Below are positions 1-64,000 of a stretch of 64,000 nt of DNA, piece by piece; positions within the stretch are counted from its first letter, which is position 1, and every line of letters starts with the position of its first letter. The notes beneath the pieces are model-generated. The model was not told the origin of the DNA. It saw nothing but the letters and a program-made list of their open reading frames with translations, and ran no database searches. The position numbers and the translations under genes are program-made. Source of the DNA: a virus; IMG/VR virus record IMGVR_UViG_3300027977_000009; one strand, 5' to 3'.

Positions 1-260
1 AAGTGCAAGTCGGAACGAGGCTGCAAAGCACTATAAAAAAAGAACGGGCGGTGATAGGGATGAAATCTGCGGAGAGAACGCAGAGAGTAAAAACTTTCAG
101 TGAGGAACATTGTGATTCCTCGCAAGCGGGCAAGTCCGAAATGCCGGACAACATAGTCTCGCTTGTCAACAAAAGGCTAACCTATATCAAACTTTAAACA
201 TAGTGTATATCGCCAGAAGGTCGGCTTTTATCTGACCACCGGGTGCTAGAAAGACACACA
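1..260 (+). ncRNA. 3' part of a putative large structured ncRNA (cut by window edge)
   Basis: Several nested helices (67-71/79-83, 100-107/116-123, 124-130/158-164, 134-138/145-149, 219-224/232-237); no convincing ORF; leads into the tRNA array. Confidence 0.4.
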
Positions 261-286
261 TTTTGATATGAATGGGAGGATTGTGC

Positions 287-360
287 TGGGGGATAGCACA
301 ATTTGGTAGTGCGTCGGTTTTTGGTACCGAAGGTTCTAGGTTCGAGCCCTAGTCCCCCAG
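287..360 (+). tRNA. tRNA-Gln(TTG); no CCA directly after N73; acceptor helix extended by 13 bp
   Basis: Acceptor TGGGGGA/TCCCCCA, anticodon arm TCGGT-TTTTGGT-ACCGA, T-loop TTCGAGC. Confidence 0.85.
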
Positions 361-385
361 CACAATCCTCTCGGTACCATAAAAG

Positions 386-461
386 GCCGCCTTAACTCAG
401 TTGGTAGAGTATCTGTCTAGTAATCAGAATGTCGGCGGTTCGATTCCGTCAGGCGGCACCA
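386..461 (+). tRNA. tRNA-Thr(AGT)
   Basis: GCCGCCT/AGGCGGC-ACCA; anticodon loop CT-AGT-AA. Confidence 0.9.
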
Positions 462-475
462 TTACTCATTATAAT

Positions 476-554
476 GCATCTGTATGCCGCCTGTCTTCGA
501 AACAGGAGAAAGCTAATTGGATACATGTAGGTTCGAGTCCTACCAGATGCGCCA
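476..554 (+). tRNA. Non-canonical tRNA-Arg(TCG) with D-loop-like segment 3' of the anticodon arm
   Basis: GCATCTG/CAGATGC-GCCA; CCTGT-CTTCGAA-ACAGG; GTAGG-TTCGAGT-CCTAC; only 7 nt between acceptor and anticodon arm. Confidence 0.75.
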
Positions 555-572
555 ATCTTTATTATTCTTTAT

Positions 573-657
573 GGGCACGAGGCTCTACGGTGGAGCAACT
601 GACTTTTAATCAGTCGAGATTTATCTCAAGTGGGTTCGACTCCCACCGTGCCCTCCA
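573..657 (+). tRNA. tRNA-Lys(TTT) with long variable arm
   Basis: GGGCACG/CGTGCCC-TCCA; ACTGA-CTTTTAA-TCAGT; variable hairpin GAGAT-TT-ATCTC. Confidence 0.85.
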
Positions 658-669
658 CCTATTTTGAAT

Positions 670-719
670 TCCTTTTAACAAATTGTTAAAAGGAGGTTCA
701 AATCCTTCTATCTGCACCA
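670..719 (+). pseudogene. tRNA 3' remnant (T-arm + CCA) fused to a palindrome
   Basis: GGAGGTTCAAATCCTTC-TATCTGC-ACCA; 5' half replaced by CCTTTTAACAA-ATTGTTAAAAGG. Confidence 0.55.
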
Positions 720-724
720 ACAAC

Positions 725-799
725 GGGTCTATAGTTCATTGGTAGAACGCTGTCCTGACTCGACAGAGGTGGAAGGTTCAATTCCTTCTAGACCCACCA
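725..799 (+). tRNA. tRNA-Val(GAC)
   Basis: GGGTCTA/TAGACCC-ACCA; CTGTC-CTGACTC-GACAG. Confidence 0.9.
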
Positions 800-916
800 A
801 AGTTTATGGGGCCGTCTTGTATGTCTATATTCCAAAAATAGAAGTAACCAAGAGAAAAATACGGTCCCGCTAATTAAACGATGTCAAAAATAATTCTCAA
901 GCAGGCAACTTTTTGG

Positions 917-989
917 TTGACATTATTCCTGTTATGTCGTACATTGAGAATATAGAGAGTGACAAAAGAAGTTCTCTCGTTCTTTGACA
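917..989 (+). promoter_or_regulatory. sigma70-type promoter followed by rRNA-like boxA
   Basis: TTGACA-N17-TACATT; GTTCTTTGACA at 979-989; same layout at 5461 and 10926. Confidence 0.7.
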
Positions 990-1000
990 TCGTTAGAAAA

Positions 1001-1242
1001 TAATAAGTCTCTTGCGAGACTTATTAGATGAATGCTACGTTGAGCCACCCAAAGGCTCATAACCGTACAAAGGTTTTTGTGGGTTCAATTCCCACGTGCG
1101 GGGTTTGGGAACGTAGTATTCTTCTAATAAGTATCGTGTGAGACTTATTAGATGAACATTCTGAGCCGCAAGTTTTGATGCTTGAGGAATGCAGACAGTA
1201 GAGATGAGCGATCTACCGGAATGTTCTTCTAATAAGTATCGT
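1001..1242 (+). ncRNA. Two tandem stem-flanked small RNA cassettes
   Basis: GAGACTTATTAGATGAA ... TTCTTCTAATAAGTATC occurs twice (1016-1135, 1140-1240), each enclosing a different structured insert. Confidence 0.6.
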
Positions 1243-1244
1243 AT

Positions 1245-1385
1245 GGTCTGGTGTTCTTAGAAAGGGAGTTCCTGCTAAGTGGCGAACTCTTTTGCTCTGA
1301 CCAGCAACGGAGAGGATAGGTCAGTATCCTAGGGAAGTGCAATTCTTCCAAGCATTAACAATAAGGGTCGCAATCAGCCGAACCA
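1245..1385 (+). ncRNA. Putative ~140-nt tRNA-like RNA ending in CCA
   Basis: T-arm-like GGAAG-TGCAATT-CTTCC, hairpin AGGATA/TATCCT, 3' end GAACCA. Confidence 0.35.
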
Positions 1386-1432
1386 ATGATTGTGTGATTG
1401 AAGGTAATATGGTTCCTTCTTCCGAATGTTAC

Positions 1433-1508
1433 GCCGAAATAGCTGATGTGGTCTTAGCGCCTGATTGAAGCTCAGGAGATGCTCGTTCGATCCGGGCTTT
1501 CGGCACCA
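1433..1508 (+). tRNA. tRNA-Phe(GAA)
   Basis: GCCGAAA/TTTCGGC-ACCA; CCTGA-TTGAAGC-TCAGG. Confidence 0.92.
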
Positions 1509-1543
1509 AGAATAACCCTTACTGTTACAGTAAGGTAAAGAAT

Positions 1544-1626
1544 GCGAGTATGGCGAAATTGGTAGACGCACTAGTTTTAGGTACTAGCGGGCAACCGTGG
1601 GGGTTCGAGTCCCTCTACTCGCACCA
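1544..1626 (+). tRNA. tRNA-Leu(TAG)
   Basis: Class II cloverleaf; CTAGT-TTTAGGT-ACTAG. Confidence 0.95.
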
Positions 1627-1714
1627 ACCATAAGCAGTACCGTCTGCTGAACCAATATCGGATTGAGATTAAGTTCTCTTGGTGGGTATTGAAAACAAAA
1701 CGGTTCAATTTATT

Positions 1715-1799
1715 GCCCCGATGGTGGAATCGGTAGACGCGGAAGATTCAAAATCTTTTGCCGCAAGGCGTGGGGGTTCAAGTCCCTCTCGGGGCACCA
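1715..1799 (+). tRNA. tRNA-Leu(CAA)
   Basis: Class II cloverleaf; GAAGA-TTCAAAA-TCTTT. Confidence 0.95.
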
Positions 1800-1805
1800 A
1801 GTTTG

Positions 1806-1987
1806 TAGTGGGTGTTGGAAGTATTAGTCACAGAGCCTAGGCTGGCCAGTTGAATCTCTGTAAAGGATGACGGTTCAAGTACGTATCATAGCAACCATCT
1901 GACGATGACTTCAACAACTAACCCTACCGACCGGCGCTTCTAATTGGTCGATAATGCTGCTGATGTTGTGGTACAGCAGGCCCACTA
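1806..1987 (+). ncRNA. Putative ~180-nt structured RNA
   Basis: Closing helix TAGTGGG/CCCACTA; internal hairpins ACAGAG/CTCTGT, CGACCGG/TTGGTCG, CTGCTG/CAGCAG. Confidence 0.45.
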
Positions 1988-2017
1988 TAAAGCATAAATA
2001 TTCATGGGAGGGTTCCT

Positions 2018-2395
2018 ATGAAGAAACTAGCAATATTGTTTTTGTTCTTAGTGCTTACAGCGTGTAATCAGCCTAATAATACAGGTGCTGACAACTATCG
2101 ATTTGTTGGCTCAGATTTTAATTATCGATTTGGCGCAAAACAATACGAGAACAGTAGAGTTACTGTTGATATTGTCACCTACAAATCAAGAACTGACTTA
2201 CAAAAAGAAGCACGTAAATATGGCGTAACTGATCCTAATTTGGCAGCATTTACTCTTTTATTTAAAAATGATCAAGGTAAATGCACTATACACATGATGG
2301 ATCCATCTATTTCATATGAGCCTGAGTTTGTGGGTCACGAGTTCCTACATTGTGTTTATGGTCAATGGCATACAGATAATAAATCTACAAGATAA
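2018..2395 (+). CDS. Lipoprotein with HExxH zincin motif
   Basis: Lipobox LTAC after a hydrophobic stretch; GHEFLHC; late promoter upstream. Confidence 0.65.
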   Translation: MKKLAILFLFLVLTACNQPNNTGADNYRFVGSDFNYRFGAKQYENSRVTVDIVTYKSRTDLQKEARKYGVTDPNLAAFTLLFKNDQGKCTIHMMDPSISYEPEFVGHEFLHCVYGQWHTDNKSTR

Positions 2396-2397
2396 TT

Positions 2398-2439
2398 GCC
2401 CTGTTAGTTAAATAGTAGAACGACTGTTCGTAGACACCA
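2398..2439 (+). pseudogene. Internally deleted tRNA remnant
   Basis: GCCCTGT-TAGTTAAATAGTAGAAC 5' half joined directly to CACCA. Confidence 0.45.
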
Positions 2440-2511
2440 ATCTATATCAAACAGGTTGACAGTAACATCAATATATAGTACTATAAATACAGAGAGAAAC
2501 AGGAGGTTTCA

Positions 2512-3069
2512 ATGGCAGTGCTAGCACTAGATGTGTCGGGAATTCCCCGGACATGGATTTCCCACGATGACGCGATCAGCTACCACGCAAAAGATTTGGT
2601 AGCTTGGACACTCGGTGATATCGTCGCTAGATACCACGGTGGCGTCCAAAAAGACGGCACCCGCAGCTACCTTGAAACTCCTAGCATCATCGCGGTCAAG
2701 GGCCATGGCTTTGATTTCCGCAAGCATAACAGAGTTATCCTATCTAATAAGACATTGTTTGCCCGTGATCGTAACATCTGTGCATACTGCGGTGGAAACT
2801 TCAGTCACACGAAGTTGAGTCGCGATCATATTGTTTCGAAGTTTCACGGTGGTGCAGACGAATGGATGAACGTAGTTACAGCTTGTTATAGTTGCAATCA
2901 ACAAAAGGGTTGCAAGACACTGAAGGAAGCACGTATGGAACTACTGTATGTCCCATATGCACCAAATCACTATGAACATTTGCTATTGCAAAATCGTCAT
3001 GTTCTTGCTGATCAGATGGAATATCTGATATCAGGTGTTCCTAAGCATAGTAGACTACTGATCAATTAG
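2512..3069 (+). CDS. HNH endonuclease (McrA-like)
   Basis: RDRNICAYCG ... SRDHIV ... NVVTACYSCNQQKG. Confidence 0.85.
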   Translation: MAVLALDVSGIPRTWISHDDAISYHAKDLVAWTLGDIVARYHGGVQKDGTRSYLETPSIIAVKGHGFDFRKHNRVILSNKTLFARDRNICAYCGGNFSHTKLSRDHIVSKFHGGADEWMNVVTACYSCNQQKGCKTLKEARMELLYVPYAPNHYEHLLLQNRHVLADQMEYLISGVPKHSRLLIN

Positions 3070-3120
3070 CAAAATATTTTGGCTGTGTTTTGATCTTATA
3101 AATACTTATATAAAGGTTGA

Positions 3121-3196
3121 TCCCAGGGACCGAGCAAGTGAACGGGCCTGACTGTTAATCAGGAGGCGGCAGGGGCGGTACCTGCCCTGGGAGCCA
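3121..3196 (+). tRNA. tRNA-Asn(GTT), atypical T-loop
   Basis: TCCCAGG/CCTGGGA-GCCA; CCTGA-CTGTTAA-TCAGG; T-loop GGCGGTA. Confidence 0.85.
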
Positions 3197-3204
3197 AAAT
3201 TAAT

Positions 3205-3280
3205 GCCCCTATAGCTCATTTGGTAGAGCATCTGTTTTGTAATCAGAAGGCGGTGGGTTCGAATCCTGCTGGGGGCACCA
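3205..3280 (+). tRNA. tRNA-Thr(TGT)
   Basis: Canonical cloverleaf; loop TT-TGT-AA; CCA. Confidence 0.93.
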
Positions 3281-3472
3281 TTTTTTCGATAGAGTCCAGG
3301 TAGGCCCGGTGAGTGTATTTAAGGTTGCGTCTAAAGCGTGTGAGTCGGGAACCCAAGCATGTCACACCGCATTCATTTCGGATAAAAATTCTCCTCCCGA
3401 ACTATTGAAAAACTGCTTGACATACTATCATCAGTTTGATATATTATAGAATGAAGTGAAGGGAATACTACA

Positions 3473-3694
3473 ATGACATTAGTTCTTACTGACCAGGAAA
3501 TTGATATTGTTCTGTATACGCTATTAAAGCAGGTAGACGAGTTGATGGTTGAACAAGATAAATATTGGCATACTGGAAACACTCTGCGAGCCGCAAATAT
3601 TCTAAAGACTCGTCGTCGTCTAATTTCGGCTATTGCTAAGATTCGGCAACATTCTGATCGTTCAGTGGGCACGAATTATTCTTTCTATGTGTAA
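3473..3694 (+). CDS. Hypothetical protein
   Basis: ORF with upstream TTGACA promoter and purine-rich RBS. Confidence 0.55.
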   Translation: MTLVLTDQEIDIVLYTLLKQVDELMVEQDKYWHTGNTLRAANILKTRRRLISAIAKIRQHSDRSVGTNYSFYV

Positions 3695-3701
3695 CACTAT
3701 T

Positions 3702-3778
3702 GACTCCTTAGCTCAGCTGGATAGAGTCACATACTTCTAATATGTAGGTCGCTGGTTCGAATCCAGCAGGAGTCGCCA
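3702..3778 (+). tRNA. tRNA-Arg(TCT)
   Basis: D-loop with A20 (GCTGGATA); ACATA-CTTCTAA-TATGT. Confidence 0.93.
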
Positions 3779-3828
3779 TTTTTTACTGAGAGGTAAAACG
3801 ATACTAAATATATATCTGCGTTGTGCAG

Positions 3829-3846
3829 GGGGAATTAGCTCATTAG
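3829..3846 (+). pseudogene. 5' stub of a tRNA-Ala disrupted by HNH insertion
   Basis: GGGGAATTAGCTCA is a typical tRNA-Ala 5' end; sequence switches abruptly to the HNH leader. Confidence 0.6.
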
Positions 3847-3888
3847 AACTCTTCATTGGCATAAATAGATGCGATAGAGGAGTTCTCA

Positions 3889-4329
3889 ATGAATAACGGA
3901 AGATACTATACTGAATCATACCAGCAAGGTCAAAATGAAAAAAATGATCGTAGGTTTGGTGCAGTTGAAGAACATAAAAAGACTTGTGCATGTTGTGGAA
4001 ATGCGTTTGTGTATGTCGGTAGACTAAAAACAAAAGCATTTGCAGCTTCAAAGTTTTGTAGTAGAGGTTGTGCTAATAATAGAAGCGAATGGTGGAAATC
4101 AAACGCTACTCAATATAGAACAATCGCTTTACAAAATCACGAGCATCAATGCGTTGTCTGCGGCTTCGATAAGATAGTTGCAATACATCACATTGATGAG
4201 AATAAAAAGAATAACGATCCGAGGAACCTAATTCCACTATGCCCGAATCATCATGAAATGGTGCATAGTAAATTCAGATCAGAGGTACAGCCATTCATTG
4301 ATGACTGGCAGAATAAATTGGGGATGTAA
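3889..4329 (+). CDS. HNH homing endonuclease with N-terminal Zn finger
   Basis: CACCG...FCSRGC; CVVCG...HHIDENKKNNDPRNLIPLCPNHH; late promoter and RBS-sequestering stem (AGAACTCTT/GAGGAGTTCT). Confidence 0.85.
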   Translation: MNNGRYYTESYQQGQNEKNDRRFGAVEEHKKTCACCGNAFVYVGRLKTKAFAASKFCSRGCANNRSEWWKSNATQYRTIALQNHEHQCVVCGFDKIVAIHHIDENKKNNDPRNLIPLCPNHHEMVHSKFRSEVQPFIDDWQNKLGM

Positions 4330-4393
4330 GCTAACGGTAAACTGGCGCCTTTGCAAGGCGCACTTAAGGGTTCGATTCCCTTCATCTCCACCA
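4320..4393 (+). tRNA. tRNA-Ala(TGC), overlapping the HNH stop codon
   Basis: GGGGATG/CATCTCC-ACCA with G3.U70; loop TT-TGC-AA. Confidence 0.88.
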
Positions 4394-4400
4394 AAATTAT

Positions 4401-4475
4401 CGGGGAGTAAGTCAGCGGTAGACGGCCTGCTTTGGGAGCAGGAGGTCGGAGGTTCGATCCCTCTCTCCCCGACCA
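4401..4475 (+). tRNA. tRNA-Pro(TGG)
   Basis: CGGGGAG/CTCCCCG-ACCA; CCTGC-TTTGGGA-GCAGG. Confidence 0.95.
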
Positions 4476-4482
4476 AAACAAG

Positions 4483-4558
4483 GCCCGGTTAGCTCAGTTG
4501 GGAGAGCATCTGGTTTACATCCAGAGGGTCAGCGGTTCGAGCCCGTTACCGGGTACCA
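4483..4558 (+). tRNA. tRNA-Val(TAC)
   Basis: Canonical; TCTGG-TTTACAT-CCAGA. Confidence 0.95.
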
Positions 4559-4563
4559 TTCCT

Positions 4564-4603
4564 AAAAAACTACAGATTTAAATATCTGTAGTTTTTTCTT
4601 TTT
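4564..4603 (+). terminator. Intrinsic terminator
   Basis: AAAAAACTACAGAT-TTAAAT-ATCTGTAGTTTTTT followed by T-rich run. Confidence 0.7.
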
Positions 4604-4634
4604 GTGATAAATACTCTACTGTCTGACAGTAAAA

Positions 4635-4862
4635 TTGAAAGAAAGGTTTTATGAGTTGGCTGACGTTCACAAACACATCCTGGTTAAGGGTTTTATAGAA
4701 GAGGCAACAGGGCCCGATTATGTATCAGTCTTGAATGACTGGTTTCTTAGGCTTGTTGATGCTATCGATATGAAGGTTCTTATGAATCCTCACTGCGTAT
4801 GGTGCGACGACGACGGGAATGAAGGCGTGACCGGTGTAGTGGGAAGGAAAGCATATGTCTAA
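4635..4862 (+). pseudogene. Truncated N-terminal half of a SAM decarboxylase-like gene
   Basis: HKHILV...W..LVDAIDMKVL...GNEGVTG parallels the downstream gene and stops before the self-cleavage Ser. Confidence 0.6.
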
Positions 4863-5241
4863 GATTCTACAACATAAGCATCTGATTATTAGAGCCGAAG
4901 TAAAAAATCCTCCAAAATGTGTAGATTTTATGGATAGCTGGATGAAGTCTCTAGTCGAAAAGATTGGGATGAAAATTTTAGACGGTCCTAGAACTATATA
5001 TTCTGATATGGAAGGTAATAGAGGACTTACCAGTTCCGTAATACTTAATACGAGTAATGCTTGTATCCATACATGGGACGAAGTGGATCCGGGGATTTTG
5101 ATGTTTGACATTTATTCTTGTGGTGATCTTGATCCAGAAGCAGTGTTACCTGAGTTAGATGTTTTTTCTCCTACCAAAGTAGAGTTTTTGTTTTTGGATA
5201 GAGAACATGGGTTAAACTTACTTTCACACAAAAAGCCTTAA
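4855..5241 (+). CDS. speD: S-adenosylmethionine decarboxylase-like pyruvoyl enzyme
   Basis: HKHLII...GLTSSVILNTSNACIHTW...FDIYSC. Confidence 0.75.
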   Translation: MSKILQHKHLIIRAEVKNPPKCVDFMDSWMKSLVEKIGMKILDGPRTIYSDMEGNRGLTSSVILNTSNACIHTWDEVDPGILMFDIYSCGDLDPEAVLPELDVFSPTKVEFLFLDREHGLNLLSHKKP

Positions 5242-5332
5242 AACTTTTTCTGAACCGACGATTCCTTTAGGTATTTGTAACCTTCATACTCGGTATTGGG
5301 GCATTCATATATTTATCTTATAAACTGATTGT

Positions 5333-5421
5333 GTGGGAATGACCGAGTGGTCGAAGGTGACAGTCTCCAAAACTGTTGTGGCGCAAGCCCCGCGTAGGTT
5401 CGAATCCTACTTCCTATGCCA
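5333..5421 (+). tRNA. tRNA with Trp anticodon (CCA) and Ser-like long variable arm
   Basis: ACAGT-CTCCAAA-ACTGT; D-arm GACCGAGTGGTCGAAGG; variable arm with GGC-GCAA-GCC; G73. Confidence 0.85.
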
Positions 5422-5460
5422 ACTATCTTTAAAAATAATCTCGCAAACTAAAATTAGTTA

Positions 5461-5536
5461 TTGACATTGGCCTGGACATGTCGTATATTGAGAACATAGA
5501 GAGAGAGCAGCGATGAGCTTTCTATGTTCTTTGACA
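5461..5536 (+). promoter_or_regulatory. sigma70 promoter + boxA
   Basis: TTGACA-N17-TATATT; GTTCTTTGACA at 5526-5536. Confidence 0.7.
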
Positions 5537-5566
5537 TTGTTAGAAATTCTAAATACTAATTGGTAT

Positions 5567-5650
5567 GGCCGCGTGGTGAAATTGGTGATACACGCCAGAC
5601 TTAAAATCTGGTTCTTCGGAGTGTCGGTTCGAGCCCGACCGCGGCTACCA
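5567..5650 (+). tRNA. tRNA-Leu(TAA)
   Basis: CCAGA-CTTAAAA-TCTGG; class II; ACCA. Confidence 0.93.
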
Positions 5651-5674
5651 TTTCAACTTGACAAGGAGCTAAAC

Positions 5675-5893
5675 ATGGATAATGTGATTCACGTAGACTT
5701 CAGTAAACAAGCCAATGAAGAAAGGCTAACCGTGTCAGCACTGGATTATTACCTAGACGGTCTTAGGACACTGGGTCTTGATGAAGATGACGTACTTGAT
5801 GTAGCAGATGCTATTAATAGTTACGACGAATATATAACAGCCGATGATGTTGTGCAAAAGTTTGCAGACGGTTGGTTGAAAAATCTACTTTAG
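5675..5893 (+). CDS. Hypothetical acidic protein
   Basis: AAGGAG RBS before ATG 5675; the upstream part of the ORF-track call overlaps a tRNA. Confidence 0.65.
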   Translation: MDNVIHVDFSKQANEERLTVSALDYYLDGLRTLGLDEDDVLDVADAINSYDEYITADDVVQKFADGWLKNLL

Positions 5894-5925
5894 TAATGTA
5901 GTTATTTCACTTGACACCAAATAAC

Positions 5926-6001
5926 GCGCTGTTAGCTCAACGGTTAGAGCGTCGGACTCATAATCCGCAGGTTGAGGGTTCGAATCCCCCACGGCGCACC
6001 A
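5926..6001 (+). tRNA. tRNA(CAT), probably Ile2 (lysidine substrate)
   Basis: Loop CT-CAT-AA; directly upstream of tilS; separate Met and fMet tRNAs are present. Confidence 0.85.
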
Positions 6002-6020
6002 TTTTTAACGAGAGACAATC

Positions 6021-6698
6021 ATGCCCGTATCTTGGAGAAAGCTCAAAAAAGAAATCTCTATTGAACTAGCTAAATATGACAACGTATTTGTCATGGCATC
6101 AGGCGGGGTTGATAGCATGGTTCTTTTGGACCTAGTAAGAAAAATCCGTTCAGACACCATCGCAATTCATTTCAGGCACATGATTCGTTCATCTGACTTC
6201 AACGACATGAATGCAGTTATCTCGTATGCACAAACATACAATCTTAGATTCTACTCAGGTTATGGCAACGGTTTAGCTAATATTTCCAACCAAGAGCATG
6301 AGGCAAGGAAACAAAGATGGAAATTCGTTGACGACACATTAAGTAACTTTTCTGAGAAAAATGTAGTATTAACTGCACATCATTATGATGACAATTTAGA
6401 GCAATACTTTATGGCTTCTATGCGAGGTTCTAAGAATCTAGTCATGCAGAAGCTATCAGAAACAGAAAAGAATTATGTCAAGTATAAGCCTCTCTTAGAG
6501 GTAGAAAAGGCAGATTTAATTTACACTGCACTATCTAACAAACTTGAATGGGTAGAAGACGAGACCAACATGTTGAACTGCCATGAAAGAAACGTACTTA
6601 GAAATAAAATCATTCCGGAAATGATGAAGATCAGAAATATCAGAAAGTCTATGCGACCACTAATTGAAGGACTTTCTTTCGTTGCCGGATGTGATTAA
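6021..6698 (+). CDS. tilS: tRNA(Ile)-lysidine synthetase, catalytic domain only
   Basis: SGGVDS PP-loop, EHEARKQR, LTAHHYDD, KPLL, WVEDETN, RNVLRNKIIP. Confidence 0.9.
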   Translation: MPVSWRKLKKEISIELAKYDNVFVMASGGVDSMVLLDLVRKIRSDTIAIHFRHMIRSSDFNDMNAVISYAQTYNLRFYSGYGNGLANISNQEHEARKQRWKFVDDTLSNFSEKNVVLTAHHYDDNLEQYFMASMRGSKNLVMQKLSETEKNYVKYKPLLEVEKADLIYTALSNKLEWVEDETNMLNCHERNVLRNKIIPEMMKIRNIRKSMRPLIEGLSFVAGCD

Positions 6699-6712
6699 AT
6701 AAATATTAATAC

Positions 6713-6802
6713 GGAAGCGTGGGTGAGCGGTTGAAACCTACAGTCTTGAAAACTGTCGAACCTGAAAGGGTTCCGTGGGTTCGAATCCCACCGCTTCCTC
6801 CA
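6713..6802 (+). tRNA. tRNA-Ser(TGA)
   Basis: Class II; ACAGT-CTTGAAA-ACTGT. Confidence 0.95.
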
Positions 6803-6813
6803 ACATAATATAC

Positions 6814-6899
6814 GGGGGAATGTCCCGAGCGGCAAAGGGGAGGGACTGTAAATCCCTTGGCGTTAGCCTTCGTAGGTTCGAGTCCTACTTCCCCCACCA
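6814..6899 (+). tRNA. tRNA-Tyr(GTA)
   Basis: Class II; AGGGA-CTGTAAA-TCCCT. Confidence 0.95.
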
Positions 6900-6929
6900 A
6901 TATTGTTCGTATGAAATGAAGGAAAGACA

Positions 6930-7319
6930 ATGCCTGGATACTATCTTTTTCTAGACGATATTCGTTACCCAAGCGATGTGCTTTGGGTACAGATTCCCCG
7001 TGACCATGTCTATGAGGTTGTTCGTAGTTATGACGAATTCGTATCTCACATCATTAATAACGGTATTCCAAACTTTGTCACGTTCGACCATGACCTGGCT
7101 GATGAACACTATGTAGCAATGCTTCAAGAGTGCGAAGGTAAGGAACATGTAGACTATGGTGTTGAAAAATCAGGTTACGATTGTGCTAAATGGTTGGTAC
7201 ATCATTGCGCTGAAATAGGGTTAATGTTTCCCAACTATATGGTTCATTCAATGAACCCAATCGGAAAAGAAAGAATTGATGCTTACATCGCAAATGCAAA
7301 AAAGCATCTGAATATCTAG
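6930..7319 (+). CDS. Cyclic-phosphate-processing receiver-like domain protein (RNA-repair associated)
   Basis: LFLDDIR, VRSYDEF, FDHDL, SGYDCAKWL, VHSMNPIG. Confidence 0.7.
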   Translation: MPGYYLFLDDIRYPSDVLWVQIPRDHVYEVVRSYDEFVSHIINNGIPNFVTFDHDLADEHYVAMLQECEGKEHVDYGVEKSGYDCAKWLVHHCAEIGLMFPNYMVHSMNPIGKERIDAYIANAKKHLNI

Positions 7320-7409
7320 GAGGGTTGCCAGAGTGGCCGAATGGGCTGGTTTGCTAAACCATTGTACCTCTCAAAGGTACCGAGGGTTCGAATCCCTCAC
7401 CCTCCACCA
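7319..7409 (+). tRNA. tRNA-Ser(GCT)
   Basis: Class II; loop TT-GCT-AA. Confidence 0.93.
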
Positions 7410-7448
7410 TATTGCATAAATAGTGTATCAACATTGAGGATGTTATTC

Positions 7449-8441
7449 ATGGATAGTCGTGCAGACATGCGAAAACTAATCTCGATCTGTGAGGGTATTC
7501 ATACCCAAGGCCCAGATCAAAGGGCGCCCGATACTTTTCCGGTATCTGGTGAGTTTGCGCGTGATAAGCGGAAAGATGATAAGCGTTATGGTTCTCCTGA
7601 AACAAATCAAAAAAAGCACGAAATCGCGACCGCGCTAGCAACAGAGTGGTCCAAGATAGAGGATCAGATCACAGGTACTTCTTCTCACGAAAAGATCACT
7701 CAGCTTGAGAAGAAAAAGGAAGAGCTATTAAACATCGCGAGAAAATATGAGATCGGCAATATCCTGACCTATATCATTTCGGCGAGGTCGGCTCGAAGAG
7801 ATAAAACAGAATCAATTGACCCGATCTATGAAGGCTGGGATGATGACGATGAATATGAGAAAGAGCCAATGCTTAAGCTTGATCTCAGAAATATCCCAAT
7901 CAATATGGGACTTTACGGACCTAAAAAAGCACAGAAAATTGCATACAAAGGGGTACGTGGTCTCATTGACGGGACGATTGATGAATACGATTTCCGTGAC
8001 TGCGAACGCGCCTTCCGTCAAGCGTGTGATCTACTTGATAATCATGGCCTGATCCCGTTGATCCGTTCTTCTAAAGTAGAATTTTTCGAATTGCCCGTCG
8101 CTTTACATGACTATAATGGAGTAGCGCCACTTTTAGGTTTTGGACGGATATGGGTAGACAGCCGAAAGTCTGCGTCATCCATGGCTAACACGATCATTCA
8201 TGAATTGGGTCACATCCTGCACCAGAGCGTCCCGAGTTCATTCTTCCCGTCACTGATCAAATTTTTTTCTCGTTCATGGTCAAAAAACGGAGACGATTGG
8301 TTCCCGACTGATTACGCCCGAACCAACACAATGGAATTCTTCGCTGAACTCTTTACCGCATATGTACACGATGAACTAAGTGGGCCACAGCAAGCTTGGA
8401 TGGACAAGTTCGTCAGGCGCTATCTTCGGTGGAGACGCTAA
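7449..8441 (+). CDS. Late protein with C-terminal zincin metallopeptidase
   Basis: HELGH ... TDYARTNTMEFFAELF; ATAAATA upstream; leader DMRKLISICE. Confidence 0.65.
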   Translation: MDSRADMRKLISICEGIHTQGPDQRAPDTFPVSGEFARDKRKDDKRYGSPETNQKKHEIATALATEWSKIEDQITGTSSHEKITQLEKKKEELLNIARKYEIGNILTYIISARSARRDKTESIDPIYEGWDDDDEYEKEPMLKLDLRNIPINMGLYGPKKAQKIAYKGVRGLIDGTIDEYDFRDCERAFRQACDLLDNHGLIPLIRSSKVEFFELPVALHDYNGVAPLLGFGRIWVDSRKSASSMANTIIHELGHILHQSVPSSFFPSLIKFFSRSWSKNGDDWFPTDYARTNTMEFFAELFTAYVHDELSGPQQAWMDKFVRRYLRWRR

Positions 8442-8514
8442 ACAATCGGTTATTTAGCTGCTTTTACGGCAACAGATTCTAGACGAGTGTAAGTTTTTCA
8501 CCATAAGAAAAAGG

Positions 8515-8543
8515 TTGACTTCACCTACCCGTTTTGCTATATT
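8515..8543 (+). promoter_or_regulatory. Early promoter (repeated phage consensus)
   Basis: TTGAC-N16-GCTATATT; near-identical copies at 18213, 21501, 22104, 22699 (+) and 35538, 37284, 48819 (-). Confidence 0.8.
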
Positions 8544-8579
8544 GAATTATAGAAATTGAATAGAGCAAAGGAAAGATAC

Positions 8580-8819
8580 ATGAGCGATTCGGTACATGAA
8601 CTAGCTGCCGCAATGCGGAAAGTGACTGAACTTCGCAACACGAAAGCACATCGTAACACGCTCACCGCAGCAATCAAGCGGCTTCGTAAGGTGGCGATTG
8701 AATGTGATACTAGACATGGCATTGAGGATCCTAAAAATTGGGCATCTGACTATCTCGTAGCAGTTAGTAGCGGGTTCCCTTGGTATGAACGATATGCCAA
8801 AATCGCAGCAGACTTTTGA
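8580..8819 (+). CDS. Hypothetical early protein
   Basis: ORF after early promoter and AAGGA RBS. Confidence 0.6.
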   Translation: MSDSVHELAAAMRKVTELRNTKAHRNTLTAAIKRLRKVAIECDTRHGIEDPKNWASDYLVAVSSGFPWYERYAKIAADF

Positions 8820-8837
8820 TTGTATAAAACGAATAAC

Positions 8838-8919
8838 GCACCGTTGGCAGATTGGGAATGCGGTGGACTGCAAATCCGCTACACAAGTGAAGTAGGTTCG
8901 ATTCCTACACGGTGCTCCA
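8838..8919 (+). tRNA. tRNA-Cys(GCA) with enlarged variable region
   Basis: GCACCGT/ACGGTGC-TCCA; GTGGA-CTGCAAA-TCCGC; variable TACACAAGTGAA. Confidence 0.88.
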
Positions 8920-8941
8920 ATTACTTTGAAAGGAGGAGAAA

Positions 8942-9103
8942 ATGTCTGGATTAGTATTAGCTAAAACGGGTAAGAGATATACTCGTCAAGAATGGGTGAG
9001 TATGGATCCTGAGGAACGAGAACTTCTACTGAGTAGAAACGGTCCCGCCTACACAGACGAAGCGTGGAAAAGACATTTCGGCAATAGAAAGAAAAATAAA
9101 TGA
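8942..9103 (+). CDS. Small hypothetical protein (53 aa)
   Basis: Strong AGGAGG RBS; stop overlaps pth2 start (ATGA). Confidence 0.55.
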   Translation: MSGLVLAKTGKRYTRQEWVSMDPEERELLLSRNGPAYTDEAWKRHFGNRKKNK

Positions 9104-9513
9104 AGTATAAAATGTACGTTATCTTTGCCCTCGAATCAGTAAAGAAAATGAACGGAGTCCGTGGCAAACTTGCCTCGATGAGCGGACATGCTTACCTACA
9201 CGCTTATTGGGATGCAACCATTCCCAATGCAAGACATACTGAAATTGCTGAACCTGAAGTTTTTGCTAAGAAACAAGAACAAGCGTTAGCATATGCCCAC
9301 AGTGACCATGCGTATAAGATCACTCTGATTGTGGACACTGTTGACGAACTTAGGGAACTTCAAAAGAAGCATAAGGACATCTGCGGAACGAGCCTTGTTA
9401 CTGACGCAGGCTTCACGGTATTTGATGAGCCTACCACGGTTTGTCTTGGCATCGGGCCAATACGAGAAGATAAAATCGGTGATGACATCAAGGCATTGAA
9501 GACCTTCTGCTAA
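9100..9513 (+). CDS. pth2: Peptidyl-tRNA hydrolase, PTH2 family
   Basis: KMYVI..GKLASMSGHA, KITL, DAGFT, TVCLGIGP. Confidence 0.85.
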   Translation: MKYKMYVIFALESVKKMNGVRGKLASMSGHAYLHAYWDATIPNARHTEIAEPEVFAKKQEQALAYAHSDHAYKITLIVDTVDELRELQKKHKDICGTSLVTDAGFTVFDEPTTVCLGIGPIREDKIGDDIKALKTFC

Positions 9514-9583
9514 GTCATACTAAAGTTTGGTTCTTTGTCCAAATCATCACAAGCAAACTATAACCCAAAATGCACGTAATAAA

Positions 9584-9658
9584 GGTCGATTAGCTTAGAA
9601 GTAAAGCACCCGCCTGATAAGCGGGAGACGGTAGGGGCGGTACCTACATCGACTACCA
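9584..9658 (+). tRNA. tRNA-Ile(GAT), atypical T-loop
   Basis: CCCGC-CTGATAA-GCGGG; T-loop GGCGGTA. Confidence 0.88.
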
Positions 9659-9701
9659 ATTTTATATACTTGATGTAGTTGGTTAGAACTTTTAAAACTA
9701 A

Positions 9702-9777
9702 GCTAGGTTAGTGTTAGCGGTTAGCACACGAGTTTGTGGAACTCGGCGGATTGGTTCGAATCCAATACCTAGTACCA
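9702..9777 (+). tRNA. tRNA-His(GTG), alphaproteobacterial type
   Basis: CGAGT-TTGTGGA-ACTCG; no encoded G-1; G1.U72; A73. Confidence 0.9.
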
Positions 9778-9783
9778 TTTAAT

Positions 9784-9859
9784 GACAGTATAGCTCAGCT
9801 GGTAGAGCGTTGGTCTCATACGCCGAATGTCGTTGGTTCGAGTCCAACTACTGTCACCA
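9784..9859 (+). tRNA. tRNA-Met(CAT), elongator
   Basis: Paired 1-72; loop CT-CAT-AC. Confidence 0.88.
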
Positions 9860-9876
9860 AACTTACTAGAAATTAT

Positions 9877-9956
9877 GGCTGTAGGGACTGCTTGGTGTGG
9901 TCGCCGGACTGTCACTCCGGATGTTCAGAGGGATTCGAATTCCCTTACAGTCGCCA
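9877..9956 (+). tRNA. tRNA-Asp(GTC)
   Basis: CCGGA-CTGTCAC-TCCGG; G73; CCA. Confidence 0.88.
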
Positions 9957-10031
9957 TTTTTAATACCCAAAACACTGTACAACAGTGATCGTCTATACTA
10001 TAATGAGAAAATAGAAACAAAGGAAACACAC

Positions 10032-10595
10032 ATGAAGATCAATCTACGCAAGGCCAACGCTATTCAAGTAGCGATCAACGAGATGATTAAGGGCCTCGAA
10101 TTCAATGCCACGACTAGCATCAACGAGTTCCAAGACGCTGCTAATGAGATTGGTGCCGCATCTGCGAAGTTTACTCGCAACCTTGCTCGTCGTGTTGCTT
10201 TGCTCGATGCCCTTTACGAGATTCGTAAGGCTGTTGCGTCGGCAAATGATAGAACAGGCATCGATAACCGTCTTGCTGACGTTGCTCGCCTTGAAAAGGA
10301 CTTTCAGTTCTACAGCACGTATGCAAAGGCTTCGGTCATTGCTGATTCCGCTGTCATCAACGGCAAGCTAGAAAAGATTCGTAACCGCAAGGAAGATGCT
10401 TATTCTTACCGAGACGAGACGGTCGACACCTCCATCTTCACTCATAGTCAAGTTGACGGTTTCAAGGATATCGTTGCTTCTGCTAAGAAGCAGAAGCAGA
10501 AGCTGCAGGACGAACTCCTTGAGTTGAACGTCCGTACTGAAATTGAGTTTTCGGCGGCAACTGTTACTACGCTCACCAACGAGAAAATCCTTTAA
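10032..10595 (+). CDS. Helical/coiled-coil hypothetical protein
   Basis: AAGGA RBS, ATG 10032, codon usage typical of a highly expressed gene. Confidence 0.75.
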   Translation: MKINLRKANAIQVAINEMIKGLEFNATTSINEFQDAANEIGAASAKFTRNLARRVALLDALYEIRKAVASANDRTGIDNRLADVARLEKDFQFYSTYAKASVIADSAVINGKLEKIRNRKEDAYSYRDETVDTSIFTHSQVDGFKDIVASAKKQKQKLQDELLELNVRTEIEFSAATVTTLTNEKIL

Positions 10596-10925
10596 GGGGT
10601 ATATTGCTGGTCTAATCAACGTTAAGGTAGATCACAGTTATCGATAAGTTTGGTAGTCAAGCATCTTAATTGATGTAAACTACCCGGAAGGAAAAAAGAG
10701 ACGAGAGTAGGCCTTAACATTGAGCTGGCGCTTGAAACGCTGAACACTAGCATGAGTCAAACCTATTTTGTTGCACGTTGTGGTTTGAGTATAAGTTAGT
10801 TTTTGTAGTTTGTTTTTTGTTGATTGCTTGATAGGTTGTTCTTGTATGAGCCACCGATGCAGATTGCACAGTCTATCACTTACTTTTTTCCTTCTGTATT
10901 TTTTTTATAATAGGCAAAATAGTTC

Positions 10926-10996
10926 TTGACATTGAGGTCAAGAACAAGTATATTAAGTAAATCAAGACGAGAAATTGACTTGACGTTCTTTGAAAT
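10926..10996 (+). promoter_or_regulatory. sigma70 promoter + boxA
   Basis: TTGACA-N17-TATATT; GTTCTTTGAAA at 10985. Confidence 0.7.
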
Positions 10997-11006
10997 TGTA
11001 GATTTA

Positions 11007-11137
11007 TATACTCATTAGATGGGTAGTGGCTCGCTCCTAACCGTACATAAGGGGCCTTGTCACTTCAACAGGCTCTAGTCCAGCTGGCTAACCTGCTCTC
11101 GTCTTGATAGTAAACCACTATCCTTCTAATGAGTATA
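11007..11137 (+). ncRNA. Third stem-flanked small RNA cassette
   Basis: TATACTCATTAGATGGGTAGTGG / CCACTATCCTTCTAATGAGTATA helix; shares TAACCGTACA with the 1016-1135 cassette. Confidence 0.6.
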
Positions 11138-11151
11138 AAAATATAGTTTAT

Positions 11152-11228
11152 CGCGGGGTAGAGCAGTTTAGTAGCTCGTGTGGCTCATAACCACAAGGTC
11201 GGAGGTGCGAATCCTTCTCCCGCAACCA
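11152..11228 (+). tRNA. tRNA-fMet(CAT)
   Basis: CGCGGGG 5' end, C1xA72 mismatch, CAT anticodon. Confidence 0.9.
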
Positions 11229-11229
11229 A

Positions 11230-11303
11230 GCTCCTATAGCATAAAATTAATGTACTGCGCTTCCAACGCAGAGAAGTCGGGGAGGTACCGACTGGGAGCT
11301 CCA
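11230..11303 (+). tRNA. tRNA-Gly(TCC), atypical D and T loops
   Basis: CTGCG-CTTCCAA-CGCAG; U73; T-loop GGAGGTA. Confidence 0.82.
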
Positions 11304-11310
11304 GTTTAAT

Positions 11311-11386
11311 GCGGGTATCGTATATAGGTATTACACAACATTGCCAATGTTGAGAAATGGGATCGTCTGGCCCATTACCCGCTCCA
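11311..11386 (+). tRNA. tRNA-Gly(GCC), 9-nt T-loop
   Basis: GCGGGTA/TACCCGC-TCCA; CAACA-TTGCCAA-TGTTG. Confidence 0.85.
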
Positions 11387-11455
11387 TTTCTATATTCCTA
11401 ACAAATGTGCTTAACTATTTCTATCCAACCATTCTTCTGCGCAAGTAGGACAAGC

Positions 11456-11531
11456 ATAAATACACATGCTGGTACCCGCTACAGTGTTAGAGTGGTCGGG
11501 ATAGTCATCCGCGAACTACATCTTTATTTAT
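11456..11531 (-). ncRNA. Orphan copy of the endonuclease-leader RNA element
   Basis: Minus strand ATAAATAAAGATGTAGTTCGCGG...CCC...TCTAA...CAGCATG..TATTTAT matches 54304-54383 and 61523-61601. Confidence 0.7.
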
Positions 11532-11533
11532 GA

Positions 11534-12037
11534 TTGGAAGCTAAAGTTTTAATTATCTCATACCAAGGTATATATGACGGGCAGAACTTTGAGTCTGCTA
11601 ACACCCCGGGACAGATAGGCAAAGCCTTCAATAACGGGTTTTCCTGCATGGTTGACGTATGGCGGTTTGATAATAAGTTATATCTAGGTAGAGAAAACGA
11701 CTGGATAGAAGTCACTGATCGTTATCTACAAGGCAATCGATTTTGGCTCAATTGTCAAAACACTGATGCCTATGCTTATTTAATATCGCAGCCTGTTAAA
11801 CTATATCCCAATGTATTCAAGTTCAGTGATGTTAGCACCGAATCTGTGCCTACAACATCAAGGGGTGGACAAATCATCGTTCCTGGAAACGTGCCCATTG
11901 ACAACAACAGTGTTGTTTATTTGCCTGAGATTGTAGATAGAGGCATGCTTAGCACTGTTAAATTGCGTTGTTATGGTATAACTAGCATATATTGTACATT
12001 CATTAAGAGAATACGCAATGAAGGGCAATGGTACTAA
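11534..12037 (+). CDS. Degenerate glycerophosphodiester-phosphodiesterase-like protein
   Basis: IISYQG...NTP.QI..A...GF..VDVW..LYLG resembles the GDPD N-terminus without the catalytic His; start codon uncertain. Confidence 0.5.
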   Translation: MEAKVLIISYQGIYDGQNFESANTPGQIGKAFNNGFSCMVDVWRFDNKLYLGRENDWIEVTDRYLQGNRFWLNCQNTDAYAYLISQPVKLYPNVFKFSDVSTESVPTTSRGGQIIVPGNVPIDNNSVVYLPEIVDRGMLSTVKLRCYGITSIYCTFIKRIRNEGQWY

Positions 12038-12492
12038 AATTCAAACTTACAATATGCATTCTTGTCACTCATTTCTGATTTTTCCCAATCACTAGCTAAA
12101 ATAAATCCAGCAGTCCGATATGTTTTCCAACTTGTATATTTTGGATAACTCCAGCACATTGTTGCATTTTCAGTTTTAGCTTGTGATATTGTCGCGTTTA
12201 ATAATGCAATTCCTATACCCTGTCCCCTAAATTTGGGAAATACATATAATCCCCTAGAACGATAACCATCATTATGTTTAGTATAGTGTCCGCTGTTCAC
12301 ACCAGCTAGTTCATTGTTCACGAAGTAACCAAGAAAAGCTGGATTACCCTCCATATTTTCGTAAGAATATCCTCCTAAAAAACACATGGCGCTAGTAGCC
12401 GTGATCTCACTAACTCTATTTGGCCATAGATCGTTTTTCCATATAGGAAGTATTTCTGCAAAAGATATTGATTTTACATTCGTAGAATACAT
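12034..12492 (-). CDS. GNAT acetyltransferase
   Basis: LYVFPKFRGQGIGIALL acetyl-CoA motif; Y..AGF. Confidence 0.85.
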   Translation of the reverse strand: MYSTNVKSISFAEILPIWKNDLWPNRVSEITATSAMCFLGGYSYENMEGNPAFLGYFVNNELAGVNSGHYTKHNDGYRSRGLYVFPKFRGQGIGIALLNATISQAKTENATMCWSYPKYTSWKTYRTAGFILASDWEKSEMSDKNAYCKFEF

Positions 12493-12538
12493 GCTAAATT
12501 ATTTATAGCATTCAGTGTAGACAAAGATAAATAAATCT

Positions 12539-12769
12539 ATGATAGCAATACTTAAACAGAGACTCCAAAATTTAAAAGATGCTGCCGCTCCTCTATCCGA
12601 AGAGGAAAGAAATGTTAGGTACGATATTTGTAAGTCATGCGAACACTTTGTTTCTTTGACTACTCAGTGTGCCCAATGCAAGTGCATCATGGCGGCAAAG
12701 ACTTATCTTCCCTTTGCAGAATGTCCTGTTGGCAAGTGGAATAAAGTAAAAAGAAATCAGCAGGGATAA
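12539..12769 (+). CDS. Small Cys-rich protein (DUF6171-like)
   Basis: RYDICKSCEH...CAQCKCIM...CPVGKW. Confidence 0.7.
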   Translation: MIAILKQRLQNLKDAAAPLSEEERNVRYDICKSCEHFVSLTTQCAQCKCIMAAKTYLPFAECPVGKWNKVKRNQQG

Positions 12770-12784
12770 CAGGGATTAACTACA

Positions 12785-14425
12785 ATGCAACAATATATTA
12801 TTGACTTTGTTAATAGTGCTACAGCCGCAGATATCAACGCATACTTAAATTCGTGCGGGGCATCTATAATCAAGAGCTTCAATGCGTTCGAAAAGGTAAT
12901 GCTAGTAGAATGTTTAGAAGTCCCACCTGCTAGTGACATCGTAGAGCATATCAAAGATGACGATCACACCAACCACATCAAATTGTTAACTACTATTCCT
13001 ATTCAAATACCCGTTCTACCTTCTGAAGGCAGCAAGACAGTTCAAATTAGTGAGCAGAAAGATTGGTGGAAGGTGTATAGTGGTTCTGTCGTAGACTTAG
13101 ATGCTACTGAATTTCAACTTCCATTAAGCGGTGCTGGATCAGTCGTGTATTTGTTGGACAGCGGCATCAAGCTGGATCATCCAGAATTCGAAGGTGCAGA
13201 TATTGAATGCTTATATTCACTCACTGACGATTTCGTTGACCGAAAAGGTCACGGTACTGCTCTTGCAAGCGTGATCGTAGGTAAAACTTGCGGAATCACT
13301 AATGCAAAATTGAAAGTAGTTAAGTTATTTGACACCGAAGTTCCTACTAGGCTCAGTGATTTCTTGAGTGCAATGGACGCTGTATACAATGACTTTGCGA
13401 CGAACAACTCTTATGGCATAATGAATTGTAGCTGGGCAATTGCAAGAAACGAATACATCGAAGCAAAGATCCAGACCTTGTTCCGAGCAGGGATACAGAT
13501 CGTAGTTGCTTCTGGAAACAATGGGTCTGATATTGGCGATGTAACTCCTGCAGCAATGCCCGAATCAATCGTAGTCGGGGCATATAATTCTTCTCTATTA
13601 CCGTGTGACTTCTCAGATTATACCGGAACATCAGCGATTAGCGTAACGCCAGGTAGTACTAACGGCGGCAAGCTTTCCGGCTGGGCGCCCGGGGAAGACA
13701 TTTACGCTGCTAAACTAGATGGTAGTTGTGGCTTTTCTTCTGGCACCTCGATGTCAGCGGCTATTCATTCTGCTATCATTGCATATAACGTAGCATTACC
13801 TCCCTTTCAGTTTGATGATAGTACGAACGCGATATGGAATAATGCAACAAGAAACAACGTCTCGTTTATGGCTAAAAGAGGATTGTTGATATTGGATGAT
13901 CCGAAATATCAAAACTCTCCTAATTTGGTTAGCCTTTTAATCACTGACATGCTCACTCCTTACGATGCACAAGGATCGGAACCATTATTGTTCGCTGCAA
14001 TATTTGCGGGAGCACCGGTCAGAGTCACTTTATTCAATCCAATGACCGTTTCTTCTGTAACCTTGCATGATCCTCTACCGAACGGTCTGGCGATTAATAA
14101 CTATGGAGTTATGAGCGGATATGTTGATTCTGTCGCAGGTGAAAAAGAAGAACATCAGGTTTCAGTGAGTATAACTGATACAAATGGGAATACTAGCAAC
14201 GGTAACCTCAAAATCGTAATTCTGAAAATTTTACCTATACACAATGTATCTTATGCTGTAAATCCTATCATTCCTTATCAGTTGAATCTTAACAATTGCG
14301 ATAACGTGGCTGTACGTTGTACCTTCGGGGACCCTGTCGAAGATTGTACTGGGCGTTTTTGCGACTTCGCCCAGGAATGTGCATGTGATCCTCCAAAACC
14401 ATTTGGACAATGCATATGCCAATGA
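12785..14425 (+). CDS. Subtilisin-family (S8) protease with prodomain, Ig-like domain and Cys-rich tail
   Basis: LLDSGI, GHGTALAS, ASGNN, SGTSMSAA; 8 Cys in the last ~42 aa. Confidence 0.9.
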   Translation: MQQYIIDFVNSATAADINAYLNSCGASIIKSFNAFEKVMLVECLEVPPASDIVEHIKDDDHTNHIKLLTTIPIQIPVLPSEGSKTVQISEQKDWWKVYSGSVVDLDATEFQLPLSGAGSVVYLLDSGIKLDHPEFEGADIECLYSLTDDFVDRKGHGTALASVIVGKTCGITNAKLKVVKLFDTEVPTRLSDFLSAMDAVYNDFATNNSYGIMNCSWAIARNEYIEAKIQTLFRAGIQIVVASGNNGSDIGDVTPAAMPESIVVGAYNSSLLPCDFSDYTGTSAISVTPGSTNGGKLSGWAPGEDIYAAKLDGSCGFSSGTSMSAAIHSAIIAYNVALPPFQFDDSTNAIWNNATRNNVSFMAKRGLLILDDPKYQNSPNLVSLLITDMLTPYDAQGSEPLLFAAIFAGAPVRVTLFNPMTVSSVTLHDPLPNGLAINNYGVMSGYVDSVAGEKEEHQVSVSITDTNGNTSNGNLKIVILKILPIHNVSYAVNPIIPYQLNLNNCDNVAVRCTFGDPVEDCTGRFCDFAQECACDPPKPFGQCICQ

Positions 14426-14436
14426 TGTAACTAATT

Positions 14437-15327
14437 ATGCATGATTGGTTCAAGGTCAGTGACAAACTATTAGATTTCACGGTTACTGAATTTAAAGAAA
14501 CCGTGAAATCTCCATTATTAGCAGCAATCGAAGCGGTAAATGACATCGTAAACAATTATCCTGCTCCTTATAATGTACTAGTGAGCGGCGGTATAGATAG
14601 TCAAGCTATGCTGTATGCATGGAAAATGTCTAATCACCCATTCAATGCTATCTCGTTTCGGTACAACCAAGATTTTAACTGGCACGACATAAAAACATTA
14701 CCACAATTCTGTGAACAAGAAAACATAAAGTATCAAATCATTGATTTTGACTACTTTAGATTTTTAGAAAACGAGTACGATAATATAGCAAGAAAATATC
14801 AATGTAGTAGTCCACAGGTAGCCATGCATATTAAAATGGCAACACTATTATCCGGTACTTCTATTTTTTCTGGAAACTTTCTATCACGTAATGTTGCAGA
14901 ACTGTCTTGTGCCATACTGGGTACATATAGATTTAGTATGACAGAGGAAGGGAAAAATACTATTCCTTATTTTTTCTTGCATACTCCGGAATTGGCATAC
15001 AGTCGTAATTATGTTAGGTACTCCAACAAACATATTGGTACAGTGGTATTAGAAGAATCAATGTATTATCAACGAGTCATTGAATACCAAAATATCGGGT
15101 TTCCTGTGATAGCACAACAGCAGAAGTATACTGGCTTTGAAAAGTTTAAAGAACATTACGACAGTCATCAGTCTGTTTTGATGGACAAAGAAAACCGATT
15201 GAGATTCCACAACAAACCAAGCCATCGTCCATTTGATTGGTTATTTAGATACCCATATGAAAAAATGTTCGGGGATTCTCGCATTAAATACGTTTTAAAT
15301 TCTCCTCCATATATTTTAGCTAATTAA
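14437..15327 (+). CDS. PP-loop (adenine nucleotide alpha-hydrolase) protein
   Basis: VLVSGGIDSQAM; KYTGFEK. Confidence 0.65.
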   Translation: MHDWFKVSDKLLDFTVTEFKETVKSPLLAAIEAVNDIVNNYPAPYNVLVSGGIDSQAMLYAWKMSNHPFNAISFRYNQDFNWHDIKTLPQFCEQENIKYQIIDFDYFRFLENEYDNIARKYQCSSPQVAMHIKMATLLSGTSIFSGNFLSRNVAELSCAILGTYRFSMTEEGKNTIPYFFLHTPELAYSRNYVRYSNKHIGTVVLEESMYYQRVIEYQNIGFPVIAQQQKYTGFEKFKEHYDSHQSVLMDKENRLRFHNKPSHRPFDWLFRYPYEKMFGDSRIKYVLNSPPYILAN

Positions 15328-15403
15328 CCCAAAACATCAAATATTACAAATAAACTTGATTATGACGTTGACTCTACTATAAATATATAGTATAAAGTAA
15401 TAT

Positions 15404-15778
15404 ATGAGCATCAAAGTTGCAGACCTTCCTCAACTTGTTACCGGTATCCTTGTTCGCAAGAACGAGGTCATTCTTTGTGATGACTGCGATGGTCTCGGCG
15501 TTATTGCAACTGAAGACAAGCGCACACATATCACACTTCGACGTAGTTGCGAAAAGTGTGAAGGTGATGGAAGACTAATCAAGACCAGTGAATATATAAA
15601 GTTTATCGAGACCACAGACACTACTAAAAATATACCGTATACTTCTTTTAAAGACACAGTTGATCCTCACCTATACGAAGAACGATGGTTTAGGCTCAAA
15701 CTAGACAACAGAGACTATACACTAGAGAACAAACACCCCGATCTAGTATGCTATCATATGACCACTATGATAAATTAG
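15404..15778 (+). CDS. DnaJ-type Zn-finger protein
   Basis: CDDCDGLG ... CEKCEGDG. Confidence 0.55.
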   Translation: MSIKVADLPQLVTGILVRKNEVILCDDCDGLGVIATEDKRTHITLRRSCEKCEGDGRLIKTSEYIKFIETTDTTKNIPYTSFKDTVDPHLYEERWFRLKLDNRDYTLENKHPDLVCYHMTTMIN

Positions 15779-15823
15779 CAGATCAATATCGATTAATCGA
15801 ATTGTTAAAAAAAGAGAAAACAA

Positions 15824-16066
15824 ATGAGTAAGCTATTTGATTCTGTTAAAGAAGTATGTAAGCAATGGAGTGATAGTATTTTCCCTATCATCAAAACAAT
15901 CTTAGGACTGACGGTCCTAACAATCATCGTTGCTGCCATCATTGCAGGTGCAGCAGAATTCGTCTCGTATTATGGATCTGCGTTATTTGTCGTCACCCTC
16001 GTCGTGACAACTTTCGTAGTTTCAGTGTTAACACATTGGCGTAAGAAAAATCTTCCTGAAAAATAA
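15824..16066 (+). CDS. Small membrane protein
   Basis: Two hydrophobic segments. Confidence 0.6.
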   Translation: MSKLFDSVKEVCKQWSDSIFPIIKTILGLTVLTIIVAAIIAGAAEFVSYYGSALFVVTLVVTTFVVSVLTHWRKKNLPEK

Positions 16067-16122
16067 GGCTTGACATCTTACCCAATCTGTTATATTGTCT
16101 ATATAACAAATGGAGATAAGAC

Positions 16123-16173
16123 ATGACTTCGATTTTTCTGACTAGTGATACACACTTTGGTCAATATTTATGA
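16123..16173 (+). pseudogene. 5' stub of metallophosphoesterase (MTSIFLTSDTHFGQYL*)
   Basis: DxH motif I; own promoter and GGAG RBS; interrupted by endonuclease gene. Confidence 0.75.
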
Positions 16174-16208
16174 CATTTTGATAAATAGCAGTAAGGAGAA
16201 TTGCTGCT

Positions 16209-17063
16209 ATGGGAAGACATACAAAATATCATGATATTACATTGTCTTGTGTCGTGTGCGGAACTGAATTCGTTGTTCCGGAAAACAAACTAAAGAAAAC
16301 ATGTTCTAGAGATTGTTACAAAAAGTCCTTATTGGGTTCCAGCAACCCTAATTATGGAAATAAGTGGACTGCTACACAAGTTATGGAACAATCAGCCAAA
16401 ATAAAAACACTCTATGAAAATGATGAAACCTATAGGTACCGAGTAGGAGCATCAAATCGTGGCAAAACTTTTTCACAGGATAGAATTGATGCGATGCATA
16501 AGCATCGGGATAAGTCATCCTATTCACATCCGCACAGTGTTTTAAGTAAAAAAACAATAGGAGAGAAATCAGCTAAAAAGTGGACTGATGAGTATAAAAA
16601 CCGTATGTATATTCAGGGAGTTGAAGCAGGCCGAATAATTTCAGACGACTTACGGGAGGACTTTGCAATTTATCAAAAAGAATCACACTGGATTAAAGGA
16701 ATGTGGGGTATAGCAGAGGGTTCAGAGAAAGTATCCATCGATGGTGTGTTCAACTGTAAAACTAACAGAAATGGACGTGTACGTGATCATAAACTATCCA
16801 AGACTGATGGTTTTAAGATAGGGTTGTTTCCTGAAATACTACGCCATCCCGCAAATTGTCAAATATTAACACATAGTGAAAACTCATCAAAAAGGGAAAA
16901 ATCTTCAATAGGTGTGCAAATATTGCTTGACAACATAAAAATATATGCTATCTTATGGGAAGAACATGAACTTGTTCTAGAGTTGATAACCCGCTGGGAA
17001 TCAGGAGAAAGATTTTCGGCCCAAACATATAGGAGGAAATCGCAATGCCAAATGTTTACTTGA
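16209..17063 (+). CDS. Homing endonuclease (Zn finger, NUMOD-like repeats, HNH-like C-terminus)
   Basis: CVVCG..TCSRDC, NPNYG, RDHKLS...HPANCQILTHSENSSK; late promoter and RBS hairpin. Confidence 0.75.
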   Translation: MGRHTKYHDITLSCVVCGTEFVVPENKLKKTCSRDCYKKSLLGSSNPNYGNKWTATQVMEQSAKIKTLYENDETYRYRVGASNRGKTFSQDRIDAMHKHRDKSSYSHPHSVLSKKTIGEKSAKKWTDEYKNRMYIQGVEAGRIISDDLREDFAIYQKESHWIKGMWGIAEGSEKVSIDGVFNCKTNRNGRVRDHKLSKTDGFKIGLFPEILRHPANCQILTHSENSSKREKSSIGVQILLDNIKIYAILWEEHELVLELITRWESGERFSAQTYRRKSQCQMFT

Positions 17064-17660
17064 CATCCGATACACACTTTCGGTCACACTAATATCTGTA
17101 AATTCACCAACAGTGATGGTTCCCCTGTGCGTCCATGGCATGACGTTCAGGAAATGGACGAAGAAATGGTCAAGCGGTGGAATGAAACCGTCGGCCCAGA
17201 CGACAAGGTCTATCACTTGGGCGACGTTGTAATCAATCGTAAGCATCTGTCGATCTTGGATCGACTGAATGGCGATAAGGTATTGATCAAGGGAAATCAC
17301 GATATCTTCAAGCTGTCTGATTACACTAGGTATTTTCGTGACATCCGAGCGTATCATGTGATGAACGGTTGCATTCTGTCACATATCCCTGTTCACGAAT
17401 CTAGTCTAGCAAGATTCCACAAAAACATACATGGTCATTTGCATGGTAACCAGGTGAAGAAGCCGATTGGGTTTGACGACGAAACAAAAACTATCATTTA
17501 TGGGGACGAAATAGATCCTAGGTACTATTGCGTGAGCGTAGAGCAGATCAATTACACTCCTATCCTATTTGAAAAGGTAATGAAGAAGCTAGTTGATAGA
17601 GATAAAGAGCTAGGTTTTATAGACGACCGAGAATCCATTCTGGGCCCGGACTCGCCCTAG
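17045..17660 (+). CDS. Calcineurin-like metallophosphoesterase; +1 frameshift at ~17081
   Basis: MPNVYLTSDTHF / GHTNI...HLGDV...KGNHD...SHIP...HGHLH. Confidence 0.75.
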
Positions 17661-17750
17661 ACATTTTTGTTTTACTTCCGTTATTCCACCAACGAGTGCC
17701 GTTTGCGTTTAGATTGGGTTTACCCTTTAGACCAGACGGCACTAGACCAG
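17617..17750 (-). pseudogene. C-terminal remnant of a homing endonuclease
   Basis: Minus strand reads GTRWWNNGSKTKMSRASPGPEWILGRL*. Confidence 0.5.
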
Positions 17751-17768
17751 CGGTTAACTAAATACCTT

Positions 17769-18194
17769 ATGCAAGTCTCATTCATATACCCTAAAGGGGA
17801 ACAGCACACTGCCAAAGAACATGTCACAATACGCATCTGTGAGTTAGCAGCACTACACATAGATTTACCCGATCAGATCGTTGTTGAGTTTCAAAGAATG
17901 GGACCATCAGTATATGGATCAGCGATACTTAATCCAGCGAATAATAATCGTTTTTGCGTAAATTTAGATTTGTCTATCCACGAGATTATCTATCCCATAG
18001 TACATGAGTTGATACATATCAGCCAGATGTATCGGGGACAACTAGCAGTCAGCAGGTCTGGTGTTTTTGTCTGGGAAGGCAAGACATATAATATAGACCA
18101 AGCTAAACTAACATATGCACAATACCAAAATTTGCCTTGGGAAAAAGATGTCGCTGATCGATTCACATTTCTTTTAGAAAAAATATTAAAATAG
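17769..18194 (+). CDS. Zincin-like metallopeptidase
   Basis: HELIHISQ ... LPWE. Confidence 0.7.
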   Translation: MQVSFIYPKGEQHTAKEHVTIRICELAALHIDLPDQIVVEFQRMGPSVYGSAILNPANNNRFCVNLDLSIHEIIYPIVHELIHISQMYRGQLAVSRSGVFVWEGKTYNIDQAKLTYAQYQNLPWEKDVADRFTFLLEKILK

Positions 18195-18267
18195 AAGTTA
18201 TTACGATTTCAGTTGACATGCCCGATTTGTTTTGCTATATTAAGATATAGGATGAAAGGTAACAAAA

Positions 18268-18615
18268 ATGGACATCGAATCTATGGTCGGAAAGACTTTT
18301 ACGAAAGTCTGGGCAGATCACGACACTATGATTTTTGAAAACCACGTAGAAAGATATACATTTTACCACGGCCAAGATTGCTGCGAAACCGTAAATATCG
18401 AAGACATTTGCGGCGACCTTTCAGACTTAGAGAATCTGCCACTGTTGGTCGCGCGTGAAATATCTGGTGAAACTCCGGATATGGAAGGGTTTGAATCTTA
18501 CACGTGGACGTTCTATAAGTTCGCGACTTTTAAGGGATATGTTGACGTTCGTTGGTTTGGCAGTTCGAACGGCTATTATTCTGAATCGGTCGACCTCAAT
18601 CACGAACTAATTTAA
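18268..18615 (+). CDS. Phage hypothetical protein
   Basis: HGQDCCE, WTFYKFAT.KG, SNGYYSE; early promoter upstream. Confidence 0.75.
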   Translation: MDIESMVGKTFTKVWADHDTMIFENHVERYTFYHGQDCCETVNIEDICGDLSDLENLPLLVAREISGETPDMEGFESYTWTFYKFATFKGYVDVRWFGSSNGYYSESVDLNHELI

Positions 18616-18628
18616 ACAGAAAGAAAAC

Positions 18629-19144
18629 ATGATGACTATTTTAGATACACTCAGAGCAGACCAACTTGATGCTCGTAAGAACAGAGACACGGTTGCTACC
18701 GCACTATTGACTACCCTTCTGGGCGATGCTACTAAGGTCACCGATGAGGACTTCAAGAAAGGTGCCACAGAAATCACTGACGAAAAGGTGATCGTGACTA
18801 TCAAGAAGTTCCTAAAGAACACTGAAGAAACCAAACGTATCTTAGATGCTGAGTTTGAGCGGGTCATGGGTCATTCTTCCAATGACGGCAAGACGCGTCC
18901 ATTGACCGATGAAGATAGAGTGTTTATGGAAGATATCGTCCCTAAGATGCGAACTGCTGACCGTGAGATCAATCTGTTGAATATGTATCTCCCGCAGCAA
19001 ATGGACGAGTTCCAGCTACGTAATACGATTGATGCATTCAAGACTACGAACCCAGACACTAATATGGGCGGAATCATGTCGTATTTGAAGACTAACTTTG
19101 CCGGACTCTACGACGGCAAGATGGCAAGTCAACTAGCTAAGTGA
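18629..19144 (+). CDS. GatB/YqeY domain protein
   Basis: EINLLNMYLPQQM, MGGIMSYLK, YDGKMASQ. Confidence 0.8.
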   Translation: MMTILDTLRADQLDARKNRDTVATALLTTLLGDATKVTDEDFKKGATEITDEKVIVTIKKFLKNTEETKRILDAEFERVMGHSSNDGKTRPLTDEDRVFMEDIVPKMRTADREINLLNMYLPQQMDEFQLRNTIDAFKTTNPDTNMGGIMSYLKTNFAGLYDGKMASQLAK

Positions 19145-19157
19145 TATAAAGGAAATT

Positions 19158-19670
19158 ATGATGAATTTCGAAACGATTTTGAAAACATTTGATTATAGTA
19201 TCACGGACGGATCAGCATATCAATGGAAATGCTATCCTGCAGCTAGGTTCATGGTGTTAGAGAGTGACAGTGCAGAAGTAACTATTATTTACTCTACTGT
19301 TGAGCAAACGATTTACGAAGCCAGGGTCGATGCTAAAGATAGTTTGTCTTCAGTTCCTTATCGTTGGTTAAATCCATTCTGGAAAGATGCTTATTACGCG
19401 GAAGCCGCCGAACGCAACATAGATCCTGTGTTTGCATATGATGATGTTAAGTGGACTGATCTTGAGGTCGAAGATGATTTCTTGACTAAAGCTAGGTTCA
19501 TGTTTGACGGCAAGTTTGATTTTGATAAGCGAATCCAAATCGAACTTGATCTTGATCTTCCTGATGATCTATTATTGCGTCTTGCGATGCAAGCGCATGA
19601 ATTGGATATCACACTGAATCAGTATCTGGAACAAGTTTTGAGACAGGCAGTAGAAAACACGAATGCTTGA
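19158..19670 (+). CDS. Hypothetical protein with C-terminal ribbon-helix-helix-like segment
   Basis: LPDDLLLRLAMQAHELDITLNQYLEQVL. Confidence 0.65.
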   Translation: MMNFETILKTFDYSITDGSAYQWKCYPAARFMVLESDSAEVTIIYSTVEQTIYEARVDAKDSLSSVPYRWLNPFWKDAYYAEAAERNIDPVFAYDDVKWTDLEVEDDFLTKARFMFDGKFDFDKRIQIELDLDLPDDLLLRLAMQAHELDITLNQYLEQVLRQAVENTNA

Positions 19671-19869
19671 GTCAATTAAGTGGATCGGTACCGGATGTGT
19701 TATTCTAGCAACAATATGTCGGGTATACGATCAGCATATGGCAGACATCATTTTGTCATTGTTCGGAGCAGGTATCTGGGGATATGTTGCTGCCGTAACG
19801 AAGGATAAGGCACTGTTGACTGTTAACTGCTTTATTTTCACACTATTACTTTTTGGAATCATGAAATGA
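19663..19869 (+). CDS. Small membrane protein
   Basis: Hydrophobic; overlapping start/stop with neighbours. Confidence 0.65.
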   Translation: MLESIKWIGTGCVILATICRVYDQHMADIILSLFGAGIWGYVAAVTKDKALLTVNCFIFTLLLFGIMK

Positions 19870-20186
19870 AAATTGAACCCTCAGAACTAATTATCAATCA
19901 GCCTACAGAAGCATGGACGGATGAAGAATGGAATACGTTTGCTATTTGGGTTAATGAACTGTTGCGTACTACTGAAGTACTAATCACGTTCACTAAGAAA
20001 GACGGCAGTGAGAGGGTAATGCGATGCACCCTCAATCCTGATGTTCTTCCTAAGAAAGAAATCAATGAAGAAAAGACTTCGCGTAATATTTCGACGACCT
20101 CAATTCCTGTATTCGATCTAGATATGCAGGCCTGGCGAAGTTTTACTATCAGATCAGTCAAGAACGTCTATTCTTCACTTATTTAA
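19866..20186 (+). CDS. WYL_2/SH3-like phage protein
   Basis: ITFTKKDGSERVMRCTL ... VFDLDMQAWRSF. Confidence 0.75.
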   Translation: MKIEPSELIINQPTEAWTDEEWNTFAIWVNELLRTTEVLITFTKKDGSERVMRCTLNPDVLPKKEINEEKTSRNISTTSIPVFDLDMQAWRSFTIRSVKNVYSSLI

Positions 20187-20482
20187 AATAAAAGTATATT
20201 ATGCCAAAACGATTGCACTAAATACTACTGTCAACAAAAGAGAGAGGTTGACAAGAAGTCTTGATTAGTAGTCAAGGTTTCTATTTTAACTGATATTTCA
20301 GTTAATTGTCGTCAAGTATTTTTGAAGCGGGAATTTGTAAACCGTATAATATAATATTATACGGTTTATCCTTTATCAAAGATACTTACGGAAGTGCTAC
20401 TTTAAGATAGATAGGGTGTCCCGTAAGAAGGACGTTATAAATAACCCATCGTCTCTTAGAGCGGCCCAATTAAGGAAATAAA

Positions 20483-21091
20483 ATGTTCTTTTCTCAGAAA
20501 AGTTCTAACCAAGATAAATCATCTTGGAAAATAATGTTAGTAACACTGTTTGCAGGCGTTGTGCTTCAAGCAATGAATATAGAAAATACAGCATATGCGG
20601 CGACAGCTATGTCTGTTACTACGATACACCCGAAGACTATTTCGGTTGACACTTCAGTCGCACCTACTAAACCTAAGTTCTTGTCGATAATCGACACCAC
20701 TGAAAAGCTTACGGTTAACGAATCTGATCTTTTCTGTTTAGCTAAAAATATCTATCATGAGGCCAGCGGTGAGTCTACCTTAGGTAAATTCGCTGTGGCA
20801 CAGGTTACCATCAACCGAATGAAGAAGAACCGTCTCGGTGTATGCGAAGTTGTGTTCGCCCCGTCCCAATTTTCATGGGCTAGTACTCGGGGGAAACGAT
20901 GGACTACTCCATCTGGTGTAGCATGGGAATCGAGTAAGAAGATTGCACGTGAAACATTGCTCGACGGAAAACGTGTTTACGGTATGGAAAGTGCGCTATA
21001 TTTTCATGCAGCGTATGTCTCTCCCAATTGGCGTGGCTTGACTAAATTAGTACAGATCGGTAATCACATTTTCTATCGACCAAATAGATAA
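20483..21091 (+). CDS. Cell wall hydrolase, SleB/Hydrolase_2 family
   Basis: CLAKNIYHEASGE, VAQVTINR, SQFSW, LYFHA, IGNHIFY. Confidence 0.9.
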   Translation: MFFSQKSSNQDKSSWKIMLVTLFAGVVLQAMNIENTAYAATAMSVTTIHPKTISVDTSVAPTKPKFLSIIDTTEKLTVNESDLFCLAKNIYHEASGESTLGKFAVAQVTINRMKKNRLGVCEVVFAPSQFSWASTRGKRWTTPSGVAWESSKKIARETLLDGKRVYGMESALYFHAAYVSPNWRGLTKLVQIGNHIFYRPNR

Positions 21092-21159
21092 TAAAGGTTG
21101 ACATTCCCTCGTTTCGGGCATATAGTTTATCTATAGCTTGGAACGAGGGATTTTCTATT

Positions 21160-21483
21160 ATGAATGCTCTACTCAAAACGATTACAATGTATGGTGTGCG
21201 GGCTAAACGTGACTGGACGAATGCTGATGCATATCCTAGTTTGTATAGTGGTGGTCGAGGTGGGAATGATGGCAACCGAATTCTGGTTTCCGAAGGTCAC
21301 TATTTGAGCAACCATCGAGACTCAGACGGAAGTCTTGCTCACGCACGGCTTTGGCCAACACCCCAAAAAGTAGTTCAAACATTTAAGCAGACTTATTATA
21401 ATTTAGCATCCGTTTTTGAAATTGTGCCGATCGAAATTGTTATTCCTGATGACAATGTGGGTACAACTCCTATAATTCTGTGA
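21160..21483 (+). CDS. Hypothetical early protein
   Basis: TTGACA promoter and GAGG RBS. Confidence 0.55.
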   Translation: MNALLKTITMYGVRAKRDWTNADAYPSLYSGGRGGNDGNRILVSEGHYLSNHRDSDGSLAHARLWPTPQKVVQTFKQTYYNLASVFEIVPIEIVIPDDNVGTTPIIL

Positions 21484-21560
21484 TTTATTTAAAATAAGTG
21501 TTGACTTAGGTTATCCATTTTGCTATATTAAATTATAAGTAGAGACGGCTAGGACATCTG

Positions 21561-21755
21561 ATGGCTCGTAAGCGCAAAGTACTAAAGGCCGCGATTCCGG
21601 CTGATCTCGTAGACAAAATCTATAAAGCAGAAGGCTGGATCAAGATAAGAGATGAAGTTCGCACCCGTCGTTGTAAAGAAGTTTACGATTTTTCGGTAGA
21701 CCATCGTGCTAGTCTCTACATAGCGACCCCCAAAGCGGGTATGGAGATTTTCTGA
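21561..21755 (+). CDS. Hypothetical early protein
   Basis: Follows consensus early promoter at 21501. Confidence 0.6.
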   Translation: MARKRKVLKAAIPADLVDKIYKAEGWIKIRDEVRTRRCKEVYDFSVDHRASLYIATPKAGMEIF

Positions 21756-21813
21756 TGTGGACACAAGCCAAACTTGACTGCGATTCGATCAAAGAACACT
21801 TTGGAGTTAACCT

Positions 21814-22011
21814 GTGAAAGTCAAATATATTGAGGATTGTAAGAAATACTGGGGTCCAGAGTTTGCTGAACTAGCAGGTGTCGAACATCAACCCGAACAC
21901 GATGAAATTGCCGCAATGGGCTGCTATACGATGCTGTATGAAGTTGCCGACAGTTTTCGTGATGGTGAGCTTAGGACAGAGATTTTGAAACACTTTGGAA
22001 TAGAACAATGA
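21814..22011 (+). CDS. Hypothetical protein
   Basis: GGAG RBS; C-terminus ILKHFGIE. Confidence 0.55.
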   Translation: MKVKYIEDCKKYWGPEFAELAGVEHQPEHDEIAAMGCYTMLYEVADSFRDGELRTEILKHFGIEQ

Positions 22012-22162
22012 TCACTGCATTCGAGATTGTCGCACTTACTGTAGTAGGGGTTGTCTGGTACATTATCATCACAAACAAATATGATAAATAGGCATGATTT
22101 TGGTTGATATCAATTACCCGTTTTGCTATATTGAATTATAGGGAATGAGGGAGAATCGAGAC

Positions 22163-22330
22163 ATGGAACAAAAACGAGTTAACCTCTACGTCAGCTGGAC
22201 TGGAGAAGGCCCAGTAGCTTTCTATAAGCAGTTCAAAAATATGGATGTAGCCAAAGCGTTCACTAAGGAATTCCAAGAACGCGAGAACTATTGCCCGGTA
22301 TGGCACTACGCTGAAACAGAGGACGAGTAA
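22163..22330 (+). CDS. Hypothetical early protein
   Basis: Follows promoter at 22104; GGGAG RBS. Confidence 0.55.
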   Translation: MEQKRVNLYVSWTGEGPVAFYKQFKNMDVAKAFTKEFQERENYCPVWHYAETEDE

Positions 22331-22448
22331 ACATGTCGAGAATCAATTGGGAATTTTTGGTTGTATGGACTGTAATTATTGCTGGTTGTGGTACCATTTG
22401 GTACTGGGTAATTAAGACTATTTTGTCTGCGTGGTAAAGGAACGGAAC

Positions 22449-22664
22449 ATGTCAAAGAAATATAATAATCGTCACGGTGGTCCCTATGACCGCGGTTCTG
22501 CTGATAGCTACTATCGTCGTGGTTATCAACCTCACTATTATGTTGGGGCCACCCGTGCATCTGATCGGGTTGAGAGGAAAAATATGACCCCCGAAGAAAT
22601 CGAAGCCTATACCGCAGGCTACGATGCCAATGAAGAGGCCGGTAATTTCAAAGAGTGGGATTAA
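22449..22664 (+). CDS. Phage hypothetical protein
   Basis: RHGGPYDRGSADSYY ... YTAGYD. Confidence 0.7.
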   Translation: MSKKYNNRHGGPYDRGSADSYYRRGYQPHYYVGATRASDRVERKNMTPEEIEAYTAGYDANEEAGNFKEWD

Positions 22665-22764
22665 TTGATAAAAAATTGTGCCCTAAATCATTTTTTGGTT
22701 GACTTCGGGTACCCATTTTGCTATATTGAATTATAGACAGAAACAAACGAACGGAGATACGAAC

Positions 22765-23040
22765 ATGATCTACACCCTCAAGATTTACCGTATGGATCGT
22801 CGCTGCAAGACCGGTGAACGCTTTGTCAGTTCCTACGAGTTTGATCGTCCCGATGATGCTTCGATGGATCGTGAAGTCAATGCTCTTCGTGGCTGCGGCT
22901 ACTTCGACGACATGTTCCGCATCGAATACGCCCCCAAGTTCATCACTGTCAAGAACCTGATGAGCGGTAAGGATGTAGAGATTGCTGCCGATACTCCTTG
23001 GAGCTGCCGCGTCGATTCTGAATCTTACTGGAGCAACTAA
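22765..23040 (+). CDS. Hypothetical early protein
   Basis: Follows promoter at 22699; VKNLMSG...DTPWSC...SESYWS. Confidence 0.7.
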   Translation: MIYTLKIYRMDRRCKTGERFVSSYEFDRPDDASMDREVNALRGCGYFDDMFRIEYAPKFITVKNLMSGKDVEIAADTPWSCRVDSESYWSN

Positions 23041-23041
23041 G

Positions 23042-23218
23042 ATGGTAACCGACATTGATCACGCTATGCGTATCGTAGGCAAGATGGCTAAGGAGCGTTA
23101 TCGTTCCGGCGACGAAGTTCTTGCTGAATTTATCAAGTATGAAAAGAACGGTGAGTGCCAGCATTTTTGGCCAGATGAGAACACTGCTTGCCAGATGCTT
23201 TTGGCCGAACTAAGGTAA
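23042..23218 (+). CDS. Hypothetical protein
   Basis: ATG immediately after the previous stop. Confidence 0.5.
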   Translation: MVTDIDHAMRIVGKMAKERYRSGDEVLAEFIKYEKNGECQHFWPDENTACQMLLAELR

Positions 23219-23227
23219 GAGCGAGTT

Positions 23228-23485
23228 ATGCAACATCTGATGTATGACAAAACGTCCAAAGAAAAAAAAATAGAAAACGTTCGTAGTATAATTAGAACAA
23301 TCGCAAAAGAAATCTTCACTCCTGTACTTTTTGGATTGATTGTCAGCCTTCCGATCATGTGGCTCTGGAATCTCTGTTTGGTTCCTGCTCTTACAGTTGT
23401 CAAATCTATCAGCTGGATTCAGGCCTGGGGCCTACTAGTTCTATGTGCTATTTTGTTCAAATCGGCGACCGATTCTAAAAATTAA
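23228..23485 (+). CDS. Membrane protein
   Basis: MWLWN ... ISWIQAWGL hydrophobic pattern. Confidence 0.65.
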   Translation: MQHLMYDKTSKEKKIENVRSIIRTIAKEIFTPVLFGLIVSLPIMWLWNLCLVPALTVVKSISWIQAWGLLVLCAILFKSATDSKN

Positions 23486-23543
23486 TTTGACATTGTTCCT
23501 TTTCAGTGCTATATTTAATTATAATCTGAATTGAGGATTTTTC

Positions 23544-23936
23544 GTGAACAAGCTGATTGAAGGTAACGTTGTCACTCTTAAAGTTCGTAGTCCGCTTTGG
23601 GACACGAGAGACCGTTACGCAATGGGTGTCATCCGTGAGTTCAAAATCTATTCTGGCACTATCATGCGTCAAAAATGGTTTAATGAGAATGAAATCGGCC
23701 TGACAAGTCAGGATAAATATCCTCCTTTTCGCGTGATCCGTATGGAAAACATCGTTGAAATCGACGGTGTTGTATCTGACTATGTTCCCCCTGTTGTGTC
23801 TGCTCCCAAAACTGTCGTAGTCCAAGGTTCCAAAGGTGATATGTACACTGTCATCAAAGACGGTCTCAAGTCCTCTTGTACTTGTAAGGGCTTTGGTTTT
23901 AGGAAAACGTGCAAGCACATTGAAGGAGTCAAGTGA
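23544..23936 (+). CDS. SWIM Zn-finger protein
   Basis: GSKGDMYTV ... CTCKGFGFRKTCKH. Confidence 0.75.
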   Translation: MNKLIEGNVVTLKVRSPLWDTRDRYAMGVIREFKIYSGTIMRQKWFNENEIGLTSQDKYPPFRVIRMENIVEIDGVVSDYVPPVVSAPKTVVVQGSKGDMYTVIKDGLKSSCTCKGFGFRKTCKHIEGVK

Positions 23937-24394
23937 TGCCTAAGTTGTATGTCCTAGTCGGTGTGCCCGGCGCTGGTAAGAGTACTTGGGTAGCTAACCA
24001 AGAATGGTCGAACACGGCATTCATCTCTACGGACAAATTCGTAGACGAATATGCTCAGTCTGTTGGCAAGACCTATTCGGAAGTGTTTGAAGGGTACATG
24101 CCAACTGCTATCAACTTGATGACCAAAGAGGTTATCGAGGCCCGTAATGCAGGTAAGGATATCGTGTGGGACCAGACTTCGACCTCTCGTGCTGCCCGCG
24201 CCCGCAAATTGAATATGCTCAAGGGTTATGAAGCTATTGCAGTCGTGTTCGAGACTCCGGAACCAGAAGAACTTGCCAAGAGGCTTGCTAGCCGACCCGG
24301 CAAGAACATTCCAGATCATGTCATGAAACAAATGATCAATAACTTTTCTATGCCTTCTAAGAAAGAGGGCTTCAACAAAATAATGGTGGTATGA
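23933..24394 (+). CDS. P-loop kinase (AAA_33 / polynucleotide-kinase-like)
   Basis: GVPGAGKST, STD, WDQTS, R..K.IP..V. Confidence 0.85.
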   Translation: MMPKLYVLVGVPGAGKSTWVANQEWSNTAFISTDKFVDEYAQSVGKTYSEVFEGYMPTAINLMTKEVIEARNAGKDIVWDQTSTSRAARARKLNMLKGYEAIAVVFETPEPEELAKRLASRPGKNIPDHVMKQMINNFSMPSKKEGFNKIMVV

Positions 24395-24395
24395 A

Positions 24396-24734
24396 ATGCA
24401 GTTTGCAATCGCATGTAAAGACGGTAATGCATCAATTTGGTGCGAACAAAATAGTGTATTACCAGACGGACGAATTACTTTCATAGTGATTAACGGCGAC
24501 TGGACCGGAATCTATGATCCTCAAAAACATGAAATATATGTGGATTATACTAAAGAAACTATCTACGGTAAGCTGATCTGGCAAGGCAAAGCACCATTTT
24601 ATTCACACGACTATAATAGTGCATTGCGTTGGATCGACGAGCAAGTCAGTTTGACTAGTGGTAGGATCCGTGATTGGATCTATGTTGACGACGATGTAGC
24701 GGAACAGATAAAGACAGGTGAGACAAATCGATGA
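24396..24734 (+). CDS. Hypothetical protein
   Basis: Operon-packed ORF. Confidence 0.6.
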   Translation: MQFAIACKDGNASIWCEQNSVLPDGRITFIVINGDWTGIYDPQKHEIYVDYTKETIYGKLIWQGKAPFYSHDYNSALRWIDEQVSLTSGRIRDWIYVDDDVAEQIKTGETNR

Positions 24735-25093
24735 CTATGCATCTAGCTCCTATTTTTGTTAGCACAGTCAATCACGGGAAGATCAAGAAGAAACTGACTG
24801 CTCCCCAGCTTAGGGCTAAAATAGAGCATGAAGCTTGGTTGTCTAGGCAAGGATTGCATCCTGATCAACTCAAAGCTAAGAAGTCAAAGAAGCGCGATAA
24901 GGAAGAAAGTGCCATTATGTATCAGCCTCGCTGTACTATTCCCACTTCTAACCTGGTTGGCAATGGGTTCAAAAAGGAAGAGAACAAGTATACAGGTACA
25001 CTGATCACTGGTATTGCTACGCTTCATAAATCTAATGCAGTCCCGGTTATCAACAAGAATCAAATAGAAGAAATCGCACGGATGAGGCGTTGA
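24731..25093 (+). CDS. Phage hypothetical protein
   Basis: YTG..ITGIATLHKSNAVPV ... IARMRR. Confidence 0.75.
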   Translation: MTMHLAPIFVSTVNHGKIKKKLTAPQLRAKIEHEAWLSRQGLHPDQLKAKKSKKRDKEESAIMYQPRCTIPTSNLVGNGFKKEENKYTGTLITGIATLHKSNAVPVINKNQIEEIARMRR

Positions 25094-25159
25094 GCATCCG
25101 ATATAAGTTGCTATAAATAGAAGCATATATTGAAGATAAAGTGGAAGTGAGACGATAAA

Positions 25160-25627
25160 ATGAACTACTATATTAACACATCCCACGAAGATGGTTATCA
25201 TTTTGACGCACGTGGCATTGCGACTATCGAGCAAAGGTATGGTGCCAAATATATGGGATACTGGTGCACAAAGAACTCACGTGGCGGTTGGAATGAGCAA
25301 CCCGTAGATGTTTTCTATCAGCCAAATCCCAATAAAGAACTTGGGCATAGCCATTATTTTGGTATGTTCAGGACTATAGATGGTCAAGTCATGATCACCG
25401 ACGCAGCATCTTGCTTTTCAGAGCCACTGACAGGTGCTGTGTGCGATGATGAAGAGGTGATTGTTTCTCGCTATCGTCACGACTACATAAAGAAAAAGGG
25501 TGCCATGATTGACGGTGGTCGCGATTACACTCGCACTAGTACCGGTAAGCTCATTCATGTTAATGTGGTGGGCTCAGAGTTCACTTTTTCTGATATTGAC
25601 GGAGACAAAGATGATGTCATGGAATAA
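25160..25627 (+). CDS. Phage hypothetical protein
   Basis: SRYRHDY ... IDGGRDY. Confidence 0.7.
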   Translation: MNYYINTSHEDGYHFDARGIATIEQRYGAKYMGYWCTKNSRGGWNEQPVDVFYQPNPNKELGHSHYFGMFRTIDGQVMITDAASCFSEPLTGAVCDDEEVIVSRYRHDYIKKKGAMIDGGRDYTRTSTGKLIHVNVVGSEFTFSDIDGDKDDVME

Positions 25628-25683
25628 TGTGATTTCTACCTGCGCAAGAGTTAAATATCATCAGATGAAAGTCAATAAAGGAT

Positions 25684-25953
25684 ATGTTGAAGATGAATCT
25701 TGCACATGAAGCACACGTAGGAGAGCTTAGGAAGCTCCGTGAAGACGTTGAGCGATTTCAGCAGGGGTATGAAGCAGCAATGAGAATCGTTCGTGCTACG
25801 TACCCTGACAAGTTTCCCGACACGTATTTTATCTGCGGGGAAGGCGGCACTAAAGACGACAACAACATGCCGGAAAAGATTATGATATGTCCAGCATATG
25901 GCTGCGACTTCTCATATGTGTATGAACGCAGAGAAACTACATATGAAAGTTAA
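25684..25953 (+). CDS. Hypothetical protein
   Basis: YFICGEGG.KD.N.MPE.I.ICPAYG. Confidence 0.65.
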   Translation: MLKMNLAHEAHVGELRKLREDVERFQQGYEAAMRIVRATYPDKFPDTYFICGEGGTKDDNNMPEKIMICPAYGCDFSYVYERRETTYES

Positions 25954-26479
25954 TATAGGAAAATTTTCACCAAGAAACGGCAACAGAAAGATCAACGTCA
26001 AGATCGAAAAGTTCGATGCTTGGTCTTTAGATAACACGTTGTCGTTGATCATTTTGCCTGCACTCATTCAACTCAAACAGTCTAAGATGGGCGTACCTGG
26101 GGATTTTGTGAATGATAGTGCAGAAGATTATAATGATCAAGCTACATTTGACTTCATGAAAGAAGATAAGGATGAAGTGTTCGAAAAAGGATGCGATGCA
26201 TGGGACGACACGATTGACAAGATGATTTGGTCTTTTCAGCAGATTGCATTGGGTGACTATGATAGCAAGTATCATCACGGTGAGATGGATATCAGCTGGA
26301 AGAAGACAGACAAGCAGTATCCAAATTCTGTAACAGGAAAGATGGAAAGCACCTACCAGATGGTTGACCATAATCCCGATGAACACTGGTATGATTCCGT
26401 TGGACATCAACTGCATGAGGAGCGAATCCAAGAAGGTTTAGACCTGTTCGGTAAATATTTCCGCTCACTCTGGGATTAG
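25943..26479 (+). CDS. Phage hypothetical protein
   Basis: DAWSLDNTL...IILP.L.QLK ... GLDLFGKYFRSLWD. Confidence 0.75.
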   Translation: MKVNIGKFSPRNGNRKINVKIEKFDAWSLDNTLSLIILPALIQLKQSKMGVPGDFVNDSAEDYNDQATFDFMKEDKDEVFEKGCDAWDDTIDKMIWSFQQIALGDYDSKYHHGEMDISWKKTDKQYPNSVTGKMESTYQMVDHNPDEHWYDSVGHQLHEERIQEGLDLFGKYFRSLWD

Positions 26480-26496
26480 GTTACTTATAAATCACG

Positions 26497-27021
26497 ATGA
26501 AAGATTTAAAAATGGAACCCAAATACATATCCCTTTATATGGATATCGCTGAAAGAATAAGCCAAATGTCACACGCTAACAGACTTCAAGTTGGTAGTGT
26601 GATTGTTAAAGAAAATACTATATTGTCATATGGATGGAATGGTATGCCTGCGGGATGGCCAAACATATGTGAATACAAGGAATATAAGAAACCTTATTGG
26701 ACTGGAATTGATCCAATGACGCTCACTCCGTTTGATGAATTGTATCCGTTAGAAGACGAAGAGGGTAGATATAGATGGGTCACAAAACCCGAAACACTAC
26801 ACGCTGAAATGAATGCATTAATGAAGGTTGCGCAATCCACAGAATCCTCGACAGGAGCAACATTGTTTTGCACCCATGCTCCATGCATCGATTGTGCAAA
26901 AGCTATCTATCAAGCTGGTATCTCTACTTTGTATTATCGAGAAGAATACCGCTCAACATCGGGAACACAGTTTTTAAAGATATCGGGAGTAAATGTCTAT
27001 CAATATACCAACTGCGTATAG
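26497..27021 (+). CDS. cd: dCMP deaminase
   Basis: GWNGMP, HAEMNA, PCIDC. Confidence 0.9.
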   Translation: MKDLKMEPKYISLYMDIAERISQMSHANRLQVGSVIVKENTILSYGWNGMPAGWPNICEYKEYKKPYWTGIDPMTLTPFDELYPLEDEEGRYRWVTKPETLHAEMNALMKVAQSTESSTGATLFCTHAPCIDCAKAIYQAGISTLYYREEYRSTSGTQFLKISGVNVYQYTNCV

Positions 27022-27193
27022 AGCCAATATAGAAGTTCCATACGGGGAACTACAGAAAATAGTTGAATGGTGTGACCGCAACTGCACCTCTGATTGGCGT
27101 TATATGGAAGATGTGAATAATCAATGGGGCGGATATGAGTTTTTTTTTGAGTCCGATCGTGACCTCGTAGCCTTTTTGTTTTGGAACAAGTGA
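26993..27193 (+). CDS. Hypothetical protein
   Basis: Operon-packed ORF. Confidence 0.55.
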   Translation: MSINIPTAYRANIEVPYGELQKIVEWCDRNCTSDWRYMEDVNNQWGGYEFFFESDRDLVAFLFWNK

Positions 27194-27444
27194 TGACACA
27201 TATTTTTATACATAGAGAATCTAACAATTTTGATGACATATTGAAGGACGTAAATCTTAAGCGAAAGATTTTAACCACCTTGAAGTTTACTAATCATCTG
27301 ATTTTGTATTTCAAAGAAGATGAGGGTATTATTTCATACTTACTACTCAAGTACGGTGATGACATCCGAGGTACATCTCAAATCATTCCGGATAGAACAC
27401 CAATTATGTACCAAGACTACACTCCTATAAGGAAACGCCCGTAA
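27193..27444 (+). CDS. Hypothetical protein
   Basis: Operon-packed ORF. Confidence 0.5.
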   Translation: MTHIFIHRESNNFDDILKDVNLKRKILTTLKFTNHLILYFKEDEGIISYLLLKYGDDIRGTSQIIPDRTPIMYQDYTPIRKRP

Positions 27445-27474
27445 AGATAAATAATATACGGAGAGGATAACAAC

Positions 27475-28440
27475 ATGAATGATCCCAGAGACCTTTACAA
27501 GCTATTCAGAGAGCTTGAGAACCAGCACCAAGAAAATGACACTGTATGTTTGTATGACCGTTTTGATTTGGAACTTAACGAACACTTCGTCATTGAAAGC
27601 GGCGTGGTTGGTTTAACAGAAGACGGCGTTATCATCCAGCTTGACGAAGACGCAATGGAGTTCCTTGACTTTAACGGTGTCCTACTAGAATCCGAAGGTA
27701 ATCTCAAAGAAGATCAAGAAAGCATTGAGGCTGTAGCGCACGCTATTCTACGCCGAATTTTACGCCAACACACAGATGTATTTGCTAAGTACGGTCCTGC
27801 TGCTGTTATGGATGCAGTTGATGATGTTGCTGAGTTTGCGGGCGGAGATGGCTTAGAAGAAATTGGTTCTAGCGATGTTAGCATTTGGACCAACCAAGTC
27901 ATTCAATATTTAGAAAGTGGTCGTTACAACGAAAATCCAGTATTAGAAGATTCCGACATCTTTGCTAAGGTCGTAAAGGGCGATAACCCTTTCCAAATAA
28001 TTTATGATGGTCTCTCGGGTCATTTTGGGGAAGAGTCACGAATTAGACTTCAGGATATGTATGACGATATAGTGATTGATCGTGGATATCATCCAGACGA
28101 TGACCTTGAACAGATTATCAATCATATGATTGACCTTATTTGGAATAGCCGTGATCACTCCCAAGCTGAACTTCCCGAAATCAAGAAGCTTGCATTAGGC
28201 GAAGCGGAATATCAGGGGCGCAAGGTTACGTTAAACAAGCCCATGCAAGGTGATGTGGCCAAAAGCAAAGTATACGTGAAGAAACCAAACGGCAAGGTTG
28301 TTAAGGTAAACTTCGGTGACAAGACTATGCGTATCAAGAAGTCTAATCCTGCTCGACGCAAATCGTTTAGAGCTAGACACAACTGCGAGAATCCAGGACC
28401 TAAGTGGAAGGCTCGCTACTGGTCCTGTAGAATGTGGTAA
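27475..28440 (+). CDS. Late acidic multidomain protein with basic C-terminal domain (probable head protein)
   Basis: ATAAATA promoter; L-x-E junctions; C-terminal KVNFGD...RRKSFRARHNC...YWSC. Confidence 0.7.
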   Translation: MNDPRDLYKLFRELENQHQENDTVCLYDRFDLELNEHFVIESGVVGLTEDGVIIQLDEDAMEFLDFNGVLLESEGNLKEDQESIEAVAHAILRRILRQHTDVFAKYGPAAVMDAVDDVAEFAGGDGLEEIGSSDVSIWTNQVIQYLESGRYNENPVLEDSDIFAKVVKGDNPFQIIYDGLSGHFGEESRIRLQDMYDDIVIDRGYHPDDDLEQIINHMIDLIWNSRDHSQAELPEIKKLALGEAEYQGRKVTLNKPMQGDVAKSKVYVKKPNGKVVKVNFGDKTMRIKKSNPARRKSFRARHNCENPGPKWKARYWSCRMW

Positions 28441-28550
28441 AAATGTACTGCACCCTAACCTTCAATAAATATTGATATGACTACTACAACTTCAATAGAA
28501 GAAATCTACGGGGCCAGCGAACTAATGCGCCATTCGGTCCGAGCCACGTA

Positions 28551-28736
28551 ATGTCAAATACACCCGGACAAGACAATACACGGTATGAAGTTATTACCCA
28601 AGAAGATGAATCGGGCGATATGGTCATACCTATTCCTATTACCGTCCTAGAAAAATTAGGATGGAAAGAAGGGGATAATGTAGACATTGGGGTTGACGAA
28701 AACAACCAACTATTTTTAAGGAAAACGAACAAGTGA
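28551..28736 (+). CDS. AbrB/MazE-like small protein
   Basis: IPIP..VLEKLGWKEGDNV. Confidence 0.7.
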   Translation: MSNTPGQDNTRYEVITQEDESGDMVIPIPITVLEKLGWKEGDNVDIGVDENNQLFLRKTNK

Positions 28737-29194
28737 ACAATGATAACATTTATGTTGATCCGGTCGAGACAATAGACAAACTACTAGAAATAACTGATGT
28801 TGATCCTTCCTTGCCACAACTTTCTGCGGTCAAAACCGCAATTCCAAATTCAGGAATATTAACGGGAGGAAATTATATAGGTACTAATCAGGGATTATTT
28901 GTTAATAACACTATTAGTGCAACATCAGGATCTTATACTATTTCAACTAGTCTTGGAACTCCTGTCATCAGCAGTGGGCCGAACGGCAATGTAGTGATAA
29001 CCGGCGAACTTACCGTTGGCGGAAAGAATATCGGAAAACTCCTAGATACTATCGAACAGCGTTTGGCTATCTTGCATCCAAACGCTGAACTAGAAGACAG
29101 GTGGGAAGAACTAAAAGAACTAGCCGATCGCTATAGAGAATTAGAAAAGAATATTCTCGAAAAAGAACGAATTTGGTCAACATTGAAAAAGTAA
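28733..29194 (+). CDS. Hypothetical protein
   Basis: [18 protein letters not shown]. Confidence 0.7.
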
Positions 29195-29217
29195 AGGACA
29201 AAAGTAAATCTAACACT

Positions 29218-29436
29218 ATGAGTAAGAACGATATAATTAAGGCAGAAGGTCAGGTTATTGATGTATTGCCGAATGCTACCTTCAAAGTAAAATTATCCGA
29301 CACAGACCTGACTATACTGAGCTATGCTTCAGGCAAGATGAGACAACACGAGATACGCATTCTCATGGGAGATCAGGTTGATGTAGAAATGAGTCCGTAT
29401 GATCTTTCTAAAGGACGAATTGTCAGGCGCAAGTAA
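29218..29436 (+). CDS. infA: Translation initiation factor IF-1
   Basis: [15 protein letters not shown]...[25 protein letters not shown]. Confidence 0.95.
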
Positions 29437-29450
29437 CGATAAATACTCTC

Positions 29451-30011
29451 ATGCTAGAGTTTATCAAGTTACTTGAGGGTAAGGCTAAATCTACGGATTT
29501 AGAAATCATACCATTAAACTTCACCGAGCGTGAGGTGTCATCTGTGATGAGCGGTGATACCCTCGACCTACATTACACCAAACTGGCAAAAGGTTACGCT
29601 AAGCGGTATAACGAAAAACAAGGGGACCCTGAGTTTAATTACGCAGGGGTTTTCCTACATAATCTTTGGTTTACGCAATTCAGACAAGTCACTCTTAACA
29701 ATAAGCCCAACGGTCCTATTAAGGGATTTATTGAAAAAAACTACGGAAGCTATGACAGCTTCAAAGATAAGTTTGAAGAAATAGCGATGACGATTCAAGG
29801 ATCAGGCTGGGTATATCTTGCACACGATGGCAGCATCAAAACAATCAAAAACCATGAAGTTAAAAGCGACATACTATTATTAGTAGACTGGTGGGAACAT
29901 GCATTCATATTGGATTACGGTTCCGATAAAAAAGCCTACTTGCGTAACCTTTGGAAGATCATTAACTGGAATGTGATCTCTACTCGTTTAGGAAAATATT
30001 GGTCAAAGTAA
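29451..30011 (+). CDS. sod: Fe/Mn superoxide dismutase
   Basis: LHY, HNLWF, QGSGW, DWWEHAF; late promoter and leader MLEFIKLLE. Confidence 0.88.
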   Translation: MLEFIKLLEGKAKSTDLEIIPLNFTEREVSSVMSGDTLDLHYTKLAKGYAKRYNEKQGDPEFNYAGVFLHNLWFTQFRQVTLNNKPNGPIKGFIEKNYGSYDSFKDKFEEIAMTIQGSGWVYLAHDGSIKTIKNHEVKSDILLLVDWWEHAFILDYGSDKKAYLRNLWKIINWNVISTRLGKYWSK

Positions 30012-30194
30012 ATGGATACTGATGACCTAAGAAAACTTGCAGGTATAGTTGACAGTAGGGGCAAACCTACTCATATGGAGCCTATCAATCGTAGCGGCAT
30101 TACCGCTAAGCCAGGTACAGATGATTGGTTTAAACAAATGTTTCCCGTGAACGATATGCAAATGCCAGTTGGATTTAGGGGGCGCAAAAAATGA
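30012..30194 (+). CDS. Small late protein
   Basis: LRKLAGI ... KPGTDDWF. Confidence 0.6.
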   Translation: MDTDDLRKLAGIVDSRGKPTHMEPINRSGITAKPGTDDWFKQMFPVNDMQMPVGFRGRKK

Positions 30195-31570
30195 AGGCTA
30201 GCGAATTCATTATCGAAGGCAGCAATACAAATTTAGAGAACGCTGTCAATAAGATGGTGTATGGGTATCTTCATGGGAGATCCATAGAAAAAAACACATG
30301 TTATTCTTATGTGGGACAAGAGTTAGCCCGCATAAAACCCGATCGTGCCACCATCAGATTTTGGGGTCGTAAGCCCAAACTAATCGTACATGGTGATGCT
30401 GTACTCCCTGATGGTAAAGTAATCTCAACTACGCCACCTGACTTATATGATAAGTTTGGATACGAGATAGTAGACACCTTGCTTTTAAAAGATTTATTAG
30501 CAAGAGCATCATCTGACGCAAAGCTAAATGAATCTGACACTTCAGTGGGTGACCGTATTCAATCTCAACTAGGATTGAAGTCTTTTGTTGTGTTTGCACG
30601 AGGTGATGACCTTGAATTAGCTTCATTGATTGTCGGTAAAGACAAGCAAGGACAGGGTTTGGGTACTAAAGCTATGAAGATATTGACTGACTATGCTGAT
30701 ACGCACGGTAAACGTATCATATTGACTCCGGGTTTACAAGATAAGATACAGGGTACTACTTCTAGAGGTAGACTCGTTAAATTCTATAAACAATTCGGTT
30801 TCAAAGAAAGCAAAGGTAGAAACATCGATTACGCACTAGGTGCCGGAAAGATGTATCGTGAACCTAAACTAGACGAGATGGCTCTTCCTGCTGATTGGGA
30901 AGAGGGTGCATTAGGTGCTGATCAGACCTTCAAGAATCGCTTACAGTACGCTCTAGAGCGAGCTAAGAAGCTTGGCACTGGGTCATCGAGAGTCGCGTTC
31001 ATAATAGAGCTTGAGGGGCGTCCTACAGTCTTGAAGGTGGCAAAAAATCGCAAGGGTGTAGCACAGAACGAAGCTGAAGTTAGTGTACTAGACGATGGTT
31101 ACCTTGGTAGGTTAGACATCGTTATCCCACTCATCGACTATGATCAAAAGAATCCGTCTCCGCTTTGGATTCAAACTGAACTTGCTAAGAGAGTAACCGC
31201 TAAACGATTAGCAGAACTATTGCACTGTAATGACTTCTGGGAGTTCCTTGATTGCGTTTACACTATAATTAATCCTAAGTCAAAATCCCGGGCTATACGG
31301 GGTCAAAATGGACCAACTGAAGTGAAAATTGAACCGAGTAATCTAGAAAAGACTAAACAACGATTACTCGCCAATGGTAAATCTGAGCAAGAGGTAGAAC
31401 TATTTGTCGAATATGTAGATGATACCGTTAATCTACTACACAACTCTGAAGTAGTATTCGCAGATTTACGTCAACCAGCCAACTGGGGTGAATATCAGGG
31501 TAGACCAGTTATTATCGATCTTGGATTTACTGAAGCAGTGCGACACCTTTATCAGAGGGGCAACCGATGA
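30191..31570 (+). CDS. Multidomain late protein: unknown domain + GNAT + kinase-like
   Basis: QGQGLGTKAM...LVKFYKQFGF; LGTGSSRVAF..VLKVA...DLRQPANWG..IIDLG. Confidence 0.7.
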   Translation: MKASEFIIEGSNTNLENAVNKMVYGYLHGRSIEKNTCYSYVGQELARIKPDRATIRFWGRKPKLIVHGDAVLPDGKVISTTPPDLYDKFGYEIVDTLLLKDLLARASSDAKLNESDTSVGDRIQSQLGLKSFVVFARGDDLELASLIVGKDKQGQGLGTKAMKILTDYADTHGKRIILTPGLQDKIQGTTSRGRLVKFYKQFGFKESKGRNIDYALGAGKMYREPKLDEMALPADWEEGALGADQTFKNRLQYALERAKKLGTGSSRVAFIIELEGRPTVLKVAKNRKGVAQNEAEVSVLDDGYLGRLDIVIPLIDYDQKNPSPLWIQTELAKRVTAKRLAELLHCNDFWEFLDCVYTIINPKSKSRAIRGQNGPTEVKIEPSNLEKTKQRLLANGKSEQEVELFVEYVDDTVNLLHNSEVVFADLRQPANWGEYQGRPVIIDLGFTEAVRHLYQRGNR

Positions 31571-31698
31571 AGATCGCAGAACTACTAACAGAAGACGAAG
31601 AACCAAAGACACTCAAATATTAACCCTCACGCCAAAAGCTGTTGCGGATGCGGTACTTCTTTTAGTCCTTGTTGATAAATACAACATGAGGACATGCA

Positions 31699-33114
31699 AT
31701 GAGTATATCAGGTAAACAGACAATCAATGTTGGCTTGCCCAACGAATCTACAGGAAGCGACTCCCTATATACTGCTTTCAACAAAACTCAATACAACTTT
31801 GACACATTATTTGCTTGTGCGAGTCCATTCAACACCTTTACCTCAAGTAACGGAATAGACATCGTATCTGATGCTGGCAACGGCACAATAGCATTCACCA
31901 ATACTGGGGTGACCAATATCATTGCCGGCACCAACATTATAGTCAGTAATGCAAATGGTAATGTAACTATTTCATCAACTGCGGGCAACGGCAATGGCGG
32001 AGGAACTGTTACGAGTGTAGCATTGGTTCCTTCTGCAAGACTGACTGTTTCCGGATCTCCTGTAGTCTCGTCCGGCGTTATTAATATTGATTTAGCTGCA
32101 AGCGGAGTCTTGCCGGGCACATATGCAAATCCAACAATGACAGTTGATGCTTATGGAAGAGTTACATCGGCGACCGGTGGCTCCGTATCAGGCACAGTAA
32201 CTAGCATAGGACTTACCCCCGGCTCTGGTATTCAAATCAACGGCGGTCCAATCACTGCTAACGGAAACATAACAGTCACGAATACAGGTGTACTTAGAAT
32301 CAATGCGGGCGCCGGTATCGCGCTTTCAAGTGGCAATGGTAATGTAACCATTTCTACTACTTCTGTTGGTGGCACAGTTACTAGCGTTGGTGTTTCGAGC
32401 AGCCAACTAGTCGTTACTAATAGTCCGATCGTTTCAGCAGGAACAATCGCTATCAATCTTCCATCTAGTGCTACGTTTGCAGGTACGGTCACCGCAAGTA
32501 ATATTGCCGGAACATTAACAACAGCAGCGCAGCCAAACATTACAAGTGTCGGTACGTTAACATCATTAGCGGTTACAGGCAATGTAACTGCTGGTAACTT
32601 ACTTGGTATTTTTGCCAATGGCAACTCAAGTGTTCGTATTCCTGCAGCAAATGGTAACGTTAACATTAGTGCAGTAGGCAATGCTAACATTCTTGTTGTA
32701 ACCGGTACTGGTGCCAATATTGCTGGTACATTAAATGCAACCGGTAACGCAAATGTTGGCAACATTGGTGCTGCTTCTGGTGTATTCACTACTGTTGCAT
32801 CAACTACTGCTATCTCAGCAGCAGGAAGTGAAAATCTATTAACTGGAAGTGCAGCTAATTTAGCAGTAACTTCAAGTTATTTTACTACATTGGCCCCATC
32901 AACTGCTACTCTTGCTGCCGGGACAGCTGGCCTAATCAAAACATTTATGCTAGTGGCTGATAGCGGTGACATGGTTATTACGGTAACCAATGCAGGATGG
33001 AAGAGTTCGGGCACGGGCACGATGACGTTTGATGATATAGGGGACGGATGTACTTTACAATACATCAATAATAAATGGTATTGCATCGGCAACAACGGTG
33101 TAGTGTTCGCATAA
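31699..33114 (+). CDS. Tail fibre / virion fibre protein
   Basis: N-terminal INVG..N..TGSDSLYTAFNK; Gly/Ser/Thr/Asn-rich beta repeats; TVDAYGRVT. Confidence 0.75.
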   Translation: MSISGKQTINVGLPNESTGSDSLYTAFNKTQYNFDTLFACASPFNTFTSSNGIDIVSDAGNGTIAFTNTGVTNIIAGTNIIVSNANGNVTISSTAGNGNGGGTVTSVALVPSARLTVSGSPVVSSGVINIDLAASGVLPGTYANPTMTVDAYGRVTSATGGSVSGTVTSIGLTPGSGIQINGGPITANGNITVTNTGVLRINAGAGIALSSGNGNVTISTTSVGGTVTSVGVSSSQLVVTNSPIVSAGTIAINLPSSATFAGTVTASNIAGTLTTAAQPNITSVGTLTSLAVTGNVTAGNLLGIFANGNSSVRIPAANGNVNISAVGNANILVVTGTGANIAGTLNATGNANVGNIGAASGVFTTVASTTAISAAGSENLLTGSAANLAVTSSYFTTLAPSTATLAAGTAGLIKTFMLVADSGDMVITVTNAGWKSSGTGTMTFDDIGDGCTLQYINNKWYCIGNNGVVFA

Positions 33115-33689
33115 CAACAATAAGAGGAAAAACAACATGGTCGACAACATTAAAATTACAGCACTTACTTCGATAGGCGCAAATATTGCGTATACTACGC
33201 TTGTTCCGGTTGTCAACATGACCGGAACGCCGTTGACACAGAAAGCAACTGCACAAGATTTAGGAAATTTGATTCTGAGCGGAGCAGGTGGTTCGTACTT
33301 TACTCGTGCTGCCCAATCTAATTTAGCGTTATCAGTAGCTAATGCTGCACAGCCTAATATCACTAGCGTCGGCTCTCTTACTTCTTTAACTGTTACTGGA
33401 AACATCACAACTGGGAACATTAACGGTGCAAATATTGTTGCAGCAAACTTCTTTTCTGGTGACGGGGGATTCTTGACAAACGTTTACAGTAACAGTAGTG
33501 TTGCAAATTATCTACCTACATATACAGGTAATTTGTCTGCCGGAAACTTAAACGTAACCGGTAATGTTTCTGCTGGTAACTTACTTGGTATTTTTGCAAA
33601 TGGCAACTCAAGTGTTCGTATTCCCGCTGCAAATGGCAACGTTAACATCAGTGCAGTAGGGAATGCTAATATTCTTATTGTAACTGGTA
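32590..33689 (+). repeat. ~120-bp segment shared by the two fibre genes (32590-32708 and 33571-33689)
   Basis: Both encode AGNLLGIFANGNSSVRIPAANGNVNISAVGNANIL with near-identical DNA. Confidence 0.8.
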
Positions 33690-34309
33690 TCGGTGTCAAC
33701 GTAACCGGTACATTAAATACAACCGGTAACAGTAACGTTGGTAATTTGGGTACGGCACAGGTACTCGCAACTGCAAATATAACCGCACCACAATTGATCT
33801 CTAACGTAACAACTGGTACTGCTCCATTCGTAGTAACTTCAACGACACAAGTAGCAAATCTAAGTGTGGCTACTGCCGGCACAGCAACAAGTGCTACCAC
33901 AGCAGGTACTGTAACTACAGCAGCACAACCAAATATTACATCAGTCGGTACATTATCAACCGCAACGATCACAACTGGTAACATCACTACCATCAATAGC
34001 GGATTATTGCAGAACGGCAATTCGAACGTTACTATAACAGCAAATGGCAATGTTAACGTCAGTGCAGCCAGTACCGCTAATTGGACATTCGGTACTAATG
34101 GCGTATTTTATCTAGCCGGCAACACTGTAGCAATTAATTTTGCTAACGGTAGTGCCGCGTTTAGTAACATGGTTGAATGGACTGCTTCTCCGATTGCAAA
34201 CACTAGTGCAGGAACAGCAGGACAAGCTGCGTATGATGCAGGAGGAAATCTCTATGTTTGTGTAGCCACAAATACATGGAGTAAGTTCTCAGGTACAACT
34301 AGCTGGTAG
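33137..34309 (+). CDS. Tail fibre / virion fibre protein
   Basis: AAQPNITSVG repeats; C-terminal GQAAYD..LYVCVATNTW. Confidence 0.75.
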   Translation: MVDNIKITALTSIGANIAYTTLVPVVNMTGTPLTQKATAQDLGNLILSGAGGSYFTRAAQSNLALSVANAAQPNITSVGSLTSLTVTGNITTGNINGANIVAANFFSGDGGFLTNVYSNSSVANYLPTYTGNLSAGNLNVTGNVSAGNLLGIFANGNSSVRIPAANGNVNISAVGNANILIVTGIGVNVTGTLNTTGNSNVGNLGTAQVLATANITAPQLISNVTTGTAPFVVTSTTQVANLSVATAGTATSATTAGTVTTAAQPNITSVGTLSTATITTGNITTINSGLLQNGNSNVTITANGNVNVSAASTANWTFGTNGVFYLAGNTVAINFANGSAAFSNMVEWTASPIANTSAGTAGQAAYDAGGNLYVCVATNTWSKFSGTTSW

Positions 34310-34469
34310 AATGAAGTAGTAGTTTTGATTTAGCTAAGCTACTCATGTCACTATTTCGGCGGCGATGATGACGACTAGGGCGATGAAACCGAGGGCCCAG
34401 GCGATTCAGGCCGTGATTAGGCGGCCACGGTTGCTACCGTCGCCAACCACTTTCGGTCTTTTCGATCCT

Positions 34470-34835
34470 TCATTGCACTGCCTCTAAAATATCATTAACC
34501 GAAACATTCTTGCGAGGCCTATTCTTAATTGCATCAAGTGAAACTGCACCCTTCATCTTGATTGTTTTCGAACTCTTACGAGCTTCGCGTTCCTTGTCCT
34601 CAAGCGTATCTTTAATCGTAGCCTGATCTTCGGCTGACGAAAACTCTTTGCACGTAAGCATATACTTGAGAGCCTCGATTTTAGTCATCTTATTAGGAAG
34701 ATCAATGAAATCGATACGGGAAGCCCTGCCCTTAGAAAACTGTTTTACACGGCGACACATGTCATCAGTGAAGCGAATCTTAGCGTCATTACCATGAACA
34801 GTGATGCCGACTACAGTAAATAGTTGTTCTGTCAT
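34470..34835 (-). CDS. Hypothetical protein
   Basis: AAGGAG RBS. Confidence 0.7.
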   Translation of the reverse strand: MTEQLFTVVGITVHGNDAKIRFTDDMCRRVKQFSKGRASRIDFIDLPNKMTKIEALKYMLTCKEFSSAEDQATIKDTLEDKEREARKSSKTIKMKGAVSLDAIKNRPRKNVSVNDILEAVQ

Positions 34836-35148
34836 ACTATATCTCCTTAAATAAATGTGTTAAGCTGGGATTACAGATTCTGAAAGCAGTGCGGGCCCGT
34901 ACATTGCTCGCGCCGTATCGATTGCGCGATTCATGTTGTTCTCAGCCATAAATTTAACCAGAATCTGAGAACCAGACGAAGTACGAATCCAAACTTTCCA
35001 AGCACGCATTTGATTACTCATGTTATATCTCCTTTAATATGCAAAAAAAGCAATTACAATGACTGCTACAGCCCAGCAAATCAAATCAACTTTGAGCCAA
35101 AACGTCATATCTTTATTATACGCCCAAATTTTAAGCTTGTCAAGCATT

Positions 35149-35499
35149 TTATGCCTCCACCTTGTAAGCGTTGTTCCACTTACCGATGTTGATGTCAACA
35201 TAGTAAGCAATATCATAATGATCGATTTCCGAGCGGGTGTTGTTGTACCAGCCTGCACTCTTGAGAGCAGCAAAAGCTTCAGTAAGAAATTTCTTAGCAA
35301 CACCTTCGTAGTGTTCGTGGAACCAGTAGGGGTTCACTTGATTGCAATCAGAACTGAAGTCAATCTTGCCGGACTTGAGAGTCAACACGATGCTAGAATG
35401 GTCGCGGACAGAAAGAGTGCCTTTAACACCGAACTTCTTGAGAACAGGCTTCAAGTTAGAAGCGATGATTGCCTTCTTTTCGGAATTCATATAAGCCAT
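35149..35499 (-). CDS. Hypothetical early protein
   Basis: Early promoter 35538-35566; GGAG RBS. Confidence 0.75.
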   Translation of the reverse strand: MAYMNSEKKAIIASNLKPVLKKFGVKGTLSVRDHSSIVLTLKSGKIDFSSDCNQVNPYWFHEHYEGVAKKFLTEAFAALKSAGWYNNTRSEIDHYDIAYYVDINIGKWNNAYKVEA

Positions 35500-35562
35500 T
35501 TTCGTCAGCTCCGTTCGTTTGTTTCTGTCTATAATTCAATATAGCAAAACGGGTAATTGATG

Positions 35563-36171
35563 TCAACACTTATTTTCGTATTCGGACAAAATAATGTTGA
35601 TAAAGATTTCAGATAGGTCTGCGTCAGCAGAAGCCCGAGCAGCATCAGCAGCAGCAGCACGAGCAGCATCAGCAGCAGCAGCATAAGCAGCAGCACGAGC
35701 AGCATCAGCAGCAGCAGCATAAGCAGCAGCACGAGCAGCAGCATAAGCAGCACGAGCAGCAGCACGAGCAGCATAAGCAGCAGCACGAGCAGCATAAGCA
35801 GCATTAACAGCAGCAGCATTAGCAGCAGCATCAGCAGCAGCATTAGCAGCATCAGCAGCACTAGCAGCAGCCAAATCACCATTACCATTCAAGGCATCGA
35901 TGACCTGTCGACAGGCATCTTCTACCGGTTGCCAGTAATCAGGCAGAATAGTTGGTTGTACTTTTCTCGCCTTAGCTAAGGCATATTCGATACATGCGAT
36001 ATGAAACTTGCGCATCACTATATCTATATCGATAGTATTCCAAGTAAACGAAGTTCTGTTGAACTTTTTCTTGAATTCTACTGTATCGAAATGGCGTATC
36101 AGGTCGTTGAACTGCTCGGGCGGTTCACAGAGAACCGCCCACATCTCAGCTTGATGGTCTATATTCAACAT
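35563..36171 (-). CDS. Hypothetical protein with Ala-rich (AAYAA/AARAA) repeats
   Basis: GCT-based low-complexity tract at ~35630-35870. Confidence 0.65.
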   Translation of the reverse strand: MLNIDHQAEMWAVLCEPPEQFNDLIRHFDTVEFKKKFNRTSFTWNTIDIDIVMRKFHIACIEYALAKARKVQPTILPDYWQPVEDACRQVIDALNGNGDLAAASAADAANAAADAAANAAAVNAAYAARAAAYAARAAARAAYAAARAAAYAAAADAARAAAYAAAADAARAAAADAARASADADLSEIFINIILSEYENKC

Positions 36172-36502
36172 AACTTATGTCACCTATTTTTCAACTAAGA
36201 GCGAATTATTTTTAGAGGTTAAATATCAACGCCGCGCCGAATTAAAGCAACAGTATTATTCTTTGTCCTGAGATTCATCTTGTCCGCGACTATCAGCCCA
36301 ATGAAAGAAGCCAAAAAGAATAGCAATAGTTATCACGGTAAGAACGATTTCTAGTAAGGTCATGAGGTATTGTTCCGTAGTATTAAAAAGTAAACTTATT
36401 GCGCGCTGATTGAGATCCAAATGGTTATCGCTAATACTAGGATTGCGATAACCATTCCACCGTTCAAACAATTGCGGATAATAAAGTTAATTATGGCCTC
36501 CA

Positions 36503-36826
36503 TCAACGATGCGCCCGGACTTCGGCATCAGGATTACCCACACAAGCCTCCAGATAGTCCTCCACGAACGGAACGAAATGCTCATACATTCCCCAGCCGT
36601 TAGGCGCATTGAACTGCTTATAGTGTTCAGGTTCGGCCTTCAGCTTCTCCAGCCCCTCAGTCAGCGGCGCGATCAGTTGCTCGGCCTTTTCGATGCCAAT
36701 TTCTTCGGGACGCCACAGATGCATATAAATGCCCGCAGCTTCGGCCATCTTGTTCAGATTGTGGGTGATATTACGGCTGTACACTTCTGTGGGACGAACA
36801 GCAGTCAGATAAACATCCAGAGACAT
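36503..36826 (-). CDS. Phage hypothetical protein
   Basis: NITHNL..MA ... NGWG.Y. Confidence 0.75.
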   Translation of the reverse strand: MSLDVYLTAVRPTEVYSRNITHNLNKMAEAAGIYMHLWRPEEIGIEKAEQLIAPLTEGLEKLKAEPEHYKQFNAPNGWGMYEHFVPFVEDYLEACVGNPDAEVRAHR

Positions 36827-36890
36827 ATCATAAGTTCCTTTAATTGATCCTATAATTTAATATAGACTCTTTATGAGAATAAAGCAACTG

Positions 36891-37259
36891 TTATTCAGAG
36901 ACCCAAGCATTGCCAGAGACCCTAGCATTGCCAGAGACCCTAGCATTGCCAGAGACCCTAGCATAGCCAGAGACCCAAGCATTGCCAGAGACCCTAGCAT
37001 TGCCAAAGACCCAAGCATTGCCAAAGACCCAAGCATTGCCAGAGACCCTAGCATTGCCAGAGACCACAGCATCGTCATAGACCTTAGCATTGCCAGAGAC
37101 CCAAGCGTTCTCTTGGAGGTTCTCGAATTTTTCGATAAAGCCACCAAGATCACCAGCCTTAACATCATGAATAGGCATATCTACAAGCGCACGAATGCGA
37201 TGCAGGGTGGTACCGGTATGTTCGATGGTTTCATCGGTCAGTTCGTAGTTCATGATCAT
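36891..37259 (-). CDS. Hexapeptide-repeat (GNA[RW]V[SF]) left-handed beta-helix protein
   Basis: LHRIRAL..GDLGGFIE..NL followed by ~11 tandem 18-bp repeats. Confidence 0.8.
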   Translation of the reverse strand: MIMNYELTDETIEHTGTTLHRIRALVDMPIHDVKAGDLGGFIEKFENLQENAWVSGNAKVYDDAVVSGNARVSGNAWVFGNAWVFGNARVSGNAWVSGYARVSGNARVSGNARVSGNAWVSE

Positions 37260-37440
37260 TTCCTATTTCTCAGCTTATAATTTAATATAGCAAAATAGAT
37301 AGCCGAAGTCAACTTTTTTTTGCCAAAATAATAATTATTTTGGTTCAGGTTACCGCCCAAATCAGTAACCATTAGAATTCAGGAAATGCTGACTTTAGCT
37401 AATTCTTTTTCTCGAAATAACACTAATGGGTATATCACTT

Positions 37441-38025
37441 TTATCGAGAAACAAGAACCTTATCCGCTAGTCCAAACTCGACAGATGCTTGAGCGTCCAT
37501 ATAGTTGTCACGTGCCATAGCAATCTTAAGTTCTTCGACGGTCTTGCCAGTATTAGTTGCATAAATCTCAGTGAGAAGATTATTCAATCGAACCATTTCT
37601 TCCATTTGAATTTCAGCGTCCCATATCGTGCCACGAGAACCGCCGGACACAGAGTGCACCATGTGGCGAGCCCTAGGAAGAATGAATCTCTTTCCTTTGG
37701 TGCCGGAACTTGCTAGAAGTGATCCCATTGAACAGACACTTCCGATTGCGATAGTAGAAATGTCTGACTTGACAAATTGCATAGCATCAAGAATAGCTAA
37801 TCCAGCAGTCACCGAACCACCTGGGCTGTTGATGTAAAGTGAGATGTCGGCGGAGGGATTTTCTGATTCAAGATAGAGCAATTGCGCAACGATGAGATTA
37901 GCCATATAATCATTGACTTCCCCCTCTAAAAGAATCACCCGGTCCTTTAGTAATCGACTGTAGATATCCATTACTCTTTCGCCACGACTGGACTGTTCGA
38001 TTACCATTGGAACTAAGTTAGACAT
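37441..38025 (-). CDS. clpP: ATP-dependent Clp protease proteolytic subunit
   Basis: [32 protein letters not shown]. Confidence 0.95.
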
Positions 38026-38112
38026 ATTTTTTTTACCTTCATTGTTAATGTAAGTGTATGTTACTTCATCGCAACCACAATGTCAATGACTTTGGGATAA
38101 ACAAAAGTGTTA

Positions 38113-39660
38113 TTACTTTCGTAATGAACGTCCAACATTTCCCATAGTAGATATGCGCTTTTCTTTTGGCTTTTTTCTACCAAGGGCAATGTCGGCTGCT
38201 TGTTTGGTAAACTCAGATGAAGTGGGAATACGCTTTTCTCTACCTATCTCGGCATCTATAATAGGTTGATCTTTGGCTACGCCCTTGCCGCTGTCGATCT
38301 TAAATGTGAAGTTTCCCTTGATGCCTGTACTGTAATATGTCTTGCTTGCCGAAAGATAAACACCCTTGATACTATCACCTGGGTAGACTGTGTTGAATTC
38401 GTCAAGAGTCCATTGACCTTTGCTTTCTTTAGCTTTAGTATAAACCTGAATCAACGCCCCTTGATTGAGGATGTCTGCCGCAGCTTTGCTGAAGTCAGTT
38501 TTCTCGTTGACTTCCTCTGCTGCTTTATGGGCTACAGCAGCAAGCAAGAGATAGTAAAAATTAACTTTGTCTCTATCCAATGATTTTCTGGTCTGTGCTA
38601 GCTTTAGCAGATTGTCAGATAACCCGAGATTATCTAATTCACTCATTGTCAAAGGACTATCATTCTTGAGTGATAATATCATCCTAGCATCTGTTTCATC
38701 GATGATGTCAAATTTCAGTCCCAAATAGATAGGCGCGAGTGCTTGGCCCCGACGTTTTATCTCGCGTATAATCTCAATCGTGTCAGCATATTTTTCACGT
38801 AATTTATTGCCCCCTTCAGTCTGAGATAATTCGTCAACGCTGTTGATTAGATTAGTCGTACTCGCAGTAGCTCCTTTGCCACCTTTAGTACTGACCTTGA
38901 TCGACTTGCCTTCATCACTGGTCATGATGCTATCGCTTAGTCCAGCAGTTTTCGTAGAATCAAACGAGATAAGGGTGTTTTTAAAATTTCCATTTAGAAA
39001 AATTTCAGCAGCTTCTCCTGCATTACCTTCGTATTGCCCCATCTGCAATGCGATCGGCTGCAATATCTCACAAAAATAATCTCTAAATGCAGAGAAGCTA
39101 AGATTCTCGGGTGCGTCAAACGTCATCGGAAGGGGTTCACCTGCTACTAATCGGTATGTAACGTCATATAATATATTATCGGTACCCAATTTCTCGGCCA
39201 ATTGCTTAAGGATGTCGTTAGCAGTCAAATCATTTTTATTTGTCAATAGATCCTGAGGGCTCAAGCCAGCTTGAGCCTTCTCAGCCGATTTGCTAGCTAA
39301 TTTATAGTCTCCTACTAAATTGGGAACATAGTTGTCTGTGAAATTTGGCTTGATCTGTTCTAGATATCTACCGAAATACAAAGGACCGTCTGTACCGGTG
39401 AACGTAGCGAGCGCAAATCCTCCCATTCTAATAGTGCGAGTATTCATCCATTGAATATTATGATCAGTCTGACTATTGATATCTAACAACACATGATCTA
39501 ATTGTTCAGGAGTATATCTTCCGATTTTTTCTGGAAAGAACTCAAGTTTGTCAAATATGATTTCTTCGCCGGCTGAATTACGAAATACAGCACCGGCTTT
39601 CCTACCAGCAAGGCCAGTACTTTCGGCTAGAGTTTCAATTTTATCAAGAAGATCACGCAT
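38113..39660 (-). CDS. Large late hypothetical protein (probable head-packaged)
   Basis: ATAAATA upstream on minus strand; leader MRDLLDKIETLAE. Confidence 0.7.
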   Translation of the reverse strand: MRDLLDKIETLAESTGLAGRKAGAVFRNSAGEEIIFDKLEFFPEKIGRYTPEQLDHVLLDINSQTDHNIQWMNTRTIRMGGFALATFTGTDGPLYFGRYLEQIKPNFTDNYVPNLVGDYKLASKSAEKAQAGLSPQDLLTNKNDLTANDILKQLAEKLGTDNILYDVTYRLVAGEPLPMTFDAPENLSFSAFRDYFCEILQPIALQMGQYEGNAGEAAEIFLNGNFKNTLISFDSTKTAGLSDSIMTSDEGKSIKVSTKGGKGATASTTNLINSVDELSQTEGGNKLREKYADTIEIIREIKRRGQALAPIYLGLKFDIIDETDARMILSLKNDSPLTMSELDNLGLSDNLLKLAQTRKSLDRDKVNFYYLLLAAVAHKAAEEVNEKTDFSKAAADILNQGALIQVYTKAKESKGQWTLDEFNTVYPGDSIKGVYLSASKTYYSTGIKGNFTFKIDSGKGVAKDQPIIDAEIGREKRIPTSSEFTKQAADIALGRKKPKEKRISTMGNVGRSLRK

Positions 39661-39728
39661 GAAGTATTTATTCTAATCAAATATTAAACAATCATAAATA
39701 CTAGCAGAATATCAACAATAGGAGATTC

Positions 39729-39923
39729 ATGATGTTATTTTTGAAAAAGCTGCTAACTAAATTTACGGCTACTGTTGCTTCCGCAAAAGTTGAACCCGTA
39801 ACTGAAGTAAACGAGCCTGCAACAGTAGAAGAAGTAGAACCCGCGCAAGAAAAAACGAAAACTAAGAAAGCAACAGGTAAAAAAACAACCAGTCGTAAGC
39901 CAAAGTTAAACATAGCTAAATAA
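39729..39923 (+). CDS. Small Lys/Glu-rich protein
   Basis: Late promoter and AGGAG RBS. Confidence 0.55.
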   Translation: MMLFLKKLLTKFTATVASAKVEPVTEVNEPATVEEVEPAQEKTKTKKATGKKTTSRKPKLNIAK

Positions 39924-39933
39924 AATATATTTT

Positions 39934-40632
39934 ATGCAAGACATTGGCTTTGACATAATAGGCGACCTGCATCTTGCGCCCGATGACCATTTTAATTGGG
40001 AAAACAAAGCGACCAGTTTGTATTGTATTATAGCAGGTAATGTTAGTTCTGATCTACGAACGATCATACAAACACTCTCTCATCTTAGCAGATTTTACCA
40101 AGGCGTGTTTTATGTTCCTGGTCCACTCGAATATGTTGATGCAGTCGATATTTCTACTAAAACAAAAGAACTTATTGCTATTGCAGGTAGTATTCCTAAT
40201 ATCTGTTTGTTGCATCAACAAGTAGCTATTATTGATGGTATTGCCTTGCTAGGCTCGAATGGCTGGGCCGATTCGGGAGACACATCAACGATCGGAGAAA
40301 CAGTAAGAACGGTAGCCAGAGACGAAGATATGTTCTATCTTCGCAAGTCGATTGAAAAACTGCAAAAACACTTAGATGTCAAAAACATAATAGTGATATC
40401 GAATGCGGTACCGTTGGAAGAACTTTATTTTGGTGAGGCTCCTCACCAAATGAATGATCAAATACCTCTTAAAGAGGTACTAGGTAGCGATACTGAACAT
40501 AAAGTCACTCACTGGGTATTTGGTACTTACCGCAAAACTGTTGATACCTATATCAATGATATCAACTTTGTCAATAATCCTTATTTAAGTAAGAATCCCT
40601 ATTGGGCAAAAAGAATCACATTAGTTGTGTGA
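39934..40632 (+). CDS. Metallophosphoesterase-fold protein (degenerate motifs)
   Basis: IGDLHL, IIAGNV, YVPGPLEY, HWVFG. Confidence 0.65.
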   Translation: MQDIGFDIIGDLHLAPDDHFNWENKATSLYCIIAGNVSSDLRTIIQTLSHLSRFYQGVFYVPGPLEYVDAVDISTKTKELIAIAGSIPNICLLHQQVAIIDGIALLGSNGWADSGDTSTIGETVRTVARDEDMFYLRKSIEKLQKHLDVKNIIVISNAVPLEELYFGEAPHQMNDQIPLKEVLGSDTEHKVTHWVFGTYRKTVDTYINDINFVNNPYLSKNPYWAKRITLVV

Positions 40633-40680
40633 GTCATCATGAAAGAGGCATTCTGTCGCTACAACAAATCTATAAGAATT

Positions 40681-40711
40681 TGCGGCTCTGAATTTTAGAC
40701 TCAGAGCCGCA
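40681..40711. terminator. Hairpin between convergent genes
   Basis: TGCGGCTCTGA / TCAGAGCCGCA. Confidence 0.6.
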
Positions 40712-40716
40712 ATATA

Positions 40717-41025
40717 CTAACTGTCGGCTTCAACCTTAACTTGAAGCGGATACCCTTGGGCACGAGCATCAAGCGTAACTTCAATGCCGCGCTGTTCCGC
40801 AATCTCATAAGGTAGAACAGCAACGATTGCACTGCCCTTTTCATGTATTTCAGTCGTGATGTGACTAGCAGTATCTGGGTTATAATTGAAATAGTCTATC
40901 AGTGACCCGACCACAAATTCCATCGAGGTCACCTCATCGTTGATGTAGATGATCCTAAAAAGCGGCGGCTCCTTTAAGGCAATATTAGGCTTGATCTTGC
41001 TACGGGTATCTGTGTTCGCTGACAT
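40717..41025 (-). CDS. clpS: Clp protease adaptor ClpS
   Basis: PPLFRIIYINDEVTSMEFV ... EIAE ... GYPL. Confidence 0.9.
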   Translation of the reverse strand: MSANTDTRSKIKPNIALKEPPLFRIIYINDEVTSMEFVVGSLIDYFNYNPDTASHITTEIHEKGSAIVAVLPYEIAEQRGIEVTLDARAQGYPLQVKVEADS

Positions 41026-41089
41026 TATTATCTTCCTTTAAATGTGCTAGCAGTCAATGACTGCTAGCACGGTTGTTGTGTGTAGTATA

Positions 41090-41548
41090 TTATTTCTGCT
41101 GTATAGGTATATTCTTTGGTTTTTGCTCTTCAGGTATTTCACGCTTCAAGTTTATATTGAGGATGCCGTGTTCTGCTTCCGCACTTATCACTTCAACATG
41201 TTCTGCAATCGTAAAAGTACGAACAAAGTTACGCGCCGAAATACCCCGGTGCAAGTATTCAGTTTCTTTTTCTAAATCATCTAGGGGTTGACGTTGCTCG
41301 CCCTTGATTGTAAGAATTTTCTTCTCTAGCGTGATGGAAACATCTTCTGGCGTAAATCCTGCAATAGCTAGCGCGATAGAAAAGTGATCTTCATCGTGCT
41401 TTATGATATTATATGGAGGGTAGTTGGGAGCATTTGCTTGTTGTGCATTGATTCGCGATAGTTCATCAAAGATGTTATCAAATCCAATTCCAAATTTATG
41501 CAAGTTCGGAATATCCAAAGAACGAAGGGTTAGTTGTGAATTAGTCAT
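41090..41548 (-). CDS. ibpA: Small heat-shock protein (Hsp20/IbpA)
   Basis: NYPPYNI, LAIAGF, YLHRGISARNF, IPEEQKP. Confidence 0.92.
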   Translation of the reverse strand: MTNSQLTLRSLDIPNLHKFGIGFDNIFDELSRINAQQANAPNYPPYNIIKHDEDHFSIALAIAGFTPEDVSITLEKKILTIKGEQRQPLDDLEKETEYLHRGISARNFVRTFTIAEHVEVISAEAEHGILNINLKREIPEEQKPKNIPIQQK

Positions 41549-41668
41549 ATTATTTCTCCTTTAAGCAAATAATGACAGTAGAGCCTTTAAAAGCACCCTA
41601 CTGTGTTATTTATACAAGAAATTTCGGTAGTTGTAAAGTATTTTGGGTCAAGTTATTTGCTTTTCGAG

Positions 41669-42886
41669 TCAAACACCAGTTTTAGGTAAAAGATATTTTG
41701 CTATTACTAAACTAGGATCCTTGATGTGTTCAGTAGTGATTATTAATTCAGTGACCCCGTGTTCTCTAAACTTGCTAACGTGGAACATCGCTGGCATCAA
41801 TACTCGCTCTATCTCAGTATGAAGACCACGCGCCCCAACGTTTAACTCTATACACCGCTGCGCAAGCTGTGCTATAGCTTCGTCAGTGAAAGACAATTTA
41901 ATGTTGTCTATCTTAAATAGATGCGTGAATTGGTCGATAAAATTGTTTTTTACTGAGGTCAGTACCAAAATCAATTCGTCTACTGTAAGTTCGTTCAATG
42001 CAACAGTCGTAGTGAATCTGCCGATAAATTCAGGAATCATTCCAAATTTGATCAGATCATCTGGAGTGACAGCACTACTTTTCTTATCCTTAGTCTTTAT
42101 ATTTTGCACGAACCCGATCGAAGCACCCTGAATTCTATTTTTGATTATAAGATCAAGGCCCGTAAAGGCGCCTCCGGCAATAAAGAGAATATTTTTAGTG
42201 TCGACCTCAATCATATCTCCTTGTGGATTCTTGCGTTTGCCGGTTACTGGCACACGGCACGTCGTCCCTTCGATCATCTTCAATAGTGCTTGCTGAACGC
42301 CTTCTCCGCTTACGTCGCGCGTAACAGAAGCATTTTCACTTTTACGTGACACCTTGTCAATCTCATCTATGAAGACGATACCTCTCTCTGCTAATGCAAC
42401 ATCACCGCCTGCACTAGCCAAGAGCATACTAATCATACTTTCTACGTCTTCGCCAACATACCCTGATTCAGTTAAACTAGTCGCGTCAGCAACCACGAAC
42501 GGAACACTTAGATACTTCGCAACTGCTCGGGCGATCAAGGTCTTGCCGGATCCTGTAGGACCAACAAGCAATACATTTCCTTTTCGAATCTCTAGGTCGG
42601 TTGACGGATATGTGATTCTTTTATAATGATTAGCTATAGCAACTGCCAACACTTCTTTAGCAGCGTCTTGGCCAATAACATGTTGATCTAAATGTTTCTT
42701 AATACTATATGCATCAAAACTTTCAGGTTCAGCGGCTACTGGTTCCTCTGCTTGCTCGTTGATAACAAGTTGGTTACATAATGCAATGCAATCGCTGCAT
42801 ATAGCCGCGTCGTCGCCCACAATCAATTTAGTTACATTGTCTTTGTGCGTCCCGCAGAAAGAACAATACTGAAGTTTATCTGGCAT
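41669..42886 (-). CDS. clpX: ATP-dependent Clp protease ATPase subunit
   Basis: CSFCG Zn finger, GPTGSGKT, GYVGEDVE, RDVSGEGVQQALLK, IGF loop. Confidence 0.95.
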   Translation of the reverse strand: MPDKLQYCSFCGTHKDNVTKLIVGDDAAICSDCIALCNQLVINEQAEEPVAAEPESFDAYSIKKHLDQHVIGQDAAKEVLAVAIANHYKRITYPSTDLEIRKGNVLLVGPTGSGKTLIARAVAKYLSVPFVVADATSLTESGYVGEDVESMISMLLASAGGDVALAERGIVFIDEIDKVSRKSENASVTRDVSGEGVQQALLKMIEGTTCRVPVTGKRKNPQGDMIEVDTKNILFIAGGAFTGLDLIIKNRIQGASIGFVQNIKTKDKKSSAVTPDDLIKFGMIPEFIGRFTTTVALNELTVDELILVLTSVKNNFIDQFTHLFKIDNIKLSFTDEAIAQLAQRCIELNVGARGLHTEIERVLMPAMFHVSKFREHGVTELIITTEHIKDPSLVIAKYLLPKTGV

Positions 42887-42919
42887 TATTTTACTCTACT
42901 CTTTGATGACTGAAACTGC

Positions 42920-44467
42920 CTAGGTATCTTTTTTGATGTATTCTTCTATTTGTAACTTTTCGTTTTCGGTCAGCAAGTCAACATCATATTCGCCTCGTTC
43001 GATTTGGGCAATAAGGTGTTTTATATAAGCATCATCATACAAATAAGAATCAGATTGTTCTTTGTTAATTTCTATCCATTTATAGCTATCAAACTTATAA
43101 ACACGATTCGGTAACATATCTACACGCACAAACACGTCTCCTTTTTGTGCAATCTTGGGAAACTGTGTTCCAAAATTAGTATTGATAGGATGATCTATAT
43201 CCGCAACAATGGCAAATAAATCAGGGCGCATCGTCTTTAGTGCTGCTGTACTCATAGATTTTCCGTCATATTCTACATAGTCACCACCGGTAGACCGTAA
43301 AGTTACCCCTTCAGTCTTGATGCTGGGTTCTGCTAGTCTATGTCGTTTTTCAGTTTCGTTTTTAGGCTCACCCAATCGTTCCACATCTTTACCTGAGACG
43401 GCCAAAGATGTTTCGTCAGGCTCTTCTCTAATTGGTTCATCGAAATCAACAGGTAGCGCTTCATTGCGCTCTGGTATAGGTTTAGCATCATTGTATGCAT
43501 CCTCTGCATAAGGGAAAATATCGTTTATAATTAATACCGGCTCTGGTATTAATTCTATCTCGGTTGTTTTTAGAAGTTCGTGTTCTAGTGATTCCGTTTT
43601 TTCTTCCTTCGGAACAACATCCTCCTGAACTTTAGGTTTAGACTGTTCTGCGGATGGCAAAACTTCTATACTATCTGTGGATTTATCTTCATTTTGATTT
43701 TTTGCTAAATCTTCATTTAACCATTTATAGCTGCTCTGTGCAGCTACCATAAGTGCAAGCGCCAGTGGATCAAACACTAGTACGAGAAGAATGATAACCC
43801 AACGTACCGCGCGTTCTAATAAATTAGTATCTGGGTCGTCACCGTATATCATTGCGGCGATGTACTTGATCGGACCTATTTCGGCCTCAACTTTGCGAAT
43901 CTCGGCACGAATGGGCGCAACTTCTTCGTTAAGTTTTGCTATTTCAGCTTGTTCAGCTTCTATCTCTTGTATTAATCGATTGCGTTCGGTGGCTTGTTGC
44001 CTACGAACCTGAATCGCACGATTAGCACCCCTGTCATCGTCGGTTCTACCCAATAACTGATCAACCTGACTGTTCATTTGCTCAAGAGCCTTTTGGCTCA
44101 TGGCAATGTTTTCGCGCGAAATCTTGATCTTTTCATCAACTAGCTCAACTTTAGCAGCGGTGTCGCCACTTACTAAAGTCTGGTCACTGTGAGCCTTTGC
44201 CAAATATCCATATGTCCCCATAGAGGTGATTAGCATCAATGACACAACTGCCAGCACTAGATACGATTTCAGCGCCCATCCGGCTTTGGTCCAGTATTTG
44301 TGAAGCCATACCACCGCCGTGATTTTACCTAACTCTAATGCACTTCCCATAACCATCACTGGCACTGCTGCCGCTGAAAAGATGACGGCCAAACCAGTGA
44401 TGGAATAGAAAGCACTAATTGCGGAAATAAACAGGGCAACTAGCAGTACGATGGCATTAAATATCAT
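42920..44467 (-). CDS. Membrane-anchored coiled-coil protein
   Basis: Several TM segments; GPIKYIA; VFDPLA; likely ATG start at 44467. Confidence 0.75.
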   Translation of the reverse strand: MIFNAIVLLVALFISAISAFYSITGLAVIFSAAAVPVMVMGSALELGKITAVVWLHKYWTKAGWALKSYLVLAVVSLMLITSMGTYGYLAKAHSDQTLVSGDTAAKVELVDEKIKISRENIAMSQKALEQMNSQVDQLLGRTDDDRGANRAIQVRRQQATERNRLIQEIEAEQAEIAKLNEEVAPIRAEIRKVEAEIGPIKYIAAMIYGDDPDTNLLERAVRWVIILLVLVFDPLALALMVAAQSSYKWLNEDLAKNQNEDKSTDSIEVLPSAEQSKPKVQEDVVPKEEKTESLEHELLKTTEIELIPEPVLIINDIFPYAEDAYNDAKPIPERNEALPVDFDEPIREEPDETSLAVSGKDVERLGEPKNETEKRHRLAEPSIKTEGVTLRSTGGDYVEYDGKSMSTAALKTMRPDLFAIVADIDHPINTNFGTQFPKIAQKGDVFVRVDMLPNRVYKFDSYKWIEINKEQSDSYLYDDAYIKHLIAQIERGEYDVDLLTENEKLQIEEYIKKDT

Positions 44468-44588
44468 TTGTGTTTTCCCTGCTGGAGCAACGATATCCAA
44501 ATTTTGGATAGGTCACGGCCATAGTGAGGGATCCTACATACCATTTGTCTGTAGATAGGCGAGTCCATTTGTATGCATAAAGTGTCAT
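44457..44588 (-). pseudogene. N-terminal remnant of a GIY-YIG/Seg-like endonuclease
   Basis: MTLYAYKWTRLSTDKWYVGS...GYRCSS then stop. Confidence 0.5.
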
Positions 44589-44623
44589 TAGCTATTTAGT
44601 CTAATTTTCTGTTTCTGTTGGAT

Positions 44624-44866
44624 TTAAAACAGATGACCATATGTAATATGAAATTCGTCGAGCATCATCAACAACTTTCTGGGAATACCCGGTCCTTGCT
44701 GAACATGATATGTTACCCATGGACCAGTCTCTCTACGTTTGATCTGCACGATCTCAATACTGTCACCGTCTTCGAAAACATATTTCTTACCGACCATCTT
44801 TTGAAGTTCTAGGTAATCGACTGGATCTTCTTCCCAACCTTCTATATTGTCAGTGTTCTCGTTCAT
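44624..44866 (-). CDS. Hypothetical protein
   Basis: Operon-packed ORF. Confidence 0.65.
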   Translation of the reverse strand: MNENTDNIEGWEEDPVDYLELQKMVGKKYVFEDGDSIEIVQIKRRETGPWVTYHVQQGPGIPRKLLMMLDEFHITYGHLF

Positions 44867-45042
44867 TCTTCGTCACCAAACAAAAACTCCTTCATGCGTA
44901 TCTGGGTAACCGCTTCATCCTTCATAGCACAATCAAAGCAGATTTCTTCATGATTGATGCCAAACGGTCGAGTCTCTGCAATAATACCACAACCTTCGCA
45001 GCGTTGAGGTAGTTCTTCGAAAATAATATTTAAACCAGACAT
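44863..45042 (-). CDS. Small Zn-finger protein
   Basis: CEGCG...TRPFG...ICFDC; GAGG RBS. Confidence 0.55.
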   Translation of the reverse strand: MSGLNIIFEELPQRCEGCGIIAETRPFGINHEEICFDCAMKDEAVTQIRMKEFLFGDEE

Positions 45043-45051
45043 TTTAGTTCC

Positions 45052-46014
45052 TCACTTGTCATATCGAAATGATTTAAATCTAGGAAAACGTAGACTATAA
45101 GTGCCGTTTTGATTAAGAGTTATCGCATCTGCCATAATTACCACCGATCGCCCGATCAGATCGTTTCGGTTATCCCAATATTCTTGTCGTTCAGCATCAG
45201 TAAACCCGCTACCCACATTGACTACAATGTGTTTTCCGTCGTCCATTCCTTCACAGACCAATGCTCCCATTCTGTCCTTGTTCTTTCCGGTACCGGATTC
45301 CACACCGATTACAGTGAGGTCGTAATCATGCACGGGCTTGTACTTCATCCAGGCGGTGTTACGCTTACATTCATACGAGGTCGCAAGATCCTTGATCATG
45401 ATGCCCTCAAATCCAGCAGTAACCATATCTTTTGCATAACGATCAAGCTGATTTCTGCCCTCGAGTGTAGTAAGATCAACAAGTAGATGTGGAAGTAATT
45501 CTAGGTTGGACATCTTGTCAATGGCAGACTTCATTGCGTCAAGCAATGCGAGACGTTTGGTCAGGGATGCGTTCCAGTATCCCCTGCTAAAATCAAGAAT
45601 AGGAATAATGTCAAATACGTGAAACACACTGTCCTCGCTCGCAACATTTTCTTTACGACGAGCCTGGCGCATCAGTTCTTGAAAACTATTACCCACAACT
45701 TCACCATCAAGCACAAATCCAAGAGTTAGGTCTGCCCCAAGGCCTCCTACCTCATGCCTAGCAGCAATCATTTCAGGTAAGTTATCAAGTACTTGTTTTT
45801 CGATGTGGTTAAAGTTTTCAAATACCTTACCATTACGGCTATAGCATGTGACATGTGCCCCGCTGTCAAGAACTTGCACTACTAGTAGAACACGGCAGTT
45901 GTGGACTAGCACCCCATTTGCAAAAAAGTTTTCGGTATTCTTTACTTGTATGTCATACCGTGCCATTTTGGTTGGAGGTAGTTTTTTAATACTTTTGATT
46001 TTTAGGGTGGTCAT
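45052..46014 (-). CDS. lig: ATP-dependent DNA ligase C-terminal part, preceded by split C-intein
   Basis: YDIQV..NFFANGVLVHN/C intein end; LDGEV, FEGIMIK, WMKYKP, GSGF, SLRFPRF. Confidence 0.92.
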   Translation of the reverse strand: MTTLKIKSIKKLPPTKMARYDIQVKNTENFFANGVLVHNCRVLLVVQVLDSGAHVTCYSRNGKVFENFNHIEKQVLDNLPEMIAARHEVGGLGADLTLGFVLDGEVVGNSFQELMRQARRKENVASEDSVFHVFDIIPILDFSRGYWNASLTKRLALLDAMKSAIDKMSNLELLPHLLVDLTTLEGRNQLDRYAKDMVTAGFEGIMIKDLATSYECKRNTAWMKYKPVHDYDLTVIGVESGTGKNKDRMGALVCEGMDDGKHIVVNVGSGFTDAERQEYWDNRNDLIGRSVVIMADAITLNQNGTYSLRFPRFKSFRYDK

Positions 46015-46865
46015 GTCAATCTTTCAGTTAGCATTAGTTTGATGTCTTCAAAGTGATATTTGATATCATATTCCCAAATTACAATTATGTCAACCCCAAA
46101 ATAGCGGATATGGTTATTTCGTATTTCATCACCTAACCAGACCTCAGCGGCCGTACACGGACCGTCAAAAAACACGACAACATCAGACTCGTGGTATATT
46201 CTTGGATTCATGTGCCATCTATCACCGAATATTTCTATTACGACATTTTTATCAGGAATAAAAATATCAGGGATAGGTGAATACGTTCTTTTTAACTCGT
46301 CATTAAATTTTCTAAATAGACCAGCTTTGTCATTGTCGTGTTCTATAGTCAGAGTATGTAGGAAATCTGATATTTTTTTGTGAGGTTTAGAGAATCTCCC
46401 ATTGTTTTTGGTATACTATGGCAGTTCAACTGGGTTAAGAACTCCGTATTTTTTATATAGGGTTTCTTTTGATTTTTGCTTTACTTCTTCTCGTTGAAAC
46501 GGATTTATTACTCCATACCTATCTAAGTTTGTATTATTTTTCTTTTCTTTGATTAGTTTGGATTGAGATACATTGGTTATTCCATGACCATATGTTTTTT
46601 CTACAGTAGACTTATACAAATCTCGTGTTATTCTACTGTTTGCAGTATCTTTTAAACTGGGTATTTTAATACCGTGGTGCTTGCAGGTTGTAGATATCAT
46701 GTCATATGATATTTTCTCTCCGAATAAGGTCAACGAATTCTTGGATAGGTACAAGATAGAATATCCTGCTAGTATCATATCACTGATCTTATCCTTATAC
46801 TGTTCACCTATTAGGTGATAGTCAATGTTCCTCACTATTTTTCCACATATATGACATACCGGCAT
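46011..46865 (-). pseudogene. Free-standing Vsr/DUF559-like endonuclease with one in-frame TAG (46416-46418)
   Basis: YGV.NP repeats; after the TAG the frame stays open through PDIFIP..VIEIFGDRWH ... IIVIWE. Confidence 0.75.
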
Positions 46866-46913
46866 AATAATCTCCTATAATAGTTATTTATGCCTGTAGC
46901 AGAAATTAGATGG

Positions 46914-47738
46914 TTAAATGTGCTCTAATAATTCATCATTGTCAGTTAGCAAGTCTACTCTACGATAGCATTTTAACTTAGGAAGATAGACCAAATGATT
47001 ACCCGTTAGCGGTGGCAAAGTTTTACCGTTCTCTAATGTTATCTCGTACCATTCATAATCATCGACCGAGTCATCAATTCCGTCCACCGCCCAGCCGGTA
47101 ATTTCGTTAAATTCGACCTTACCGGTAATCATATTGTATGATTTGACCTTACCTGCTAATTTGTTGTCAACTACTTCCTTGATTGTGACTTTACTGCCAT
47201 CTTCAAACTCAACTACCCAATCTGAACTTAAACAGCCATCAAGTTTAGGTTCGAGACGTTTGATACCGGTCATCTCGGGTCTGCCTTCAGAATTGGTTGC
47301 CAGTTGACACCCAAAAACTGAAATTTCGTACTCTGTCTTTTTGCAAACTTTGTTGATTGTGGTTGACGATATGCCACAGCGTATGTCGCGCCGCAAAACG
47401 GGAGCAAGAAAAGTATTCCACTCGTCACTGTCGAATCGGTCTGCCATTGTTTGGATAGCGTCACGTGCATCATGTCCGGTGAGTTCACGAGTGCCGAGCT
47501 TTACAGTAAGATCGCCAAACTCGTCCCAAGGGTTTTCTGCATCAGTAATTCCAAAAGTTTCTGGTATCTGTCTTACCCCAAACACGATGTATGGATCATA
47601 ACAAAGCTTCAGCATATTAAGAAAAAACTTAGCAGTTGTGTTGCCAAGTAATGCTGCTGTTAGCGCCTGACTGATAATGTGTTCTTTGTGAATGCGAGAA
47701 TCGCTACTGTTGAGTGCGTTAATCCACGATGCCGACAT
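46914..47738 (-). CDS. lig: DNA ligase N-terminal part + split N-intein
   Basis: EPKLDG/CLSSDW intein start; block B LTGNHLV. Confidence 0.92.
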   Translation of the reverse strand: MSASWINALNSSDSRIHKEHIISQALTAALLGNTTAKFFLNMLKLCYDPYIVFGVRQIPETFGITDAENPWDEFGDLTVKLGTRELTGHDARDAIQTMADRFDSDEWNTFLAPVLRRDIRCGISSTTINKVCKKTEYEISVFGCQLATNSEGRPEMTGIKRLEPKLDGCLSSDWVVEFEDGSKVTIKEVVDNKLAGKVKSYNMITGKVEFNEITGWAVDGIDDSVDDYEWYEITLENGKTLPPLTGNHLVYLPKLKCYRRVDLLTDNDELLEHI

Positions 47739-47787
47739 GAGTGCTCCTTGAATTATAGTATACTATCAAATTAGGTTGATGTCAAGT

Positions 47788-47997
47788 TCAAAGATCGGGT
47801 ATGCGCCAGCGATTAAGCTTATTGCACGAGGCGCATCGACGTTCCTGGATATGACTCGGAACGTATACATTTTCGCGGACTTTTTCAGGTTCACGATATT
47901 TGGTCCAACTGTGCCAACCAAACCTACACCAAAAACTGCTCACAAGCAATTCCTCATCACGCAAGGCCCTAAATGTGTTTTCTTTGCTGTTGTTCAT
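47788..47997 (-). CDS. Hypothetical Zn-binding protein
   Basis: CRFGWHSW ... CASC. Confidence 0.55.
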   Translation of the reverse strand: MNNSKENTFRALRDEELLVSSFWCRFGWHSWTKYREPEKVRENVYVPSHIQERRCASCNKLNRWRIPDL

Positions 47998-48024
47998 GGC
48001 TGTTTTAATAATATAAATGATAGT

Positions 48025-48117
48025 TGGGTGTTCGTCAAACAGTCCACTTAGGGAATTTACAACCCTTTAAAGGGAGACCCACTTTACGAAAGACCATTCG
48101 TGTTTGACGAACACCCA
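48025..48117. repeat. 17-bp perfect inverted repeat enclosing 59 nt
   Basis: TGGGTGTTCGTCAAACA / TGTTTGACGAACACCCA. Confidence 0.75.
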
Positions 48118-48126
48118 CTTTAAGGT

Positions 48127-48786
48127 TCAGAGAACCTTAACACGGGAAAGCTGAGAAGACCCATCACAATGAGACTTAACAGTACCCCTAACATTCAGCG
48201 ACTTGCCGATATCAATCTGATTACGGCTGCTGAAAAACACAGACTTATTATTTTCAGTGATCGCAGTAATGAAATATACGTTCCAGTTACGAGAATAAAA
48301 ACACTTCACTACGTTAACTTTGAGATCAACCCTATCACCCATGTCACCAACAAAACCATTCGTGTCACGGACACGGCGATCAGTTTCTGCACGAGCTTTA
48401 TAACGCTCATACGAAGCAGGGAGAGACGAAACAACAGCAATCTCGTAGAAGCTGTCAACAGTCTCTTTGTCAGCAACACTGAGCATAACTTGCTCAAAAT
48501 CACTCAGAGTCTTTCCCTGCAGGATCTTGAACGTCAGGGAGTTACAGTACTGACGCACTTCTTGTCCCAGTGCACGGTCCTCATCGTTGATGTCAAAGTC
48601 ACCGCGAAGAAACTGAGAAGTCAGCTTCTTGTTAGCGATCTTCTCAACCTTCTCGACATGCCCATCAGTATCATACAGAATCTTGTCGTCCTTAAGATAT
48701 TCGCCGTTGATGCGCTGTGCTGCACAAGCAGCGGCAAACACTTCGTCAGTCGAATAAGAAATCTTCGGAGCCTGATAACGAGCCAT
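48127..48786 (-). CDS. Early protein with C-terminal OB-fold-like domain
   Basis: VRGTVKSH...QLSRVK; early promoter upstream. Confidence 0.7.
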   Translation of the reverse strand: MARYQAPKISYSTDEVFAAACAAQRINGEYLKDDKILYDTDGHVEKVEKIANKKLTSQFLRGDFDINDEDRALGQEVRQYCNSLTFKILQGKTLSDFEQVMLSVADKETVDSFYEIAVVSSLPASYERYKARAETDRRVRDTNGFVGDMGDRVDLKVNVVKCFYSRNWNVYFITAITENNKSVFFSSRNQIDIGKSLNVRGTVKSHCDGSSQLSRVKVL

Positions 48787-48922
48787 TTGCTAGTCCTTTG
48801 CTTCAATCTATGATCTTAAATATAGCAAAGGAGATTCAGAATGTCAACCAAAAACGACCCATTAAAGAAATTCTTTTACCACCCTATCAGGCATTGCCTG
48901 ATAGGGTATGGCTGGAGTAAAT

Positions 48923-49186
48923 TTATTCGGAAGACTTCTTGTTATTCACGAAGTCATACATCTTCTGTGCAGCTTCTAGGACCTTATCGAGCCCTGGAAA
49001 TTCTGGAGCTGCAACCTTAGTCACAATTTGACCAGTTTTTGGATCACGTTCCCGAGATACTTCCCATCCCATGTATTTGGCATGATATTCTTCAGTAACT
49101 AATTGCTTCGCCATCTCTAGTACGTCAGCACGGATCTCATATCCGTTCTTTGTTGTTCGGAATTCAGGAAATTTTGGAAGTTCCAC
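48923..49186 (-). CDS. Hypothetical protein
   Basis: NGYEIRADVLEMAK ... AQKMYDFV; terminator hairpin at 48882-48906. Confidence 0.75.
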   Translation of the reverse strand: MELPKFPEFRTTKNGYEIRADVLEMAKQLVTEEYHAKYMGWEVSRERDPKTGQIVTKVAAPEFPGLDKVLEAAQKMYDFVNNKKSSE

Positions 49187-49444
49187 TTAAGTCTTCTCCT
49201 TAATATATTAGGCTTGTGAAAACAAATAACATGTATACGCATATAGCACCCATAACAGTGCCTCCGGCGCAACTTGTCAGTTGAGTTGCTTTATAAGTAG
49301 TCATTATTTTAATTATCTTTCTTTGTGCCTTGGTTAAAAATTTTCTTTGACTCTGACCACATCGCTTGATGCATAAAAGCCTGATTCTCTCCGTTGATTA
49401 TCAATCCACGGAGGTAAAACTCTAGTGCCCGTTTGAAAAACTGC

Positions 49445-49723
49445 TTAATCATTTTGCTTTTCTTTTTTAGGCAAAACAGTTTTTACGCTTTCTTGGGCAG
49501 TATTAACCAAATCAGTATAAAAATCCTTATCAGTAATTAACTGAAAAAGTGAAGACCCGGCTTCAGACATGGCTGTAACGGCATTCTTGGTATACACGGT
49601 TTGTGCATCTACGAATTTGTTGAATGAATTAGCAAGGGGTTCGTGTTTGACAAAAGAGTCAATGGCAATCTTTTGCATTGCCTGCACCGATTCAACGGTG
49701 TTGTTGATTAAAGTTTTAAACAT
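49445..49723 (-). CDS. Helical protein, possibly phasin-like
   Basis: Amphipathic helices; FVDAQT. Confidence 0.5.
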   Translation of the reverse strand: MFKTLINNTVESVQAMQKIAIDSFVKHEPLANSFNKFVDAQTVYTKNAVTAMSEAGSSLFQLITDKDFYTDLVNTAQESVKTVLPKKEKQND

Positions 49724-49810
49724 AGTATTCCTTTCTGTGTGTGTGGTAGTAGATCGACTACAGTGTCAGTCTACGATACTATTTAGTGTAAGTAAACTGG
49801 TTCGGGTTAA

Positions 49811-50221
49811 TTATGCTATGACAGATTCGACATATTCAGTTAGTGACCCAAACAAACCTAGCATCATCGCGATACGATGATCATATACCCATACACGTAG
49901 ATGTTGTTGTTCTATGCTAGAAGAAATAAAATATGGACAGTGTAGTTTCTTGTTGACGAAAACTGAATACCTCTCCCACGCCGCTGCCGTCCAAACTTGT
50001 CCACTATTGTCAACTGGAAAATCGTAGTGTGCGATCTGTGCATATGCGAAAGCTTTTGATCCTTCTACTGTTAGTCGTAATCCAGATCCCGTACGCCCGC
50101 TAATAAACCAAGAGAACACAAGTTTATCCACTGGTATATTTTTCCAAGGATTATCGGGGTCGTCACCTATCGCCGCTAAGATAGTTTTTACTATCTCTGT
50201 CTTCGATTTGGGATAGGTCAC
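49811..50221 (-). CDS. Hypothetical protein
   Basis: GLRLT.EG ... CPYF. Confidence 0.7.
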   Translation of the reverse strand: MTYPKSKTEIVKTILAAIGDDPDNPWKNIPVDKLVFSWFISGRTGSGLRLTVEGSKAFAYAQIAHYDFPVDNSGQVWTAAAWERYSVFVNKKLHCPYFISSSIEQQHLRVWVYDHRIAMMLGLFGSLTEYVESVIA

Positions 50222-50232
50222 AATCGGATTAC

Positions 50233-50538
50233 CTACTCATCAGTGATGGATTCTGGGTAAACCGTTCTACCTTGGTTTAAAAAACAAACAGTAAACTTGT
50301 CAGTCTTAAACTGTGCATTCAGCTTGCGACATAGGTTCCTAGCATGACCAGGATTTGAGAAACTAGTCTTTTTATACTTGGGAGCAGAATCGTTAGTGAG
50401 GTAATGTGATGACTTGAGATTGATGGGTTGACCATCAAGAAATACAGCCCATATTCCAGCAGCCTCTACAATCTGATCACATTTATAGGTCTGTCTATCT
50501 ACATGTTCGAGCAAAATATTAGGTTGATTTCTAGACAT
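50233..50538 (-). CDS. Phage hypothetical protein
   Basis: PKYKKTSFSNPGHA.NL..KLN. Confidence 0.75.
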   Translation of the reverse strand: MSRNQPNILLEHVDRQTYKCDQIVEAAGIWAVFLDGQPINLKSSHYLTNDSAPKYKKTSFSNPGHARNLCRKLNAQFKTDKFTVCFLNQGRTVYPESITDE

Positions 50539-50547
50539 TTAGATCAT

Positions 50548-50760
50548 TCATTTAAATGAACCTCCTCTTATTTGTATCTCAAACACTTCATTTTTTCGAT
50601 CTTCATCATGTTTCGTACTATGCTCGTACAGTTCCGCTAATAGCTTAGTAAGCTCATCTCGCAATCCACGTGCTTCGGCGATCGGAATAACCACATCTTT
50701 GGCATTCTTTGTTTCGACTACTGTCATCTTTTCCATGAATCGCTTTATATGAAGGAACAT
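50548..50760 (-). CDS. Hypothetical protein
   Basis: Late promoter upstream; ends GGSFK. Confidence 0.65.
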   Translation of the reverse strand: MFLHIKRFMEKMTVVETKNAKDVVIPIAEARGLRDELTKLLAELYEHSTKHDEDRKNEVFEIQIRGGSFK

Positions 50761-50762
50761 CG

Positions 50763-51218
50763 CTAGATATTTATCTTATTAAGAGCTTCAGTTTCCGTTT
50801 TAAACGGACCCTCATATGGGTAACGTTGAATGAAAATATACTTTGGGCAGAACATGACTGTCTTGATTCCGTTCTGCTCTAACAAGAACCATCCTGCAGC
50901 GTGTAAACATTTACTTTTCGTAGAGGTAGTAAACAGATGTAAGCCACGCGTGATGTCAAAAATAGAATTATATACATGTTCTGGCGTAGGATATTCAGGG
51001 TAGGGCAGAGATATCTTCGTACGATCTGACTTGATAGGGTCGAAACGAATCCTAGTCTTTTTCTTTAACTCGACTGCATTGTCAAACTGGAACAAATGTC
51101 CGTTAAGTTGAACACCGTAACCAGAGTTATTAGCTTCGATATTTCCTACCTTTTTAGTACCATCCGTAACGATCCAAAATTGGTCTTTGACGATTGTTTT
51201 CGCGATTAGATCAGTCAT
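50763..51218 (-). CDS. Phage hypothetical protein
   Basis: FCPK...QRYPYEGPFKT. Confidence 0.75.
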   Translation of the reverse strand: MTDLIAKTIVKDQFWIVTDGTKKVGNIEANNSGYGVQLNGHLFQFDNAVELKKKTRIRFDPIKSDRTKISLPYPEYPTPEHVYNSIFDITRGLHLFTTSTKSKCLHAAGWFLLEQNGIKTVMFCPKYIFIQRYPYEGPFKTETEALNKINI

Positions 51219-51510
51219 GGTGTGTTTCCTTTGTCAACATTTTAAATAAATCTTTCTTGTGCTTTGGTGCCCACATGATTGCTGCGGGCTTGCAATCCCC
51301 ATAGTTTGCCCTGTTTGAATTACAAGAACGATATGTACCTTTGACATTTTGATTGCCGTATACGGGGTCAAAAACGACCCTATTAGGCTTAAACGCTTTG
51401 CGACATCGATGCATATCCGAAGTAGGAAACCCAAATGTAAAAAATAGGTTACCTAATGAAACGAAAGAATACTTACAGTCTTTGCACAGAAGTTCAATCT
51501 GGTTCATTGC
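51211..51510 (-). CDS. Cys-rich hypothetical protein
   Basis: LCKDCKY...C...C...C. Confidence 0.6.
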   Translation of the reverse strand, partial: AMNQIELLCKDCKYSFVSLGNLFFTFGFPTSDMHRCRKAFKPNRVVFDPVYGNQNVKGTYRSCNSNRANYGDCKPAAIMWAPKHKKDLFKMLTKETHHD

Positions 51511-51754
51511 ATATTCTCTCCGCAGTAAGAACAATCCAGGACATTTTTTTTAATTCTTCTTCATTCAGAAATCGTAGGTCGCCTCCGCGATGTTTGAAAT
51601 ACTTGAACTTACCATCAGGCGTTTTTTCTATCGCAATGTCGGCATGCCAAACTTCATGCATCCGTGTATCTGTTTTATATACCCACAGTCCGCCGATGCG
51701 CATCCAAAGTGTATGACTTCGCGAGTAACGGCCGTCATCATACCGACTCGTCAA
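51494..51754 (-). CDS. Hypothetical protein
   Basis: Operon-packed ORF. Confidence 0.5.
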   Translation of the reverse strand: MTSRYDDGRYSRSHTLWMRIGGLWVYKTDTRMHEVWHADIAIEKTPDGKFKYFKHRGGDLRFLNEEELKKMSWIVLTAERICNEPD

Positions 51755-52742
51755 GCAAAACTCCCTTGTAGGTGTTGTTGAGCCACTTAGAATAAGTCTC
51801 GGCTTGCTCGCTTATTTTAGTAAGCTCATACTTACCGCAGAATTTCATAAGTTGCACGCCGACTTGCGGTACATGTTCGGTCTTTACTCCTGTGCGTATT
51901 GATTGATCAACCATATCTTTAATTTCTTGCGGTTGTGCTGTCAGATCGATCAGGGTACGATTACGCGCGTAATCATCCCTAACTCGATGCTCAGCGCCAT
52001 CGTGGTCAATCCAGCTTTGCAACATCAGATTGTTCCAATTAAAGCCCTGTTTGTTGCGATCAGCATATGCTTCGACAATGCCGATCTTATTCTTTGTGCC
52101 CTTCTCACGAACACCAGGATATGCAGAGAACACGTTGTCAGATGCATCACCACGAATGATTTTCTTGAACAATAGATATTCAGGATCCTCAAGCAATTTA
52201 GGTTCCTTAGTCTTCTTATCTTTGACAGGCTTACCGCGATCATCGAAGTAACCCTCAAGTGTGATCAACTGACCAGCAACACCGTTGTACTGCTTTACGT
52301 TAGGTGCGATCAGTTGAACAAAGTCAGTGTCGGAAGAAATAATGAAATGCTCGTCTTCGGGGTGCAGTGCGATGAAGCGGGCGATGAGGTCATCTGCTTC
52401 AGCAGTAGGATGACGTAGTAAGCTAGCGTTTGTGCGCTCACGAATGAACGTAGTAAACGATTCGTACGTTTCCCAGAACATCTGATTTTCTTCGATCTCA
52501 GCCTCGGTCGCGTCAGTTTTTACTCGATTAGCCTTGTATGGCTTGTAGAAGTCCTTACGCCAAGAACGACCCTCGAGACAGAACACGACATGATCGATGC
52601 CAAACTTACGTACCATCTGATTGACAGACGACAATGTAAGGTGCATCGCCATTCCTACTTTTTCCCACGTGTCAGTGTTGCGAGACGCAACGTGCCTAGC
52701 GCGAAAGAAGGTATTAGCCGTGTCGATCAGTGCATATTTCAT
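51738..52742 (-). CDS. rnh: T4-type RNase H / 5'-3' exonuclease
   Basis: LIDTAN, SWRK..Y..YKANR, EADDLI, SSDTDFVQL, GDASDNV. Confidence 0.92.
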   Translation of the reverse strand: MKYALIDTANTFFRARHVASRNTDTWEKVGMAMHLTLSSVNQMVRKFGIDHVVFCLEGRSWRKDFYKPYKANRVKTDATEAEIEENQMFWETYESFTTFIRERTNASLLRHPTAEADDLIARFIALHPEDEHFIISSDTDFVQLIAPNVKQYNGVAGQLITLEGYFDDRGKPVKDKKTKEPKLLEDPEYLLFKKIIRGDASDNVFSAYPGVREKGTKNKIGIVEAYADRNKQGFNWNNLMLQSWIDHDGAEHRVRDDYARNRTLIDLTAQPQEIKDMVDQSIRTGVKTEHVPQVGVQLMKFCGKYELTKISEQAETYSKWLNNTYKGVLLDESV

Positions 52743-52800
52743 ATGAGGCTTTCTCTATTTATACGCATATTATAGCAAGGATTAGGCTGAATGTCAACCA

Positions 52801-53217
52801 TTATTTTTTGTTGTAGTGATACACGCCTTGATTCTTAAAGTCACCGGTAAGCATACCTTTGTATTGATGACAGAGAGGACAAAGTTCAACCACATTTTCT
52901 AGAATATTATTTAAATGGTTACCGTCAATATGATCAATGTGCGTTTTGCCTATTACCCACGGTGCCTTTTTGTAATCAATAGCGCACGGAAAACCCAAAT
53001 GACTATCAGTGTTAGTGCAATAACCGGTTCGAAATGGGGTAACGCCGAAAGCAAAAGTACCTTTCCCATACCCTGCTTTATGGCATCGATAACAGGTAGG
53101 CCTCCAGCGACTTCCGTCATTAGCAACTGGGCGATTGCAGCCGTGATTAATACAAGTAGGACGAATTTGCATATCAATTAAACTTTCATTTCTGTGTTCA
53201 ATTTTTAATACACGCAC
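52801..53217 (-). CDS. HNH endonuclease
   Basis: IDHIDGNHLNNILENVVELCPLCH. Confidence 0.8.
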   Translation of the reverse strand: MRVLKIEHRNESLIDMQIRPTCINHGCNRPVANDGSRWRPTCYRCHKAGYGKGTFAFGVTPFRTGYCTNTDSHLGFPCAIDYKKAPWVIGKTHIDHIDGNHLNNILENVVELCPLCHQYKGMLTGDFKNQGVYHYNKK

Positions 53218-53241
53218 TTAATGGATAGGTGTCAAGTCTTT

Positions 53242-53823
53242 TTATCCGATTTCAAACAAGTCTAAAAAGGTGCTTTTTCTCAACCCCCGATATGTTTTAT
53301 TTAGGGTAGGATCTACAATGTTTAAATGCGGGAGACGGCCGTGATGTTCGACATACTGTTCACACAACTCGCTTTCAGTATATGCTGCAAGTTCTTTTCT
53401 AGTTAACGGGTATCCCGAGATGTTAGTACGTTTGTCAACCGACCAAATTGCAATTTCAATATCAGTGTAATTTGTATCTTTGGGGAGAATTTCTTGATTA
53501 ATCAAAGAGGTGCAACCGTGCCAAAATTCAAATCCATGAGAACTTGACACATTAACATTCCAGCCTGGAAGCCAAGCAATTTGCCGAACCAACCGTTCAC
53601 CTTTTTGAATAGCCTTTACATTTGGTTCTGGGGCACTAAATCCAAATTTAAGCTGTTTGGTTAAATAACTGTTACGAACAAACCTAAACCCATATCCAAA
53701 ATGAGAAATATTGTTAGTTCTGCAAAAATTATATATGTCCGTAGGACTTTGAATATTTCGTAATGGAATTACGAAATCTGGAGCATCAAGTTCAATTGGT
53801 CGGTCAAACATTTTCTTCATCAA
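53242..53823 (-). CDS. Hypothetical protein (possibly GIY-YIG-like)
   Basis: LKFGFS..GERLVRQ ... ESEL...HGRLP.LN. Confidence 0.55.
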   Translation of the reverse strand: MMKKMFDRPIELDAPDFVIPLRNIQSPTDIYNFCRTNNISHFGYGFRFVRNSYLTKQLKFGFSAPEPNVKAIQKGERLVRQIAWLPGWNVNVSSSHGFEFWHGCTSLINQEILPKDTNYTDIEIAIWSVDKRTNISGYPLTRKELAAYTESELCEQYVEHHGRLPHLNIVDPTLNKTYRGLRKSTFLDLFEIG

Positions 53824-54242
53824 CTTACCTCAGTAAATCCGCCACCAATATCACGTTGTCTAATGATACGTAGTTCTGATTCACGCTTTTCAGGATCAGC
53901 AATCTCTTGCTCATACACTTCTAAAGCGATATTCCTGCACACGGTCTGGAACCAACGATCAACGATCATTGAATCAGTATCTTTAGGTGAGAACTTATAT
54001 CCCTGCTTGACTAGATTAAGCACGAACTTATCATTCCAATCTAAGTCGAATGATCCATTGTTGATATCGTTAGGATCAAGCTCCACACTCAAGATAGAGA
54101 TATAAGGCTCGCCTGCAAGTGTTGCCTTTTCCTTAGGAGTTAATTCAGGCTTTTTAACCTTGGGCTCTTTCTTTACTTCGGGTTCAGGAACCGGGATAGG
54201 TGGGGGAGGGGGACTGATCCAGTCTTTGATTGCTTTAAACAT
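53820..54242 (-). CDS. Phage hypothetical protein
   Basis: GSFDLDWNDKF ... VDRWFQTVCRNI. Confidence 0.75.
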   Translation of the reverse strand: MFKAIKDWISPPPPPIPVPEPEVKKEPKVKKPELTPKEKATLAGEPYISILSVELDPNDINNGSFDLDWNDKFVLNLVKQGYKFSPKDTDSMIVDRWFQTVCRNIALEVYEQEIADPEKRESELRIIRQRDIGGGFTEVS

Positions 54243-54303
54243 TAATTACCTTTCTTAATATATGTATACTATCATAATAGTATATATGTTGTCAATCAAA
54301 AAG

Positions 54304-54383
54304 ATAAATAAAGATGTAGTTCGCGGTACTGCAAATACCCAACTACTCTAATGCTAAGAGGAGCGATCAGCATGACTATTTAT
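54304..54383 (+). ncRNA. Structured leader RNA element of GIY-YIG gene
   Basis: ATAAATA ... GTAGTT/AACTAC, GGTA/TACC, TCTAA, RBS hairpin, CAGCATG..TATTTAT. Confidence 0.7.
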
Positions 54384-55040
54384 ACCCACCATCTTTATTG
54401 GATTCATCTTCCAGAGCATACTGACTACACTAAGGAAGGGTACATAGGCGTTTCTAATAACCCAGCCAGACGACTTTACGAGCATAAGAATGATTCTAAA
54501 AACCGCAACGACAAAAATCCTTATTTCGGTAGAGTCCTCAAAAAACATCAAGATAAAATAATCCAAACAATATTGTTGACCGACACCAAAGAAAATTGTT
54601 ACAGACAAGAGGAAATACTAAGACCTGAAAAAAACATAGGATGGAATGCTAATAAAGGCGGAACAAAACCTCCGTCTAAATTAGGCTGGAAACCAAGTGA
54701 AGATACCTTAAAGAAAAGATCAGAATCATTAGCAGGCATTCCTAGGAATGATGTTTGGCGTAAAAATTTATCAAAAGCTAAAAAAGGCGAAAGGAACGGA
54801 ATGTATGGGAAAAAAATATCCTGCACCGACAAGAGAAAATTATCTATTATAGTAGCAAAATATAAAAACAGGGGCGAAAATCTAAGGTTAGCACTTGATT
54901 TGCTAGAAAAAAGCAATCACCGAATACGAGAAATTTCAAAACTAACAGGTATCTCTACTGGCGTTATATGTAAGATAAAGAAAGAAACAGAGTTATATAA
55001 TTTAGCTCTTCCAATAATCATACAATCTAAAGCTAGCTAG
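54372..55040 (+). CDS. GIY-YIG homing endonuclease with NUMOD3-like and HTH segments
   Basis: LYWI...GYIGVS...RRLYEH...E...GWN..GG; GERNGMYGK. Confidence 0.85.
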   Translation: MTIYTHHLYWIHLPEHTDYTKEGYIGVSNNPARRLYEHKNDSKNRNDKNPYFGRVLKKHQDKIIQTILLTDTKENCYRQEEILRPEKNIGWNANKGGTKPPSKLGWKPSEDTLKKRSESLAGIPRNDVWRKNLSKAKKGERNGMYGKKISCTDKRKLSIIVAKYKNRGENLRLALDLLEKSNHRIREISKLTGISTGVICKIKKETELYNLALPIIIQSKAS

Positions 55041-56018
55041 GTTCTTGGCCTTTGCCTCCACCATAACATCTGCCCAATCCCAGTGCCCTTTAGCCCAATC
55101 ATTGACTGCTTTATTCCACATATAGTCAGAATGTGCCCGCAACTTCTGCTTGTTCAACCCTTGTTCTAGCAGAAGTTGAAGGTTAGGCAATTCATTAGTA
55201 AGATGTGATGACAAATATTCTTCACGACTTACACTGTAATGAATGACAGGACGTACACCACGCCAGCTATCGATCACGCGCTTGATACGGTCGTCATTGG
55301 GTTCGATATATTCACCAGTCATTACATAGTGATGATGGATATCTAGTACGAGAGCGCAGGTATCAGCGAGTTCTAGACTGCTATCGATACCCCAAGTCAT
55401 CTCGTCATTCTCGATAGTGATGCAATTACGAGCCTCGGGGCTTAGTCGAGACATTACCTTCTTGATACCGTCGGGGCCCTGACGACCACTGATATGAACA
55501 TTGATCTTCATGTCCTGAAAAGTCTTGCCATAGCCCATCCAACGTGCCATGTCAACATGATATTCGAATTCTCGGATACTGTTTTCTACGACTTCTTCGC
55601 GATCACTAGCAAGGACTACAAATTGATCGGGATGAAATGATAGACGGACACTGTTCTTGCGTGCAGTCTCACCAATCGGAGCCATCCAACGTGCTAGACT
55701 GTCTTGCACATCTTGCCGCGACCAAAAATAATGATAATCGGGATGCGTGTAGAAACTCAACATATCACTGGTGATACGCAACATGCGTAGTTCGACAGGA
55801 AGAGTCGCAATTTTTTTGACGAGTGCGTGAGTGTTTAGGATGTTACGCTTTGCGACATCTAGGATCTTTTCTTCGACCACACGTGAGTTGTTCTGACGTT
55901 TTGCCCATGCGAGTGTGGTACCGCCTGTATTGAATCCATCGACACTAGCGATCTCACCCTTAGTATTGATTTCTGCAAACTTACATGCGAAACCAATTCG
56001 TTTGACACCATCATTCAT
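55002..56018 (-). CDS. uvsE: UV damage endonuclease
   Basis: RIGFACK, RLSFHPDQF, IENDE, LDIHHH, AHSD, MVEAKAK. Confidence 0.9.
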   Translation of the reverse strand: MNDGVKRIGFACKFAEINTKGEIASVDGFNTGGTTLAWAKRQNNSRVVEEKILDVAKRNILNTHALVKKIATLPVELRMLRITSDMLSFYTHPDYHYFWSRQDVQDSLARWMAPIGETARKNSVRLSFHPDQFVVLASDREEVVENSIREFEYHVDMARWMGYGKTFQDMKINVHISGRQGPDGIKKVMSRLSPEARNCITIENDEMTWGIDSSLELADTCALVLDIHHHYVMTGEYIEPNDDRIKRVIDSWRGVRPVIHYSVSREEYLSSHLTNELPNLQLLLEQGLNKQKLRAHSDYMWNKAVNDWAKGHWDWADVMVEAKAKNLASFRLYDYWKS

Positions 56019-56051
56019 AGATAAATACTCTCATAATATAAGGAACCGTTA

Positions 56052-57278
56052 ATGGATATTCGTAACATCTTAGATATCATAAGTGAAAATTCTCGGCCTG
56101 TCAAGCAAAAAACACCTGTTTCGGGTGGGTTGCCGGCGATGTCTCTTGAAGATTTTCTTCTCAGTGCAGGGGTAAACCCACAAGAAGTAGAAATTGACGA
56201 AGCAAAATTAGCGGCCCCCGCAAGACCTTTTCCAAAAGACGAATTAACAAAATACTTAAGCAGGACTGTAGGTACCGATACAGGCAAGGTCAACAAAGCA
56301 GGCGGCAAGATTCGCAAGAGTGAAAAGACTAAACAAGATAAGTTCAATATGCCATACATTCATAATAAGAATGTTCCCATCGTCGATGAAGCAAATAAAG
56401 AATATGATCTAGAAAAGCTAAGAGCTATGATTACCAAACGTCCGGCAAAAGTTCTCAAGCAAAATGAAAAGATGCAACATAGTGATGGTACTGCTAGTGC
56501 GTTTTACAACATTGGACTTCCTGCTCTGAAAGGCCTAGCAGTTGATGAAGATACCGGTGAGTTCGTGATCATTGACACTTGTCCTGGCGCCGGCGAATGC
56601 CAGACATATTGCTATGCAATGAAAGGTGACTATATCAGGTGGACGAGCCCATCACTCGAACAGTCTAAGCTATTGAACTTCTTGTATAATGATCCGCAAG
56701 GATTCATGGATATGCTAGGAAACGAGATCGAAGAACAATATAAAAAGCTAAAAAAAGTCGATAAGAAGAAAGGTACTGAAACTAAACTTATCATTCGTTG
56801 GCATGATGCTGGTGATTTCTTCTCACCGGAATACCTTAACTATGCGTATACCTTAGCTAAGAAGTATCCTGACGTATCTTTCTATGCGTATACTAAATTA
56901 GCAAACGTTGCTCAAGGTAAATCTCCGGCTAATTTTAAAATGAATTACTCGATGGGCGCGAAGCCCAAAGAAGAACAACAGATCGATTTCGCAACTACTA
57001 AGAATAGCCGAGTTGTTCCTGAAGTATTATTCAAAGACGTTCTTGATAGGGTAGAAGGTAAGCTCGTATATAAAGATCAATCATCGATCAATGTATTGAA
57101 GGCTCGAATCGCTGCTAAATATAGTGTCAAGCCTAATACAATATTGACCTATGACGAGATGATGAAGAAGCCAGTCAGTAATGAAAAGGGTAAGTATAAT
57201 GTCATTGTTAAACCGGGAGACGGAGATGACTCTGCTAACCGCAATGACGTGCTTAACACATTTCTATTAATGCATTAG
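56052..57278 (+). CDS. Gene product 88-like (radical-SAM-related) late protein
   Basis: TCPGAGECQTYCYA, IRWHDAGDF, FYAYTK; leader MDIRNILDIISE. Confidence 0.7.
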   Translation: MDIRNILDIISENSRPVKQKTPVSGGLPAMSLEDFLLSAGVNPQEVEIDEAKLAAPARPFPKDELTKYLSRTVGTDTGKVNKAGGKIRKSEKTKQDKFNMPYIHNKNVPIVDEANKEYDLEKLRAMITKRPAKVLKQNEKMQHSDGTASAFYNIGLPALKGLAVDEDTGEFVIIDTCPGAGECQTYCYAMKGDYIRWTSPSLEQSKLLNFLYNDPQGFMDMLGNEIEEQYKKLKKVDKKKGTETKLIIRWHDAGDFFSPEYLNYAYTLAKKYPDVSFYAYTKLANVAQGKSPANFKMNYSMGAKPKEEQQIDFATTKNSRVVPEVLFKDVLDRVEGKLVYKDQSSINVLKARIAAKYSVKPNTILTYDEMMKKPVSNEKGKYNVIVKPGDGDDSANRNDVLNTFLLMH

Positions 57279-58126
57279 GAAAGTTTCAACAACTCGTTAA
57301 ACGAATATAGATTTTTCATATAGGGGGACACTTCTTCTAGTACGCTACAAGATATGTCCCCTTTTCTGCGGGGTCCAATCTTTATCTTGATACCTGCTTC
57401 GTCATCATCAGAATAAATGGTTTCTGCGTTTACCATTTCAAATTTCTCAAAGATTTCCAGTACCGAATATCCTACACCATGACCCAAGCATTCTACTTTA
57501 TTGGCAGGTTGCTCGATAGCCATCTTGATTGCTTCACATACTTCGTCTACGTGAACATAATCTCGAATGCAGGTACCGTCTGGGGTATCATAATCATCAC
57601 CAAAAATAGTAAACTCTTTCGTGTCAGCAGCCTTCATCAGGTTGTACATCAACCCGTCTGGATTAGTAGGAGGATAACCCGATGAACCGATCACGTTATA
57701 GAATCTAAAAATCGTATATGGCATAGTCTTATGCTGGGTACAATATTCACGAACCACATCTTCTGCTGCTCGTTTCGAGATTCCATATGCACTCTTGCAA
57801 TGTTCTGCTGCACCGGTCGATGCAAAAATAAAGTTCTGTGTCTTTACTTTATTGATTACATTCATCGTCCCATTCAAATTAGTAATATAATACTGAATAG
57901 GCATATTTTCACTCTCGCCAACATTTACAAGTGCAGCAAGATGCACAACTATATCGAATTCTAAATCAATATTCAACGGACGATTGATATCAAGTTGAAA
58001 GAATTCCTTGACTGGATGCAATGGCTGCCTAATGTCAAGTCCATATACTTCGTAATCTTTCTCAAGCAATTTACAAAGATGTGATCCAATGTAGCCCGAA
58101 CATCCTGTTACTAATATCTTTTTCAT
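57275..58126 (-). CDS. galE: NAD-dependent sugar epimerase (UDP-glucose 4-epimerase-like)
   Basis: GCSGYIGSH, YGISK, RFYNV, DGTCIRDYVHV. Confidence 0.88.
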   Translation of the reverse strand: MKKILVTGCSGYIGSHLCKLLEKDYEVYGLDIRQPLHPVKEFFQLDINRPLNIDLEFDIVVHLAALVNVGESENMPIQYYITNLNGTMNVINKVKTQNFIFASTGAAEHCKSAYGISKRAAEDVVREYCTQHKTMPYTIFRFYNVIGSSGYPPTNPDGLMYNLMKAADTKEFTIFGDDYDTPDGTCIRDYVHVDEVCEAIKMAIEQPANKVECLGHGVGYSVLEIFEKFEMVNAETIYSDDDEAGIKIKIGPRRKGDISCSVLEEVSPYMKNLYSFNELLKLS

Positions 58127-59466
58127 AGTCCCTCGAATAATCCCAATCCAACCATTTCCTCAGCTGGTTCAAAGTTGGGTTCTTTAGTCAGATATGTATT
58201 GGTATCTGTATAAATCACCCTAAACTTATTCTTGTTCATCAACACCGACTTGATGTCATCGATGCATAGGATACCCCGATTCAATCCATTTATAAAATCT
58301 ATGTACTTAATAGTAGTTTCTTTACAAATCTTAGCCGTATTGCTATTAGACGTTTTTGGTTTGAATGAATTGAAACACTCATTCCATTTATGGAACACTT
58401 GGCTTTCGATCTTATTCGCATTTACCAAAGCTCCCTTAATATACCATGCTTCAGCGGTATCGAACATCTCATATGCCTCTCGCACGTCGTTTGCCATGTT
58501 TTTCTTGTCGGTTTCAAAGAAAAACTGAGAAGAAAAGTTTTGAGTCCATCGTTGATTCATTAAGCAGAAAGTAGGTAATTGCATAGTCTGTTCATAGAAA
58601 GCCATACCATAGCTTTCGACTGTGCTGGGGTTAAATGCTATCCTAGCACTCGTGATGAAGTCTACTTTTTCTTTGCCGATAATGCCCACCTTGATCTCAT
58701 AAGTAGCATTGATTTTCTTCAATCGTTCTTCAAACTTCTTAGCTCCGGCTGCGCTTGTCATTACCTTAGCTGGCAAGTTAGTCTGTTCGATCAGATCGAT
58801 AAACAACTCGGGGTTCTTCCCTTCTTCCCAACGTCCAATGAACAACACACCTTCTCTAGGCTTGACGTACTGATTTAGTAATTCTTTCTCAGTTACTGGA
58901 ATAGGAAGATGAGTAGCTGTATTATCGAACTGAAGTTCATTGAACTTGCTTTGTGTACCGATAGTGATGTTATTCATCTGCAACTGCAATCGCATCATCT
59001 CATTGGTGCTATGAAAGAATGGATTCTTCGTATCTTTGAAAATCTGACTCTCAAGATGAGTATATGCGATGACCTGTACGCATTCATCAAGTCCCATAGT
59101 ACTCGCTACTTGAATAGTTTCATAGGTATTACATACTAGTACGTCATAGATGTTGGTAGTGAATGCTTTAACGATAGCATTACGGAAATTGGCCATTCTT
59201 TCATAGCAAAAACTATCTTCATACATAAAGATAGCACTATGATCGGTATACTTGAGTGGGATGTCTGGATAGATCACCCTAGCATCGAATGATTCTAAGA
59301 ACTCTGTGCTAAGTCCTTGCGGAGCTTTGTCGGTTATGATATCTACTTTAATTCCATGACTATTCATCGTTTCACAGAAACTCTTAGCGAACTGTCCTAT
59401 TCCGCCGTGTGGAATTAAGGTCTGAGAACTGACTAGAAATCCAATACGTTTGTTATAGGTATTCAT
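58123..59466 (-). CDS. GT-B glycosyltransferase (GT4-like)
   Basis: HGGIGQF, LFIGRWEEGKNP, PSTVESYGMAFYE. Confidence 0.8.
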   Translation of the reverse strand: MNTYNKRIGFLVSSQTLIPHGGIGQFAKSFCETMNSHGIKVDIITDKAPQGLSTEFLESFDARVIYPDIPLKYTDHSAIFMYEDSFCYERMANFRNAIVKAFTTNIYDVLVCNTYETIQVASTMGLDECVQVIAYTHLESQIFKDTKNPFFHSTNEMMRLQLQMNNITIGTQSKFNELQFDNTATHLPIPVTEKELLNQYVKPREGVLFIGRWEEGKNPELFIDLIEQTNLPAKVMTSAAGAKKFEERLKKINATYEIKVGIIGKEKVDFITSARIAFNPSTVESYGMAFYEQTMQLPTFCLMNQRWTQNFSSQFFFETDKKNMANDVREAYEMFDTAEAWYIKGALVNANKIESQVFHKWNECFNSFKPKTSNSNTAKICKETTIKYIDFINGLNRGILCIDDIKSVLMNKNKFRVIYTDTNTYLTKEPNFEPAEEMVGLGLFEGL

Positions 59467-59475
59467 ATTTTACCT

Positions 59476-60330
59476 TTACGTTCCCCAGCGGTTACCAAAC
59501 AAAGGTAGATGTAGTCGATCACTATATCTGACACCATACTTCATTGCTAACTCGGCAACTGTAAGGTTATTCAATTGATATACACTCTCTACTCCACCGA
59601 CGGGCATGAAATATACAGGCCCCTCAAAACCCTCATCACGATATAGCTTAGATACTTCAAGTGCTTCCTGAGCATCTTCTTCTGTAGAGATCACAAACTT
59701 GAGGTATGCATAGCCAAATTTCTCATATTCACGCACAACCTTAGGTTTGATCGCACTCTTATGAGACTCACCGGAACAACTTAACTTAGGACTGACGCTA
59801 AAAGTGATTTCTCGTTCAAATCCCGGATATACTTCTGGCCAGCTCCAGTCTTCAAGATAGTGTGCGAACTCAGGTGAAAGTTCCTGTGTACCATTAGTCT
59901 CAAAAGTAATCTCTTTGAGACCCGCCATCTTAGGATGACTCAAGAGTTTTGGGAAAGCTCGCTGCCATCCAAGTAGTGGTTCTCCTCCTGTGATGACAAG
60001 ATGTTCGTTTTTCCATTCTTTAAACGGTAGTAGTTCCATGATGTCATCAACAATGGTATCAATGTCCTTACTAGGAGAAAGATGCTTAAATCGAGGGTCC
60101 CATGAGGCGTAAGAATCGCAACCAGTGGTGACGAGTGGGAGAGAATTGTAATCTTTGTAAACTTTCGGGTCGATCTTTTTCCGTTCAACAGACGTTTCTC
60201 CCTTAGGCATACCAAATCCTCCACACGTGAAGTTGCAGCCAAACGTTCTTAGGAAAATGCTAGGTACGCCTTGATACCTGCCTTCACCCTGAATAGAATA
60301 AAATAGTTCACTAATCTTGATTTGCGTCAT
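59476..60330 (-). CDS. queE: 7-carboxy-7-deazaguanine synthase (radical SAM)
   Basis: ELFYSIQGEG, FLRTFGCNFTC...CDS, ITGGEP, ETNGT, SPKL. Confidence 0.9.
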   Translation of the reverse strand: MTQIKISELFYSIQGEGRYQGVPSIFLRTFGCNFTCGGFGMPKGETSVERKKIDPKVYKDYNSLPLVTTGCDSYASWDPRFKHLSPSKDIDTIVDDIMELLPFKEWKNEHLVITGGEPLLGWQRAFPKLLSHPKMAGLKEITFETNGTQELSPEFAHYLEDWSWPEVYPGFEREITFSVSPKLSCSGESHKSAIKPKVVREYEKFGYAYLKFVISTEEDAQEALEVSKLYRDEGFEGPVYFMPVGGVESVYQLNNLTVAELAMKYGVRYSDRLHLPLFGNRWGT

Positions 60331-60476
60331 TGTCTCGTTCTTTTAGATATTCTTCATATGTCTTATATTTGTCGCCCGATTTGTAAATCCAACCTTCATA
60401 TAAGTTATCTGGATCGTAGAAAGGAATAGAATACAAATGCCTACCATTCTTAGCATCTATATAATTCACAATTTTA

Positions 60477-60899
60477 TTATGCATCTATGCATTCTTCTCT
60501 TAGGTATCGCACTAATTCTTTATCAGTAGGTTGTACAGCATAGTTGTTCTTAAAGAAAATCTCATAACTATCACTGCCATACTTTCCTATACCATAAAGA
60601 ACTTTAGCATCACTCTTGTCCCATGTCAAGTATTGATTGGACATCCTTCTAATTCGGTTTTCCCGAACAATGACTAATCCAAGCGGACGTATAACTTCAT
60701 ATACTTCTTCGCTCGTACTTGTCAAGAACTTCTCACATGTGTCCCATCTAGATAAGAATTCAGGAAGGACCCTTTTTACCAACAACCTATGAGTCTGGTT
60801 CAGCATGATCACCCCTACCATATGTTGCCACTCGGATGTAATCTGTTGTTGAACCATTAGCTCGTCACATAACGGAACGATATTCACTACTTCCACCAC
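60477..60899 (-). CDS. HhH-GPD DNA glycosylase (MBD4-like)
   Basis: IMLNQT, PLGL..R, LYGIGKYGSDSY.IF, PTDKEL. Confidence 0.8.
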   Translation of the reverse strand: MVEVVNIVPLCDELMVQQQITSEWQHMVGVIMLNQTHRLLVKRVLPEFLSRWDTCEKFLTSTSEEVYEVIRPLGLVIVRENRIRRMSNQYLTWDKSDAKVLYGIGKYGSDSYEIFFKNNYAVQPTDKELVRYLREECIDA

Positions 60900-61441
60900 C
60901 GCTCCCAGGGAAATCGAATAGCGACCGGATCTTCAATTTTGTTTATGGCTTCCCCAAAATAGTCGATTCCTTCAAAATCACTTGCTTCGTTCTCTACCAA
61001 AACAGCAAACTTCACATTATGATTCCAAACTGAATCCCAAGCTTCTTTTTGATCCGGGAAGCAGCTATTAATCCAATCTTGTTTAATCCAATCAAAGGTC
61101 ATGCCGCTATCATTGATGTCATCCACGATCAGGATATTTTTACGCTTTTTGGTATCCCAACGACTTTTTATGACAGGGCGATCATCCGACGAAACATACC
61201 CAAATGCATCTTCAGACATCCAGGCATTTAGTTCAGTATCAGGGGGATCGCTGCGCAAACTGACTTTTAGTGTATGCATTGGAATATTCAAATAATGGCT
61301 AATCATTAGAGCAGGAACTAATCCTCCTCTGGTAATGCCTACAACATAATCAGGTCGAAACTGGTCTACAGTAATCTGTCTTATGATGTTATGAACCATA
61401 CCGTCAATCTGTTTGTCAGTGTAATATACTTTCTTAGTCAT
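60887..61441 (-). CDS. Type I phosphoribosyltransferase (Gpt-like)
   Basis: VVGITRGGLVPA, ILIVDDINDSGMT, FPWE. Confidence 0.88.
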   Translation of the reverse strand: MTKKVYYTDKQIDGMVHNIIRQITVDQFRPDYVVGITRGGLVPALMISHYLNIPMHTLKVSLRSDPPDTELNAWMSEDAFGYVSSDDRPVIKSRWDTKKRKNILIVDDINDSGMTFDWIKQDWINSCFPDQKEAWDSVWNHNVKFAVLVENEASDFEGIDYFGEAINKIEDPVAIRFPWERWWK

Positions 61442-61522
61442 TATATACTTTCTTAGTCATTATATACTTTTTATATCAATAAATTATTATATACTATTTA
61501 GGTTAGGTTGTCAAGAAAAAAG

Positions 61523-61601
61523 ATAAATAAGCGTGAGTCACGGAACTCCCATTCCCACTCACTCTAATAGTTGAAAAGGAACTACCAGCATGTCTATTTA
61601 T
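61523..61601 (+). ncRNA. Structured leader RNA element of endonuclease gene
   Basis: GTGAGT/ACTCAC and GGAA/TTCC covary with the copy at 54304. Confidence 0.7.
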
Positions 61602-62288
61602 TCTGTCTTTACACCCTATACTTACTTTATTATGTGGCGAGGCACCAATACCAAATATTATGGCTGTCAGTACGGCAAAAAAGCTAACCCAGAGAACATA
61701 CTGACCGGTCGATATACTACATCGTCAGTTAGTGTCAATGAACATTGGCAAAAGTACGGGCCTCCAGATATAGTTGTTATTCATCGTACTTTTACTACAG
61801 CAGCAGAATGTAGATTATATGAGCATACTTACATAAAAAGAGTAAAGGCGGTGTATAAGGAAGATTGGCTTAATAAATCCGATAGTAAAGCAATTTTAAC
61901 AGACAACTACTCGGATTCTTCATGGAAGAATAGTCACAAAAGTAGGCGGAGGCACATGGAAGAGGATCCGGAATTTCGGAAATTTATGGTAGATAGATTC
62001 GTTAACCTGATGCAATCGGATGCAGCAAATTTAAAACGAAAAGAAACGTTCGTCCGAACAAAGCATTCGCAAGGAGAGAACAATCCTAGATTTGGTGCTA
62101 TACTGACCCCTGAAATTTTAACAAAAATCTCAGAGGCCAGAAAGAAACAATATTCTTTAAATAAATCATTGGCAAATAAGCTAAACCAAAAGAATCGTTC
62201 GTGTGAATATTGCGGCAAGTCAGGACTTAATGCTGGAAATTATAAAAGATGGCATGGAAATAAATGCAAAATAGCGGGAAATAAATAA
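61590..62288 (+). CDS. Seg/GIY-YIG-like homing endonuclease
   Basis: YTYFI.W...KYYG...YTTSS...E...WLNK; GENNPRFG; CEYCGK...RWHGNKC. Confidence 0.8.
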   Translation: MSIYSVFTPYTYFIMWRGTNTKYYGCQYGKKANPENILTGRYTTSSVSVNEHWQKYGPPDIVVIHRTFTTAAECRLYEHTYIKRVKAVYKEDWLNKSDSKAILTDNYSDSSWKNSHKSRRRHMEEDPEFRKFMVDRFVNLMQSDAANLKRKETFVRTKHSQGENNPRFGAILTPEILTKISEARKKQYSLNKSLANKLNQKNRSCEYCGKSGLNAGNYKRWHGNKCKIAGNK

Positions 62289-62307
62289 TTATTCCCCACT
62301 GATTCTA

Positions 62308-62787
62308 TTATAGAAACTCGCCGTCTTCTCTATGGCCTTGCCTGTATGCCATGTTTGATGGGGTTTCTCTCACTTCTACTTTCGCACACCAAACTCTTGC
62401 AGCCTCTGCCTCGCCGCAGGATGGAAGGAAAATAGTATTCACATATTCATACAGGTAATCTGCAAGTCCCTCGCATCCGGTCTTTTCAACCTCAATTATC
62501 TTTGCCAATCCTAATTCTCCTAGTTGCTTAATGGTATCATAGTATGGATCATCTTGGGCTAAAAGTAATACGTGGTCAAAATTATCTTCTAGGAAATCCT
62601 TAAGTGGCCGGAGCCCACCGTAATCAAAACACCAATTTCGGGCGTCAAGGTCATCGCATTCAAATTCAAATTTGAAAGACAATGCATAGCCGTGTATTAA
62701 ACGACAGTGACTATCCGCTCGCCATTGCCGATACGCCAGAGGCGCAAGGTGTGAATATTCTTTAGTTGATACATATTTTTTTGTCAT
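62308..62787 (-). CDS. queD: 6-carboxy-5,6,7,8-tetrahydropterin synthase (QueD/PTPS)
   Basis: SHCRLIHGY, DYGGL, FDH, EGLA, VEVRETPSN. Confidence 0.88.
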   Translation of the reverse strand: MTKKYVSTKEYSHLAPLAYRQWRADSHCRLIHGYALSFKFEFECDDLDARNWCFDYGGLRPLKDFLEDNFDHVLLLAQDDPYYDTIKQLGELGLAKIIEVEKTGCEGLADYLYEYVNTIFLPSCGEAEAARVWCAKVEVRETPSNMAYRQGHREDGEFL

Positions 62788-62805
62788 CTTTTTTCTCCTT
62801 TAGAT

Positions 62806-62850
62806 GACACGCAGAATGTTTATAGTGGGAATGAGTGTCAAAGACCACTG
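62806..62850 (-). promoter_or_regulatory. Pseudoknot riboswitch candidate upstream of queD (copy 1)
   Basis: AGUGG-UCUUUGACACUCAUUC-CCACU-AUAAACAUUCUGC-GUGUC, then AAGGAG. Confidence 0.6.
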
Positions 62851-63028
62851 TTAATAAGCATACCGACGATTGATGTAGTCAAGGATATCCTCAACTTCAC
62901 AAAAGCCTTCTGCATTATAAATCTGATTTAGATCAAGACCATGATCCTGATATCCTTCTCCGAGCATATTTGATAATAGTTGCCTGGTTGATTTGCCATA
63001 TTTTAATCTCCTATATTAGCATAACATA

Positions 63029-63070
63029 GGCGGCAGAATTTGTCAAGCGGGAATGACGCCAAGACCGCTG
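63029..63070 (-). promoter_or_regulatory. Pseudoknot riboswitch candidate (copy 2)
   Basis: AGCGG-UCUUGGCGUCAUUC-CCGCU-UGACAAAUUCUGC-CGCC; covaries with copy 1. Confidence 0.6.
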
Positions 63071-63071
63071 T

Positions 63072-63275
63072 TTATTTGATACGCTGAATAACTATGAATC
63101 CATGTCTGATCATAGTTGCATCGCATCCAATCCTATTTATCGTATTCTCAACCAGCTTAATCATTTTAATGCTGTTACCGCAGATGATAGTTAGTGGGAA
63201 CTCATTCTGGTTCATTAGAACGAAGTTCTCCACTAACAGATCAACATCCTGGTGTCTAACACCGTGAAGGTCTAG
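63072..63275 (-). CDS. Small Smr-like protein
   Basis: LDLHGVRH ... IICGNS; start approximate. Confidence 0.55.
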   Translation of the reverse strand, partial: LDLHGVRHQDVDLLVENFVLMNQNEFPLTIICGNSIKMIKLVENTINRIGCDATMIRHGFIVIQRIK

Positions 63276-63301
63276 CTGGGCCATTGATATGATAAATTCC
63301 G

Positions 63302-63982
63302 TTAGCACTTACTCATGCGAGCGATACTAAGAAACTCTGCACGAGCAGCAGGGTCAGACTTGAATCCGCCGCCCAGCTTACACGTTACTGTGCTTGACCC
63401 TGTATCTTCTACACCGCGCGACTTAACACAATAGTGCTGGGCATCAATCATGACTGCAACATCTTCGGTTTCAAGAATGTAGCAAAGAGTGTGAAATACC
63501 TGTTCAGTCAAACGCTCCTGAATCTGTGGCCGCTTGCTGAAATATTCAACAATACGATTGATCTTGGATAGACCAAGAACCTTTTCGTTGGGTACATACG
63601 CAACAGTAGCAAGACCGTCAATTTGGACAAAATGATGTTCACAGTTACTCATAACAATAATGTTACGCTCTACTACCATTTCATCGTAGTTCATCTTGTT
63701 GTCAACTGTAGTACACTTGGGAAATGCTTCGTAGTCGAGGCCCCAAAAGATTTCACCTACATACATTTTGGCAACACGCTTGGGAGTTTCAATAAGACTA
63801 TCATCACTTAGGTCAAGCCCTAAGGTTTCCATGATATCCTTAAACTTGCGTTCAATGATCTCAATTTTGTCGGTTCTGCTGAGATTGTTTTCGATAGTGG
63901 GAGTTTCAACCCCCATCTTTACAAGATGTTCATGGACGAGACGACCCAATTCGGGGTCACATTTATTTTTATTAAAAGACAT
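63302..63982 (-). CDS. folE: GTP cyclohydrolase I
   Basis: ETPKRVAKMY, CEHHF, GLSKINR, RPQIQERLT, HYCVKSRG. Confidence 0.95.
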   Translation of the reverse strand: MSFNKNKCDPELGRLVHEHLVKMGVETPTIENNLSRTDKIEIIERKFKDIMETLGLDLSDDSLIETPKRVAKMYVGEIFWGLDYEAFPKCTTVDNKMNYDEMVVERNIIVMSNCEHHFVQIDGLATVAYVPNEKVLGLSKINRIVEYFSKRPQIQERLTEQVFHTLCYILETEDVAVMIDAQHYCVKSRGVEDTGSSTVTCKLGGGFKSDPAARAEFLSIARMSKC

Positions 63983-64000
63983 ATTTTTTTCCTTTCAAAG

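Follow-up and report, generated by a model that had tools for sequence, protein, structure and literature searches.

By sequence comparison, the three dispersed repeats in the window (the whole 64,000-nucleotide stretch of IMG/VR virus record IMGVR_UViG_3300027977_000009 analysed here) are members of a large, undescribed family of ~75-base cassettes, located at the start of homing endonuclease genes (HEGs) in uncultured large phages. The helices covary across the family, and the distribution of mismatches indicates that they are selected on the strand opposite the nuclease gene. On balance, the element is probably a HEG control cassette yielding a cis-antisense small RNA that limits the nuclease, the best reading being that this predicted RNA (~65–70 nt) is analogous to RNA-OUT of IS10.

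Copies A, B and C were all located where the initial annotation had placed them and with the layout it had described. The string ACTCTAA-N10-30-CAGCATG occurred three times in the window compared to 0.01 expected by chance, and our covariance model (R1) picked just these three copies (89.3, 79.9 and 64.3 bits), the runner-up within the window scoring only 15 bits. Single-sequence folds of the window copies were no better than those of shuffles (z = −1.1, −1.7 and +0.3); support for the structure is comparative rather than thermodynamic. In copy A, the sense late-promoter motif GATAAATA (54303–54310, plus strand) reads on the minus strand as the U-rich tail after the P1/P2 hairpin (hairpin 2; 54316–54346, minus; GTAGTT-CGC-GGTA...TACC-C-AACTAC), which was delineated by covariation, wobble asymmetry and folding and is the putative terminator of the predicted antisense RNA. 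The extended P3 (54348–54370, minus; CTAAT-GCT...AGC-GATCAG) folds as antisense hairpin 1, whose loop holds the complement of the Shine-Dalgarno (SD) sequence. Codons 2–4 carry a TATTTAT box (54377–54383) that reads ATAAATA on the minus strand, a putative antisense late promoter. Based on the promoter-to-start spacing of T4 (PMC2988020), the box spacing and the folds, the predicted antisense RNA of copy A would be ~67 nt long (54305–54371, minus), starting at the G opposite C54371 and ending in the U-run.

Copy B comprises the same parts: the sense motif GATAAATA (61522–61529, plus), the P1/P2 hairpin recovered by R1 and folding (61533–61562, minus; GTGAGT-CAC-GGAA...TTCC-C-ACTCAC), the extended P3 folding as hairpin 1 (61564–61588, minus), a TATTTAT box as putative antisense late promoter (61595–61601, minus) and, predicted as for copy A, an antisense RNA of ~66 nt (61524–61589, minus). 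Its A32·C52, mismatched in the sense direction, becomes a G·U pair on the antisense strand, where the fold is at −19.6 kcal/mol versus −14.0 for the sense fold. Copy C (11454–11541, minus; 64 bits) contains an A·C as well as a U·G within P1. Its promoter (11531–11525), P1/P2 (11519–11492), P3 (11490–11469), ATG (11467) and box (11462–11456) are followed by an ORF of only 18 codons (MCIYACPTCAEEWLDRNS; 11411–11467, minus) with no nuclease gene behind it, the tRNA cluster that begins at 11383 being reached right after.

Beyond the window, two IMG/VR pattern scans returned at least 120 loci each. R1 recovered 118 and 92 copies from the loci fetched in the two scans, and at least 186 distinct copies were gathered in total. 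Five large records carried 1–13 copies per genome, the 13 occurring in one 361-kb phage genome. No match to the element was found in Rfam 15, consistent with the initial annotation, nor among GenBank phages, where no cultured phage with the element was found. The annotation had also proposed a covarying ~80-nt element that travels with nucleases; both points were borne out, the covariation in a larger alignment: across 115 sequences, 94.7% of cells were paired versus 70.7% in shuffles, and double-change cells numbered 388 versus 97 (a count reached in 0/500 shuffles). Double changes were seen at 12/14 pairs, and slid-alignment controls gave 28–46% pairing.

The strand on which the helices are selected had no place in that annotation. 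Nearly every helix mismatch was A·C when read on the gene strand, equating to G·U on the opposite strand. Among 186 copies, the junction pair 32–52 was GC in 121, AU in 24, A·C in 41 and G·U in none (Fisher, 4e−13), with A·C spread over 31 different helix contexts, and P1 plus P2.1–3 had A·C 17 times versus G·U twice (P = 7e−4). Within the P3 extension, the x–y pair was C·A in 68, U·G in one and Watson-Crick in 97 (Fisher, 8e−8), A63–z was A-U in 120 and A·C in 46, and A62·C93 was invariant; all these mismatches read G·U on the antisense strand. These three P values come from counts over related sequences and overstate independence. The invariant CTAA and CAG boxes are paired on the antisense strand only, the RNAalifold folding energy term was −16.0 for the antisense versus −8.6 for the sense strand, and the antisense hairpin was the more stable in 94/159 copies (Wilcoxon, 1e−4). 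At the inner P3 pairs, neither strand was favoured (G·U 8, A·C 14).

The initial annotation had read the element as bounded by the late-promoter motif and its exact inverse; the bounds stand, and the inverse is better read as a second, facing late promoter. TATTTA was found 5 nt past CAGC in 129/156 copies, and the reading frame over it varies (ATG-NNT-ATT-TAT or ATG-TAT-TTA); judged by this conservation independent of frame, the box is a nucleic-acid signal. Approximately 10% of copies have a single-base change in it (e.g. TATATAT or TACTTAT). On the antisense strand it is the TAAATA late-promoter core; with C, A or G as the seventh base in the MYL variant, it reads GTAAATA or TTAAATA, which are almost absent from the sense promoter. 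T4 late promoters are positioned at −13 to −6 (PMC2988020), a spacing that would put the antisense +1 at the G immediately 5′ of hairpin 1. Downstream, 177/187 copies have 5–7 U within 10 nt after hairpin 2, a run complementary to the sense promoter; copies without a sense TAAATA keep CAAAAAT at the tail position. Where the spacer is GGT or AGT, as in about one third of copies, the tail starts ACCUAUUUA, a mediocre U-tract. Hairpin 2 escaped a simple terminator scan owing to its bulged stem. ATAAATA was ~2-fold enriched in the window (37 versus 19.7 ± 4.2 expected) and precedes many RBS and ATG pairs, and a gp55-family sigma factor (phrog_234) was detected in 5/5 element-bearing genomes tested (E = 1e−22 to 1e−61).

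We thus picture the element as a portable cassette of free-standing HEGs, used in phages with a T4-type (gp55) late sigma factor, in which two late promoters would face one another with ~75 bp between them. The sense promoter, (N)ATAAATA or CTAAATA, would produce the nuclease mRNA with a leader of ~60 nt. The second would be the TAAATA core inside the TATTTA(T) box, within the codons that directly follow the ATG, with transcription probably starting at the G that faces the final C of CAGC. The resulting RNA would comprise hairpin 1 (~8 pairs; CUGRY-GCU...AGC-RUUAG), presenting an anti-SD sequence in its loop, and hairpin 2 (P1/P2, ~11 pairs), followed by AC-UUUUAUUUAU, so that it would resemble an intrinsic terminator whose AC-UUUUAUUUAU tail is the complement of the sense promoter. 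Fully complementary to the leader as far as the start codon, this RNA may prevent ribosomes from binding or cause the duplex to be cleaved, keeping nuclease synthesis low, and the facing promoters may add transcriptional interference. Because stem sequences are private to each copy, an antisense RNA would recognise just the gene of its own cassette. Firing of both promoters, an RNA end at hairpin 2 and repression are what we infer from these sequence features.

Complete ORFs downstream of the element encoded homing endonucleases of unrelated families (GIY-YIG/NUMOD3, SegE-like and HNH) or truncated remnants. Domain counts were NUMOD3 29, GIY-YIG 14, HNH_3 6 and HNH 6, and many PHROG homing-endonuclease families were also found there. 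The earlier label of GIY-YIG-type nucleases holds for nuclease A (54372–55040, plus; GIY-YIG + NUMOD3, phrog_314), is extended by transitive homology to nuclease B (61590–62288, plus; SegE-like, with a C-terminal Cys/His cluster) and elsewhere has to include HNH. Nuclease B had no Pfam, PHROG or PDB match of its own; using jackhmmer, it clustered with element-linked ORFs, some bearing NUMOD3 or SegE_GIY-YIG, and homologues with 57–59% identity occupy the same site after queD in loci L273, L302 and L310. As unrelated nuclease families follow the same element, its ligand cannot be any single nuclease fold, and the nuclease-bound RNA (operator or cofactor) suggested initially is unlikely. Only 11–56 aa were encoded by 10/115 complete ORFs, several with GIY-YIG or HNH N-terminal sequence, by which such ORFs at other loci are truncated endonuclease N-termini, that is, decayed genes. 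An existence independent of nucleases was therefore not upheld.

Copies A and B are inverted relative to their flanking genes, which encode UvdE (PF03851, E = 3.5e−41; previously annotated as uvsE) and QueD/PTPS (queD, as annotated). Their annotated position, antisense to host genes near a minus-strand −35 box, was corroborated by a TTGACA 8 nt from each (54295–54290 and 61514–61509). The outward promoter of copy A is sigma-70-like (TTGACA-18-TAGTAT; 54266–54295, minus), with the −35 and most of the spacer inside the cassette and the −10 at or just beyond the junction, and that of copy B (TTGACA-17-TATAAT; 61486–61514, minus) matches the sigma-70 consensus at 12/12 positions. The cassette between uvdE and the next gene spans approximately 54276–55016, with a TATGAT repeat at its flanks. 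In an empty site (L186/L187; 87% aa UvdE), the sequence corresponding to position 55017 of the window directly adjoins that of 54275, and uvdE runs over the RBS and ATG of the following gene; the filled site adds the HEG, the element and the TTGACA promoter. The element is mobile as part of the HEG insert. Across the family, 53/93 fully scored loci had the HEG inverted to both neighbours, 119/175 had it inverted to the upstream one, and an outward TTGAC occurred in 34/119 cassettes with a divergent upstream neighbour versus 2/56 co-oriented ones. With most cassettes inverted, host operons, and not the box, could be the source of antisense transcripts.

This orientation bias, the gene overlap at the empty site, the promoter brought by the filled site and the U-rich tail behind hairpin 2 would all suit an antisense-strand terminator or insulator producing no discrete regulatory RNA, a possible but doubtful alternative. 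The hairpins would stop backward transcripts of the host operon, the outward promoter would restart the downstream host gene and the TATTTA box would not be a working promoter. However, hairpin 1 and a box kept 5 nt away from CAGC irrespective of frame are left unexplained, and the hairpins, the wobble bias (A·C 7 versus G·U 3) and the box (18/21) persist in cassettes co-oriented with their neighbours, where host antisense transcription is not expected. Furthermore, copy B already has a hairpin and T-run between queD and the HEG (62300–62273).

A cis-regulatory leader acting on the sense strand only, the central idea of the initial annotation, is unlikely. Here, P1/P2 would stabilise the 5′ end of a late HEG mRNA, P3 would present the SD and the box would be a translation or repressor site, e.g. 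for a RegA-like protein. The fixed register of promoter, SD and ATG, the SD in the P3 loop, sense U·G in inner P3 pairs (7 cells) and the leader hairpins controlling T-even HEGs (PMC2988022) are in keeping with it. Sense G·U was nearly absent (2 in about 1,670 cells) whereas A·C was tolerated; the junction pair, P3 extension and invariant CTAA/CAG pair only on the antisense strand, the sense consensus fold has half the stability, and single-sequence sense folds do not outperform shuffles.

Quite unlikely is a T4-type mask of read-through transcripts, in which UAAAUA of the promoter would pair with UAUUUA of the box in transcripts started upstream, closing a three-way junction round the SD and AUG so that only late transcripts started inside are translated. 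The box is exactly complementary to the promoter core, MFE folds of 3/3 window copies close this helix, and I-TevI, segB and Aeh1 mobE are documented cases of this logic (PMC2988022). However, the helix would be 6–7 A-U pairs spanning a 60-nt insert, its sole variable position does not covary (promoter C with box G 0, with T 30), and copies with a missing or displaced promoter retain the box (L021, L087, L095, L016 and L008). Nor is sense read-through expected where most cassettes are inverted, and the antisense wobble bias stays unexplained. Such masking could coexist with an antisense RNA. Finally, a DNA-level signal (single-stranded DNA hairpin, homology module for recombination or cassette exchange, or nuclease recognition site) is highly improbable: although the element is the common 5′ end of otherwise unrelated HEG cassettes, travels with them, and folded single-stranded DNA also tolerates G·T, the stems vary freely with pairing kept, unlike a recognition site or homology arm, one site cannot serve different nuclease families, and the promoter, SD and terminator-like features suit RNA.

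The predicted cis-antisense RNA has counterparts in SymR/symE and type I toxin–antitoxin systems, where a small cis-antisense RNA covers a toxic nuclease-like gene at its 5′ end and ribosome site. These pairs share the position at the gene start, but are chromosomal and SOS-linked rather than mobile HEG cassettes, and their promoters and RNA architecture are unrelated. The 'promoter-early stem-loop' (PeSL) elements, reportedly described by Arbiol et al. in 2010, are said to be mobile regulatory cassettes of T4-type phages, similarly short, conserved promoter-plus-stem-loop units repeated before variable genes, from which modular shuffling may benefit; by description, they have early sigma-70 promoters, no tie to HEGs and no facing promoter pair. 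Another case is CfrI, a ~225-nt antisense RNA opposite a HEG and psbA of the T4-like cyanophage S-PM2, co-expressed with the HEG (Millard et al. 2010, as reviewed in PMC2984593). Like the RNA predicted here, it lies opposite a phage HEG; it is longer and ties the HEG to psbA, and the review text describing it mentions no conserved two-hairpin module or facing late promoters. HEG leaders of T-even phages and Aeh1 (I-TevI/II/III, segB, mobE) have hairpins with embedded late or middle promoters (PMC2988022) and share with our element a late promoter directly before the HEG, RNA structure at the SD and, as the apparent aim, delayed or limited nuclease synthesis. There, one sense-strand hairpin hides the SD in read-through transcripts, whereas here the SD lies in a loop, the helices are selected on the opposite strand, a facing promoter motif lies past the ATG and one conserved module serves several nuclease families, which supports the initial view of an arrangement more elaborate than a T4 late promoter plus RBS hairpin.

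The nearest parallels are RNA-OUT of IS10, a 69-nt RNA antisense to the transposase mRNA at its translation start (PMC5006887), and art200, the antisense RNA of IS200 (PMC4513863). These target a transposase rather than a homing endonuclease; our element differs in its phage late (gp55-type) promoters, its two hairpins with a terminator tail doubling as the sense promoter, and its hundreds of variants with private stems, known here from sequence alone. Common to all are promoters that face one another where the element's gene begins and a structured antisense RNA of ~70 nt (predicted here) over the translation start, by which a selfish element would, as we propose, throttle its own potentially harmful enzyme, and in replicating phage DNA the effect could plausibly depend on copy number.

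Three copies of the element are present in the window, with the positions and layout given in the initial annotation, and they are alignable over ~90 nt. Copy A (54304–54383, plus strand) and copy B (61523–61601, plus strand) each head a nuclease gene, and copy C (11456–11531, minus strand) heads an 18-codon ORF. On the gene strand, the 5' part consists of (N)ATAAATA, 3–5 nt, P1 (GT plus four variable nucleotides), C-R-C, the P2 hairpin, one base and P1'. The 3' part consists of TCTAA, P3 with the Shine-Dalgarno (SD) sequence in its loop, and (R)YCAGC-ATG-NN-TATTTAT, where TATTTA(T) falls in the first codons and is referred to here as the box. This core pattern occurred three times in the window against 0.01 expected. 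Sense-strand single-sequence folds of the three copies were no better than shuffles (z = −1.1, −1.7 and +0.3), so evidence for structure has to come from comparing sequences.

Two scans of IMG/VR were performed. The first used the exact pattern ACTCTAA-N10–30-CAGCATG-NN-TATTTAT and returned at least 120 loci with at least 126 matches; the second forced only the 5' half of the element, leaving the 3' half free, and returned at least 120 loci, 65 of which were new relative to the first. A covariance model of the element (R1) scored the window copies at 89, 80 and 64 bits and the rest of the window at ≤15 bits. In the loci retrieved by the two scans, R1 identified 118 and 92 copies among the matches listed; five large phage records (161–361 kb) contained 13, 8, 4, 3 and 1. 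The covariation first noticed in three copies was borne out in a larger alignment (A2, 115 sequences). Compensatory changes were found in 11/11 pairs of the RNAalifold structure; in a 14-pair structure, 94.7% of cells were paired vs 70.7% after shuffling, and 388 cells had double changes vs 97 in shuffled alignments (0/500 shuffles reached it). Slid controls paired in just 28–46% of cells.

No match to Rfam 15 was found: a gathering-threshold scan of the window returned only 26 tRNAs, and a search of three loci with seven element copies at E ≤ 1 returned nothing at the elements. Neither the region (megablast) nor the element (blastn) matched any GenBank phage, and we know of no cultured phage carrying it. 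Four true matches occurred in bacterial genomes, every one on a 2–3.5 kb contig of a MAG bin (two ‘uncultured Bacteroidetes’, one ‘Bacteroides sp.’ and one Erysipelotrichaceae). Mis-binning of phage DNA is the probable source of these contigs, which therefore identify no host. A PHROG scan of 10 large window ORFs for hallmark genes gave no lineage marker. The literature searched contained the T-even leader hairpins, CfrI and IS10/IS200, and no description of this module.

Wobble pairs were counted in gene-strand notation on 186 distinct copies (among the matches listed). The junction pair 32–52 was GC in 121, AU in 24, A·C in 41 and G·U in 0 copies (Fisher, 4e−13); P1 and the first three P2 pairs contained 17 A·C and 2 G·U, with the remainder of about 1,670 cells being Watson–Crick (P = 7e−4); and the base after CTAA formed, with the base two before CAG, 97 Watson–Crick, 68 C·A and 1 U·G combinations (Fisher, 8e−8), all three P values being optimistic because the sequences are related. 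The junction A·C mismatch occurred in 31 distinct helix contexts. The last A of CTAA and the base before CAG were A-U in 120 and A·C in 46 copies (G·U not applicable), whilst the A of CTAA and the C of CAG gave an invariant A·C. The bias had the same direction at four independent positions of the structure; inner P3 pairs displayed no strand bias (G·U 8, A·C 14). All these gene-strand A·C cells are G·U wobbles on the opposite strand, where the seemingly ‘single-stranded’ CTAA and CAG boxes therefore form an ~8-bp antisense helix, CUGRY-GCU...AGC-RUUAG. For the same columns, RNAalifold gave a folding term of −16.0 kcal/mol antisense vs −8.6 sense (total −36.6 vs −27.2), and the P1/P2 hairpin was stabler on the antisense strand in 94/159 copies (Wilcoxon, 1e−4). 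Together, these comparisons, the principal new finding, show selection for a stable secondary structure on the antisense strand.

The box was located 5 nt after CAGC in 129/156 copies (scan with free 3' half), and both the start codon and the reading frame shifted around it (ATG-NNT-ATT-TAT, ‘MxIY’, vs ATG-TAT-TTA, ‘MYL’, and other offsets). As its spacing is fixed while the frame moves, the box is a nucleic-acid signal and not a protein motif. Its core was altered in about 10% of copies and its seventh base was variable in one variant. Read on the antisense strand, the box is TAAATA, the late-promoter core motif, and a putative antisense promoter. On the gene strand, TAAATA was found 3–5 nt upstream of P1 in 170/180 copies (about 93% where the scan pattern left TAAATA free), and copies lacking it still had an A-run at that place. 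A predicted late promoter is thereby placed directly upstream of the homing endonuclease gene (HEG), as in T-even leaders. ATAAATA was enriched in the window (37 vs 19.7 ± 4.2 expected), with many occurrences ahead of an RBS and ATG, and a gp55-family late sigma factor (phrog_234) was detected in 5/5 element-bearing genomes tested (E = 1e−22 to 1e−61). In the four records of 259–361 kb, this sigma factor occupied open frames of 302–314 aa vs 185 aa in T4 and just its central ~100 profile positions aligned, representing a longer, divergent form. T4 gp55 recognises the sequence TATAAATA. T4 late promoters span −13 to −6 (PMC2988020); with that spacing, the putative antisense transcript would begin at the G immediately preceding the first antisense hairpin.

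Related arrangements were seen elsewhere in the window. ATAAATA followed by CATG after 2–4 nt was present at other late-promoter-like sites (1994, 22084, 29439 and 31675, plus strand; 39671, minus strand); this matches the antisense side of the element and may represent an initiation-region preference. Back-to-back divergent ATAAATA motifs, 9–22 bp apart (12500/12527, 16165/16181 and 39665/39694), suggest divergent late promoters.

In the best-supported reading, the element is a cassette for a cis-antisense small RNA. Two late promoters facing each other would generate the nuclease mRNA and a two-hairpin antisense RNA of ~65–70 nt, complementary to the whole leader. Hairpin 1, the extended P3 on the antisense strand, would present the SD complement in its loop, and hairpin 2, formed by P1/P2, would act as the terminator. 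Hairpin 2 is bulged, has ~11 bp (mean −10 kcal/mol) and is followed by 5–7 U in 10 nt in 177/187 copies; downstream of it on the antisense strand comes AC-UUUUAUUUAU, complementary to the sense promoter, and a simple terminator scan does not call hairpin 2. The antisense RNA would lower nuclease translation or mRNA stability, with promoter interference between the facing promoters possible on top. The comparisons establish the structure, its strand bias, the behaviour of the box, the linkage to nucleases and the mobility; activity of the promoters, termination at hairpin 2 and repression are predicted. The strongest rival is that the antisense hairpins merely end host transcripts entering inverted cassettes, and the HEG was inverted to both neighbours in 53/93 fully scored loci. 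However, this explanation accounts for neither hairpin 1, nor the box, nor the co-oriented cassettes (21 of the same loci). The A·C-over-G·U bias was present in every neighbour-orientation class.

The association with nucleases noted in the initial annotation extended across the family. Among the matches listed, 105 of 115 complete downstream ORFs encoded 138–532 aa and 10 encoded 11–56 aa. Comparison of the 97 distinct long ORFs with PHROG assigned 49 to phrog_314, 16 to phrog_655 and others to several GIY-YIG and HNH families (PHROG homing-endonuclease families); Pfam domains included NUMOD3 (29), GIY-YIG (14), HNH_3 (6) and HNH (6). Nuclease A (54372–55040, plus strand) contains GIY-YIG and NUMOD3. 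Nuclease B (61590–62288, plus strand) had no Pfam, PHROG or PDB sequence match, family profile included; it belongs to the largest element-linked family, in which some members carry NUMOD3 or SegE_GIY-YIG, and is placed via these relatives only. The initial annotation had further proposed that the element is a nuclease-bound RNA, either operator or cofactor. A single RNA module heading unrelated folds (GIY-YIG/NUMOD3, SegE-like, HNH, HNH_3 and other families) argues against this. Copy C had been taken as a form of the element existing without a nuclease, and it is indeed followed by 18 codons and then the tRNA cluster. As the short downstream ORFs were mostly N-terminal stumps of such nucleases, it is best read as a solo remnant. 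That cluster (1–11400) comprises 26 tRNA genes with ORFs interspersed, and the position of copy C at its end recalls the T4 SegB/tRNA region.

A further candidate was an I-TevI-type sense hairpin, hiding the SD only in transcripts begun upstream of the promoter; here the box would pair with the promoter in read-through RNA, as in I-TevI (PMC2988022). This was rejected: the SD sits in the loop of a 3–4 bp sense helix, and the sole promoter-containing helix (TAAATA/TATTTA) displayed no covariation at its variable position (promoter C/box G 0, C/T 30), with the box outlasting loss of its promoter partner. A pseudoknot between the P2 loop and the conserved boxes was rejected by eye, because no invariant sequence complements the loops.

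The element and its HEG form a free-standing homing endonuclease cassette, being present in some genomes and absent from others at one fixed site flanked by conserved genes. Comparison of empty and filled sites revealed an empty uvdE site (locus L186) joining window positions 55017 and 54275, and the element was absent from 76/80 uvdE relatives. In L186 and a second such locus, L187, there is an overlap between the uvdE stop and the RBS and ATG of the following gene. The insert of about 740 bp in the window (about 54276–55016) contains the HEG and the element together with an outward TTGACA promoter, provides UvdE with a new C-terminus and has a TATGAT repeat on its flanks. Outward TTGAC was found in 34/119 cassettes with a divergent upstream neighbour vs 2/56 otherwise. 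Homologues of nuclease B occupied the same queD site in three relatives (L273, L302 and L310). In relatives L266–L272, QueD residues 131–159 were duplicated 0.6–1.4 kb downstream of the intact gene, past the nuclease and element; the queD-site cassette appears to supply the host gene with a substitute 3' end, in parallel to copy A and the UvdE C-terminus.

Several other features surround copy B. At 61420–61480, 2–3 tandem repeats of the initial 19 nt of the phosphoribosyltransferase gene (ATGACTAAGAAAGTATATA, minus strand) lie between an outward TTGACA/TATAAT promoter and the true gene start (61441); they resemble a scar left by insertion or recombination of the nuclease cassette. A 12-bp hairpin with a T-run (62273–62300, minus strand) separates the queD stop from the 3' end of nuclease B and is likely a terminator shielding the nuclease gene from queD read-through. 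The neighbourhood (56052–63982) encodes QueD/PTPS, the phosphoribosyltransferase and a 447-aa protein whose best phage relative overlaps a ‘GTP cyclohydrolase I’ annotation in Synechococcus phage BUCT-ZZ01; these genes may constitute a 7-deazaguanine pathway.

Homing endonucleases shape phage genome exchange. To our knowledge, HEG control is known from a few T-even cases only, with sense-strand hairpins. New here is an RNA family with hundreds of members, lacking an Rfam entry and not found in the literature searched, that heads several unrelated nuclease families in large uncultured phages. R1 can also be used to annotate phage contigs from metagenomes, marking free-standing HEGs as well as their remnants. 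If confirmed, the cis-antisense cassette would represent the first general mechanism by which antisense RNA throttles homing endonucleases, and a compact case of two facing late promoters, each sequence having a second role on the other strand. It is conceivable, if rather doubtful, that every HEG in these phages has a private antisense sRNA with matched, freely varying stems, such that up to 13 nucleases per genome coexist and are throttled separately, in proportion to genome copy number. Were this true, a module in which each promoter doubles as the flank of the other transcript would be swapped between GIY-YIG and HNH genes, serving as a general means of domesticating selfish nucleases; in mixed infections it might also act as a weapon or shield.

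The element relates to two known kinds of regulation: control of HEGs through their leaders and antisense control of the enzymes of mobile elements. CfrI is an antisense RNA opposite a cyanophage HEG (PMC2984593). The comparative evidence points to antisense-RNA control by the logic of the IS10 and IS200 transposases. IS10 RNA-OUT, a copy-number-dependent RNA of 69 nt that is complementary to transposase mRNA at its translation start (PMC5006887), follows the same logic as that proposed for the element, as does IS200 art200 (PMC4513863), and IS10 multicopy inhibition would provide a model for the conceivable copy-number-proportional throttling of the element-headed nucleases.
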